This document shows positions 1-64,000 of a DNA stretch of 64,000 nucleotides, in pieces. Made by a program: the position numbers and the translations under genes. The stretch spans positions 3,720,001-3,784,000 of the forward strand of contig NW_024704768.1 in the NCBI RefSeq assembly GCF_018977255.1, written 5' to 3'. The notes beneath the pieces are model-generated. The model had not been told where the DNA came from. It saw nothing but the letters and a program-made list of their open reading frames with translations, and searched no databases. Source of the stretch: Callorhinchus milii (taxonomy: Eukaryota). Numbering within the stretch: the first letter of the stretch is position 1; the number at the start of each line of letters is the position of its first letter.

Positions 1-304
1 TGAGGAACGAGCAGTAAGCCAGAAGCCTTTCACCCAGGCCCAGTTTTGGTCAAAAACCTGCCTGCCCGCCTCGGAAACCCAGTCATTAAAAACCCTCCTC
101 TTGTTTTCCTTCTTGCGTTGGCAGATGTGCCCCCACCCCCGAGACCTCTCTTAATTGTCAGAAAACAGGTGGGTGTCATGCCAACCGGCTTGTGCTCAGG
201 TGAGCCTAGGTTCTCCTCTGTGTATTCTGTTGCTGAGGGAGATACTGAGTTGCAGGATCAGAGCTATTTGCATGTTGCTGGGTTACTCCTTGTTGTTTTC
301 ATCG

Positions 305-432
305 GCCAAGTAGGTGTCTGACACGTGCGGAAACCCATCACCGTTGCTCAAGAGTCTCCAAACCCAACTGAGAATTCCTGGCCTCCCACCTACACATGGA
401 AATCCCAGGGAGAGATCGTTGGAATGGAACGA

Positions 433-471
<39 letters not shown>

Positions 472-545
472 GGAGGGACGCACCCTCCTTACCGAATTCC
501 GGAAAGTATTTGGCGCAGGTTGGCGAGAGCCAAGGCTTGGGGTGG
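305..545. repeat. Unclassified dispersed repeat
   Basis: TGTCTGACACGTGCGGAAACCCATCACCGTTGCT...GGCGCAGGTTGGC...AGCCAAGG also occurs at ~29418-29610 and ~38903-39095, and partially reversed at ~42355-42395. Confidence 0.65.
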
Positions 546-596
546 GGGGAAGCCTTTGGCTTGCAGGGTTAACAGGAGCCGAGTTGGGTCACTTAC

Positions 597-760
597 CTTC
601 TTCATTGAGAAATAGCTTATTGAACTTCAACCCACTGGGCTCTTTCCCCATGTAGTAGTGCACATGGTCAGTGCTGAACTCATTGACTGCGATGGCGTAC
701 ACAAGGGGCTTCACGCATGACTGTAAGCAGAAGGGAATCTTGGTGTCTCCAACTGAGTAC
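597..760 (-). CDS. GLS2: Glutaminase (GLS2) exon 6; gene continues beyond the left edge
   Basis: cag|G..G|gtaagt; encodes [54 protein letters not shown], including the catalytic S-x-x-K (QSCVKP) of glutaminases. Confidence 0.93.
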
Positions 761-914
761 CTGCGGAGAGAAGGGGTGGGGAGGGGGGAGAGAGAGAGAG
801 AGAATGAGGAGGAGTCCTGCAGCAATTTTTGTGCACAGCAACAGCTATAAAGCAAACCAACCCATTTTATCTGGGTGGGGGGAACGGTTAGGATAGAAAG
901 GCTCTCGGACTTAC

Positions 915-994
915 CTCTGCCCGTCTACTGTGCACAGAGACACCCCCCAGAGGTCGGGGCTGAACTTGGCCAGTTGAGGAATGTAATCAGCAAC
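915..994 (-). CDS. GLS2: Glutaminase (GLS2) exon 5
   Basis: cag|GTT..AG|gtaagt, 80 bp; [27 protein letters not shown], a conserved glutaminase motif; phases join the neighbouring exons. Confidence 0.93.
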
Positions 995-1151
995 CTGGCG
1001 GACGACACAGAGAGGGTTTGAGCTCAGTCTTGTCCCAAGTAACAGTGCGCCTCAGCTCAGGGTCACTCCCCAACATCACACCCTGAGACAGCAAGAGTTA
1101 TGGTGCCTCATATCTTACCCACTGACACACACACACACACTGTACCCTCAC

Positions 1152-1281
1152 ATTGCCACTGCTCTTGCTCTTGGCGTTCCCGTAGAGCCGGTTGATGTGA
1201 GAGGAGAACGTCTCAAAGTCGGGAATGATGAACCTTTTCCTGAAGGCCTGGGACAGCAACACGGTGTTGTTTCCAAAGAAC
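1152..1281 (-). CDS. GLS2: Glutaminase (GLS2) exon 4
   Basis: cag|G..AAT|gtgag, 130 bp; FFGNNTVLLSQAFRKRFIIPDFETFSSHINRLYGNAKSKSSGN. Confidence 0.92.
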
Positions 1282-2170
1282 CTGGAGTCGGGGGAGAGGA
1301 GGGGTGGTGGTGGGGACGGGCGGGCGGGCGGGGTGTTGGGGGGAAAAACACGGAGTGAGCTGGGCAGGGAAATGGTCAACGGTTTCCAATCCAATCCTTT
1401 TTTTTTCGCGGGTGAAACGCGGCAGCTAATTTTACTCTCTCGAACCAGCTGTGAAGCAATCGAGCCATGTTAATCCGGGGGATTGTCAGCCAGGACACCG
1501 GGAAAGAGAGAGAGAGAGAGAGGGTTCTCAAAGGGCTTTACACGAATGCACTGTAAAGTGTAGTCACTATGTGATTTGTGGGCGAAACGCGACAGCCAAT
1601 TGCGCACAGCAGTGTCCCACAAACAGTCGTGGATTGAGCGACCAAATTATTATTTTTTGTGTACATATTTTTTGGAGGAGGGATTATTATCTGCCAATCG
1701 ACTAACAACCGGGTTTCTCCTGACTGCTCGGTAAACAGAAGCGTGTGTGTGGAGTGTGGAGCAAGGAAACTTGCCTAAGGTGGAATCGAACCCCCCCCCC
1801 CCCCCCACCCCACCACCGGTTATGTAACAGCGGAACCAATAAGTATGAAGTGCAGGAGAGAGGGTGAATATCAGGAGTGACTTTATGGCCTATAAATAGC
1901 AGCATTCCAGGACAGAATAAACTGTTATATGGTGACAGGTGCAGAGCAGAGGAGAGGCTTCCTGTGCCAGATTGGGAGGGTGGGAGAGAGAGAGAGAGAG
2001 AGAAAGTTGGAGGTGCGTCCACAAAATCCTGTTCCCCCCCCCATGATTTTTTTTTCTCTACGGTGCGCTGACCAACAACTGAGACACAAGGACGAATGAT
2101 GACACTTGCGTTTAGAAGTAGGCAATTGTATTCAGTGCAAGTGTTTAAACTTCAAATTTTAAGCGTTTAC

Positions 2171-2531
2171 AATAATTTAAAAAATAACCCTTGCGTTTGA
2201 TACAGCGCCTTATCGCCCCTTTTAGACGTCCCAAAGCGCTTCACAGAGTATACCGTAAAGCGAATTGACTGTACATTTTGTGGGCGAAACTCGGCAGCCA
2301 ATTGCGCACAGCAGCGTCCCCCACAGACAGCCGGGGATTGAGTGACCAATTTCTTGAAGGGAATATCTCCCCCGGAAAAGCCAATCAACTAACAACCGGG
2401 GTTCCTATTTACTCCCCGGTAAACAGAGGCACGCGGAGTAAGTAAACTTTCCCGTTGCTTCGCCCTGCCTGGAATCGAACCCAGCTCCTCTCGTTTGCGA
2501 GACGAGTGCTCTAACCGCTGAGCCACAGGAC
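2171..2531 (-). mobile_element. tRNA-derived SINE (same family as 52474-52798)
   Basis: Reverse complement of the tRNA head (GGAATCGAACCC...CTCTAACCGCTGAGC), the GGGCGAAAC..GCAGCCAATTGCGCACAGCAG body and the AAT tail. Confidence 0.85.
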
Positions 2532-2564
2532 CCCCACAGGCTTTAACTTTAACCTTAAAAAATG

Positions 2565-2762
2565 GGAGAGGTCTGGGGACGCACGGCCTGAAAGGCTGAT
2601 GGAAGCGCATTCGATAATGGCTTTCAAAATGGAATTGGATAGGTGCTTAAGGGCTACGGGGTAACAGCGGGGCAATGGGATTAGTCGGTGACTCTTTCAA
2701 AGAGCCGGGCACAGGCACGATGGGCCGAATGGCCTCCTTTTGTGCCGTAAGATTCTGTGACA
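2565..2762 (+). mobile_element. CR1-type LINE 3' end fragment
   Basis: AAGAGCCGGGCACAGGCACGATGGGCCGAATGGCCTCCTTTTGTGCCGTAAGATTCT tail; related copies at ~29100-29330, ~38580-38820 and reversed at ~47030-47170. Confidence 0.7.
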
Positions 2763-3182
2763 GCGAGTGGTGGGGGGAGAAGGGAATCATCCCCACTCTC
2801 GGGTGTCAGAGAGAGAGATTCACGACCCAATTGCGAGTGATCCGGTCGCACAGCTCAGTGACAGGAACACTCGATACCCGGAGAAAACGACCGCTTGACA
2901 TTTGCAGTCACAGCTGAGGTTCTCCGTGGCGGCGCCCGGCAGTTAAACCAGACGGCAACCGGGCGGGTCCTGAGGTTTTCAGCCCGAATCAGCTCCGATC
3001 TCTGGGTCAGAGGCTGTGAGCTCAGTCACCATTGTTCAAGTTCCTTTCCCCCACACCCCCTCCACCTTCCCCCCACCGCCACTCTTCCCTGTCCCACGTC
3101 AAAGCCGCTGTATAAGTGCAAGTTGTCGTCATGATTATTGTATAATTATTGTCGCGTGTTGAGCCACATTGCCGTTAGTTAC

Positions 3183-3304
3183 TTCCTGAAGAGATGGCGG
3201 TCGAGCAGCGTGAGGCTGGGGGAGCTCTGTGTCGCCTCTCGCAGCTGATCCATGCACTGCTTCAGCCGGGGGTCAGACGTCAGTAGACCTGTGGATTTCA
3301 GGGC
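3183..3304 (-). CDS. GLS2: Glutaminase (GLS2) exon 3 (EF-hand-like N-terminal region)
   Basis: cag|GCC..AA|gtaact, 122 bp; [41 protein letters not shown]. Confidence 0.92.
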
Positions 3305-3483
3305 CTGGGTTTGAGGGGAACAGATACAGAAAAAAGTCAGAGTCAGTGGCTGAACTATAGGGTCCCTGAAACTTCCCGAAAGCCTCCCCCACCCCCCCCA
3401 AATGTGGTCACTCAACCCACGTAATTGGCTGACGCGTTTCACCCACAAAATACACAGTCACTCCACTATACGGTATATCCTAC

Positions 3484-3583
3484 CCTGATGAAGGTGGGAA
3501 CGGGTATCTCTTCCCGGCCGTGGCTGATGGTGTAGAACAACAGGTCCTCCAAGCCATGTATTAGGCTGGCTTTGTGTTTCCTC
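3484..3583 (-). CDS. GLS2: Glutaminase (GLS2) exon 2
   Basis: cag|G..AGG|gtagga, 100 bp; RKHKASLIHGLEDLLFYTISHGREEIPVPTFIR with the LEDLLFYTI motif. GLS2 rather than GLS is inferred from the neighbours NAB2, NEMP1, DNAJC14 and ORMDL2. Confidence 0.88.
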
Positions 3584-4797
3584 CTGAGGACAAAGTGCGG
3601 CAGTGAGGGTGGCAGCGAGAGAGAGAGAGAGCGCAAGAGAGCGAGAGAGCATGAGTGAGAGCGCGAGTGAGAGCATAGGTCAGGCACGTCACCTCCGTAA
3701 ATAATAATGATCCTTGCGTTTGACATGGGGCCTTTTCACGTGGCCGAGAACGTCTCGGAAAGGCTTCACGGAATACAGTACAGCATTTACCGAACACACA
3801 GTCAATCCAAACCATCATTGTTATCCCAATACCATAAAGTGAATCGACTACATTTCGTGGGCAAAACACGGCAGCCAATTGCGCACAAACGCTCGTGGAT
3901 TGAGCGACCACACTGTTGTTGTTATTATTGCTGTTATAACTTTGTGACCCTGTTTTCCTCTCCAGGGTCACTCAGTCCCAGCCCAATTATTCTTACGTTC
4001 CTAACGTCTATTTATAGGGAATGCAGCGAAATGGAACATCGGCGTCAGGTAGCATGCGGCGAGCGACCTGCAACCGCTCCTAACCTTGTGCTCCTCTCTT
4101 CCCTGTTCTGGCTCCTGCCCGTTCCCCATTTCTCCCCCCTCCCCATCCCATCCCATCCCATCCCACCACTGTTTGTGAGTGGGGTGTTTGAGGAATGAGC
4201 AGTAGGTTGGAATAGTAAGAGAGGAGCATTCGATGTCCCAGCACCTTGGGATGTCCTCCTGACCTGTCAAGCGCTTGTACAAATGTCGTCGTTTTTGTTG
4301 AGCGAGCACTCAGCCACTGCTCCCCACGTCCCGAGTCACTCGGGCCCCCACGTCCTCTCTCTTAGCCTTCGAAGCCGCCTCCATTGAAAGCCGATCTCTC
4401 TGCCCGCGTTTTGGTCAACACTCTCCCGCTCGCCTCGCAGCCCCCCGCCCGCGGCGTTCCGGCGCCGTGAGAGACTCCCGACAACCCCGTCCCGCCGCTC
4501 CAAGGGAACAGGGCTCGGTGACGAGTTATCGGGAGCGCATCCCCCCCCCCCCCCCAAAAAAAAAAAAATGCGGTCGCTCAATCAAGCGACATCCCACGTT
4601 GGTAGGACGTTGCTGCGCGCGATTGTCGGCCGCATTGTGCCCACAAAACGCACAGTCGATTCACTTTACGGTACATTACGTCGATGCAATCAGGTGCTGC
4701 ATCAGGTGCAAGGATTATTAGTCTTAGCCGGAGCTCTGAGCTCACCGCCCCGAGGCCGGGCTGTTGCGACTGCATAACGGAATACAGGTAACCTCAC

Positions 4798-4919
4798 CAC
4801 TTCCCTTCAAAAGGGCAACTTCTGCAATCGGTTCCAATCTCCTGTCGCAAAAGCTCAACCGCAAGCCATGCAAATCGGGGAAAGTAGCTGTCGTCTGGTC
4901 GATTGAGGCAGTTTTGCAT
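4798..4919 (-). CDS. GLS2: Candidate alternative first coding exon of GLS2
   Basis: GCCGCCG-ATG context, 40 open codons (MQNCLNRPDDSYFPRFAWLAVELLRQEIGTDCRSCPFEGK), then TG|gtgagg phase-2 donor matching the phase of exon 2. Confidence 0.5.
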
Positions 4920-5445
4920 CGGCGGCGGGTGACTTGGGTGCGGGCCGTCGAACCTCCCAGTTGCACGTCCCCGCGTGTGGATGCGCCCCTGGTAAGAGCC
5001 GATCGCTTGCGTTTGCCTCGACGCCGTCACGCTCTCGCGCTCCTCTCTCTCTCTCTCGTTCTTCCACCCCCGCCACCACCCACCACCAATCTCCGTTCTC
5101 CCCTCCCCAGGTCTCCCCCAATAATTCCTTTTATTTATAAAAAGCTTAATAACGAATTGGTCACTCGATCCGCGACTGTTTGTGGGGGACGCTGCTGCGC
5201 GCGGTCGGCTGCCGTGTTTTCGCCCGCCAAACCCGCGGTCCCCGGCGCTCCACGATACACCCCGCGAGGCGCTTCGAGCCCCCCCCCCCAGCGGCGGGGC
5301 CGAGACGCCGCGTCAGGTGCGAAGCTCACCGCGGCGATTGTAACCGTCGATCGCAACAGCACTCACAGCAACGACATCAATTCCGATTACTACACATCGT
5401 CGTTATAATTATTACGCGTTACTGTACACATTATGTGTGACTCAC

Positions 5446-5678
5446 GGTTCGCTCTGCGCAGAGACGTTCCCGTCCGCCTGTGTCAGCCCTGTCGGCTCCG
5501 GGGGGTGAGCTCCGTGACTGGCGCCGCCGCCGCCGCCGCCCGCGGGGCGCCCTGACCCGGGCCCCCTCCGCCCCGGGTCGGGGTGGGACCGAGCTCCGCC
5601 CGGGCTCGCCCCGGCTCCGCGGGTGACGAGCTGACGGACCCCCAGAGCGAAGTCGGGGAGCGATTTAAACCGATACAT
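5446..5678 (-). CDS. GLS2: GLS2 exon 1 (mitochondrial transit-peptide-like)
   Basis: CpG-rich; ATG at 5678, MYRFKSLPDFALGVRQLVTRGAG...; ends CC|gtgagt, phase 2, in frame with exon 2. Confidence 0.75.
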
Positions 5679-6664
5679 CACTGCGCTACAAGTGTTATCG
5701 ATCGCTTCCCCTCCGATACCCTCTTCTGCAACTGTGTCGATTTACTCTACAAAGTATCGATTTGTCCCCCACACACACACCCCCTCCTTTGCAACTGTAT
5801 CGATTTGTTGCCTTTAATGTATCGTTTCTAACGCACGCAGAGAGTTCCCTGACTTTGCAAAGCACTTATCGATCTGTTTCCTTCTCAAATGTATCGATAC
5901 TATTGCTCCCCCTCCTCTTCCTCCTCCTCCTCTCCCTCCCCCTCCTCCCCCTCCTCCTCCTCTCCCTCTCTCTCTCTCAAATGTATCGTTCTACTGTATC
6001 TGTCCTCNNNNNNNNNNNNNNNNNNNNNNNNNNNNNNNNNNNNNNNNNNNNNNNNNNNNNNNNNNNNNNNNNNNNNNNNNNNNNNNNNNNNNNNNNNNNN
6101 NNNNNNNNNNNNNNNNNNNNNNNNNNNNNNNNNNNNNNNNNNNNNNNNTACTGCCAGGTACATTTCACAAGGCAGTGGTGGAGGGGAGAGGGGGGGGTGA
6201 GGGGTGGATTCTGAATCATGAGTGATTCAGCAAAGGTCCAACCAGCTGTCTGTGTGTGTCTGTGTGTGTCTGTGTGTGTGGGGGGGGGGGGGGGTGGGGG
6301 GGTGTGAGACACTGACTGAGAGACAAATATAAGCTGCCGACGGTCTCTCCAACTCTGAAGAAGAATCCTCGCATCTGCTGTGGCCCCTAAAACATCGCTG
6401 CGTTTCGAAGGACAGTGCGCACGCGGTCCGTGTACTTATACTAATAATAATATAATATATATAATATAATAATAATATAATATATAATATAATAATAATA
6501 TACTATATGGTACTTGGCAGATAAACGAGCACACGAGTAAAAATGATAGTAATAATTGGGTCACTTCAATCCACGGCCGTTGGGGGCACCGTCCGCACCT
6601 CGGGAAAGATATGTTGGCTCTGGATGGTTTTAATAATAATAATAATAATAATTATCCTTGTTAC

Positions 6665-7190
6665 CCGGCTCTGAAAGGGTTAAGTTACGAGGAAAGGCTG
6701 AGTAAACTTGGATTGTATTCCCTGGAATTCAGAAGGTTGAGTGGGGGGGGATTTTTTATTCAGGTATTTAAGATGATAAAGGGATTTGATAGAGCAGATA
6801 AACAGAAGCTATTTCCTCCGGTGGGGGTGAGGGGGGGGCACCAAAACAAAGGGGAAAATAGTCTTAAAATTCGAAGCATTTTAGAGTGAAATCCGGAAGC
6901 GTTTCTTTCATTCAAAGGGGATGGTAGAATTCTGAAATTCTCTCCCTCCCCCCCCAAAAAAAAAAGGTTGAGAGATATTTCAAGGGTGAGGTTGACAGAT
7001 TGTTGGGAAGTCGGGGCGGGGCGGCGGGGGGGGGGGGGGTGGGGTGTGGGGGGGTTAAGGGCTCCGGGGAGAAAGCAGGAAATTGGAACGGAAAGGATTA
7101 CTCGAGGCACAGATCGGTCACGATCTAATTAAATGGCGGAACAGGCTCGAAGGGGCTGAATGGCCTCCTCCTGCTCCTACGTTCCTTCCT
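6665..7190 (+). mobile_element. 5'-truncated CR1 LINE (ORF2 C-terminus plus 3' UTR)
   Basis: Translates LKGLSYEERLSKLGLYSLEFRRL..IQVFKMIKGFDRAD, typical of the CR1 ORF2 end; followed by a GGGCTGAATGGCCTCCTCCTGCTCCT tail. Confidence 0.85.
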
Positions 7191-8421
7191 AATCGGCTGC
7201 TGCGTTTCTCCCACGAAATACGCCGCCAATTCACTCGCGGTGTGTCCCGCGAAGCGCTTTGGGGGGCGTCTCGAAGACGGGATAAGGCGCTCTATCAAAT
7301 GCAAGGATTATTATTATTATTTTTACCACCCGGGCACAGTAAGAGGAAGGAAGCCCTGAACTGATTGTGTACTAGATCAACGAGGATCTTTCCTGTGAAG
7401 ATCAGTTGAGCATTCTGTTCAAACAACATGTTATTAATGTTTCAAAACTAATTGTAAAAGGCTGCCGGCACCATGGAAAGGGATATTACGCATTGTTTGT
7501 ACATAATGCTGCAAGTTAATTGCTATTTTCTTTAATGAATGTTGGCTTCTTAGAACGGGTTAATGGTCCATAACTGCGATGCTTATCAGTGCAAATTAAT
7601 GGTGCGCTTCCCGGCGCAGTACATATATATATATATTTTGTGGGCAAAATGCAGCAGCGAATTGCCCACGGCAGTGTCCCACGAAGGCCATGGCCACGAG
7701 CGACCAAGTTGTTTTTGGGGGAGGGATTATTACCCCCAAATGAGACCTTAAAGTGGAGCTCCTTATCAGGTGGATGTTAATAATCAAGCAGGTATCCTGA
7801 CTCCACACGCCTCTGTTGACCCCCCAGCAGTAAATAGGAGCCCAGTTGTTTAGTCGATTGGTGCATCGCTTTCCGGGGGTAATAATTCCTCAACAAAAAA
7901 ATCGGGTCACTCAATCCACGACTGCTTGTGGGGGGGCACCGCTGTGCGCAATTGGCTGCCACGTTTCGCCCACAAAATACACAGTCAATTTACTGTACTG
8001 TATATTGCGTGCGGCGCTTCGAGACGTCTCAGCGACGTGATCAGGCGCCGTATCAAGTGGAAATATTATCATCCTTGATCCAGTGCCGAGATGCCTCGCA
8101 GGATTTTGCAGTAGACTGTAGTGATTGTACTACAAAATCAGTCGGTCCACTGCTCACGACAGTTATAAGTGCGGAGGACATCTTAATGCAAATTCCTTTG
8201 TTCGTAAAAAAAACCCTTAACTCTTAAAAGTTTTCGGTGTGCGCGAGTGAGACAGGCAGAGAAGAAGTTTAACGCTGAGTGGGTGGAATGCTTTCACAAA
8301 CACATCGATAAACCCAGTAAATGAAATGTTAAACGTGACGCAAAACTAAACGCTTTGAACAACAGGTGGCCTCTGGTTTGAAACGCACTCCAGAAATAAA
8401 TAGTGGGGCGTTGTGTGGGAT

Positions 8422-8435
8422 CCAGTAGAGGGCAC
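8422..8435 (+). promoter_or_regulatory. CTCF motif
   Basis: CCAGTAGAGGGCAC matches the CTCF core consensus. Confidence 0.55.
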
Positions 8436-10159
8436 GCTTTAATAATAATAATAATAATAACTAATAACAAGCCTCGGGTTTGATGCAGTGCGTTATCACG
8501 GCTTTGAGACGTCTCAAAACGCTTCACCGAATACACTGTAAAGTTAATTGACCGTATACTTTGTGGGCGAAATGCGGCAGCCGATTGTGCACAGCTGTGT
8601 CCCAAAGTGGATCGAGTGATCAAATTATTATTATTATTCTTTGAGGGATTATTACCCGCCAATCGACTAACAACCAGGTTCCTACTTACTGCTATGTAAA
8701 TAGAGGCGTGTGCGTGGGGTGATAATAGTAATAATAATCATAATTCAATCACTCAATCCATGACTGTTTGTGGGACACTGCTGCGCGCAATTGGCTGCCA
8801 ACTTCACCACAAAATACATAATCAATCCATTTTACCGTATGGCCTTGGAGCGTTTTGAGACGTCTCATCCATAAGAATACCCCTCGCATTCGATACGATG
8901 AGGCGCTTTTTTCACGTACCTTCGAGGCGTCTCAGAACGCTTCGCAGAACACAGCGCAAAGCGAATTGACAGTATATTCGTGGGCGAAACGCGGGAGCCA
9001 ATTGCGCGCGGCAGTGAGTGAGGCGTGATATCGAAATGCAAGGGTTTTTATTAACAGGCGGACAGGGAGCTTGGGTTAACGGCTCGTCCAAAGGATAGAT
9101 TGATCCAGGCTGATAGCAGCGTCGAATGACCTCCTTGTGTGTTGTCGAGATTCAGGTTCGAGAATCCCCAGAGAGAAAAGGAAGGGGTGTACTCTACAGT
9201 ATTTATTATTGTGGTTTCCAGTGCGGCTGAAATTATCTGTCGGATCTGAGTTCGGGGCTTTGGCTCGTAGGTCGCGTTGCTTTCTACTGTGTTTCTTACT
9301 GATGTCGGGGCCGGAAAAACGGCAGCAAATACATCTCTCGCTCTCTCTCTCTTTCTCCCTCCCTCAAAAAAAAAATAACACGCATCTTCTCGTAAATGAG
9401 ACCAGCGGCAGCTGGGGCGTCGATTGCATCTGCGACAGTCATCAGCCGAGCGAATGGGAAGCTGTGGATGAGTCATCTCTCTCAGGGCCTTGTTATTAGG
9501 TATAAAAAACAAGTCACGTCTATTTTAATTGACTGCGATTGAAGAGTTCACACCTTGCCTCAGACTGAACATTCAGACTCTCTGCTCTTCGAATAATAAT
9601 AATGATAATTGATAATCTTTGCCTTTCGTGTAGTGCCTTAGACGTCCCACAGGACATACCGTGGAGCGTGTATTTTTCTGGGCGAAACTCGGCAGCCGAT
9701 CGCTCCCAAACAGCGTCTCCCAAACAGCGGTGTTTGTGCCAAATTATTATCGTTTTATTTTATTTTCGATCGGTCGATTATCCCCGGAAAGCAACCCGGG
9801 GTTACCGCGGGGCAAACGGAGGCGCGCGCGTGGAGCGAGGGGACTCGCCCGAGCTTTCGCCCCCACCCCCCCCGCACCGGGAATCGAACTCGGATCCTCT
9901 CTCTCTCTCTCACTTGACCGCTGCTCCGCGTTACTGGTATCTCAACGGCATTGTTGTTGCGTTCTTCGTCCAAACCGACTCTCGCAAAGCTTTTCAGATA
10001 TTATCTTTTCTCACTGCTCTCTCAACAAAATCACAAAATCAACTTTTTTTGTGTGGGGGGGTGGGGGGGGGGGGTGGGGGTGGGGGTGGGGGAGGAATGG
10101 GTTTCAGTTTCAGGGGAGAAAAACACCACCACTGCACAAACCTTCTCTCTCTCTCTGAC

Positions 10160-10166
10160 ATTGTGT

Positions 10167-10198
<32 letters not shown>

Positions 10199-12570
10199 CT
10201 GTGTGTGTGTATCTGTGTGTGTGTGTGTGTGTGTGTGTCTCTCTCTGTGACAGTTTGTGTGTGTTTCTGTGTGTGTTTCTCCCTCTCTAGTTGTGTGTGT
10301 CTCTCTCAGGCTGTGTGTCTCAGGCTGCGTGTGTGTGTGTGTGTGTGTGTGTCTCAGGCTGTGTGTGTGTGAGTCTNNNNNNNNNNNNNNNNNNNNNNNN
10401 NNNNNNNNNNNNNNNNNNNNNNNNNNNNNNNNNNNNNNNNNNNNNNNNNNNNNNNNNNNNNNNNNNNNNNNNNNNNNNNNNNNNNNNNNNNNNNNNNNNN
10501 NNNNNNNNNNNNNNNNNNNNNNNNNNNNNNNNNNNNNNNNNNNNNNNNNNNNNNNNNNNNNNNNNNNNNNNNNNNNNNNNNNNNNNNNNNNNNNNNNNNN
10601 NNNNNNNNNNNNNNNNNNNNNNNNNNNNNNNNNNNNNNNNNNNNNNNNNNNNNNNNNNNNNNNNNNNNNNNNNNNNNNNNNNNNNNNNNNNNNNNNNNNN
10701 NNNNNNNTNNNNNNNNNNNNNNNNNNNNNNNNNNNNNNNNNNNNNNNNNNNNNNNNNNNNNNNNNNNNNNNNNNNNNNNNNNNNNNNNNNNNNNNNNNNN
10801 NNNNNNNNNNNNNNNNNNNNNNNNNNNNNNNNNNNNNNNNNNNNNNNNNNNNNNNGTGTGTGTGTGTGTCTCAGGCTGTGTGTGTGTGTCTCAGGCTGTG
10901 TGTGTGTGAGTGTCTCAGGCTGTGTGTGTGTGAGTGTCTNNNNNNNNNNNNNNNNNNNNNNNNNNNNNNNNNNNNNNNNNNNNNNNNNNNNNNNNNNNNN
11001 NNNNNNNNNNNNNNNNNNNNNNNNNNNNNNNNNNNNNNNNNNNNNNNNNNNNNNNNNNNNNNNNNNNNNNNNNNNNNNNNNNNNNNNNNNNNNNNNNNNN
11101 NNNNNNNNNNNNNNNNNNNNNNNNNNNNNNNNNNNNNNNNNNNNNNNNNNNNNNNNNNNNNNNNNNNNNNNNNNNNNNNNNNNNNNNNNNNNNNNNNNNN
11201 NNNNNNNNNNNNNNNNNNNNNNNNNNNNNNNCTCCCTGTCTGTGTAGAAGGTGCGGCCCGGAGGTGGGGGGTGCGGCCCGGGGGGAGGGGGTGCGGCCCG
11301 GGGGGGGAGTGCGGGTTCCGCAGTTACAGGGACAGTAGCGCCGCTGGACAGCGGGTGAGTGAAACTTGGCTTTGGGGATAATTTTTGCGGAGGGGAAAAA
11401 ATTGAGGAGGTCCCGAGTTCCTGAGGACTCTTTTGCCTCTGATTCTCTCCTTCATATGTCTGTCTCTCACTGTGTGTCTCTGTCTCTCTCTGAGTGTGTG
11501 AGTCTCTGTGAGTGTGTGTGTGTGTGTCTCAGTGTGTGAGTGTCTCTGAGTGTGTGAGTGTCTCAGTGTGTGAGTGTCTCAGTGTGTGAGTGTCTCTCTG
11601 AGTGTGTGTCTCTGAGTGTGTGAGTGTCTCTCTGAGTGTGTGTGTGTCTCTTTCTGAGTGAGTGTGTGTGTCTCTGAGTGTGTGAGTGTCTCTGTGTGTG
11701 TGTGTGTGTGTGTGTCTCTGAGTGTCTCTCTGAGTGTGTGTGTGTCTCTTTCTGAGTGAGTGTGTGTCTCTGAGTGTGTGTGTGTGTCTGAGTGAGTGTG
11801 TGCGTGTGTGTCTCTGAGTGTGTGTGTGTCTCTCTGAGTGTGTGTGTGTCTCTCTCTCTGAGTGAGTGTGTGTGTCTCTGAGTGTGTGAGTGTCTCTGAG
11901 TGAGTGTGTGCGTGTGTGTGTTTCTGAGTGTGTGTGTTTCTGAGTGTGTGTGTCTCTCTGAGTGTGTGAGTGTCTCTCTGAGTGAGTGTGTGTGTCTCAG
12001 AGTGTGTGTGTGTCTCTCTGAGTGTGTGTGTGTGTCTCTCTCTGAGTGAGTGTGTGTCTCTCTCTGAGTGAGTGTGTGTGTCTCTGAGTGTGTGTGTGTC
12101 TCTCTGAGTGAGTGTGTGCGTGTGTGTGTCTCTGAGTGTGTGTGTGGTGAATGTCTGAGTGTGTGTGAGTTTCTTTATCACTGTGTATTGTGTGTGACTC
12201 TCTCTCACTGTGTGTCTCCCTCACTCTGTCTGTCACTGTGTGTGTGTGTGTGTGTGTGTGAGTTTCTCTGTCACTGTGTGTGTGTGTGAAAGTGTGTGTT
12301 TCTCTTGTGTCACTGTGTGTGTGAGTGTGTGTGTTCTCCCTCTGTGTCACTGTGTGTGTGAGTGTGTGTGTTCTCCCTCTGTGTCACTGTGTGTGTGAGT
12401 GTGTGTGTTCTCCCTCTGTGTCACTGTGTGTGTGAGTGTGTGTGTTCTCCCTCTGTGTCACTGTGTGTGTGAGTGTGTGTGTTCTCCCTCTGTGTCACTG
12501 TGTGTGTGAGTGTGTGTGTTCTCCCTCTGTGTCACTGTGTGTGTGTGTGCGTGTGAGAGAGAGAGTGTGT
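10160..12570. repeat. (TG)n / (TGAG,TC)-rich compound micro/minisatellite block with N gaps
   Basis: Seen directly; includes a ~36-bp tandem unit of GTGTGTGTGAGTGTGTGTGTTCTCCCTCTGTGTCACT type at ~12310-12540. Confidence 0.95.
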
Positions 12571-13519
12571 TACCCTCTCTGTGTGTAGCTTTGTGGGTTC
12601 AGAGACTGAAACCATTTCTGTAACTCTGAACAAAGTTTGTCATCTTAAGGCGTTTTTAAACAGGAGATCACCAGATTTGGAATGAGAAGTGCCTCAAATC
12701 CGCTCTGGTCTGAGGGGAAGTGGTGAGCCTTCAGATTGAGGTGAAAAAATGAGGATATTTTTGCATTAAATGATCTTATAAGTGGGTCTGGGTGGGCTGG
12801 CTGTCTACCTCCTGTGCCTGTTTTCTTGTATCGGTCAAGAGGCAGGGAACATTATTGATCAAACTTATTGATTACCGATCCCACCTGAGGACTTTCCTCT
12901 TTGACCGTATCTACGATTTCCCCTCCTATCTCTACCCCCCCACCCCACCACCCCCCAGAGTCAGGCTCCGCCACTGTTAAGCGCTCTGAGACGCTGCCCT
13001 GCGTGAAAGGAGCACTATAAATGCAGCGACAACTTATTATAATAATAATCCTCGCGCTTGATACAGCATCTTCGAGACGTCTCAAAGCGCTTCGCGGGAT
13101 ATACCGTCAAGTGAATCGCCTGTATGTTTTGTGGGCGAAAATGACAGTTTACACAACGCCTTTCGGGTCGGGAGGAGGTCCCGAGGCGCTGGATTTGGAA
13201 CCCGAGCTGGGGGTTGGGATCAGGAGGGGGTGGGGGGGGTGACCGAAGGCGCGGTTGGTCGAAGAAGAGGGTCTTGAGACGTGCCTCGGAGGAGGCGAGG
13301 GCTGGTGGGGTGGGGGGGGGGTGAGGCGAAGGGACCGTGGGAATGGAGTTCCGGGGGGGGGGGGAGGCAGAGAGGCTGAAGGTTGTTGTCGTCCTGATCG
13401 ATTATCCCTATTGATTGATTGATTGATTGATTGATTTCCCCCTTAGTGTCAGAGTGTTTGAGTGACAGGAACTTGGTTCAATCCCTTGACCCAATGTAAC
13501 GGGGGGGGAGGAATCTCCG

Positions 13520-13650
13520 GTCTGATTGGCTGGGTCGGACGCCGATCACATCCATCAGCCAATCAGGAGCCTGGAAAGGCGGGACAATGTGTGTCCGGAC
13601 CAATCAGCGTGACGCAGGGGCGGGCCCTGTGCCGGGTACTTCCGCGTTTG
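13520..13650. promoter_or_regulatory. Orphan CCAAT/E2F/CRE/GC/ETS promoter-like cluster
   Basis: ATTGG 13525, CCAAT 13559 and 13600, GGCGGGA 13578, TGACGCA 13610, GGGGCGGG 13617, ACTTCCG 13638. Confidence 0.55.
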
Positions 13651-13799
13651 TTGCTTCTCGGTCCAAAGTCCCTTTTGGGGTTGAATTGACTCAGAATTTA
13701 ACCCTTTTTTTGTGAAATCACTGTCATCATCGTCTTCATCATCGTCGTCATCGTGGTCCTCGTCAGCCACGTATTTGATGTGTCGCGTCGCCGCGACGT

Positions 13800-14159
13800 C
13801 CCTCAAAAGCAACACACTGCAAAGTGTAGTGACTGTCTTATTCTGCGGACCAATCGCGACAGCCCATTGCACACGGCGGCGTTCCCAATCCCCCCCCCCC
13901 CCCCCCACCACCACACACGCGCGCACGAACAGCCGTGGATTGAAGGGACCAATTTATTATATATTTTTTTATCCGAAGGGATTATTACCCCCGGAAAAGC
14001 CATCCATCGATCGACTAACAATTGGGTTCCTATTTGCTGGGAAAACAGAGGCGTGGGTGTGGGCGTGGAGTAAAGGAAATGTCTCGCCCTGTCACGGAAT
14101 CGAACCCAGGTCCTCTCGCTTGCGAGGCGAGTGCTCTAACCGCTGAGCAACAGGACTCC
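13800..14159 (-). mobile_element. tRNA-derived SINE
   Basis: Reverse tRNA head ends CAGGACTCC at 14159; the family body motifs are present. Confidence 0.85.
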
Positions 14160-16655
14160 ACTGTTGTCTACAGCTACAGAACAAATTATCTGCCCCGTTT
14201 GCATGCAAAATACACAGTCGGCAATAACCTATGAAGCGCTTTAAGACGTCTCGGACGATGTGATAAGGAGCTATGATCAAACCCGAGGATGATTCTAATT
14301 TTTTTTCCCTCTGACCAAACATTTCCTGGATTATACCTCTCTCTGGGTTAATACGCCAAATCTCCTCGCCTTTCGCTTACTCTTTCCGTTGATCCTGAAT
14401 TGAACTCTGTGAATCTGATGATTTTCTTTTGCCCACGTAGTTGTTGTTGTTTGCGTGGGGTGAAAGCGATGTTAAGGAGAGCAAAGCAGAAGCATAGTTG
14501 TGTATAGGCATTGATTTTATGGTTCATTGTCCCTTAGATGTGGCCCTTTGAATTTAGCTGATAACGTGAATCAATGAATTAATTCTGTGGTATTGGATCA
14601 AACAAAGTCTGGTATTTAAAGGACACACCTTTGAACAACGTCTTTACTATGTCAACATGTCTGGTTCTGCTTGTCTCGTTCTAACGAGTGCTTGATCCTT
14701 CTGACGAGGTGTCAATCCGACGTTCTCTCTCTGTCCCCGGCTGGACCTTTAAGGATGCCACACTGTGGGAGAGGGAGGGAAAGAGAAGGGAGTCATTGTG
14801 TTAGGAGGACGTCTTCGCAGGATTTACTGTGAAGTGTAATGACTGTGCTTTCTTAGCTCATCGGAAATACGAGCGCTGTGTTTTNNNNNNNNNNNNNNNN
14901 NNNNNNNNNTGTAAGTAATGCCTTGGAGATGTTTGCAGTTTACTCACACGTACACACCCTCTCGCTTGCCAGGAAAGAGCGCTCTATGTTCAAGGACTGA
15001 ACATCAACAGCCCTTTGGGGTAGTGACTTCCATACATTCACCGCCCTAGCGCCTTGGGACGTCCTCTCGACCTGACAGGCGCTTTACAAATGTAATTTTA
15101 TTGTTGTTGTTCACCCGGCCGTAAGCAGGAAGCCGGTTGTTAGTCAATCGGTGGATGGCTTTTCTGCAGATAATAATCCCTTTTTAAGCAAAAAACTTAG
15201 GTCACCCAATCCACGACTGTTTGTGGGACGCTGCTGTGAGAAATTGGCTGCCAAATTTCGCCTGCAAAGTACACAGCCAATTCACTTTATAGTATATTCT
15301 GTGAAGCTCTTTGAGACGTCTCGAAGACGTGATTAGATGCTGCAATCAAATGTAAATATTATCATGCTTGTGTCACCTGATTCATACACCGACTGTCATT
15401 ACTCAGGAATGTTCCGATTCCCTGACAGATAGTTATTTCACAGAATCTGCCCACAATGTGATCCTTGGAAAGAAATTCCAGCTGGTTACGATTGGCAGAC
15501 GAGTAGGTCTGTGATGTTTGCCCAGTGCGAGGGGCGCTATATACGTACAAGTTGTTGTTGCAGTGGTGGTGATAGAAAGGAGAGGGAGGGTTCGTAAACA
15601 CAGAGAGCGAGGGAGAAAGAGGGAGAGCGCGGGAGAGAGAGAAAGAAACAAATGCTTAAAGCCGTACCTAATCCTCTGTCAGTAACGTTGCTGCTGAATC
15701 ATCATCATAATAATTAATGAATAACAGTCACAATCCTCTGGTTTGATCCAGGGCCTCTCATCGCACCTTTGAGTCGCCTCTCAAAGGGCTTCCGCGGGAT
15801 ACGCCGCACAGTGTAGTGACTGTGCGTGTCTTCGAGGTGCGGAAATTTAAATCTGCTTTCATTTCTCGCCGAAATCGAAACCTTTGCCGCTTTTAATCCA
15901 GTCTCAGCCTTACTATTAATTCTAATAATAATGAGATTTGTCACGGCGGCTTTCGCATCAGGAGGACTCCCACACACCCCCCCCCCACCCCCCCACCCCC
16001 AAAGTGCCCGCCAGGACAACGCTGTGTGTTTTTTGTGGTCGAACACGGCAATGTTCCACCAGCACAGAGCCAAAACGGGCTCAGGGCTCAGACCGGTGAG
16101 AAGTCGGGAGGCCGGCGGTGGTGATGGGGGGGGGGGGGGAATCCCCTGCTGTTCATTTCCTTCCCCCGCCAACGCTCTCTCTCTCTCTCTCTCTCTCTGC
16201 TGTCACACACAGGCCCTGAGCTGTCAGCCGCTCCACAAGGTTTCACTCCGCACTGTGCATCCGTCCCCGTCCCCCGTCCCCCCCCCCGGTCAGGGTTAGA
16301 GACGCAGTCTCTCTACACTGGACCGGCAGTGTTCCTGGCTGGGGGGGGGGGGGTGTGCGTGTGTGTCTCTGAGGGTGTGTGTGTGTGTGTGTGTGGGGGG
16401 GAATTGCCCGGCCCGAGGCTGTGGTGACCTCAGAGCTGCTGTGGTTTGAGTGTGTGGGAGGGCGGGGGTGTGAGTGTTATATTACCCCCCCCACCCCGCC
16501 CACCCACCGCCCACTGTACACAGCCTCAGGAAGTGGGGGCTGTGCCACAAGCAGCTCCGGGAAATCCCAGGCTGACTGCGAGTGAGGTGGTGGGGGGGGG
16601 GGGGGGGCAGCGTGTGTGGGGGCGAGGGGAGGGGGGCGCTGTGTATAATTCAACT

Positions 16656-16744
16656 TTACCCCCCCCCCACCCCGCTACGAGCTGGCTCTGGTCTCCTGCT
16701 TGCCCTTCGTCCCCTCCGCTCCACCACGAGCCAGTCACTACGCC
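16656..16744 (-). CDS. NAB2: Possible terminal coding exon of NAB2
   Basis: ttcag|GG phase-1 acceptor, RSDWLVVERRGRRASRRPEPARSGVGGG*; only weak resemblance to the NAB2 C-terminus. Confidence 0.3.
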
Positions 16745-17023
16745 CTGAAGCTTTGGGACTTTCTCTCCCCCCCCGATCCCTCCGTCTCGCCCCACCCGCC
16801 ACCCCCCCCCACCCCCCTTTCCTCTCTTTTAGCTCACGACTGAAGACCACCCTCTTCGACCGTCCTTACGGTCACCCCTACCCCCACCCCCACCACCGGC
16901 TTGGCCTCAGGCTCCGCCACCGTCAAGCACCCCGAGACTCTGGCTCGCGCGAAGGGCGCCGTGTAAAGGCAAGTTGTTGTCGTTGTTGTCGTCGTCGTTG
17001 CGTAGGGCGCGAGGTTTACCCAC

Positions 17024-17141
17024 CGTGCGTGTTGGCGCCCGGGCTCCCCTCTGATTGGCCGCTGCTGTGCTCCGCCCGGTCCTGGCCGCACCCCTCGTGG
17101 GCGGGACTCTGAGGCTCCGACCCCTCACCCCCCGACACGAC
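17024..17141 (-). CDS. NAB2: NAB2 internal exon (low-complexity region after LKQE)
   Basis: tttttcgtggcaaag|GTC..G|gtgggt, 118 bp, phase 0 to 1; VVSGGEGSEPQSPAHEGCGQDRAEHSSGQSEGSPGANTH. Confidence 0.6.
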
Positions 17142-17377
17142 CTTTGCCACGAAAAACACACACGCACGCACAGTCACTACACCTTCCGGGCGTGGTGCGC
17201 GCGCGTGTTCCCCCCCCCCCAACCCCCGTGAAGCGCTTTGTGACGTCTCGAAGGTACAAGTTATAATACAAGACGGGTTTGGGGTGAAATCTCCCAAAGG
17301 TTCGGTGGGGAGAAGGCGGTGGTGGGGGTGGGGGGGCGCGGGGGAGAGAGGGTGGGGGTAACCCCCGATCTTCTTAC

Positions 17378-17429
17378 CTCTTGTTTCAGCCTCTTGTCTC
17401 GTGGGGGACTTGTCTCCTCTGGGCTTGAT
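17378..17429 (-). CDS. NAB2: NAB2 short exon
   Basis: tttcag|A..GAG|gtaag, 52 bp; SSPEETSPPRDKRLKQE aligns with mammalian NAB2 LHPEELGGPPLKKLKQE. Confidence 0.85.
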
Positions 17430-17885
17430 CTGAAAGTGATATAAATTCACCCGAAAATGAACCAAAGAAAACCTCACAGCTTTCGGTAACTTGGGGACAG
17501 TCCATAGTCCCTTCTCCCCCACAACCCCCCCCCACCCCACCCCCCACCACACCCCACCCCCCGCCTAACAAGTGGGTCTAAACGTCCGGGCGGGCAGTGT
17601 GTGTCTCTCGTAACCACTGGAACTCCATCCCACAGCCCCTCCACCTCGCCCCCCTCCACCCTCACCCTCGCCTCCTTGAAGGCGCGCCTCAGGACCCTCC
17701 TCTTCGACTGCCTGCACCCTCGGTCGCCCTCCTGCCCCCTCTCCCTCCCTCCCTACCTTTCACCCCCCCACCCCCCTGATCCCAACCCCCCAGCTCGGGT
17801 GCAAAGCCCTCGTTGTCCAGCGCCTTGGGACGCCTTGGGAGGAGGGGGGTGGGGGCGATAAGTGTAACTTGTTGTCGTGCGTTAC

Positions 17886-18424
17886 CTGCGGGTCCTGTCC
17901 GGGTGAGGGTAAGCGCAGTCCCGTGCCGCCGGGCGACAGACGGAGAAGAGATCGACTCGACGCATCACCAGGGTCCGGTCTTGGAGGCACAGCCGAGTAT
18001 TGGCGGGGGCGGTGGGTGGGGGTCCTTCGCTGGCCGGGGAGCGGGGCGGGGGCTGGGAGTCGTGTCCGGCGCTGGTGCCCCCCGACCCCGACTCCGCCGT
18101 CTTCCTCTTGAGCTGCCGGGGGCCGTGGCCGTGGTGGTGGGGGAGGGGGACGCCGGGCAGGGGGAGGGTGGGGAGGGGCTGGCTGAGGAGACCGGGGTTC
18201 GAGCCCCACTCTCGCAGGGCCTTCTGCAGCCGCCGCACGTGGAGGGGTTTATTGGCCATTCCCACCAGCACCATGATCTCCAGGAACTCGGCCTCCCCCG
18301 CCTCACACAGCTGGCGGACATCGTCCCCCCCCTGCTGGATGAAGGTCTGGTAGTAAGCCAACAGGTTCGCTCGCTGCAGCAGTCGGTACAGCTGGAGCTC
18401 CCCCAGGCTGGTGGGTAGGGTCAT
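17886..18424 (-). CDS. NAB2: NGFI-A binding protein 2, main exon (NCD1 plus the tail of NCD2)
   Basis: [66 protein letters not shown] is NCD1; acceptor at 18431; ends [30 protein letters not shown]|gtaacg. Confidence 0.93.
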
Positions 18425-19164
18425 CGCTGGCCTGGGGGTAGAGGGGGAGGGGAGGTGGGAGTGGGGGGTTTGGGTGGGGAAACAGAGAGAGGTAGGAGGG
18501 GGAGAGATGGAGGAAGGACGGGGGGGGGGGGTGTGGGAGTGAGAGATAGGGGGTAGGCGGAGAGAGTTGGGAAGGAGGGGGAGGTGGGGAACAGAGTGGA
18601 GGAGGGGGAGAGAGAGAGATGGGGGAGAGAAAGGGGGGGAGGAACAGAGGAGAAGGGAGAGATGGGGGAGACAGTGGGGCGGGGGACGGGGACATAGAGG
18701 AGGAGGGAGAGAAGGTGGAAGGGGGAGAGATGGAGGAGGAGAGAGGTGGAACAGACCGGGGAGGTGGGGGCGGGGGCGGGGGGGAAGGGAGAGATAGGGG
18801 AGAGGAGAGATGTGGGAATGAGAGAGGGGGGGGAGAGTAGGGGAAAAAGGAGGAGAGAGGTGGGGGGGGGGGAGGGGGGGGTGAAGAGAGGGGGTGAAGG
18901 GGGAGAGAGAAAATAGACATACGTTACATTCCTGAAATTCTGCCTCGAAATCTGTGCTCAGAATTGTGGTGAATTCTTAACTTTGTTTTAAATTGTNNNN
19001 NNNNNNNNNNNNNNNNNNNNNNNNNNNNNNNNNNNNNNNNNNNNNNNNNNNNNNNNNNNNNNNNNNNNNNNNNNNNNNNNNNNNNNNNNNNNNNNNNNNN
19101 NNNNNNNNNNNNNNNNNNNNNNNNNNNNNNNNNNNNNNNNNNNNNNNNNNNCCACGGCTGTTCT

Positions 19165-19480
19165 GTGTGTGTTTCTCAGCGCCTATACAAATGCGATGTG
19201 TTATTGTTGTGTGTGTGTGTGAGTGTGTTTACATCGGTGCGCGTGTGTGTCTGTGTCTGTCTGTGTCAGTATGTGTGTGTGTGTCTATCTGTCCATGTGT
19301 GTGTGTGTGTGTGTGTGTGTGCGTTGCGCGTGCGTCTCTGTCTGTCAGTATGTGTGTGTGTATCTGTCTGTGTATATCTGTCAGTCCGTGTGCGTGTGTG
19401 TCGGTGTCTGTGTGTGTCAGTACGTGTCTATGTTTGTCTGTCACTGTGTCCGTGTCAGTATGCGTGTGCGTTTGTCTGTC

Positions 19481-19518
<38 letters not shown>

Positions 19519-20630
19519 AGTCTGTCTCTCGTGATCAGGTCGGAGGTCAGTTGGAAACTGCCAATTTTTAGTAATAAGAGTAAATAATCCTTCACATTGT
19601 TGCAGCGCTTTCCAAGTCAAGAGGCCGGGATTAATCAGGGTTCTGTGTGGGCGGATGCAAGTGGGTGTGCGAGTGTGAGCGTGGGCGTGTGCAGCGCGTG
19701 CGCGTGTGGTGTGTGTGTGGGAGGCATGTTCGTATGTGTGTGTGTGTGTGTGTGCACACAAGTCGTGGAATGAGAGAGAGAGAGAGAGAGGGGTTATTAT
19801 ATCTATAAACCCCTCACTTCAAACTCACTCTACAAACCTCTTTTTTTCCTTGTTTCAATCCCCCCCCCCCACCCCCTCCCCACACACACGCACAGCAGAC
19901 ACAGACACACACGCAGACACAGACACGCGCACACAGCAGATACGGACACACAAATCCACACACACATACACACGCACAACAAACACGGACACACAAGCAC
20001 ACATACATACACACACACACACAGCAGACTCGGACACACACACACACNNNNNNNNNNNNNNNNNNNNNNNNNNNNNNNNNNNNNNNNNNNNNNNNNNNNN
20101 NNNNNNNNNNNNNNNNNNNNNNNNNNNNNNNNNNNNNNNNNNNNNNNNNNNNNNNNNNNNNNNNNNNNNNNNNNNNNNNNNNNNNNNNNNNNNNNNNNNN
20201 NNNNNNNNNNNNNNNNNNNNNNNNNNNNNNNNNNNNNNNNNNNNNNNNNNNNNNNNNNNNNNNNNNNNNNNNNNNNNNNNNNNNGACACACACGGGAGAC
20301 ACGGACACACAGACACACACAGCAGACACGGACACACACACACACACACACACAGCAGACACAGACACACACGCAGACACAGACATGCGCACACAGCAGA
20401 TACGGACACACAAACCCACACACACATACACACGCGCAACAAACACGGACACACAAGCACACACACAGCAGACACGGACACACACACACACACAGCAGAC
20501 ACGGACACACAGATACAAGACACACGCGCGCGCGCGCACACACACACACACACACATACAGCAGACACACACGCATACAGCAGACACACACGCATACACA
20601 ACAGACACACACACAGACACGCAGACACCA
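19165..20630. repeat. (TG)n/(CA)n compound microsatellite block in a NAB2 intron
   Basis: Seen directly; further such blocks lie at ~22534-23011. Confidence 0.9.
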
Positions 20631-23188
20631 GACCAGACCAGACGGCGAGTGAGCAGGTTTCTGTACAGATGTAAAGGAACTTCCTTACATGGGCCGAGTC
20701 GTGTGTGGGTTATTTTTTTTAAGAAAAAGACAGTGATAAAATCATAGGGCCAACAGTAAAATTATATTACGATCGGACAGAAAGGACAAGGAGGGTGGGG
20801 TGATGGGGTAGGGGAAAGCTGATGGGGGGGGGGGTCCGGGGTTGGGGGGGGGGAGAGGGAGAGGGAGAAATATTATTCAGTTCCTTTCATTTCAGAGTGT
20901 CGGTTATGTCAAATTCCTAACCACTGCTGCTATTTTGTTCTGGAAGTTTCTGCGGGCGTGCGGGGGTGGGGTGGGGGGGGGTATGCGAGATGTGGGGGGC
21001 AGTGGGAGTGTGGGAGTGGGGGCAGTGGTGGTGGTGGTGTGTGTGTGTGTGTGAGGGGGGAATAGTGGTGTTTGCGTGACAGTGTGGAGGGGGGAGACAG
21101 TGTGAGTGTGTGTGGGGGAGGGGGCAGTATGTGTGTGTGTGCGTGTGGGAGGGGGGCAGAGTGCATGTGTGGGAGGCAATGTGTGTGGGTGGGGTTAGTG
21201 TGTGGGTGGGGACAGTGTGTGGGTGGGGATAGTGTGTGGGTGGGGATAGTGTGTGGGTGGGGATAGTGTGTGGGTGTGAGAGGTGGGGGTTAGGTATGTG
21301 TATGTGACAGTGTACGTAACGGGGTGGGGGGGGGCGGTGGGGGTGTGGGGGAATACTGAGACCCCCTGAATTGCTACACAAACCGAATTTAAACCTTTCT
21401 ATCCGGTGCGGGATAATCTGGTGTTAGATTTGGGGGTCGGGGGGGGGTGGAGGGGGGGGGGGATAAGTCACTGAGCTCGGACCCCGAGATGGCTATGGCT
21501 GAATTTCCCTCCCCCACTCATAAACCTCCCTCCCCTCCCCCTCCCATATCGCTCCTTGTTTATTAACTACATTTTAACACAGAAACTATTCCGGAGATGG
21601 GGGCGAATAGGGGCAAATCCGGGACTGTTAAGGGTTCGCAAGTAGTTTCAGATCCCCCCCTCTTTTTTTTAGGGGTTTAGTTTCAGATCCCCCCCTCTTT
21701 TTTTAGGGGTGTAGTTTCAGATTCCCCCCTCTTTTTTTTAGGGGTGCGGATAGAGAAATTAACCCTCGGAGATTAAATTTGATCCCGATAATAATAATAT
21801 AATAATATTCCTGTTTTATCCCATTGTTGAGAGACGTCGCAAGTGTAGTTACTGTGGATTTTGTGGGCGAATAGGCGGCTGAGAGGGTTTTTTTTCCCCC
21901 CTTCCCCCCCCCCCCCAAAAAAAATTATTGATAATAAAAATATTTTTTATATTTAATTAAAACTAAATCACCCCCCAAAAAAAATTTAAGAAATAAATGG
22001 ACTTTTTTCGGATTTCGAAACAAACTCTGGTCCCAGACTGGAGTGCGATAAACTAAAGTCGGGTTTAGCTCATACNNNNNNNNNNNNNNNNNNNNNNNNN
22101 NNNNNNNNNNNNNNNNNNNNNNNNNNNNNNNNNNNNNNNNNNNNNNNNNNNNNNNNNNNNNNNNNNNNNNNNNNNNNNNNNNNNNNNNNNNNNNNNNNNN
22201 NNNNNNNNNNNNNNNNNNNNNNNNNNNNNNNNNNNNNNNNNNNNNNNNNNNNNNNNNNNNNNNNNNNNNNNNNNNNNNNNNNNNNNNNNNNNNNNNNNNN
22301 NNNNNNNNNNNNNNNNNNNNNNNNNNNNNNNNNNNNNNNNNNNNNNNNNNNNNNNNNNNNNNNNNNNNNNNNNNNNNNNNNNNNNNNNNNNNNNNNNNNN
22401 NNNNNNNNNNNNNNNNNNNNNNNNNNNNNNNNNNNNNNNNNNNNNNNNNNNNNNNNNNNNNNNNNNNNNNNNNNNNNNNNNNNNNNNNNNNNNNNNNNNN
22501 NNNNNNNNNNNNNNNNNNNNNNNNNNNNNNNNNACTACACACAGATACACAGACACAGACACACAGAGCCACACACACACACACACAGCTACACACACAC
22601 ATACCCAGGACTACACAGATACACACACACACAGACCCCCCCCCCCCCACACACACACACAGCTACATATACACATACCCAGGACTACACACAGATACAC
22701 AGACAGACAGACACACACACAGAGCTACACACACACAGCCACCTACAGACTACACACAGATACACACAGACAGACACACAGAGCCACACACACACACAGC
22801 TACACACACACATACCCAGGACTACACAGATACACACACACAGACACACAGAGCCACACACAGAACCACACACACACACACACACACACAGCTGCACACA
22901 CACATACCCAGGACTACACACAGATAAATACACAGGGTCACACACACAGTCACACACACACAAACACCCAGAGCTACACACACACACATACCCCAGAGCC
23001 ACCTACACAAACNNNNNNNNNNNNNNNNNNNNNNNNNNNNNNNNNNNNNNNNNNNNNNNNNNNNNNNNNNNNNNNNNNNNNNNNNNNNNNNNNNNNNNNN
23101 NNNNNNNNNNNNNNNNNNNNNNNNNNNNNNNNNNNNNNNNNNNNNNNNNNNNNNNNNNNNNNNNNNNNNNNNNNNNNNNNNNNNGTAC

Positions 23189-23360
23189 CTCGGGGTCGGG
23201 GCTGTGGCGGTGGCGGTGGCGGTGGACGGGACAGATCGGCGCCGGAAGGCGATGGGGAGTTGAGTGCGAGTTGTTGTTTGGAGAACGAAGAAGACGGAGA
23301 CGCGACGACTCACAGTGTCCGTCCGATCCGGGACTGTGATGGGGTTCCCGGGGGTCCGTG
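23189..23360 (-). other. NAB2: Probable NAB2 first (5' UTR) exon / CpG island
   Basis: CpG-rich unique sequence ending GAG|gtac next to an N gap, with a second possible donor ACT|gtgagt near 23313; lies head-to-head with NEMP1. Confidence 0.45.
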
Positions 23361-24568
23361 TGTCTGTGTCTCTCTCTCTCTGTGTCTCTCTCTCTCTCTC
23401 TCTCTCTGATTAGGGATTGTATCGATTTGTTGCCAAACGGTATCGATTTGGTTCCAAACGGTATCTCTTCGCTCTGCGATTGTATCGATTTGTTGCAAAA
23501 TTGTATCTATTGGCTCTGGGACTGTGTCTCTGTCNNNNNNNNNNNNNNNNNNNNNNNNNNNNNNNNNNNNNNNNNNNNNNNNNNNNNNNNNNNNNNNNNN
23601 NNNNNNNNNNNNNNNNNNNNNNNNNNNNNNNNNNNNNNNNNNNNNNNNNNNNNNNNNNNNNNNNNNNNNNNNNNNNNNNNNNNNNNNNNNNNNNNNNNNN
23701 NNNNNNNNNNNNNNNNNNNNNNNNNNNNNNNNNNNNNNNNNNNTGTGTNNNNNNNNNNNNNNNNNNNNNNNNNNNNNNNNNNNNNNNNNNNNNNNNNNNN
23801 NNNNNNNNNNNNNNNNNNNNNNNNNNNNNNNNNNNNNNNNNNNNNNNNNNNNNNNNNNNNNNNNNNNNNNNNNNNNNTTGTGTTGGCTCTAACGGCGGAG
23901 ATTCCCGGCTCGGTGTCGCCTCCCACGGGGGGCGGAGTGGGGGGAAAGGGGGGGGAAAGGGGGGGGGGGGGGGGGGAGTGGAGCTGAATATGACGCGTGT
24001 CCGTCCGTGGGAGGAGAATCGGGGGCGGAGAGAGGGGGGGGGGCGGCTCTCAGCCAAGTCAGCCCGACCCAAACCCAGGCTCAACCCCGGGGGGAGGTGT
24101 TCACACCCCCCCCCCCACCCCCCCACCCCACTATGCCCCCCCTCCCCCACTACCCCACAGCCACAGCCTCTCTGATCTCCTTCATTTTCTTCCTTGAATC
24201 AACCAAAAACATTCTATTTCACTTCATTCTGTGTCCCCACTTACCCATCCTCAGGCAGGAGTGGGTGTGGGGGGGGGATTTTCCCCCTAATGGTGGGTGG
24301 GGGGGAAATCCGCCATCCACCCCCACACAAACACACCAAACCCCCATTTTTTTAAAAAAAATTGAAACAAAATTGAAAAAAAGACCCTTCTCACCTCCCC
24401 AGCTCCTCGCCCCAACCCCCCCCCCCCATCACCTCCCCTCCCGCCACACTCATCGCCCGACGTACGCACTTCCTCCAAAGCGCTTCACGCCATACACCGC
24501 GGAGCGGAGTGACTGTGTATCTTGGGGCGAAACGCCAATCGCGCACAGCGGGGTCAATCCCCCCTTCC

Positions 24569-24599
<31 letters not shown>

Positions 24600-25669
24600 A
24601 CACATACACACACACAACCGTGGGTTGAAGCGACCGATTTATTATTACCGTTTTCTTTTTTAAGGGAATTAATGATTAGCCCAGGAATCCGATCCGACAG
24701 TCCGCGAACAGCCGGGTTCCTGCTCACTACAAGGAGTGCGGAGTAAGGAAACTTGGCTCAAGTGTCGCCCTCTGCCCGGGAATCGAACCTGGGTCCTCTC
24801 TCCTGTGAGGAGAGTGCTCTTAGCAACAGGACTCCACTTCCAGAATTCCTCTATATAAACCAGGATTAATCTGCCTTCACCCTGGCTCCTCTCTCTCCCC
24901 CCTTCCCCCCCCCCCCCCCTACACTCTTCTATCCTCGTCGTAATTGTCGGGATGACGTCTCAAAGCACTTGACTTGGCTGGTAGCCTGGCCCGGAGGGGG
25001 TTGGGTGTGTGCTGGGGCGGGCGGGCGGGTGGTGGTATGTGGGGTGGGGTGGGGTGGGGTGGAGCGCGCGGGGGGGTGGGGGGAAGGAAGGAGACAAAAA
25101 GTGTGGTTGCTGAGAGACTTTTCAGATGTTCAATCGATGCGAAACACAAGGTTATTATCAAGTTCTTTTTGGAAACGAAAGGCACTATACAAATGTAATT
25201 GTGCTGTTGATGTTGTTGTTGTTGTATCATGGCCGGTATCTGTCCATCTCCCCTTGTACCCACTCTCTACACTCTCCCCCCCCCCTCTCTCCCCCCCACC
25301 CCCCACCTCTCCCTCTCTTGTCTGAGGTTATCTTGTCTGAGGATGATCAGTGTTGTTTGTTTCTAAAACGAACGAGATAGATTTTTGCTCGAAAATAATA
25401 TCTGGGGGGTGGGGGTGGGGGGGGGGGGGGGGGCTACAGTGTATAGTTTGGGGACACGACACCTCAAGCGACAGCCAGGATGAAGGGCAGGAGGCGAACT
25501 AGATGGACCTTGGTCTTCTTTCGCTTCATAGCAAATTCTTATGTTCTTATGATGTTGGCGGGTGTGTGTGTGTCTGGGGGGGGGGGATGGGGGGGGGCGG
25601 GGAGGAAGGAGGAAGCATTAGCAGGGTTGAACCCTGTCCAATCCACCCCCTCAAATCTCACCAGTTCCT

Positions 25670-26060
25670 TCCCTTTCCCTCCGCACAATAAACTCCAGCT
25701 GCTGCTCTGCTCTGCACTGACCCGCAGGCTGTTACCATTAACGTGTGTTTCAGTTTCCTCGCGCTCGTCTTCAAATCCCTTCGCGCCCTTCCAACTCCCT
25801 ACCACTCCCACCTGCTCACTCCCCCAACCCACTCCCCGCAGCTTCCGCTTGACTGGCTCCGGCCTCCTGCTTGTCCCTCGTATCAAAACCAAGGTTGTCC
25901 CGTCGTCGGTGGCCGCACTTTCAGCCACTGCTCTTGTCGCTCTCACCCTCAATCCCTCCGCCTTCCCTCCTCTCTCTCCTTCCTCTTCGACCGTGCCTAC
26001 GGTCACCTCCCCCTGGCCCCCCCCGACTCCACCTCTGTCTGGGACGCTGCGTCAATACAA
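25670..26060 (+). mobile_element. L2-like LINE 3' fragment
   Basis: TCAGCCACT...CCTCTTCGACCGTGCCTACGGTCACC tail; related copies at ~12870-13030, ~16750-16980, ~17600-17880, and reversed at ~13150-13380, ~43760-43980, ~51430-51720, ~55200-55430, ~58300-58620. Confidence 0.65.
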
Positions 26061-26856
26061 ATAATTAATAATACAGAGGTTAAAATAATTATCCTTCAGC
26101 CCTTCTGATTTGAGCTTTACGACTATCTGAACAGGCACAGACAGGGAGCCTGGTTTAATAATAATAATAATTAATAACCCTTGTATTTGATGTAATGCCT
26201 TATCACGTCTTCGAGACGTCTCAAAGCGCTTCACAGAATGTACTGTAAAGTGTAGTGACTGTATATTTTGTGGGCGAAACGCGGTAGCGCACAGCAGTGT
26301 CCCCACAAACACTCGTGGATTGAGCGACCAAATTATTATTTTAATGTATTTTTAAGGGATTATTGTTATCTTATCCGAAAGACGTAACCTCCGACAATAT
26401 GGGGACACCCTCCCACCCCTCATACCCCCCCGACACTTTGCTGGAGCATCAGTACAGACTGTGAGTTCATTGTTGCCGATGTGTGGGTGGGGTGAGGTCA
26501 GTCTGGGGGGGGGTGGGGGAGAAGGTGCTCGACCCTGCAAACATCTGACCCCAGAGGCGAGAGCATGAGTGTATAAGCCACAACCTTAAGTTGAAGCTGA
26601 ACTCGGTTACATACAACAAGAGAAACAATGGAGCCGGTCACACACATACACACAGTCACAGACACACAGACACAGACACACACACACACACACACACACA
26701 GCAAAGGAAGCAATAAACAGAACAATTAAAGCGAATTAACATTCGCATTGTGTTTGGGATTCTAAATTTAGCGTCGCAGGTCTCATCTCCCTGATATATT
26801 CCAGCGACAGGCTATTTCCGGAAGATCTATGATAACTCTCCCTCCTGCTCCACACA

Positions 26857-26889
<33 letters not shown>

Positions 26890-27469
26890 CCACTCTGTGA
26901 CGTGATCCTCACCGCCCACGGCCCTCCGGGCGACGCTACTCATTTGTGGACGTTGAGCTGTCTTCAGCCGCCCACTCGCTTCTTTCAAGGGACCAAACCG
27001 GGGCCCGGAGCAGAAACTCGTTCATTACCCAACTTGGGCCGCGTAAAGGTTTCAAAGCACGAGATCTGTGAAGCATAATACGCTGTTTCACTTAATCGTT
27101 TAAAACCGTGTCCTTCCCGTCTGCGTTGGGGCTCAGTAACCGGCGCGGCTCAGTCAGGAGTCCTATCCACAACAGCCCTTCGCATTTGATCACGTCCTCG
27201 AGACGGCTCAGAGCGCCTCGCGGGGCATGCGCCGTAAAGTGTAGTGACTGTGCGTTTAGCGGCGCGGATTGAAGCGGCCAAACCGTCGCCGTCGGCGTTT
27301 TTTTTTTTGCCGGCGATTTTTTTTCTCTTCTTTTTTTTTCTCTCTCTCTCTTGCGTTGATACACACCGCCCGGAAAACGCACAGTCACTACACTTCACGG
27401 CGGGATTGGGACCCTTTGATCCTCTGATGGGTCAAATCCGAGGGTTATTATTGTTGTTATTGATGATTC

Positions 27470-27930
27470 TGCAGCTGTCAATCAGACATCCCGCCCCCTC
27501 CCCTCCCCCCGCCTCGCGATTGGGCGATTGGCCGCTGATTGGCGTTCACGGCGACCAATCAGAACCCGCTGACTGCCCGCACGGGAGGGGGCGTGGTGGG
27601 ACGGCGGTGGCGTCCGCTGATTGGTCGCAGCGGCTGTCAGTCAAACCGAGGGGCGCCGCCCACGGCTGCTCAGGAGCTCGCCCCGCCCCGCCCAGGTCAC
27701 GCTCCCATTGGCCGAGGCGGATCCCAGTCGAGGTCCGGGGCAAGCGCTGATTGGTGCACGGTGCTGTCAGTCAGGGCGTGGAGTCCCCGCCCTGCGAAGG
27801 GGCAGCCGCTGATTGGCGAAGTGCGCGGTCAGTCAGGGCGTGAAAGCCCCGCCCTGCGAGGGGCAGCCGCTGATTGGCGGACGGCGCTGTCGGTCAGGGA
27901 GCCGAGCCCCCGCCCCCCCGCAGCCAATGG
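27470..27930 (+). promoter_or_regulatory. NEMP1 CpG-island promoter (copy 1) with about 10 CCAAT boxes
   Basis: Repeated GCTGATTGG, CTGTCA(A/G)TCA and CCCGCCC motifs directly upstream of the ATG. Confidence 0.8.
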
Positions 27931-28038
27931 CGGGAGGGATGAATGGCCGCCGCGGGCTGGTGGCTCCGGGCCCGGGTTGGGCGCTGTACGCGGCGGCCTG
28001 GCTTTCAGGCCTGGTCCTGGCTCAGGCCGCGGCCTCAG
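27927..28038 (+). CDS. NEMP1: NEMP1 exon 1 (signal peptide), copy 1
   Basis: MAGGMNGRRGLVAPGPGWALYAAAWLSGLVLAQAAAS, G|gtaacg; mammalian NEMP1 also begins MAGGM. Confidence 0.85.
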
Positions 28039-28756
28039 GTAACGACGGTCTCTCCTCCCTCCCTCCCTCCCTCCCCGCCGGGCCGGGCCGGGCCCGGGCT
28101 TCCCCCCTTTCCCTCTCTGCCCCCAACCCGAGCCCCAGGCTTCAGGAGGTCTCCGAGGCCCGGCCCCTGTCTGCAACATCAGCCCCAATCATTACCATTA
28201 TAATCAATAATAATAATAATAATCAATAATAATAATCTTCGAGACGCCTCACATTCCGTGTTGAACTGAGACCTAAGATTCCCCCCATCCACACCCCCCC
28301 CTCCCACAGCACAGCCCCCACCCCCACAGCACACACCACTCACCCCCCCCACAGTACACCCCCCCCCCACAGTACATTCCCCCCCCACAGTACACCCCCC
28401 CCACAGTACACACACCCCCCCCACAGTACACACCACACACCCCCCCACAGTACACCCCCTACAACACACACCACACCCCCCGCCACAGAACACAACACTC
28501 ACACCCCCCCCACAGTACACCCCCTACAACACCCCCCCCCCACAGTACACACCCCCACAGCACACAACCACACAACAACAACAAGATTCCATTTATAAAG
28601 CGCCTTTCACGTCAGGAGGACGTCCCGAGGCGCTGACACACCCCCCCACACCGCACAGCACAGCCACCCCCACGGCACCCCCCCCCCCCACTCCACACAC
28701 ACCACACCCCCTTGGAATAATTTACTCCTTCGAATCATAACATAACATAATATTTT

Positions 28757-28845
28757 GCAGTCCTGTAGCTCAGTGGTTAGAGCACTGACCTCACCAGCGG
28801 GACACCAGGCAGGTGGGCGAGTTTCCTTACTCCACACACACAGCC

Positions 28846-28876
<31 letters not shown>

Positions 28877-29080
28877 CCCCTCCAAAACAAAACAGTAATA
28901 AATTGGTCATTTTCAATCCACGGCTGTTTGTGGGGCAGACGCTGCTGTGAGCAATCGGCCGCCGCGTTTCTCCCACAAATATACGGTCAATTCACTGTAC
29001 AGTCTGTTCCGTGAAGCGCTTTGAGACGTCGAGAAGACGTGAAAAGCGCTATATCAAATGCGAGGATTACTATTGTTGTT
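28757..29080 (+). mobile_element. tRNA-derived SINE in NEMP1 intron 1 (duplicate at ~38217-38540)
   Basis: GTCCTGTAGCTCAGTGGTTAGAGCACT head, family body, GGATTACTATT tail. Confidence 0.85.
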
Positions 29081-29946
29081 GTTGTACCGTAATAGCAGTG
29101 ATTAATCAGTATTGCCTGAAAGGCTGGTGGAAAAGGATTTGATATCACAAGTTTTAAGGGAGAATTATTTGGGGAGGACAAGTTTGCGGGGCTATTGGGG
29201 GGAGAGAGAGGGAGGGGGGGGGGGAATGAGAGAGGGGGAGTGGGGTTGATTTGGAAGCTCTATTCAAAGAGCGGCACAGACACGATGGGCCGAATGACCA
29301 CCTTCTGTGCCGTATAATTCTATAATTCTGTTCACAGTAAACTCCTGATCAGCTCCAAGGCAAAAGGGGCTTTTTTGGGGGGGAACGGTGGGGGGGGGGG
29401 GGGGAAATGGCCAACCCTGTGTCTTGACACGCGTGCGGAGACCCATCATCACCGTTGCTTAAGAATTTCCAGACCCGGCTGAGAACTCACGCTGAAAGTT
29501 CCCAGAGATAGATTGTCGGAAAGGAATGCCCTCTCTCTCCCTCCCTGGTGACCTGATTCCGGAGAGTATTAGGCGCAGGTTGGCAGGAGCCAAGGGCTTG
29601 GGGTGGGGTGGTTGGGAATCCCAGAGTGTGCGTTAGGGGGTAACTGCTGGAGTCTGACCAGATAAAACCACGTAGGTTGGCCATTGAGAGAGCGAGAGCG
29701 CCGTCTGGCCAAAGCTTTCCCGCTGCTTGGACCACCCTCCCCGTTGGGGCTTTCACTCGCAGGGTTAAAGAGGAGGATTAACGGGAGTCATCAGGACTGG
29801 CGGCCGGTATACTGACAGCAGGATGACTTAGGCAGCGCTGACGCGTTAAGACGGGGCGCAGCGATCGGGGGGGGGGGGTTCACTGGAGCTCATCGGTCGG
29901 GGTTCAGTTCGCGGCTTAATTTGCGACCGTTGCTTTCGTGCTGCAG

Positions 29947-30059
29947 GAGGGAGCGCGTCGATCGTGGAGGATGTCGTCTACCAGTATTTTGGGGCAAAGA
30001 GCTTTTGCTACAAAAACACCCTGGTGCCCGGATGGAGAGAGATCTGGACTCGGTTACGG
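29947..30059 (+). CDS. NEMP1: NEMP1 exon 2, copy 1
   Basis: cag|GA..CGG|gtgaga, 113 bp; KSFCYKNTLVPGWREIWTRLR, compare FCYTNVLIPKWHDIWTRIQ. Confidence 0.9.
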
Positions 30060-30257
30060 GTGAGACTGGGGAGGTCACCCCCCCCCCCCCCCACCCCCTT
30101 CCTCTGGTTCGGGGTCATGCTCCGCCACAGGCAAGAGTCCTGGGCCGCTCCCCTACGCGAGGGGCGCTGTGTAAATACAAGCCGTTGTCGGTGTGACTTG
30201 GGTGGGGGGCGCGTGGGAGGGTGGGGGTGGGGCTCAGTAAGCATGCCTTGTACTCTA

Positions 30258-30271
30258 GCGCCCTCTAGTGG
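30258..30271 (-). promoter_or_regulatory. CTCF motif in NEMP1 intron 2 (duplicate at 39737-39750)
   Basis: GCGCCCTCTAGTGG is the reverse complement of CCACTAGAGGGCGC, a near-perfect CTCF core. Confidence 0.7.
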
Positions 30272-30385
30272 AAGGAAGCAGTTACTGCAACCCACTACTC
30301 CCACCCCTTCACTTTTGACACCATAAATAAATAACTGGATCGATTGATTTGATGATCAAATCTATCGATAATCAGATCTTTCTCG

Positions 30386-30422
<37 letters not shown>

Positions 30423-30427
30423 CCCAG

Positions 30428-30650
30428 ATCCGAGTGAACAGCTCCCAGGAGTTTAAAGTGAAGGAGTCGGAGGATGTGACACAGCTGCAAAGCCCCGGGG
30501 TCTGGGGTTGGTTCACGGAGGTGGTGTCGTTGATGTTGAAGGAGAGAGTCAACGAAACCCACATCAACGTCGACCTGTTCAGCAGCAAAACCTGCTTCAG
30601 AGTGGAGCCGAACAACGCGAGCGCGGTGTATCGTGTGCTGCTGGCACGCC
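30428..30650 (+). CDS. NEMP1: NEMP1 exon 3, copy 1
   Basis: cag|ATC..C|gtgagt, 223 bp; IRVNSSQEF..KERVNETHINVDLFSSKTCFRVE. Confidence 0.9.
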
Positions 30651-31367
30651 GTGAGTTTCCTGTCAGTAAGATACCGGAGATGATCCCCTTTAAGAGGTTT
30701 CATGCCCTGCGATTGAAAGGGGGCGCGGGGGGGGGGTGAATTCAGAACCGATCTGGGGAAACACTACTGTGAGGGAGGGTTAAACGTATGGAACAGGCTC
30801 CAGCAGAGAGAGTTGATTCTTTCAAAAGCAAAATGAGATGAATTTTAGGATATTTTGAAATAATCTCTGGGGATTACAGTGTATAGTTCTGGACAGGACA
30901 TGTGTAGGTGACTGCTAGAATGGTGGAAAGCGAACTGGATGGACCTTGGTCTTTCGTCTCGCAATTCTCACGCGTTCTGCGTTTCCTGCAGTTGTGTGTC
31001 ATTGAGCATAGGACACTGGTGCAAACAAATGCACACGCACATTCCCTCCTCCTGTGCTCCATCCTAGCCTCTATCCTGATCCCATTAGCTGGTGTTCTGT
31101 GCCTCAACTCCTTGTACAAAGTGGCCTCTGTTGTTCAGATCAATACCATCTCTGTAAAGCGCTTTGAGATGCCTCCTGTGTCAAGTGCTGCAGGAACAGG
31201 AGTAAGCCTGTTTCGCGCCATTCTGTTAGATCAAGGCTGATCTGTGCCTCAACTCCAATTACCCACCTTTGCCCCGTATCCCTTAATACCCTGACCTAAC
31301 GAAACATCAATCCATTTCGGTCTTGAAAATGTGAATGGATCCAAGCAAAACCCACAGCCTTTTAGGG

Positions 31368-31398
<31 letters not shown>

Positions 31399-31879
31399 TT
31401 CCAGATTTCCGCTACCCAGTATAAGCGCAAGTAGCTGATTGAATTTGCCTTTAGTTTCACAATATGGGCATCTTTCTTGCTTTGGAATTGAACAGTGTCT
31501 CACTTGTTAGGACACAAGTGAAGACGTCATATATGCACAAATGCAGCTCTTCGTACTTAAGGCCTCTGCTTAAACGTCTTGCTAGAAATTAGACGTTGAG
31601 CTGTCTCAGCACAGACTCAGCCTGGAACCTTGTCACTGTGCCTCAGCCACTCACTGGATATACCCTCTGATCTGAGGAGGGGGAGAGGAGAACGCCTTTA
31701 ATTCCTTTTGGTGTGTCCCTCAGTTGGATTAAGAGAGGCAATTGCTGACCTTTGCAGCCACCGCCACACGCTTTGTCCATCGAGCGAGTTGGTAGCCGTG
31801 TTCAGCTGTGTGTTGCCGTGCCTTGTGGCTGTGAGGGATTCTCGGAGCTAATGTGTGCTGCTCTCTCTCTGGTTTACAG

Positions 31880-31952
31880 GCTTTGATCCGCAACTCATTG
31901 CCATCTTTGTCTGTGGGTTGTTGCTGTTTTTCTACGCCGAAGCTTTAAGCAG
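31880..31952 (+). CDS. NEMP1: NEMP1 exon 4, copy 1
   Basis: tacag|GC..AG|gtgagg, 73 bp; FDPQLIAIFVCGLLLFFYAEALSR. Confidence 0.9.
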
Positions 31953-32257
31953 GTGAGGTTAGACTAATAATAAAAATAATCATTGCATTTGACATAGTGC
32001 CTTATCGCGTCTCTGAGACGTCTCAAATTGCCTCACATGATATACTATAAAGTGTAGTGACTGTGTAGTTTGTGGTGAAGGAAATTTTGACACGGTCCCT
32101 GATGACCCTCCCCCTCTCTCCCGCCACCTTCCCCCCCCCCCTTCCCACCCCCTCCCTTCCCGCCCCACCACCTGCCCCCCGAAGAAAATAACTAGTCTTT
32201 GGGGTGGGGGAGGAAGAATCCAGTGGCCTTCAATCTTGAATCTATCTTTCCCTTCAG

Positions 32258-32351
32258 GAGCCAGCTTTTCTTCTACACCTCAGGAATCAGTGTGGGAATA
32301 TTGGCCTCCCTCATCATTGTCATCTTTATCCTGTCACGCCTTCTGCCCAAG
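32258..32351 (+). CDS. NEMP1: NEMP1 exon 5, copy 1
   Basis: ttcag|G..AAG|gtacgt, 94 bp; [31 protein letters not shown]. Confidence 0.9.
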
Positions 32352-32483
32352 GTACGTGTGATCGTTGGTTGTTTCCTCTGTTCGGAGCAGAGAAAGGGAG
32401 GTTGTGCATCTGTTCAGTTCCACTCGTCACCTTTTAATGAGAAACACCTTTGCTGACTCACTCTCTCCCCCCCCGCCTTTCAG

Positions 32484-32598
32484 AAAAGCTCGCTGTACCT
32501 GCTGATAGCTGGCGGCTGGTCTCTCTCGCTCTACCTAATCCAGGTCACACTGAGGAACCTGCACTTTCTGCTACGGGAGCATTGGCAGTACGTGTTGG
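32484..32598 (+). CDS. NEMP1: NEMP1 exon 6, copy 1
   Basis: ttcag|AAA..G|gtgagt, 115 bp; KSSLYLLIAGGWSLSLYLIQVTLRNLHFLLREHWQYVL. Confidence 0.9.
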
Positions 32599-32783
32599 GT
32601 GAGTTGATCCCAAATAATAATAAGGCGCTGGATCCAATGCGAGGATGATTATTGCGCTTTCGAGACGTCTCAAAGCGCTTCACAGGATACACTGCAAAGT
32701 GGAGTGACTGTATATTTTGTGGGGCGAAACGCGGCAGCCAATTGCACCCAGCGACGTCTCGACAAACAGCCGTGGATTGAAAG

Positions 32784-32873
32784 GACGACCTGGACCCATT
32801 CAAAGTGCTGGGCCTCGAGGTGACGGCCACCGACGCCGAACTGAAAAAAGCCTATCGACAACTGGCCATCCTG
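32784..32873 (+). CDS. DNAJC14: DNAJC14 J-domain start: 3' end of the large exon, 5'-truncated and displaced
   Basis: DDLDPFKVLGLEVTATDAELKKAYRQLAIL|gtaag; abuts a SINE with an in-frame TGA at 32778. Confidence 0.85.
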
Positions 32874-33060
32874 GTAAGGAAACTTGCCGAAGGTCTCACC
32901 CCGTCTGGGACTCGAACCCGGGTCCTCTCGCTTGAGAGGCGAAGGCTCTAACCACTGAGCTACGGGACACTAATGGGAGGCCCAGGGTCCGTGGTGATCG
33001 GAGGAAGAATGGGGCGGAGAGGTTTGTTGTGTCTCAAACGCAGTGGCTTTGTGTCTGCAG

Positions 33061-33167
33061 GTCCACCCCGACAAGAACCCACACCCCAGGTCCGAGGAGG
33101 CGTTTAAGGTAGTGAGAGCGGCTTGGGACATCGTCAGCAATCCCGAGAGGAGGAAGGAGTACGAGAT
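33061..33167 (+). CDS. DNAJC14: DNAJC14 exon with the HPD motif (displaced)
   Basis: tgcag|GTC..AT|gtaagc, 107 bp; VHPDKNPHPRSEEAFKVVRAAWDIVSNPERRKEYE. Confidence 0.9.
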
Positions 33168-33869
33168 GTAAGCAATTCGGATCCCCCGGCAATGTTAGCC
33201 TGTTACACACAGCCACCCGCTTCGCTAAAGGATTGTATTCTGTGAGTGTGTATGTGTGTGAGTGAGTGTTGTGTGTTTGTGTGTGTGTGTGTGTGAGTGA
33301 GTATGTGTGTGTGTGTAAGTGTGCGCGTGAGTGAGTTTGTGTATATGTGTGAGTGAGTGTGTGTGTGAGTGAGTGTGTGTGCGTGAGTGAGTGTGTGAGT
33401 GAGAGTGTGTGTTTGAGTGAGTTTGTGTACATGTGTGAGTGAGTGTGTGTATGTGTGATTGTGTGTGTGAGTGTGTGTGTGTGTATGTGTAAGTGTGTGT
33501 GTGTGAGTGAGTTTGTGTATATGTGAGTGTGTGTGAGTGAGTGTGTGAGTGAGTTTGTGTACATGTGTGAGTGAGTGTGTGTATGTGTGAGTGTGTGTGT
33601 GTGTATGTGTAAGTGTGTGTGTGTGAGTGAGTTTGTGTATATGTGTATGTGTGAGTGAGTGTGTGAGTGAGTGTGTGTGAGTGAGTGTCAGCCTGGCTCA
33701 GTGGTATCACTCTCACAACAACTTTATAAAGCGCCCTTCAGGCCGGGTGGCGTCTCGGAGTGCTTTAAAGTATTTCGCCCAAAGCGCTTCACGCCATACA
33801 CCGCGGAGCGGAGTGACTGTGTATCTTGGGGCGAAACGCCAGTCGCACAGCAGGGTCAATCCCCCCTTC

Positions 33870-33900
<31 letters not shown>

Positions 33901-36132
33901 ACTACACACACACACACACCGTGGGTTGAAGCGACCGATTTATTATTACCGTTTTCTTTTTTAAGGGAATTAATGATTAGCCCAGGAATCCGATCCGACA
34001 GTCCGCGAACAGCCGGGTTCCTGCTCACTACAAGGAGTGCGGAGTAAGGAAACTTGGCTCAAGTGTCGCCCTCTGCCCGGGAATCGAACCTGGGTCCTCT
34101 CTCCTGTGAGGAAGTGCTCTTAGCAACAGGACTCCACTTCCAGAATTCCTCTATATAAACCAGGATTAATCTGCCTTCACCCTGGCTCCTCTCTCTCCCC
34201 CCTTCCCCCCCCCCCCTACACTCTTCTATCCTCGTCGTAATTGTCGGGATGACGTCTCAAAGCACTTGACTTGGCTGGTAGCCTGGCCCGGAGGGGGTTG
34301 GGTGTGTGCTGGGGCGGGCGGCGGGTGGTGGTATGTGGGGTGGGGTGGGGTGGGGTGGAGCGCGCGGGGGGTGGGGGAAGGAAGGAGACAAAAAGTGTGG
34401 TTGCTGAGAGACTTTTCAGATGTTCAATCGATGCGAAACACAAGGTTATTATCAAGTTCTTTTTGGAAACGAAAGGCACTATACAAATGTAATTGTGCTG
34501 TTGATGTTGTTGTTGTTGTATCATGGCCGGTATCTGTCCATCTCCCCTTGTACCCACTCTCTACACTCTCCCCCCCCCTCTCCCCCCCACCCCCACCTCT
34601 CCCTCTCTTGTCTGAGGTTATCTTGTCTGAGGATGATCAGTGTTGTTTGTTTCCAAAACGAATGAGATAGATTTTTGCTCGAAAATAATATCTGGGGGTG
34701 GGGGTGGGAGGGGGGGGGGGCTACAGTGTATAGTTTGGGGACACGACACCTCAAGCGACAGCCAGGATGAAGGGCAGGAGGCGAACTAGATGGACCTTGG
34801 TCTTCTTTCGCTTCATAGCAAATTCTTATGTTCTTATGATGTTGGCGGGTGTGTGTGTGTCTGGGGGGGGGGGGGGGGGGCGGGGAGGAAGGAGGAAGCA
34901 TTAGCAGGGTTGAACCCTGTCCAATCCACCCCCTCAAATCTCACCAGTTCCTTCCCTTTCCCTCCGCACAATAAACTCCAGCTGCTGCTCTGCTCTGCAC
35001 TGACCCGCAGGCTGTTACCATTAACGTGTGTTTCAGTTTCCTCGCGCTCGTCTTCAAATCCCTTCGCGCCCTTCCAACTCCCTACCACTCCCACCTGCTC
35101 ACTCCCCCAACCCACTCCCCGCAGCTTCCGCTTGACTGGCTCCGGCCTCCTGCTTGTCCCTCGTATCAAAACCAAGGTTGTCCCGTCGTCGGTGGCCGCA
35201 CTTTCAGCCACTGCTCTTGTCGCTCTCACCCTCAATCCCTCCGCCTTCCCTCCTCTCTCTCCTTCCTCTTCGACCGTGCCTACGGTCACCTCCCCCTGGC
35301 CCCCCCCGACTCCACCTCTGTCTGGGACGCTGCGTCAATACAAATAATTAATAATACAGAGGTTAAAATAATTATCCTTCAGCCCTTCTGATTTGAGCTT
35401 TACGACTATCTGAACAGGCACAGACAGGGAGCCTGGTTTAATAATAATAATAATTAATAACCCTTGTATTTGATGTAATGCCTTATCACGTCTTCGAGAC
35501 GTCTCAAAGCGCTTCACAGAATGTACTGTAAAGTGTAGTGACTGTATATTTTGTGGGCGAAACGCGGTAGCGCACAGCAGTGTCCCCACAAACACTCGTG
35601 GATTGAGCGACCAAATTATTATTTTAATGTATTTTTAAGGGATTATTGTTATCTTATCCGAAAGACGTAACCTCCGACAATATGGGGACACCCTCCCACC
35701 CCTCATACCCCCCCGACACTTTGCTGGAGCATCAGTACAGACTGTGAGTTCATTGTTGCCGATGTGTGGGTGGGGTGAGGTCAGTCTGGGGGGGGGGGGG
35801 GAGAAGGTGCTCGACCCTGCAAACATCTGACCCCAGAGGCGAGAGCATGAGTGTATAAGCCACAACCTTAAGTTGAAGCTGAACTCGGTTACATACAACA
35901 AGAGAAACAATGGAGCCGGTCACACACATCCACACAGTCACAGACACACGGACACAGACACACACACACACACACACACAGCAAAGGAAGCAATAAACAG
36001 AACAATTAAAGCGAATTAACATTCGCATTGTGTTTGGGATTCTAAATTTAGCGTCGCAGGTCTCATCTCCCTGATATATTCCAGCGACAGGCTATTTCCG
36101 GAAGATCTATGATAACTCTCCCTCCTGCTCCA

Positions 36133-36167
<35 letters not shown>

Positions 36168-37227
36168 CCACTCTGTGACGTGATCCTCACCGCCCACGGC
36201 CCTCCGGGCGACGCGACTCATTTGTGGACGTTGAGCTGTCTTCAGCCGCCCACTCGCTTCTTTCAAGGGACCAAACCGGGGCCCGGAGCAGAAACTCGTT
36301 CATTACACCCAACTTGGGCCGCGTAAAGGTTTCAAAGCACGAGATCTGTGAAGCATAATACGCTGTTTCACTTAATCGTTTAAAACCGTGTCCTTCCCGT
36401 CTGCGTTGGGGCTCAGTAACCGGCGCGGCTCAGTCAGGAGTCCTATCCACAACAGCCCTTCGCATTTGATCACGTCCTCGAGACGGCTCAGAGCGCCTCG
36501 CGGGGCATGCGCCGTAAAGTGTAGTGACTGTGCGTTTAGCGGCGCGGATTGAAGCGGCCAAACCGTCGCCGTCGGCGTTTTTTTTTTTGCCGGCGATTTT
36601 TTTTCTCTTCTTTTTTTTTCTCTCTCTCTCTCTTGCGTTGATGCACACCGCCCGGAAAACGCACAGTCACTACACTTCACGGCGGGATTGGGACCCTTTG
36701 ATCCTCTGATGGGTCAAATCCGAGGGTTATTATTGTTGTTATTGATGATTCTGCAGCTGTCAATCAGACATCCCGCCCCCTCCCCTCCCCCCGCCTCGCG
36801 ATTGGGCGATTGGCCGCTGATTGGCGTTCACGGCGACCAATCAGAACCCGCTGCTGCCCGCACGGGAGGGGGCGTGGTGGGACGGCGGTGGCGTCCGCTG
36901 ATTGGTCGCAGCGGCTGTCAGTCAAACCGAGGGGCGCCGCCCAGGTCTGCTCAGGAGCTCGCCCCGCCCCGCCCAGGTCACGCTCCCATTGGTCGAGGCG
37001 GATCCCAGTCGAGGCCCGGGGCAAGCGCTGATTGGTGCACGGTGCTGTCAGTCAGGGCGTGGAGTCCCCGCCCTGCGAAGGAGCAGCCGCTGATTGGCGA
37101 AGGGGCAGCCGCTGATTGGCGGACGGCGCGGTCAGTCAGGGCGTGAAAGCCCCGCCCTGCGAGGGGCAGCCGCTGATTGGCGGACGGCGCTGTCGGTCAG
37201 GGAGCCGAGCCCCCCCCCCCGCAGCCA

Positions 37228-37338
37228 ATGGCGGGAGGGATGAATGGCCGCCGCGGCTGGTGGCTCCGGGCCCGGGTTGGGCGCTGTACGCGGCGGCCTG
37301 GCTTTCAGGCCTGGTCCTGGCTCAGGCCGCGGCCTCAG
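37228..37338 (+). CDS. NEMP1: NEMP1 exon 1, copy 2 (1-bp deletion, frameshifted)
   Basis: CGCGGCTGG versus CGCGGGCTGG in copy 1; 111 bp instead of 112. Confidence 0.7.
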
Positions 37339-39429
37339 GTAACGACGGTCTCTCCTCCCTCCCTCCCTCCCCGCCGGGCCGGGCCGGGCCCGGGCTTCCC
37401 CCCTTTCCCTCTCTCCCCCAACCCGAGCCCCAGGCTTCAGGAGGTCTCCGAGGCCCGGCCCCTGTCTGCAACATCAGCCCCAATCATTACCATTATAATC
37501 AATAATAATAATAATCATCAATAATAATAATCTTCGAGACGCCTCACATTCCGTGTTGAACTGAGACGTAAGATTCCCCCCACCCACACCCCCCCCCTCC
37601 CACAGCACAGCCCCACCCCCACAGCACACACCACTCACCCCCCCACAGTACACCCCCCCGCACACAACACTCCCCCCCCACAGTACCACCCCCCCACAGT
37701 ACACACCCCCACAGTACACACCCCCACAGTACACCCCCCCCCCCCACAGTACACACCACCCCACAGAACACCCTCCTACAACACACACCACACCCCCCAC
37801 AGCACACACCACTCACCCCCCCCACAGTATACCCCCCACAGTACACACCCCCTCCCCACAGTACACCCCCCCACAGTACACCCCCCTACAACACACACCA
37901 CCCCCCCACAGTACCCCCCCCCACAGTACACACACCCCCCCACAGTACACACACACCCCCCACACACACCCACTCACCCCCCCCCCCCCCCCCCAAAGTA
38001 CACCCCCCTACAACACACACCCCCACAGCACACAACAACGAGATTCCATTTATAAAGCGCCTTTCACGTCAGGAGGACGTCCCGAGGCGCTGACACACCC
38101 CCCCACACCCCACAGCACAGCCACCCCCACGGCACCCCCCCCCCACTCCACACACACACCACACCCCCTTGGAATAATTTACTCCTTCGAATCATAACAT
38201 AACATAATATTTTGCAGTCCTGTAGCTCAGTGGTTAGAGCACTGACCTCACCAGCGGGACACCAGGCAGGTGGGCGAGTTTCCTTACTCCACACACACAG
38301 CCTAATAATAATAATAATAATAATAATCCCCTCCAAAACAAAACAATAATAAATTGGTCATCTTCAATCCACGGCTGTTTGTGGGGCAGACGCTGCTGTG
38401 AGCAATCGGCCGCCGCGTTTCTCCCACAAATATACAGTCAATTCACTGTACAGTCACTGTTCACTGTTCCGTGAAGCGCTTTGAGACGTCGAGAAGACGT
38501 GAAAAGCGCTATATCAAATGCGAGGATTACTATTGTTGTTGTTATATACCGTAATAGCAGTGATTAATCAGTATTGCCTGAAAGGCTGGTGGAAAACGAT
38601 TTGATATCACAAGTTTTAAGGGAGAATTATTTGGGGAGGACAAGTGGGGCTATTGCGGGGAGAGAGAGGGAGGGGGGGGAGAGAGGGGATGGGGGTGATC
38701 AGGGCTACGGGGAGAGAGCGCGGGGGGAGTGGGGTTGATTTGGAAGCTCTATTCAAAGAGCGGCACAGACACGATGGGCCGAATGACCACCTTCTGTGCC
38801 GTATAATTCTATAATTCTGTTCACAGTAAACTCCTGATCAGCTCCAAGGCAAAAGGGGCTTTTTTGGGGGGAACGGGGGGGGGGGGGGGAAATGGCCAAC
38901 CCTGTGTCTTGACACGCGTGCAGAGACCCATCATCACCGTTGCTTAAGAATTTCCAGACCCGGCTGAGAACTCACGCTGAAAGTTCCCAGAGATAGATTG
39001 TCGGAAAGGAATGCCCTCTCTCTCCCTCCCTGGTGACCTGATTCCGGAGGGTATTAGGCGCAGGTTGGCAGGAGCCAAGGGCTTGGGGTGGGGTGGTTGG
39101 GAATCCCAGAGTGTGCGTTAGGGGGTAACTGCTGGAGTCTGACCAGATAAAACCACGTAGGTTGGCCATTGAGAGAGCGAGAGCGCCGTCTGGCCAAAGC
39201 TTTCCCGCTGCTTGGACCACCCTCCCCGTTGGGGCTTTCACTCGCAGGGTTAAAGAGGAGGATTAACGGGAGTCATCAGGACTGGCGGCCGGTATACTGA
39301 CAGCAGGATGACTTAGGCGGCGCTGACGCGTTAAGACGGGGCGCAGCGATCGGGGGGGGGGTTCACTGGAGCTCATCGGTCGGGGTTCAGTTCGCGGCTT
39401 AATTTGCGACCGTTGCTTTCGTGCTGCAG

Positions 39430-39542
39430 GAGGGAGCGCGTCGATCGTGGAGGATGTCGTCTACCAGTATTTTGGGGCAAAGAGCTTTTGCTACAAAAAC
39501 ACCCTGGTGCCCGGATGGAGAGAGATCTGGACTCGGTTACGG
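39430..39542 (+). CDS. NEMP1: NEMP1 exon 2, copy 2
   Basis: Same sequence and boundaries as copy 1. Confidence 0.88.
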
Positions 39543-39855
39543 GTGAGACTGGGGAGGTCACCCCCCCCCCCACCCCCTTCCTCTGGTTCGGGGTCATGCT
39601 CCGCCACAGGCAAGAGTCCTGGGCCGCTCCCCTACGCGAGGGGCGCTGTGTAAATACAAGCCGTTGTCGGTGTGACTTGGGTGGGGGGCGCGTGGGAGGG
39701 TGGGGGTGGGGCTCAGTAAGCATGCCTTGTACTCTAGCGCCCTCTAGTGGAAGGAAGCAGTTACTGCAACCCACTACTCCCACCCCTTCACTTTTGACAC
39801 CATAAATAAATAACTGGATCGATTGATTTGATGATCAAATCTATCGATAATCAGA

Positions 39856-39895
<40 letters not shown>

Positions 39896-39902
39896 TCCCC
39901 AG

Positions 39903-40125
39903 ATCCGAGTGAACAGCTCCCAGGAGTTTAAAGTGAAGGAGTCGGAGGATGTGACACAGCTGCAAAGCCCCGGGGTCTGGGGTTGGTTCACGGAGGTGGT
40001 GTCGTTGATGTTGAAGGAGAGAGTCAACGAAACCCACATCAACGTCGACCTGTTCAGCAGCAAAACCTGCTTCAGAGTGGAGCCGAACAACGCGAGCGCG
40101 GTGTATCGTGTGCTGCTGGCACGCC
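39903..40125 (+). CDS. NEMP1: NEMP1 exon 3, copy 2
   Basis: Same sequence and boundaries as copy 1. Confidence 0.88.
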
Positions 40126-40843
40126 GTGAGTTTCCTGTCAGTAAGATACCGGAGATGATCCCCTTTAAGAGGTTTCATGCCCTGCGATTGAAAGGGGGCG
40201 CGGGGGGGGGGGTGAATTCAGAACCGATCTGGGGAAACACTACTGTGAGGGAGGGTTAAACGTATGGAACAGGCTCCAGCAGAGAGAGTTGATTCTTTCA
40301 AAAGCAAAATGAGATGAATTTTAGGATATTTTGAAATAATCTCTGGGGATTACAGTGTATAGTTCTGGACAGGACATGTGTAGGTGACTGCTAGAATGGT
40401 GGAAAGCGAACTGGATGGACCTTGGTCTTTCGTCTCGCAATTCGCACGCGTTCTGCGTTTCCTGCAGTTGTGTGTCATTGAGCATAGGACATTGGTGCAA
40501 ACAAATGCACACGCACATTCCCTCCTCCTGTGCTCCATCCTAGCCTCTATCCTGATCCCATTAGCTGGTGTTCTGTGCCGCAACTCCTTGTACAAAGTGG
40601 CCTCTGTTGTTCAGATCAATACCATCTCTGTAAAGCGCTTTGAGATGCCTCCTGTGTCAAGTGCTGCAGGAACAGGAGTAAGCCTGTTTCGCGCCATTCT
40701 GTTAGATCAAGGCTGATCTGTGCCTCAACTCCAATTACCCACCTTTGCCCCGTATCCCTTAATACCCTGACCTAACGAAACATCAATCCATTTCGGTCTT
40801 GAAAATGTGAATGGATCCAAGCAAAACCCACAGCCTTTTAGGG

Positions 40844-40874
<31 letters not shown>

Positions 40875-41355
40875 TTCCAGATTTCCGCTACCCAGTATAA
40901 GCGCAAGTAGCTGATTGAATTTGCCTTTAGTTTCACAATATGGGCATCTTTCTTGCTTTGGAATTGAACAGTGTCTCACTTGTTAGGACACAAGTGAAGA
41001 CGTCATATATGCACGAATGCAGCTCTTTGCACTTAAGGCCTCTGCTTAAACGTCTCTCTAGAAATTAGACGTTGAGCTGTCTCAGCACAGACTCAGCCTG
41101 GAACCTTGTCACTGTGCCTCAGCCACTCACTGGATATACCCTCTGATCTGAGGAGGGGGAGAGGAGAACGCCTTTAATTCCTTTTGGTGTGTCCCTCAGT
41201 TGGATTAAGAGAGGCAATTGCTGACCTTTGCAGCCACCGCCACACGCTTTGTCCATCGAGCGAGTTGGTAGCCGTGTTCAGCTGTGTGTTGCCGTGCCTT
41301 GTGGCTGTGAGGGATTCTCGGAGCTAATGTGTGCTGCTCTCTCTCTGGTTTACAG

Positions 41356-41428
41356 GCTTTGATCCGCAACTCATTGCCATCTTTGTCTGTGGGTTGTTGC
41401 TGTTTTTCTACGCCGAAGCTTTAAGCAG
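41356..41428 (+). CDS. NEMP1: NEMP1 exon 4, copy 2
   Basis: Same sequence and boundaries as copy 1. Confidence 0.88.
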
Positions 41429-41735
41429 GTGAGGTTAGACTAATAATAAAAATAATCATTGCATTTGACATAGTGCCTTATCGCGTCTCTGAGACGTCTC
41501 AAATTGCCTCACATGATATACTATAAAGTGTAGTGACTGTGTATTTTGTGGTGAAGGAAATTTTGACACTGTCCCTGATGACCCTCCCCCTCTCTCCCGC
41601 CACCTTCCCACCCCCCCCCTTCCCACCCCCTCCCTTCCCGCCCCACCACCTGCCCCCCGAAGAAAATAACTAGTCTTTGGGGTGGGGGAGGAAGAATCCA
41701 GTGGCCTTCAATCTTGAATCTATCTTTCCCTTCAG

Positions 41736-41829
41736 GAGCCAGCTTTTCTTCTACACCTCAGGAATCAGTGTGGGAATATTGGCCTCCCTCATCATTGTCA
41801 TCTTTATCCTGTCACGCCTTCTGCCCAAG
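41736..41829 (+). CDS. NEMP1: NEMP1 exon 5, copy 2
   Basis: Same sequence and boundaries as copy 1. Confidence 0.88.
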
Positions 41830-41961
41830 GTACGTGTGATCGTTGGTTGTTTCCTCTGTTCGGAGCAGAGAAAGGGAGGTTGTGCATCTGTTCAGTTCCA
41901 CTCGTCACCTTTTAATGAGAAACACCTTTGCTGACTCACTCTCTCCCCCCCCGCCTTTCAG

Positions 41962-42076
41962 AAAAGCTCGCTGTACCTGCTGATAGCTGGCGGCTGGTCT
42001 CTCTCGCTCTACCTAATCCAGGTCACACTGAGGAACCTGCACTTTCTGCTACGGGAGCATTGGCAGTACGTGTTGG
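41962..42076 (+). CDS. NEMP1: NEMP1 exon 6, copy 2
   Basis: Same sequence and boundaries as copy 1; its phase-1 end joins exon 7. Confidence 0.88.
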
Positions 42077-42284
42077 GTGAGTTGATCCCAAATAATAATA
42101 AGGCGCTGGATCCAATGCGAGGATGATTATTGCGCTTTCGAGACGTCTCAAAGCGCTTCACAGGATACACTGCAAAGTGGAGTGACTGTATATTTTGTGG
42201 GGCGAAACGCGGCAGCCAATTGCACCCAGCGACGTCTCGACAAACAGCCGTGGATTGAANNNNNNNNNNNNNNNNNNNNNNNNN

Positions 42285-42997
42285 CCAAAAAATACACAGC
42301 CACTCCACTTTACAGTGAATCCTGACACAAGAATTATTATTATTTACTATAAGCACTGGGACGGGTTTCCGCGCGTGTCAGACACCCGGCTGATCCCCTC
42401 GACCCCCCCCCCCATCTCCCACCCCTCCGGAAAGAAAATCTACTCGTGGTAGATTGCTGCGTCTTGTTGTGACTCCATCCCTCTCTCTCTCCCTGTCTCT
42501 CTCTCGCTCTCTCAGTAAGCGAGCCACAGAGAGCGAGCTGCATCGCTCCATGAACGAGTTCCTCAGCAGACTGCAGGACGACCTGAAGGAAGCCATGAAC
42601 ACCATGATGTGCAGTAAATGCGAAGGCAAGCACAAGTAAGTGAGTGAGTGCTCTCGCTCCCTCTCTCGCCGCCCTCCCTCCGCCTGGTTAAACCTCGCTC
42701 CCGCCACCGGGCGTGGGACACCGCCCCGGCCTGTTATCGTCAACACGTTAACAGTAATTTGGTCGCTCAATCCACGAGTGTTTGTGGGACGCTCGCTGGG
42801 GCAATTGGCCGCGTTTCGCCCACAAATATACAGTCCTACCTTTCAGTAATCCTGTGAAGCGCTTTGAGACGTCTCGAAGACGTGATAAGCGCATGTCAAA
42901 TACAGGATTATTATTATTATTATAACTGTTGTACCCTGGCTGTTGATGATCCCTCGGCCGCTAAATTGTCCTCTTGCGCAGGAAGTTTGAGATGGAC
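42285..42997 (+). repeat. DNAJC14: Extra copy of a DNAJC14 segment (one full exon at 42516-42635 plus 16 bp of the next at 42982-42997) inside NEMP1 intron 6
   Basis: Duplicates 46119-46843; flanked by an N gap on the left and by the resumed SINE on the right. Confidence 0.9.
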
Positions 42998-43293
42998 GTG
43001 ACAAACTTATTATTTTTTTTGAAGGAATTATTACCTCGGGAATAGCGATCCGCCTAATCGACTAACAACCGGGTTCCCTACACACAGCTAGGCAGACAGA
43101 GGCGTGCGTGTGGAGTAAGGAAACTTGTCCAACATTCCGCCCTGTCCGGGAATCGAACCCAGGTCCTCTCAAGTGCTGTAACCTTGAATCTATTTATGCA
43201 CTCTGTGACTGAGACTGAGCTTGACTGTGTGTGTGTGTGTGCGTGTGCGCGTGTGTGTGTGAGTCTTTGTTTATGTGTGTGTTGTTGTCTCAG

Positions 43294-43519
43294 GTTACGT
43301 GATGGTGTCCGGCCTGCTCAGCTTTGCCGTGTGCTACAAATACGGGCCGCTGCAGGAGAAGCGAAGCATCAACCTGCTGAACTGGGGGCTGCAGCTGCTG
43401 GGCTTGGGGCTGATGTACTGCGGGATCCAGGTCCGACAGGTGGCCCTGGTACTGGTAGCCGTCGCCTTCGTCACCAAGCACCTGGAAGTCCCAGTCAGTT
43501 GGACCGTGCTGGCGTACAA
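43294..43519 (+). CDS. NEMP1: NEMP1 exon 7
   Basis: ctcag|GT..AA|gtacgt, 226 bp; YVMVSGLLSFAVCYKYGPLQEKRSINLLNWGLQLLGLGLMYCGIQ. Confidence 0.92.
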
Positions 43520-44196
43520 GTACGTTCGATATCACCCACAGCACTCCCCCACCCACCCCAGAAACTTCCGCAAGCTTAGCCTCAGGCTTCTGGCAGGGAA
43601 GATTTAACAGAGGTCCTCAGTAACAAAGAACTCTGGACTGTCCATCGCCCTGGGGCGTCTTTCCGCCGTGCAGGGCGCTCGCTATACAAGTGTCAGTTGT
43701 TGTTGTTGTTGTGTTCAAAATTATCAGGGGTTTTGTTACACTAAACGACAAAACAACAACTTGTATTTGTACAGCGCCCCCATCGCGCAGGAGAGCGTCT
43801 CGGAGCGCTTGATAGTGCCAGAGTCGGACCCCCGAGCCAGTGGGAGCGGGAGAGAGAGAGACGGCAGGGAGGAGGAGGAGGAGGAGGAGAGTGACCGTAA
43901 GCGCGATCGAAAGGAAGGTCTCTAGGCAGGATTTGAAAGTGGTGGTGGGGCGGGGGTAAGGGAGTGGAGAAAATAAAGAGAAACTGTTTTCGTCGGCGGT
44001 GGGCGGGTGGGTCGGTAACCAGGGGTGTTAGTGTCGGGTGGTGGCAGCTCCCTCTGGTAGCTAAGCCCGTGGAGCTCTCGCGAGAGGCGCCAGCTCGGAT
44101 ATTCTCAGCCCGACGCCTCGTGTAAAGCTCGGGGCGAAACCGGAGCCCATTTCCTGTGTTGTCTAACGTGTTGTTTTTCCTCCTCGCTGACGGCAG

Positions 44197-44370
44197 GCGG
44201 GTGAGTAGGATTCGGTTCAAGCTCGAGCCTCCTGCGCTGCTCACCGAGGAGGAGTATCGTCAGCAAGGGGAGGTAGAGACCCAGCGCGCCCTGGAGGGAC
44301 TGCGCGGGTATTGCAGCAGCCCCGAAATCAATGCCTGGAAAACCGTGTCCCGACTCTCTGCCCCAAAGAG
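44197..44370 (+). CDS. NEMP1: NEMP1 exon 8
   Basis: gcag|G..AG|gtaatg, 174 bp; [45 protein letters not shown]. Confidence 0.93.
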
Positions 44371-44645
44371 GTAATGTCGCTTCCCGAGAGACCGGATGGG
44401 GCGGTGGTGGAAGACTGGGTGGGGCAGCCGTGCCCCCCCCGCCAACGTCCAGCCACATCCCAGTCAAATCACTTTACAGCGTGTCCTGTGAAGCACTTTG
44501 AGACGTCTCGAAGATGTGATGTGGCGCTGTATTCACCCCCACCCCACTCCCCGCTTTAACTTGTTTGATCTTGGGGGTCTGGAGTTTGCGCCCTTGCCCG
44601 CTACCCGTGTTAATGTGGGACCGTCTCTCTCCATCTGGTTTGCAG

Positions 44646-44772
44646 ATTCGCTGACTTCGTGGAAGGACAAGCACACCTGAACCCCAACGAGATCTCGGTG
44701 CACGAGCAGGAGTACGGGCTGGGGGGCACCTACATAGAGGAGCAGATCTTTGACTCCGAGGGAGAGGACTGA
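44646..44772 (+). CDS. NEMP1: NEMP1 exon 9 (terminal)
   Basis: tttgcag|A; [41 protein letters not shown]; the nine exons total 1257 nt (418 aa plus stop). Confidence 0.92.
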
Positions 44773-45511
44773 CCAAGCGGGCCTCGCGAGCAGGAAACGG
44801 GCAGGCTGCGGGCTAGTGCCCCCGAGCCCTCACATCGAGTCAGCTCGACAACAAACCTCGCCATCTTTCGTGTCACTGACTCCCTCAGGGCCATACGCCG
44901 GGTTATTGCGTCGATGGGTTGGCAGAGGCTTCAGTCACTGTGAGGTCATTGTCACCAGCTCTGGTCCGTGAGGCTTGGGACGGTTTGCAACCTGGTAATA
45001 AGTTCCTGTCTCTGCAGAAACTCAACCTACACGTCAGCTCAGTCAGCTGTGACTTTATTTTTTTTTAAAATGATGCAAATGCATATAGATATAGATATAT
45101 ATATATATATATATAAATTTGCACTGTTTTTTCCGAGTGTTCACACTGTAAAATGCAGTGACTGGATTTTGTGGGTGAAACCCGGCAACCAATTGCGCAC
45201 AGCGGCGTCCCCGTTTAGATTTCTCCTCCTGTGCGCGTGTCGAGCATCTATGCAAAGGGTTTAAAAGGCCATTAGGGCTCCTCTTAAACCGTGACTGAAG
45301 TTTAAGGTGAACCTTTTTTTGGTCGGCTTTGGTTCTGTCTCTATCGTGGATTTGCTTTCTTAACGAGGAGCAGCTCCAGCGAGATTCCAGACTGCAGTTG
45401 AGCCGCGTTACTGCGCCAGAGACCGCAAAGGCTGTCGAATGTAACCGTAATATCCTCACGTATTAAAATGTCCCCCCCCAAAAAAAATGCTGGAAATCTG
45501 AAATAAAAGCA

Positions 45512-45716
45512 GAAGTGGCTGGGAACGCTCGGCAGGTCAGGCAGCATCTACGGAGGGAGGAAAGCGAGTCAACATTTCAGGTCGGTGACCTCTGGTCAGA
45601 GGGAAAAACGTGTAACACAGCAAAGTTCTGACGAAAGGTTCATCGACCATAAGCCTGGACTCGCTTTCCTCACTTCACAGATGCTGCCTGACCTGCCGCG
45701 CGTTCCCAGCCACTTC
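45512..45716. mobile_element. Palindromic MITE-like element (long inverted repeat)
   Basis: GAAGTGGCTGGGAACG.CGGCAGGTCAGGCAGCATCT pairs with AGATGCTGCCTGACCTGCCG.CGTTCCCAGCCACTTC; inner arms are imperfect. Confidence 0.75.
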
Positions 45717-46351
45717 CGTCGAGTTTCCGGTCCTTCCCGGCGGGAGCAACGGTCCTCTCCCAGCCGGGCTCGGGGCTTTACACGTTATTACCTCCGGTGA
45801 CGCTGACCAGTCACTGACGATTCAGTGTTCCTTGGCCCTAAATGTGCTATCGCTGGTGCGCTGGGGAATCGACGTGAACCACACAGACAGCCTCAACAGC
45901 GGGGTCCGCGGCGCAGGCGGAATCCGGCCGCTCCGTCCTTCCCGCCTCAAAGCCTGAGGGAATGGCCACGCAGTTTACGCACAAGACGTTTTTTAAAAGT
46001 ATTTTTAAACTGAAGTGATCTTAGGCTGGTTTCCGTGCGAGCGGTTTAAGTGTTTTTTTATAAATGTTTGAGCAGGCACAGGAAGTGGGGTGGGGGTGGG
46101 GGGGGGGGGTCGGGGGGGCCAAAAATACACAGCCACTCCACTTTACAGTGAATCCTGACACAAGAATTATTATTATTTACTATAAGCACTGGGACGGGTT
46201 TCCGCGCGTGTCAGACACCCGGCTGATCCCCTCGACCCCCCCCCCCCCATCTCCCACCCCCTCCGGAAAGAAAATCTACTCGTGGTAGATTGCTGCGTCT
46301 TGTTGTGACTCCATCCCTCTCTCTCTCCCTGTCTCTCTCTCGCTCTCTCAG

Positions 46352-46471
46352 TAAGCGAGCCACAGAGAGCGAGCTGCATCGCTCCATGAACGAGTTCCTC
46401 AGCAGACTGCAGGACGACCTGAAGGAAGCCATGAACACCATGATGTGCAGTAAATGCGAAGGCAAGCACAA
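46352..46471 (+). CDS. DNAJC14: DNAJC14 exon (post-J helix, first CxxC)
   Basis: ctcag|T..AA|gtaagt, 120 bp; KRATESELHRSMNEFLSRLQDDLKEAMNTMMCSKCEGKHK. Confidence 0.93.
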
Positions 46472-46827
46472 GTAAGTGAGTGAGTGCTCTCGCTCCCTCT
46501 CTCGCCGCCCTCCCTCCGCCTGGTTAAACCTCGCTCCCGCCACCGGGCGTGGGACACCGCCCCGGCCTGTTATCGTCAACACGTTAACAGTAATTTGGTT
46601 CCCTCGACTGTTCGTGGGGACGTCTCGCTGGGCGCAATTGGCGGCTGCGTTTCGCCCACGAAATATACAGTCGCTACGCTTTACAGTGCGTCCTGTGAAG
46701 CTCTTTGAGACGCCTGGAAGACGTGATAAGGCGCTGGGTCAAATAGGAGGATTATTATTATTATTATAACTGTTGTACCCTGGCTGTTGACTGATACCCT
46801 CGGCCGCTAAATTGTCCTCTTGCGCAG

Positions 46828-46988
46828 GAAGTTTGAGATGGACCGGGATCCGCTGTGCGCTCGCTATTGCGCGGAGTGTAACAAGAGGCACTCGGTCGAG
46901 GAGGGAGATCTGTGGGCCGAGTCCAGCATGCTGGGCCTCAAAATCACCTACTTCGCCATGATGGACGGCAAAGTGTACGACATCACAG
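46828..46988 (+). CDS. DNAJC14: DNAJC14 exon (Jiv90 domain)
   Basis: gcag|G..G|gtaaag, 161 bp; [53 protein letters not shown]. Confidence 0.94.
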
Positions 46989-47893
46989 GTAAAGCCGTCC
47001 GTCCGTCCGCCACGAGGAAGGTTTCGTTTTGTAGAATCCTAGAATTACGCAGAGCAGAAGGAGGCCATTCGGCCCATCGGGTCTGTGCCAGCTCTTTGAA
47101 AAGAGCTTCAATTCAATCCCACTCCCCCACGCTCTCGCCCCATAGCCCTGCAAACTTGCCCTCTTCCCCCCCCACCCCCCCAATAATTATCTAGTCAATT
47201 TATCTAGTCAACACACGGTCACTCCACTATATAGTTTTGTATCCTGTGGAGCGCTTTGAGACGCCTCGAAGACGTTGCATCAAATGCGAGGATTATTATT
47301 ATAACACCAGGTCTCTCTACACGTGTGGACTCCTGTGGTTAGAGCCATCGCCTGGCGAGCGAGAGAACCCGGGTTCGATTCCCGGGCGGGTCAGGGCCAG
47401 AGCGAAGCCTTAGGCAAGTTTCCTTACTCCCGTGCCCCCCCCCCCCCCCACATACACACACACCTGTTTACCTACTGACCACCTACTGACTGCTGGTAAT
47501 AATAATAATAATGCAAGGATTATTATTATTATTATTATTACCAGCAGTCAGTAGGAACCCCGTTGTTAGTCGGATCACATTTCTGGGGGCGAAAAAATGC
47601 GGTCACTCAATCCACGGCTGTTTGAGGGGACGTCGTTGGGTGCAATCGGCTGCTGTGTTTCTCCCCACAGAATACAGAGTCACTACACTTTTCAGCATAT
47701 TCCGTGAAGCACTTTGAGACGTCGCAACACTGCGATAAGACAAGCGGGATGTGGAGAAAGGAAACTTGTAGTAATAGTCATATTATAACGGGAGCTGTCT
47801 ACTGTGCTTGAGAGCGGGGAAGGTGGTGGGGGGTGGGGGGGGGGGGGAGAGGATTATGATCTTCAGCTCTTTTCCCCTTTTTCACCCCCACAG

Positions 47894-47996
47894 AGTGGGC
47901 CGGCTGTCAGCGGGTGGGGATTTCCCCCGACATCCATCACGTTCCTTATCACATCTCCTTCGCAACCCGCACCCCAGGAGGTGGTGCGCGACACAG
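47894..47996 (+). CDS. DNAJC14: DNAJC14 exon
   Basis: acag|AG..AG|gtgggt, 103 bp; [23 protein letters not shown]. Confidence 0.93.
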
Positions 47997-48436
47997 GTGG
48001 GTCAGGGCAGGGGAGCGGGGGTGAGGGGAGAGAGAGTTGGGGGGGTGGTGGGGGGGGGGATGGAGGTTGGGGGGCGGTGTGGGATAGAGCGAGAGAGAGT
48101 TGGGGGGGGGGGAGGGAGGGGTTGGGGGAGGAGAGAGTTGGGGGAAGGAGAGAGAGTTGGGGGGGTGTTGGGGGGAGAGAGAGCGAGAGGTGGTGGGAAA
48201 ATGGCGGAATGGGCTAGAGGGGCTGAATGGCCGACTCCTGTTCTTACGTTCCCTTTTCCAACAGTGCAGTGAGATCTTTTAACGTCCACCTGAACAGGGA
48301 GAGGGTGACTTGGGAGGTGTCACAGGAACAGGACATGTTCCGATAACTGTAACTTGTTGTTGTTTGCGAGCGGCTGATTGGACTGACGAGGGTCTAACCC
48401 CCTGCTCCGCGCGCTGCCTTTCCTTTCTCCCCCCAG

Positions 48437-48632
48437 ACCGAGCACGGAGAGCGGCCTGCCATCCGCTCCCGACCTTCAGGAATTCTTCACCCGGATTTTC
48501 ACCCCCAACGGCAGCTTCTCGGGCCCCTGGACCCCGCCGGCCCCCGGGACCCAGCCCCGCTCGGAGGCCTCGCAGCGAGCCGACTCCAAGCCCAAGAGGA
48601 GGAAGAAGGTGCGGAGGACGTTCCCGCGATAA
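48437..48632 (+). CDS. DNAJC14: DNAJC14 terminal exon
   Basis: ccccag|A; ..PDLQEFFTRIF..SKPKRRKKVRRTFPR*, compare mammalian KPKRRKKVRRPFQR. Confidence 0.92.
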
Positions 48633-50542
48633 ACGAATTCCCCCGGGAATCGGCTCCGGCTCCATCTCCGCGCAGAATCCAGGCACGGGCGGACTGACTG
48701 ACTCGACTCCCGCTGACGCCTCCCGAGGCTCGCACTCAGCCAGAGAGAGAGAGGGGGGGTAAACGAGAGGGGTAAGAGGAGAGTGATACGAGAGGGAGAG
48801 AGAGAGTTAAACGAGGGTGTTGGGGGGGGGGGGTGGGGGAGTGAGAGAGAGGAGAGTGAATCAAGAAAGAGATGGTTAAACGAGGGGAGAGAGGAGAGAG
48901 AGTTAAACGAAGGGTGGGGGAAGAGAGAGGTAAACGAGAGAGAAAGAGATCCAGCAAATAGACTCGGAGTGTGCGGCAGAGGGAGAGCGAGGGAGGGAGG
49001 GAGGGAGGATCGTTAAGAGTGGAGGCGAAGCGACACAATGATTAGGTGACAAAGCGCTTGTGGCCCAATCCCTCCCGGTCAGGCTGAAAGCAGATTAGTA
49101 CTTGGTTTTGTTTCGGGGGGGGGGGGGGGGCGGTGGTGGGGGTTTATTGCCGGACACGACGGTCAAGAGTTTCTTTTTAGAAAAAAAATCTTAATTTTAT
49201 TTTGTTCGCAAACTCATCTACCTCCTTCCCAAAATGTTTGTACAATTCACTTGAAATATTGAACACAACTGCCTCCCCCCCCCCTCCCTCCTGGGTAGAG
49301 AGAACGCTGCGTGTGTGTGCGCGTGTATGTGTGTCTGGGTCCGTTGGGGGGAGAGAAGATGGGGTGGTGCGGTGGGGTGGGGGTGGGGGGCGTGTGAGGG
49401 GGAAGAGAGAGAACGGATATGTCTTTCTGAGTGTGACAGAGGGTTAGGTTGGGCTCGCTGTCAAGTAGACGGGGTGGGGGGGGGGGGGGGGGGGCGGTGT
49501 GTGTGGGGGGGAGGAGTGATTACGTTGTCCAGTCGGGTTTTTAAAAGCAGTTTTTTTTATATTCTGTACATAAAAAAACACAGCGGAGAAAAACAGCGAT
49601 GAAACCGAATTAAGCTGCAAAAAAAAAAAAAAAAACCCACTCGCGAGAGAACGAGAGTTTAATGGCTCACGGATTCAGGACGGGTGTGTTTTTTTTTCCC
49701 CCCCCCCTTTTTGTAAATTAAATTAAAAATTACTGGAATATTTTACTTTCTTCGATAGGAATTGTACAAAAAAAAACTTATAAACTTAAGGATGGTCCGA
49801 GCGAGGTTTTTTTTTCACAGAGAAAGTTTGTTATTTCTATTCACAATCTCGCGAAGCTTCCCGTCTCTCTCTCGGTCTCTCTCTGTCTGTCTCGCTCTCT
49901 CTCTCTCTCTCTCTCTGGTGTGACTCCCAAGCCTTGTGGTGTGTTGTAGACACGGTGCCACACGCACGTCATCCACACACGCCCAATTCCACGCGCGCCG
50001 CACACACACACACACACGTGTCAGCAACGTGCTCAATCCAGCCACACGCCTCCTCCGTGGGTGTTTCTACGGGGTTATTATTGGGGCGTAGGTGGGGGAA
50101 TTGAGCGAGATCTGTACAGGGGATTGTTTGGGGTTAATGGAGGAATCTTCTCAGTTCACAGTCACACAATCACACACACTCAGTCGCACACAATCACACA
50201 CACTCAGTCGCACACACAATCACACACACACGTAACACTGACACCCCTACAAACTCACACACACTCAAACACCCACACACTTTAACACTAACACCACTAC
50301 AATCTCTCACATATACACAGACACACACACACACACAGAGCTGCTGTAAACATAAAACTTTTATCTGTGCAGAATCCTGAAAAGAAAAGGTATAAAATGA
50401 CATTGAAGTTGTTTATACAAAGGGCACAAGTGGTGAGTTACAGGCTGGGGCCTGGCTGTGCTGAGGGGTGGGGTGGAGGGGTGTTGGGGGGGGGGGGGGT
50501 GCGGGGGAACAGGGGCAGTCTCTGGGCTTCCGCTCGCTCCCG

Positions 50543-50678
50543 TCAGTACTTGTTGATCCCAAAGATTCGGACCCCGTGCAGCTGAGGGAGTTTGGGGATG
50601 AGGGCAGTGAGCAGGGAGATCGTGTTGACCAGGAAATGGCGAGGGTCATATTTGGTGTAGAAACTCGCCAGCAAATAC
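50543..50678 (-). CDS. ORMDL2: ORMDL2 last coding exon
   Basis: ccag|G; [44 protein letters not shown]. Confidence 0.95.
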
Positions 50679-51263
50679 CTGGAAAAGAAACAAGTCATTA
50701 TTAGCACAACAACCTGGGAGCGGAGTCCCCTGTAGCTCGGTGGTCAGAGCCCCCGCCTCGCAAGCGAGAGGACCTGGATTCCATTCCCGGGCAGGGCGAA
50801 ACCTTAGGCAAGTTTCCTTCCTCCACACACGCACACGCACACGCACACACACGCCTCTGTTTACCCAGTAGTCAGTAGGAACCCGCTTGTTAGTTAGCGG
50901 ATCACTTTCTGGGGGTACTAATCCCTCCCGAAAAAAAATGTGGGTACTCACTCCACGGCTGTTTGTGGGGGGGAACGCTGCTGTGCCGGGTTTCGCCCAC
51001 AAAATGCAGTCGATTCGCTTTTACAGTGAAGCGCTTTGATATGTGATAAAGACGCCGATAATTAATAATAATAATAATAATAACGCAATGATTGGTTTAC
51101 GATTTACTGCCTTTTCCACAAAACGCTAGAAATTGGCCTTTCGCGCCGGGGTGGGGGGAGTGGGGAGGGGGTGAGAGCGGCGCCTCGGAGCGCTTGGGCA
51201 CGAGTGACGAGGGATTGAATTAAGGCACAACAACGGTCACGGTTGAACACAGCGTCGACTCAC

Positions 51264-51415
51264 AGGATGATGGGGCTGATGGTGAGGAACTTGCGGGAGG
51301 AGGTGAACTGGATCCCGTAATCCATCTGTTCCCAGTGTGTGAGCAGCCGGGCTTTGCCCTGGTCGGGGGTTTCGAAGGGCGTTCCCTTGACTGTGTGTAG
51401 GAACCAGTACATCGT
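51264..51415 (-). CDS. ORMDL2: ORMDL2 middle coding exon
   Basis: tgcag|ACG..CT|gtgagt, 152 bp; [49 protein letters not shown]. Confidence 0.95.
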
Positions 51416-51776
51416 CTGCAAAACAACAACAACAACTTGCATTTTGCACGGCGCCCCCCCTTTTCGTAGGGTTTAAGAGACCCGGAGAGCTCGAGGGCGG
51501 CGGAGTCTGAGCCCAAACCAGGGAGGGAGGGGAGGGGAGGGAGGGGGGGGGAGGGAGGGGAGGGAGGGAGGGGACCGTAAGCACCATCAAAAAAGGAAGG
51601 TCTTTAGGTGGGATTTGAAGGTGAGGAGGGAGGGGGCAAGGTGGAGGGGATCGAGGGAGAGAGTGACCAGAGTTTCGAGGTGTAGTGGCTGAAGGCACGG
51701 CCACCGATTGGGGGAGCAAAGCTGGGGGGTTGGGGGGGGTGGGGGGGACGAGGGACGAGCAGGAGCCAGAACTCAC

Positions 51777-51950
51777 CGAGTTGTGGATGACGTGAGTGAG
51801 GGTCCACACCACGGGGATGCTGAAGACCGGAATGCTCAACAAGACGACATGGAGAAATCCCACCAAGATGAGGTAGGCCAGCCAGATGCCCCGGCTGTTC
51901 ATTATCCGCGTGTTGGGGTTCACCTCGCTGTGAGCCACCCCGACATTCAT
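51777..51950 (-). CDS. ORMDL2: ORMDL2 first coding exon
   Basis: [26 protein letters not shown].., TCG|gtgagt; total CDS 462 nt = 153 aa; GIWLAY and adjacency to DNAJC14 favour ORMDL2. Confidence 0.93.
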
Positions 51951-51971
51951 CCTGGCTCCGGCTGTCACACG

Positions 51972-52012
<41 letters not shown>

Positions 52013-52473
52013 CATCAAATAAACAACAATAACCGTTGCATTTGACCCGGCGCCTCATCACGCCGTCGAGGCGTCTCAAACCTCTTCACCGGGTGCCCTG
52101 CAACAACAACAACAACAACAATAATAATAATAATCCTCGCACTTGATTCAGCGCTTTTCACGTCTTCGCGACGTCTCAAAGCGCTTCACAGAACAGACTG
52201 TTGACTGCATATTTGTGGGCGAAACGGGGCGGCCAATTGCGCACAGCAGCGTCCCCACAAACGGCCGCGGATTGACTTTCGGAGGGGATTATCTCCCCCC
52301 CCCAACCCCCCCCCCCCCCGCCGCCCGCCCGCCCTTGAAACCGATCAGCCAATCGACTGACGACCAGGTACCTATTTAGTGAGGAGTGCGGCGTAAGGAA
52401 ACCCGGCCACGGTTTCGCCCGGTCCGGGAATCGGAGCCGAGTCCTCTGCCTTACCGGGAGAACGCACGAACGT

Positions 52474-52798
52474 GGAGTCCTGTAGCTCAGTGGTTAGAGC
52501 ACTCGCTTTGCAAGTGAGAGACCTGAGTTCAATTCCAGGCAGAGGGCGAAACCTCGGGCAAGTTTCCTTACTCCACACAGAGCCTAATAATAATCCCTCC
52601 AAAACCCAAAACAATAATAAATTGGTCATTTTCAATCTACGACTGTTTGTGGGACATTGCTGTGCGCAATTGGCTGCCGTGTTCGCCCACAAATATACAG
52701 TCAATTCACTTTACAGTGTGTTCTGTGAAGCGCTTTGGGACGTCCTCTCCCGACGTGAAAAGCACTATATCAAATGCAAGGATTATTATTATTATTAT
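52474..52798 (+). mobile_element. Near full-length tRNA(Ala)-derived SINE, representative of the dominant repeat family (dozens of fragments in the window)
   Basis: A box TAGCTCAGTGG, anticodon-like TTGCAA, B box GAGTTCAATTCC, Deu-domain-like body TGTGCGCAATTGGCTGCCG, L2-like GTGAAGCGCTTTG...AAATGCAAG end and (ATT)n tail; AACGT on both flanks. Confidence 0.9.
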
Positions 52799-53164
52799 AA
52801 CGTTGTTGCTCTGTCGTTGCTCTGAATTATAAGGTGACGTTTCGTAACGATGTCTCTCCTCTCACTCTTACGCGGCTGTTTTAAGCCGATATGTGTTGCT
52901 GCTGCGATTATATCGTTTATATTATATGATCATCAATAATTTATAGTCATTATTGGTAATTAGACTGTTGTGCGCTGTGACACAGTGACTTGACATTCGG
53001 CTTCGATCAGGGCTGTAATCACCGGCTCGAGGGGATGTTATGGGGGAAACTTTAACCCGTTGCCATTGAGAGCAGCTCAGAGAGGGGGGGACACAGCCCC
53101 TTTCCCCCCCTGTGAGACCCGCCTCAAACTGAGAGAAAAAAAATACAGATTCTCTTTAAAACCT

Positions 53165-53495
53165 GAGATTCCCCCCCATTTCCCCCTGAATTTCCCCCCC
53201 ATTCCCCACTGAATTTCCCCCCCATTCCCCACTGAATTCCCCCCCCATTTCCCCCTGAATTTCCCCTGAATTCCCCCCCGATTCCCACTGAATTCCCCCC
53301 CCATTCACCCCTGAATTCCCCCCATTCCCCCTGAATCCCCCCCCCCCCATATCTCCCCCATTCCCCCCTGAATTTCCCCCCTGAATCCCCCCCATTTCCC
53401 CCCTGAATCCCCCCCCATTCCCCCCTGAATCCCCCCCATTCCCCCTGAATTTCCCCCCCCCCCCATTTCCCCCCTGAATCCCCCCCATTCCCCCC
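53165..53495. repeat. C-rich minisatellite (CTGAATTCCCCCCCATTCCCC-like units)
   Basis: Seen directly, in the first intron of ORMDL2. Confidence 0.9.
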
Positions 53496-53529
53496 GTCCC
53501 CGCTGTGCACACACTGACCCACTCACTCA

Positions 53530-53790
53530 CTCACCCACCGGCTCCTTTAACTGCTACCCGGAAGTGCCCGCCCCTCAACCTAACCTGCTGATCAGGCCCC
53601 GCCCTCCTCACCCGCCACGGGACGCGCTGATTGGCGTATCCCTGGCTGGGCCCGCCCCATCCGCCGCTCCGATTGGCCACGCGCCCGTCAATCACAGTGC
53701 TTGCCAGCACGTTAGGCTGCGCGTAGGCACAGCGGGTCAACGAGGCGGACAAAGAGGCAGCTGCTGGGTGGCAAGATGGTACCAAGGGTC
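53530..53790 (-). promoter_or_regulatory. ORMDL2 CpG promoter and non-coding first exon
   Basis: Minus-strand donor GG|gtgagt near 53534, ETS CCGGAAGTG, GC boxes, two GATTGG CCAAT boxes, YY1-like CAAGATGG. Confidence 0.65.
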
Positions 53791-56700
53791 CAGGTTCTGG
53801 GAGTCAGCCAAGGCCACACCACCCAGTGGCGGATCAATGCCAATGTCTTCATAAAGAATAATTACATTATTATGTTCTTATTATTTTATTCTTGTATTAT
53901 TATTATTATTATTGTCTTATTGTCATGTTATTATTTTTGTTTTATTTTATTTATCACGACAACAGCAATACTAATTATTAATGCTGATGATATTAATCGT
54001 TACTATAAATAAATAGATAAATAAATCAATAAATAAAGTAAACAACGCCGACAAAATTGGTCGCTTCGATCCACGACTGTTTGTGGTGGGGGACGGGAGG
54101 GGGGGGGGACGGCGCTGAGCACGATTGGCTGCCGCGCTTTGCCCACAAAAGACACGGTCACTACACTTTGCGGTGCATCCTGTGGAGCGCCTTGAGCCGT
54201 CTCGACGACGTGAATAGGCGCTGTTGGGTGGAATCCGGTTGTCCGTCTCACTTTGAGCGCACAACAACAACAACTTGCATTTACAGAGCACCACCCCCAC
54301 CCCCCCCCCCCCTCCCCCCGCAACGACTCCGAGCGGGGAGTGGGGAGGTGACCATAGGCACTGGTCGAAGAGGAAGTTTCGGGGCGTAGTGGCTGAAAGA
54401 GCGCTGCGGATTTCCTTAGTGGTCCTCATTGTGAAGTGAGGCGAGATGTCAGCCAGTTCCTCCCGAGGATATTTATATTGCTCTCCAGGTTCTCTGACAA
54501 GACACATGGTTCCCATTAGGTTCTCGCGCATACGTTCACGGTCGCATGTACACCCCCCCCCACCCCCCTCTCCCACAGCCCACCATGTGCCACCCAACCC
54601 CCCAACCAACCACCACCACCACCACCACTACCTTCACGGCTTTTATCCCAGTTTTAATTTACAGTTTTTTCCAAATTTCACGAAAAAATTTCAGCAATGG
54701 TCTCCCCCCCCTCCACCCCCCCCATCCCTCCCCTCCACCCCAGGAGAAGCTGTCAGACTGGTTTGAGTTCCTGCTCTGGAGCTAATCTCTTCTGAACCAA
54801 CCCCGAATTTATCATACAATAATAATAAGCCTTGCATTTGACACAGCGCCTTATCACGTCGTCGAGATGTCTCGAAGCGCTTCAAGGAAACTTGCCTCGG
54901 GTTTTGCCCCACCTGGGAATCGAACCCCCGGGTCCTCTCGCTTGCGAGGCGAGCGCTCTAACCACTGACCTACGGTACGGAGAGTCTTAATCCTCACTTA
55001 AATGACACGGGACAAAATCTCGAGCACAGTCTAGGGTGACATTCCAGCGCGGAGCTGGTGGGGGGGGTGGGGAGTGGGGTGGAGGGGGTGCAGTTGGGAG
55101 GGAGGAGAGCTGCATTGTTGCCATCCTTTGGATGAGACGTTAAAGCAATCTCGGTTTCTTGGTTGAACGATTCGTCTTCAGGACTACAGTGGGGTAGCGT
55201 CCCAGAGCGTTTGAAATTGGTGGAGTCTAACCCTGGGCCGGAGGGAGAGGGAGGGAGGGAGGGGGGTGACCATAACCGTGATCAAAAAGGAGGGTCTTTA
55301 GGTGGCATTTGGAAGTGGGGAGAGGGAGGGAGGGAGGGAGGGAGGGAGGGAGGGGTCGAGGCGGAGGGATTGAGGGAGAGAGTTCCAGAGTTTCGGGGGG
55401 AAATACGGCCACCAATGGTGGAGCGGAGGCTGTAACTCTCTATCTTTCTCTCTATCTCTCTCTAGCGCTCTCTCTCCCGGGCGGGTATCCTGGCCGACAT
55501 TCCTCTACCTTCACAGCCGACGGTGGAACGTTCAGGTTGGCTCGATCCTCCAGCCTGAATTCCTGGATGTCGGAGGCAGTAAAAAAGGCTGCACATGGCA
55601 GCTTGAAAAAGCTTTCCTCCCGGGGGGATGGAATGGAAACTCATCCCTCACACGAGCGGACGTCACGGGCTGCGGCGAGAGGCCAGGGAGGGGCTGCTTC
55701 CTGGCTCTCCCCACGGAAACTGGGGAAAGCCTTTGATAATGCGTTTTGATGGACGAGACGGGTCTTTGGCATCGTTTCTCCTGCTGGGGGGGGGGGGAGG
55801 GCCTGGGGGTGGGGGGGGAGGATGCGGGGGGGGAGGGCATGGGGGGGTGGGGGTTAAATCACATGGCGCACACCACGCGGAGCAGACTCCGCATGTGGGG
55901 CAGGTGTTCGCCCTTCTGGACCGGCGGAGCGGGAACCTGGGGCTCAAAGCGCTTCTCAGGATGTGCTGGAAACTGTAGTGACTGTGTGTGTTTTGTGGGC
56001 GAAACGCGGCAGCCGATGGCGCACAGCAGTGTCCCCACAAACACTCGTGGGTTGAAGTGACCAATTTATTATTATTATTTTACTGTTGTGGAAGGGAGTA
56101 TCACCCCCGGAAAAGCGATCTGCCAATTGACTGATGTTCCTATTTACTGTTGGGTAAACAGAGGTGTGTGTGGGGGGGGGGGGGGGGTACAGGTGGGGAA
56201 TAAGGAAACTTGCCCAACGTTTCATCCTGACCTGACCCGCCCGGGAATCGACCCCTGGTCCTCTCGCTTGCCAGGAGGCGAGGGCTCTAACCCCTGAGCT
56301 AAAGATCTCGCGACACTATCTAGAAAGGAAGAGAACATAGGAACAGGAGGAGGCCATTCAACCCCTCGGGCCCGTTCCGCCATTCTATAAGATCACGGCT
56401 GATCTGTACCTCAACTCCAATTACCCCCCCCATTTGCCCCGTATTCCCCTCGATCCCCCCGAGCTGACAAACATCTCTCCGCCTCAGTCGTGGAAACGAG
56501 AATGGATCCACAGCCGTAATCCACGGAGGGAGACAGTTCCAGATTTATGCAACCCTTTGCGTGGACGGAATCTCTCGCGTGTTTTGCTGCAGGAACAGTC
56601 ACTACACTTGATGGTAATTACTTGTGAAGCAAGCCGAGGTGCGCATTTGCGGCACTGCAGGGTCCTGGACGTCAGAAGCCCTGCAACACTGCTGCATTGG

Positions 56701-57637
56701 ACACCGGAAGAAGATTAGGAACATTGACGGCACTTGAGCCTGATGCAGTCGGAGTTTTTTGAGAGAGAGAGGGAGGGAGAGAGAGAGAGAGAGAGAGAAA
56801 GAAAGGGAGGGAGAGAGAGAGAGAGTGAGATAGGGAGAGGGTGCGTGAGAGGGGGAAGAGGGAAAGGGAGGGGGAGCGTGACAGAGGCAGAGAGAGGGGG
56901 CAGAGCGAGGGAGAGAGAGTGAGTGCGCCAGAGAGAGAGGGAGAGAGAGTGAAAGCCGTCGCTGGGCTTCAACCCACAAAGCACACAGTCACCGCACGTT
57001 ACCGCGAGTATCCCGCGAAGCGCTCTGAGACGTCTCGGTGGCGTTGATCAGGCGCCGCTATTATTATTTATGTCACCATTACTATTATTGGACGTTCTCG
57101 AGAACGTGTCCTGTGCAATTCCAGATGACACCATCAGAGGGACGGAACAGACACTGAGAGACTGAAACGGACTTCAATACGGTTCGTTTACTCCGATTTA
57201 GGAAACCGGTTGAGTCGATAAGGAAAAGATTAGCAAAAAAAAAAAAAAATCTCTCAGATCAGAGACAGGCGCAGCTGCAATTTGAATGAATTATTAATTT
57301 TTTTTTACATGAAACCGCCCCCCAACCCCCCCCCGAAAAAAAAATCCAGATATTTACAGGCTTAAAAATTGGAAACATTCAGGTGTCAATCTCCAGGGAA
57401 TATTTCACATTTTTCTCTCCATAAAAGTCACCGCGATCTTTATTGCAGAGCGAAAGTGTCTGCTTTGATGAGGATGGAAACTTTTTGACTTGGTCAAGGG
57501 GGGGTTTACGGTTCCAGGAAAATAAATCGGATTTAAAGTGGGAGCCGACAGCAAGCGATGTGAAACAGCGTGAAATAGCTGCAGGTTTAGTGTGGGCTTT
57601 ATAAATCAGTTATACATAATATATATCCATAAAACAA

Positions 57638-58028
57638 TCTTCGCATTTGATGCAGCGCCTTATCGCGTCTTTGGGAGTCTCAAAGCGCTTCGCAGAATAT
57701 GCTGTCAAGTGAATTGACTGTGTATTCTGTTGGCGGCCAATGGAGCGCAGCAGTGCCTCACAACTGGTCGTGGATTGAGTGACCACATTATTATTTTGTT
57801 TTGGAGGGATTATTACCCCCGGAAAAGCCATCCGCCAATTGATTAACAACCGGGTCCCTGCTTACTGCTGGGTAAACAGAGGCGCGTGTGTGTGTGTGTG
57901 TGGGGGGGGGCGGGGGCGGGGGGGGGAGAAAGGAACTTGTCCAACGTTTCGTCCTGTCCCGCCCGGGAATCGAACCCGGGTCCTCTCGCTTGCGAGGCGA
58001 GGGCTCTAACCACTGAGCTCACAGGGAC
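57638..58028 (-). mobile_element. tRNA-derived SINE
   Basis: Complete reversed head, body and tail; other copies at ~55945-56300 (-), ~59380-59712 (+), ~50722-51050 (+), ~9595-9895 (-), ~7805-8070 (+). Confidence 0.85.
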
Positions 58029-58164
58029 GCCACAATGCAGTGGTGTACTGGAGCGTTCCTCTGGGCTGTGAGCTCGAAGTATGTGTGTGTGTGTGGGGGG
58101 TGTGGGGGGGTGTGGGGGGGGGAGGTGGGGGGTGGGAATGGGGGGGAACAGAGCGAAACCAGAG

Positions 58165-58197
<33 letters not shown>

Positions 58198-60761
58198 GGG
58201 ATCTCTGGTCAAGGTGTATTGGCGAATGCATCTTCAGAGACCAAGACAGGAACTACAACCACACAACAACAACAACAACAACAACACACGACAGACAGTC
58301 ACACAGCCCTTCAGGTCGGGAGGACGTCCCAAGGCGCTGGACGGTCAGGGATTTGGACACGAGCTGGGGGTCGGGATCAGGAGGGGGTGGAGGGCGGGGA
58401 GGGTGGGGGAGTAGGAGGGTGACCAAAGGCACGGTTGGTCGAAGAGTAAGGTCTTGAGATGTGCCTTGAAGGAGGCGAGCGAAGAGAGGGGGGCGAGGCG
58501 GAGGGACTGTGGGATGGATTTCCAAAGGATGGTGGGTGTGGGGAGGGGGACAGAGAGAACTGAAGGCCGGGGTAGGGAGGGTCAAGGCCGCGGAGGGCTT
58601 TGTCTCGCGAAGGCGAGGGCGAGGGTTCTGAAACTCTATCCTCCCCCCCCGTGGGGGGAGAGTGGACTGACCTCGAAGCAGATTGATGGGAATCCAGAAG
58701 AGATATAAAACTCACCTCTAAATCTAAGTCGGTATCTTTTCCTGTTGGGAGTTGATTGATGGGCGGTTGGCGTTGGCTCTCAGTGCCCATCAGATCCATC
58801 ATTCCTTTCATCACCTGTGTTTCCATGTCCCGCTGTGTGGAATCATCGCAGTCGTACGTTATATCAGAGCCGTGGAAACACTTCGAAAAATGTTCGTTTG
58901 GATTTATTGTCACTCAGAAATTCCCCACCATCAAAAGCTCCCCCCGCCCTGTCACCCCCCCCTCCCCACCCCACCCCGATCCCAACACCCCCTCTCCCCC
59001 CACCCCGCGCCCGCCCCCCCCCCCCCCACCCCAGCTCCAACTCCAACTCCACGCCACAGACACATTGACTGTTTCACCCGCAAGACACACAGTCACCACA
59101 CTTCACGGCGGATCCTTTGAGAAGCGAGCGCTTTTCGGAGACGTCCTGGCCACGCGACGAGGCGCAGTATCGAATGTGAGGATCGTTGGGAATTATTTAT
59201 TATTCCGATCGTGATTAGCTCTGGGTCAAGTCTCGTTGCGGGTAATTCGAAGCCGAGGTGGGTCTGGTTCTCGTTAAGTCCGGTGCTGGAGGAGCTCGGA
59301 TCAGGACACGCTGTACGCAGAGTCTCTGAAACGCGCTAAACTGTTTGCTAATTACGCTAATTACACTGTGGGGCCCTGGAACTTAGTGGTTAGAGCACTC
59401 GCCTCGCGGGCAAGAGGACCCTGGTTCGATTCCTGGTCGGGACGAAACCTTGGGCAAGTTTCCTTACGCCACACGCGCGCGCGCCCGCGCGCACACGCGC
59501 GCCTCTGTTTACCCCGCAGTAAGCAGGAGCCCGGCTGTTAGCCGATCAGTGGGGGTAATAATCCCTTCAAAATAAAATAATAATAGTTTCCGTGGCCGCC
59601 ATGTTTCGCCCACACAATATAAAGTTAATTCACTTTACAGTATATTCTGTGAAGGTGTTTGAGACGTCTCAACGACGTGATCAGGCGCTGAATCGAATGA
59701 AAGGATTATTATTATATATATATATATTATACAATATATAATATATCAATTATATTATGTCCTGTGTGGGGGCAGGGCAGGGTTTTGGAGTGGGGTGGGG
59801 GGGGGGGGGGTGGGGGTTGGAGTGGGGGAAAGGGGTTCCTTTCAAACAAACCTATCAAGGTTCAGTGTAAATGGTTAAGTATTAAAGNNNNNNNNNNNNN
59901 NNNNNNNNNNNNNNNNNNNNNNNNNNNNNNNNNNNNNNNNNNNNNNNNNNNNNNNNNNNNNNNNNNNNNNNNNNNNNNNNNNNNNNNNNNNNNNNNNNNN
60001 NNNNNNNNNNNNNNNNNNNNNNNNNNNNNNNNNNNNNNNNNNNNNNNNNNNNNAGATATGTGAGAGAAAGAGAAAATATGTGAGAGAGAGGGAATGGTGC
60101 GAGGAAATGAGTGAGAGCATATGTGTGTATGAGAGAGAGGTGTGTGGAGTGTGTGTGTAGTGTGTGTGCAGGTGTATGTGTGTGTAGTGTGTGTGTGTGC
60201 AGGTGTGTGTGTAGTGTGTGTGCAGGTGTGTGTGTGTGGTGTGTGCAGGTGTGTGTGTGTAGTGTGTGTACAGGTGTGTGTGTGTAGCGTGTGTGCAGGG
60301 GTATGTGTGTGTCTGTAGGAGAGTGTCTGTGAGTAAAGTGTCTGTAGGAGAGTGTGTGTGTGTGATGTGTGTAGTGTATGTTAAAGAGTGTGGAGTGGGT
60401 TGTGTTAGTGAGTGAATGAAAAAGTGGTGAGAGATTGAGAGAGTGAGTGACAGAGAGAGTGAGTGAGAGAGTGAGTGAATGAGAGAGTAAGTGACAGAGA
60501 GAGAGTGAGTGACAGAGAGAGTGAGTGAGAGTGAGTGAATGAAAGAGTGAATGAGAGAGAGTGAATGAGTGACAGAATGAGTGAGTGAGTGAGTGAATGA
60601 GAGAGAGAGAGAGTGACAGAGAGAGGAAATAACGTTGAATTGTAACCTCACATGGACACACACAACCAAACGACCTGTTAGTCTATCTGACACCCCCCCC
60701 ACACCCCCTCCCCTCCCCCCCCCCTCTCCCCCCCCCCCCTCCCCCCCTCCCCCCACCCCCT

Positions 60762-60840
60762 TGACAGCCTTTTGTTGCCTCTTCAGCCAATCCCCGATTT
60801 TTACGACACGAGACTTGTAGCCAAAGTTGTCATATAAAAG
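60762..60840 (+). promoter_or_regulatory. GDF11/MSTN-family core promoter
   Basis: TGACAG 60762, AGCCAATC 60785, ACGACAC 60803, TATAAAA 60833. Confidence 0.7.
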
Positions 60841-60917
60841 GGGTCGCAGTTTAGAGCATTTATTATTATAGCAGTTTGTTACCCGGGACTCCCACCCCTC
60901 TGTCTGTGCATCTCTCT

Positions 60918-61185
60918 CTCCCTCTGCATCCCTCTCCCTCCCTCTGCATCCCTCTCCCTCCCTCTGCATCCCTCTCCCTCCCTCTGCATCCCTCTCCCTC
61001 CCTCTGCATCCCTCTCCCTCCCTCTGCATCCCTCTCCCTCCCTCTGCATCCCTCTCCCTCCCTCTGCATCCCTCTCCCTCCCTCTGCATCCCTCTCCCTC
61101 CCTCTGCATCCCTCTCCCTCCCTCTGCATCCCTCTCCCTCCCTCCACATCCCTCTGCATCCCTCTCCCTCCCTCTGCATCCCTCT
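60918..61185 (+). repeat. 20-bp minisatellite (CCCTCTGCATCCCTCTCCCT)n
   Basis: About 12 near-perfect copies between the TATA box and the ATG. Confidence 0.95.
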
Positions 61186-61639
61186 CTCTCTCCCTCCCTC
61201 CCTCCCTCTTGACTTGTGTGTGTGTATCTTTCTATCCATCGATTTGTGAGCTGATTTTCAATTGGGACACTCACACACTCACTCATTCATTCATTCATTC
61301 ATTCACACACACAACACACACAGGACTCCTATCCTCTCTCTGTCTCTCTGTCTGTCTGTCTCTCTGTCTCTCTGTCTGTCTGTCTGTCTGTCTCTTTCCT
61401 GACTGTGTGTGTGTATCCATCTGTTGTGTGAGCTGTTTTCAACTGACACACAGACACACACACAGTTACTCACAGACACAGACACTCACACACTCACAGA
61501 CACACACACAGTCACTCACAGACAGACACACAGTCGCAGACACACACTCACAGACAGTCACACACTCACAGACAGTCACACACTCACAGACAGTCACACA
61601 CTCACACACAGTCACACACACACACCACAGTCACACACA

Positions 61640-62128
61640 ATGCTCACATCACACCTCTCTGTGCTACTCCTCGCTCTGATCTCCTCGGGAGTGACGGGCT
61701 CTGGGCAGGAGGTGGGGGCCGGACCTCCGGGGGGGGCAGAGGCAGAGGCAGAGGCGGAGGCGGAGGCGGAGGCGGAGGACCCGGAGTGGCTCCAGTGTCC
61801 GGGGAGAGGATGGAGGGGGGAGTGGGGGGGGGAGTGGGGGGAGTGGGGGGCACTGCCCGGGACTGTCCCGCCTGTACTTGGAGGGAACACAGCAAAGCGC
61901 TGCGGTTGGAGTCCATCAAGTCGCAGATCCTCAGTAAGTTGCGGCTGAAACACGCCCCGAACATCAGCCGCGACACCGTCAACCAACTGCTGCCCAAAGC
62001 GCCCCCTCTGCAGCAGCTCCTCGACCAGTACGACATCCAGAGCGACGGCTGTGCCTCACAGGAGAGCGCTCTGGAGGAGGACGAGTACCACTCCACCACC
62101 GAGACTGTCATCACCATCGCCACAGAGA
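61640..62128 (+). CDS. GDF11: GDF11 (GDF8/11 family) exon 1: signal peptide and prodomain N-terminus, with one apparent frameshift
   Basis: [17 protein letters not shown] signal peptide; [77 protein letters not shown]|gtgagt. [15 protein letters not shown] and linkage to ORMDL2/DNAJC14 favour GDF11 over MSTN. Confidence 0.85.
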
Positions 62129-62139
62129 GTGAGTCACCG

Positions 62140-62880
62140 CGTGTGGGACTGTGTGTGGGACTGTGTGTGTGTGGGACTGTGTGTGTGTGGGACTGTGTGT
62201 GGGACTGTGGGACTGTGTGTGGGACTGTGTGTGTATGGGACTGTGTGTGGGACTGTGTGTGTGTGTGTGTGACTGTGTGTGTGTCACTGTGTGTGTGTGG
62301 GACTGTGTGTGTGTGGGGGGGACTGTGTGTGGGACTGTGTGTGTGGGGGGGGACTGTGTGTGGGACTGTGGGACTGTGTGTGGGACTGTNNNNNNNNNNN
62401 NNNNNNNNNNNNNNNNNNNNNNNNNNNNNNNNNNNNNNNNNNNNNNNNNNNNNNNNNNNNNNNNNNNNNNNNNNNNNNNNNNNNNNNNNNNNNNNNNNNN
62501 NNNNNNNNNNNNNNNNNNNNNNNNNNNNNNNNNNNNNNNNNNNNNNNNNNNNNNNNNNNNNNNNNNNNNNNNNNNNNNNNNNNNNNNNNNNNNNNNNNNN
62601 NNNNNNNNNNNNNNNNNNNNNNNNNNNNNNNNNNATGTGTGAGACTGTGTGTGTATGTGTGTGACTGTGTGTGTGTGACTGTGTGTGTATGTGTGTGACT
62701 GTGTGTGTGTGTGTGACTGTGTGTGTATGTGACTCGTACTGTGACTGTATGTGTGTGACTGTATGTGACTGCGTGTGTGAGAGACTGTGTGTGTGTGACT
62801 GTGTGTGTGAGAGACTGTGTGTGTGTGTGTGTGACCTTGTGTGTGTGTGTGTGTGTGACTGTGTGTGTGTGTGAGACTGA
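62140..62880. repeat. (GGGACTGTGTGT)-type and (TG)n tandem repeats in GDF11 intron 1, with an N gap
   Basis: Seen directly. Confidence 0.9.
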
Positions 62881-63748
62881 GACTCTTACTGTGACTGTGT
62901 GTGGTGTGACAGGGCGATGCAGTGACTGTGTGTGACAGGGAGGTGTAGTGACTGCGTGTGTGAGACAGGGAGGTGTAGTGACTGTGACGCTGACTGTTAC
63001 TGTGACTGTAGGCTGCAGCAGACAGAGAGTGCAAGTGGTCTGTAGATTGTCGGATGGAGATGGAGAGAGAGAGTTAGAGGGATAGAGAGGAGAGAGAGAG
63101 AGAGAGAGAGAGAGAATGTGTTTCTGCTGCTTTTATGGATCAATTTGTTTTTAATTTGTTCTGAAATTATAATAACAGTCGGTGCAGTCGGTGTACGAGT
63201 CGTCCGATAACCTTAAACCGTAAAGTGTTGAGGTGTGTGTCGATAGAAGCTGTTTGTTTTTTCGCGGGGGGCGGCGGGTGGGGGGGAAAAAGAAGCGCAG
63301 AGAGTTGAGTCCAAAGCCGCCGAATCCTTTTTCGGTCACAATAATAGACGTTGCGTTCGATTATGGAGCTGTACCGGGTGGTCGAGACGTCTCAAAGCGC
63401 AGCCGCAGACTGTCCTGCGAAGTGACGCGGACCGTACGGTGTCTGTTATGGGTGAAATTATAAGTGAGGAGCGCGTTGGGAGCGATCGATGTCGGACGCG
63501 TTCCGCCTTATCCCCCTCGACGTGGCGAGAGGCGCTGAGCGGTGCGGTGCCCCCCCCTCCCCCCCCGTCTCTTACGGATTTCATTTCAAAAGGTTCCCCC
63601 TTGGATCGTTGACACGGTTCCCCACTCCCATCCCAGCCGCCCCCGCAACATCCCCCCCCCCCAACACTCCCCCACCCCCCCACCACCCCCACCCGCCTCC
63701 CGCCCCCGGAAAAAAACACACAAACACAAACAAACAAGAAAGGAACAG

Positions 63749-63783
<35 letters not shown>

Positions 63784-64000
63784 TCCAATCCATTCACTCA
63801 AACCCCAACACAATGGGGTTGGGAACATTTGGAAGTTTATGATGGCTTCAGAGAGAGATTTTATTGAGGCGCTAATATAAATCAGTGCTTTCAACCCCCC
63901 CCCATCACCCCTGCCCACCCCCCACTCTCTCCCGCAACACTCCCCGCCCCCCCCCCCCCCCCCCCCCCCCACCACCCTTGTACAACGGAGAAAGAGACCT

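Follow-up and report, generated by a model that had tools for sequence, protein, structure and literature searches.

The stretch of elephant shark (Callorhinchus milii) DNA analyzed here, a window of 64,000 nucleotides, carries on its minus strand a NAB gene in which a single open frame runs from an ATG at 18424 to a splice donor at 17885 (Table 1). Pfam assigns residues 4-78 of the product to the SAM_NCD1 domain (E 4.6e-40, 135.9 bits) and limits the NCD2 match to residues 141-179, which correspond to profile positions 86-124/125 (E 6.1e-6, 26.7 bits). The product thus possesses the NCD1/SAM domain of a NAB corepressor, while profile positions 1-85 are absent, leaving it short of the whole NCD2 of a two-domain NAB corepressor. 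A prior sequence-only reading, whose annotated interval took in the remnant and part of the linker, had described an intact NCD1 followed by a linker of about 60 residues and the end of NCD2 in one frame, and both the open frame and the Pfam matches bear this out. Positions 14910-18996, which include the coding region, are free of N.

Table 1. Features of the NAB2 gene, numbered from the first letter of the window.
Feature	Position	Strand	Basis or remark
Fused exon (= exon 2 + exon 3 of other NAB genes)	17886..18431	-	Acceptor AG 18433-18432, ATG 18424; paralogue exon structure
NCD1/SAM domain, whole, residues 4-78	18191..18415	-	Pfam, AlphaFold2, fold search
Pro/Gly-rich linker, residues 79-140 (about 62 residues)	18005..18190	-	DNA contig across linker
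NCD2 remnant, residues 141-179, eroded	17888..18004	-	Pfam, AlphaFold2, site counts
Intron, 456 nt, GT-AG	17430..17885	-	Removed in contigs of runs X5 and X6
52-nt exon, LKQE motif at its end	17378..17429	-	Spliced contigs, frame
Intron, 236 nt, GT-AG	17142..17377	-	Removed in contigs of runs X5 and X6
Next exon	17016..17141	-	118 nt to likely GT donor 17023, or read-through to stop 17018-17016 (NCBI model)
Candidate non-coding exon 1 (putative, weak)	23189..23387	-	8-nt match, GT follows, CpG-rich

The genome holds two further NAB genes, on contigs C6 (NAB1) and C23, and in both of these the NCD2 core is followed by a phase-0 intron (2,914 and 2,064 nt, respectively) and then by a 134-nt exon 3. 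Core and intron are both missing at the matching place in the window gene, where similarity to the paralogues' exon 3 starts about 15 nt into that exon and the donor at 17885 lies in a register identical to that of theirs. As far as about residue 117 the linker can be aligned to shark NAB2, and the deletion joint falls somewhere within 18074-18005, that is, between residues 117 and 141; up to the start of the remnant, the protein is about 137 residues shorter than sawshark NAB2. These comparisons uphold the earlier proposals that the NCD2 core and the intron preceding the remnant are absent in N-free sequence, and that the downstream donor and 52-nt exon (17429-17378) remain in phase. GC3 is 0.86 in the window gene, as against 0.63 and 0.59 in the paralogues. 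Both RNA contigs extend 8 nt beyond the acceptor, and these 8 nt agree, with one difference, with the end of the candidate exon 1, whose 5' limit is a guess from the extent of the RNA contig. Of the 10 EGR consensus sites in the window, none falls within the probable promoter, a region interrupted by N gaps.

The short protein already has a database record, XP_042200093.1 (P0121, an NCBI NAB2-like entry of Callorhinchus milii), whose letters are identical to ours over the fused, 52-nt and next exons. Unlike our model, this entry leaves out 36 residues behind a GC donor, among them those that close the last NCD1 helix, and reaches its stop at 17018 by read-through. The NCBI model takes 108 nt at 18113-18220 as an intron with that GC donor, trimming the last NCD1 helix; among the joints listed, the GC donor is read through in both RNA-like runs.

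We identify the window gene as NAB2 by descent, on the evidence of trees and gene order. The trees were built on the columns kept by the window protein, the second without three invertebrates and one duplicate skate row. The gene lies within the NAB2 clade in both (support 99/96 in the first, 95/96 in the second) and, in the second, inside the shark/skate NAB2 clade (99/98). Paralogue mix-up was rejected by topology tests, both for a grouping with NAB1 (p-AU 0.003) and for one with the C23 gene (p-AU 0.002); a position outside sharks and skates, as in the species tree, is compatible with the data (p-AU 0.12). The window gene has the longest branch among NAB2, and its grouping with the skates (95/82 in the second tree, 94/76 in the first) is taken here to reflect long-branch pull or convergence or possibly, as far as sequence alone can tell, a shared origin. 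A glutaminase-NAB-NEMP-ORMDL order detected with Pfam is common to the window and to the NAB1 block on C6; no STAT match was found near the window NAB2. Together with the exon structure of the paralogues, these results confirm the earlier naming of the gene as a NAB2 with two exons fused in frame. The glutaminase, NEMP and ORMDL exons are the window's Pfam neighbors (neighbor stretches 500-1470, 32998-33168, 41734-44769, 50567-51920 and 61447-62661), to which a J-domain exon and a GDF11-like exon, so named from their translations, can presumably be added. An 8.4-kb stretch occurs twice in the window, at 24475-32781 and 33779-42259, with 96.6% identity; it doubles the NEMP exons, ends at a 25-N gap and is likely an uncollapsed haplotype.

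Elephant shark NAB2 has truly lost the NCD2 core and intron 2 through an in-frame deletion in the genome, and the gene is still spliced. We compared contigs from four (X1, X2, X5 and X6) of the ten runs holding the stretch; X5 and X6 come from one study, no run holding the stretch is recorded as RNA, and one organism is listed among the runs. In run X1, one 335-nt contig covers 17870-18204, and thereby the whole joint zone, with one differing letter and no gap; because this contig extends into the intron, X1 is likely DNA. The two contigs of run X2 (17865-18072 and 18072-18395) meet end to end without bridging. Run X5 joins 18065-17886, and run X6 joins 17997-17886, to 17429-17376 and 17139-17023 across GT-AG introns, and since the introns have been removed, these contigs represent spliced RNA. 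The X5 contig includes 70 nt of linker immediately ahead of the first conserved codons of the remnant, and both RNA-like runs leave a hole in cover at 18066-18153. Both X1 and X6 show a difference from the window at 18407 (G>A, at the third codon position of a serine, the sole allele seen in NCD1) and therefore carry another allele, in contigs that lose rare alleles and at a DNA depth of about 4-5. Whole-genome searches with the NCD2 profile and with sawshark NAB2, in each of which all six best candidates were scored, located the NCD2 core at two loci only, C6 and C23, and no stray core elsewhere in the genome. The preference expressed earlier for a real deletion therefore stands, with the addition that the deletion is transcribed (X5, X6), whereas the accompanying caveat that GC-rich sequence might have collapsed in assembly is contradicted by the gap-free X1 contig over 17870-18204 and the spliced X5 contig. 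Separately, a processed pseudogene or retrocopy, or an RNA-mediated origin of the whole gene, is ruled out by the two downstream introns, which are kept and spliced, the ancestral location and the open frame.

The portions of the gene that survive the deletion have fared very differently. From 16 reference NABs, we defined 62 invariant sites in NCD1, 30 in the NCD2 core and 14 in the NCD2 tail, and of these the window NAB2 keeps 58, none and nine, respectively (Fisher p 0.009 for retention in NCD1 vs the tail). As controls we used 111 of the best 120 NAB2-like protein matches, nine having been excluded as references, test rows or invertebrates; the controls include unnamed entries. All 111 keep 60-62 of the NCD1 sites, so that the window's 58 lies under every control; in the NCD2 core, 28-30 of 30 sites are kept in 106 of the 111 (27, 25, 23, 23 and 7 in the others), and in the tail all 14 are kept in 107 (range 13-14). 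These counts suggest that the tail of the window NAB2 has long been free of constraint and that NCD1 has not, though NCD1 would appear slightly relaxed; two of its four lost sites sit ahead of the first helix. The NCD1 changes Q26, R37 and V52 (18349-18269) are common to the window and skate NAB2, Mustelus also having R37, and may be due to convergence, mutation bias or shared origin.

Structure prediction draws the same line between the domains. AlphaFold2 returned a pLDDT block of 88-96 over residues 1-80, as against 49-51 in the remnant, and a fold search with NCD1 placed SAM domains at the top of its list, none at E<=0.001. In a model of sawshark NAB2, NCD2 forms seven helices over residues 192-318, for which 2YUF is a solved relative. 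The window remnant matches sawshark residues 278-317 only, without the first four helices and about half of the fifth, and has proline in place of an invariant residue in the last NCD2 helix. For these reasons, the remnant is predicted not to fold, while NCD1 is predicted to do so. Three EGR-like loci match the R1 stretch, namely L013 (C7), L014 (C28) and L015 (C13), and the two that were read, on C7 and C28, show a conserved R1 core; predictions of a complex between NCD1 and the EGR R1 stretch, run without alignments, scored 0.02 twice, a result that speaks neither way.

Beyond the earlier account of the locus, the genome contains a third NAB gene (G000:C23:7154563-7157520; L002, L003, L006, L010, L011) with a whole NCD1 and a whole NCD2. 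It branches outside NAB1 and NAB2 and matches the C-terminal repressor motif weakly (E 6e-4 at best). Its block carries ORMDL and STAT genes, as expected of a third duplicated block, and the gene is likely a genome-duplication copy. The whale shark has a counterpart (P0192/P0351) with a whole exon-2 core, and no other C23-like protein was present among the 350 proteins fetched. These observations suggest that vertebrates have a third NAB gene, apparently without a name as yet.

Loss or erosion of NCD2 also extends to the NAB2 of other cartilaginous fishes, again context that goes beyond the first description, and the comparison with orthologues proposed there finds NCD2 absent from skate NAB2, eroded in five sharks and whole in the sawshark (170 bits). 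Of the 30 core sites, the sawshark keeps 28, the horn shark 25, Mustelus 23, two catsharks 23 and 21, and the white shark 20, while skate NAB2 keeps 9 and 6; the NCD2 of NAB1 scores 186-187 bits in sharks and the elephant shark. All eight skate NAB2 proteins (from three named species and Logan entries) have an NCD1 match and no NCD2 match at E<=0.1, and skate NCD1 is at 58/62 despite the missing NCD2. The skate entries from Leucoraja, Amblyraja and Rhinoraja are gene models. Four shark models end after exon 2 (P0144, P0149, P0180 and P0186), and their tail counts of 0/14 are uninformative and were not scored as loss because one of them has a spliced counterpart that includes the tail (P0352). 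Skates retain scraps of the front of NCD2 and the elephant shark retains the back part, and because these remnants are opposite and the sawshark domain is whole, at least two losses are the simplest reading; judged from these sequences, NCD2 was likely lost from NAB2 at least twice, in the elephant shark lineage and in skates. No proteins of other chimaeras appeared among the best 120 matches of any of the three protein searches. In the literature searched, in which most subscription papers lay beyond reach, we found no account of NAB2 domain loss in cartilaginous fishes.

In mammals, NAB2 carries a further repression region in addition to NCD2. According to two reports, the C-terminal region of NAB2 binds CHD4 (PMC11554739, PMC2235890) and corresponds to exons 4-7 (PMC11554739). 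Two exons are present downstream of the fused exon, after which the RNA contigs leave the window sequence at 17023 and run 69 and 100 nt further onto unplaced sequence. Searches for a last exon in the window by tblastn with six proteins, together with a scan that gave 11 candidate acceptors, yielded nothing homologous, and tblastn found no match in the window to the C-terminal repressor motif of bony-vertebrate NAB2, a motif also missing from all three sawshark NAB2 isoforms. A C-terminal effector may nevertheless be encoded past 17023. The 52-nt exon closes, in frame, with a SUMO-type LKQE motif, in what we take to be the position of the SUMO site in NAB2. Among 118 NAB2-like proteins scanned, 62 have a motif of this type after the NCD2 tail (45 are without one and 11 were not scorable); the skate models stop at or just after the exon-2 remains, and the LKQE exon is absent from them.

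Compared with vertebrate NAB2, the window gene is alike in NCD1, exon phases, the 52-nt exon, tree position and neighborhood, and unlike in lacking NCD2 profile positions 1-85 and intron 2, the C-terminal repressor motif also not having been found in the window. Among its closest counterparts are the skate NAB2-like proteins of Leucoraja, Amblyraja and Rhinoraja, which likewise keep NCD1 with NCD2 unmatched; however, they retain an eroded exon-2 part of NCD2 and have lost the exon-3 part, the reverse of the elephant shark. A hagfish NAB1-like isoform X2 (P0190) likewise links NCD1 to the rear portion of NCD2 (profile 73-125), but its tail is conserved at 14/14 sites and it is a named isoform, such that exon skipping rather than genomic deletion is the likely cause. 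The medaka NAB2 entry P0003, in which an apparent out-of-frame reading replaces the NCD2 core, is probably a database error. In microProtein-type antagonists, an interaction domain is kept without the effector. Dominant-negative NCD1 point mutants act by losing EGR binding, the opposite lesion to that of the window NAB2. In other engineered dominant-negative NABs the interaction domain is kept and the effector lost or disabled, as with the non-SUMOylatable Nab described as dominant negative in one report (PMC8301837), although the window case is natural and germ-line.

What such a protein would do can be framed by prior work on the family. In the cited papers, NCD1 is stated to bind the EGR R1 domain (PMC2132876, PMC3084842), NCD2 is assigned a role in transcriptional regulation (PMC2768752), NAB2 is stated to homodimerize and to heterodimerize with NAB1 (PMC12393881), and SUMOylation is stated to support Nab repression (PMC8301837, PMC12065886); PMC11377751 and PMC10584935 give nothing further about NCD2. 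We propose, with confidence evenly divided for and against, that the short NAB2 competes with full-length NABs, holding R1 sites or multimer slots without an NCD2 effector and thus dampening NAB1 and the third NAB. By way of NCD1 it would likely still dock on other NABs as well as on EGR factors and, without a folded NCD2, would dilute repression instead of delivering it. The deletion would be old and fixed; NAB1 and the third NAB would have taken over the work of NCD2, freeing that domain in cartilaginous-fish NAB2; and selection would retain NCD1, the short protein tuning EGR output by R1 competition or through effector-less multimers. The sequence-only reading had likewise suggested a dominant-negative-like modulator of EGR factors, a fair suggestion that is helped by the failure to find the C-terminal repressor exon in the window; yet with LKQE retained the protein may repress to some degree, its last exon is unplaced, and NCD1 might just as well serve to tether full-length NABs. 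EGR output may also move in either direction, since two of these papers state that NABs can co-activate (PMC12393881, PMC2768752).

The tethering possibility, in which the deletion is real and NCD1 recruits full-length NAB1 or the third NAB to EGR, with the SUMO site or a last exon supplying the effector, strikes us as somewhat unlikely. It draws on the heterodimers of NAB2 with NAB1 mentioned in one report (PMC12393881), on the in-frame LKQE motif, of a type found in more than half of the proteins scanned, on the extension of the transcript past 17023 and on the further repression region of mammalian NAB2. Against this, the skate models are without the LKQE exon, the C-terminal repressor motif has no match in the window and is absent from the sawshark isoforms as well, and the position of the SUMO site is presumed. 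It is unlikely, too, that the gene is simply a redundant third copy in slow decay with no distinct job, its frame surviving by chance or through weak selection against toxic products. The two whole paralogues, the graded erosion of the core from sawshark to skates, the GC-rich setting, the long branch and an NCD1 below all 111 controls would suit such decay, and the last two of these weigh against the competitor reading. However, 5 of 14 sites are gone from the remnant and the linker can be aligned only in part, as against only 4 of 62 sites gone from NCD1; frame and splice phases are intact over three exons; skates hold NCD1 at the same count without NCD2; and the sole NCD1 allele seen is at the third position of a serine codon. 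Finally, although the window has 14 N runs and the 8.4-kb near-duplicate, cover at the locus is thin, the family offers a precedent in the apparently frameshifted medaka entry and X1-X4 could include the assembled sample, it is very improbable that the assembly collapsed GC-rich sequence or that the assembled animal had a private deletion, given the unbroken X1 contig over the whole joint zone with its difference from the window at 18407, spliced contigs from a second study, a genome without a stray NCD2 core, and a decayed remnant that implies an old loss.

What is new, then, is a real loss of most of NCD2 in elephant shark NAB2, likely repeated in a second lineage, in a gene that is NAB2 by descent and lacks one of the two domains of its family. 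NCD2 is nearly unchanging in bony vertebrates and its exact job is poorly defined, and the gradation found in nature, with the domain whole in the sawshark, eroded in five sharks and absent in skates and the elephant shark, provides ready alleles for examining the role of NCD1 alone. Such alleles are relevant to EGR-controlled processes, e.g. myelination, and to NAB2-STAT6 tumors, in which the NAB2 part steers the fusion and NAB1 is a partner. If only decay is involved, this is still a clean domain loss after duplication, of modest interest. A broader proposal, possible if doubtful, is that three NAB genes were kept from the vertebrate duplications and that NAB2 turned into an NCD1-only antagonist at least two times, in chimaeras and in skates, such that the EGR-NAB2 loop, which is negative feedback in mammals, would in these fishes have become a brake on repression or positive feedback.
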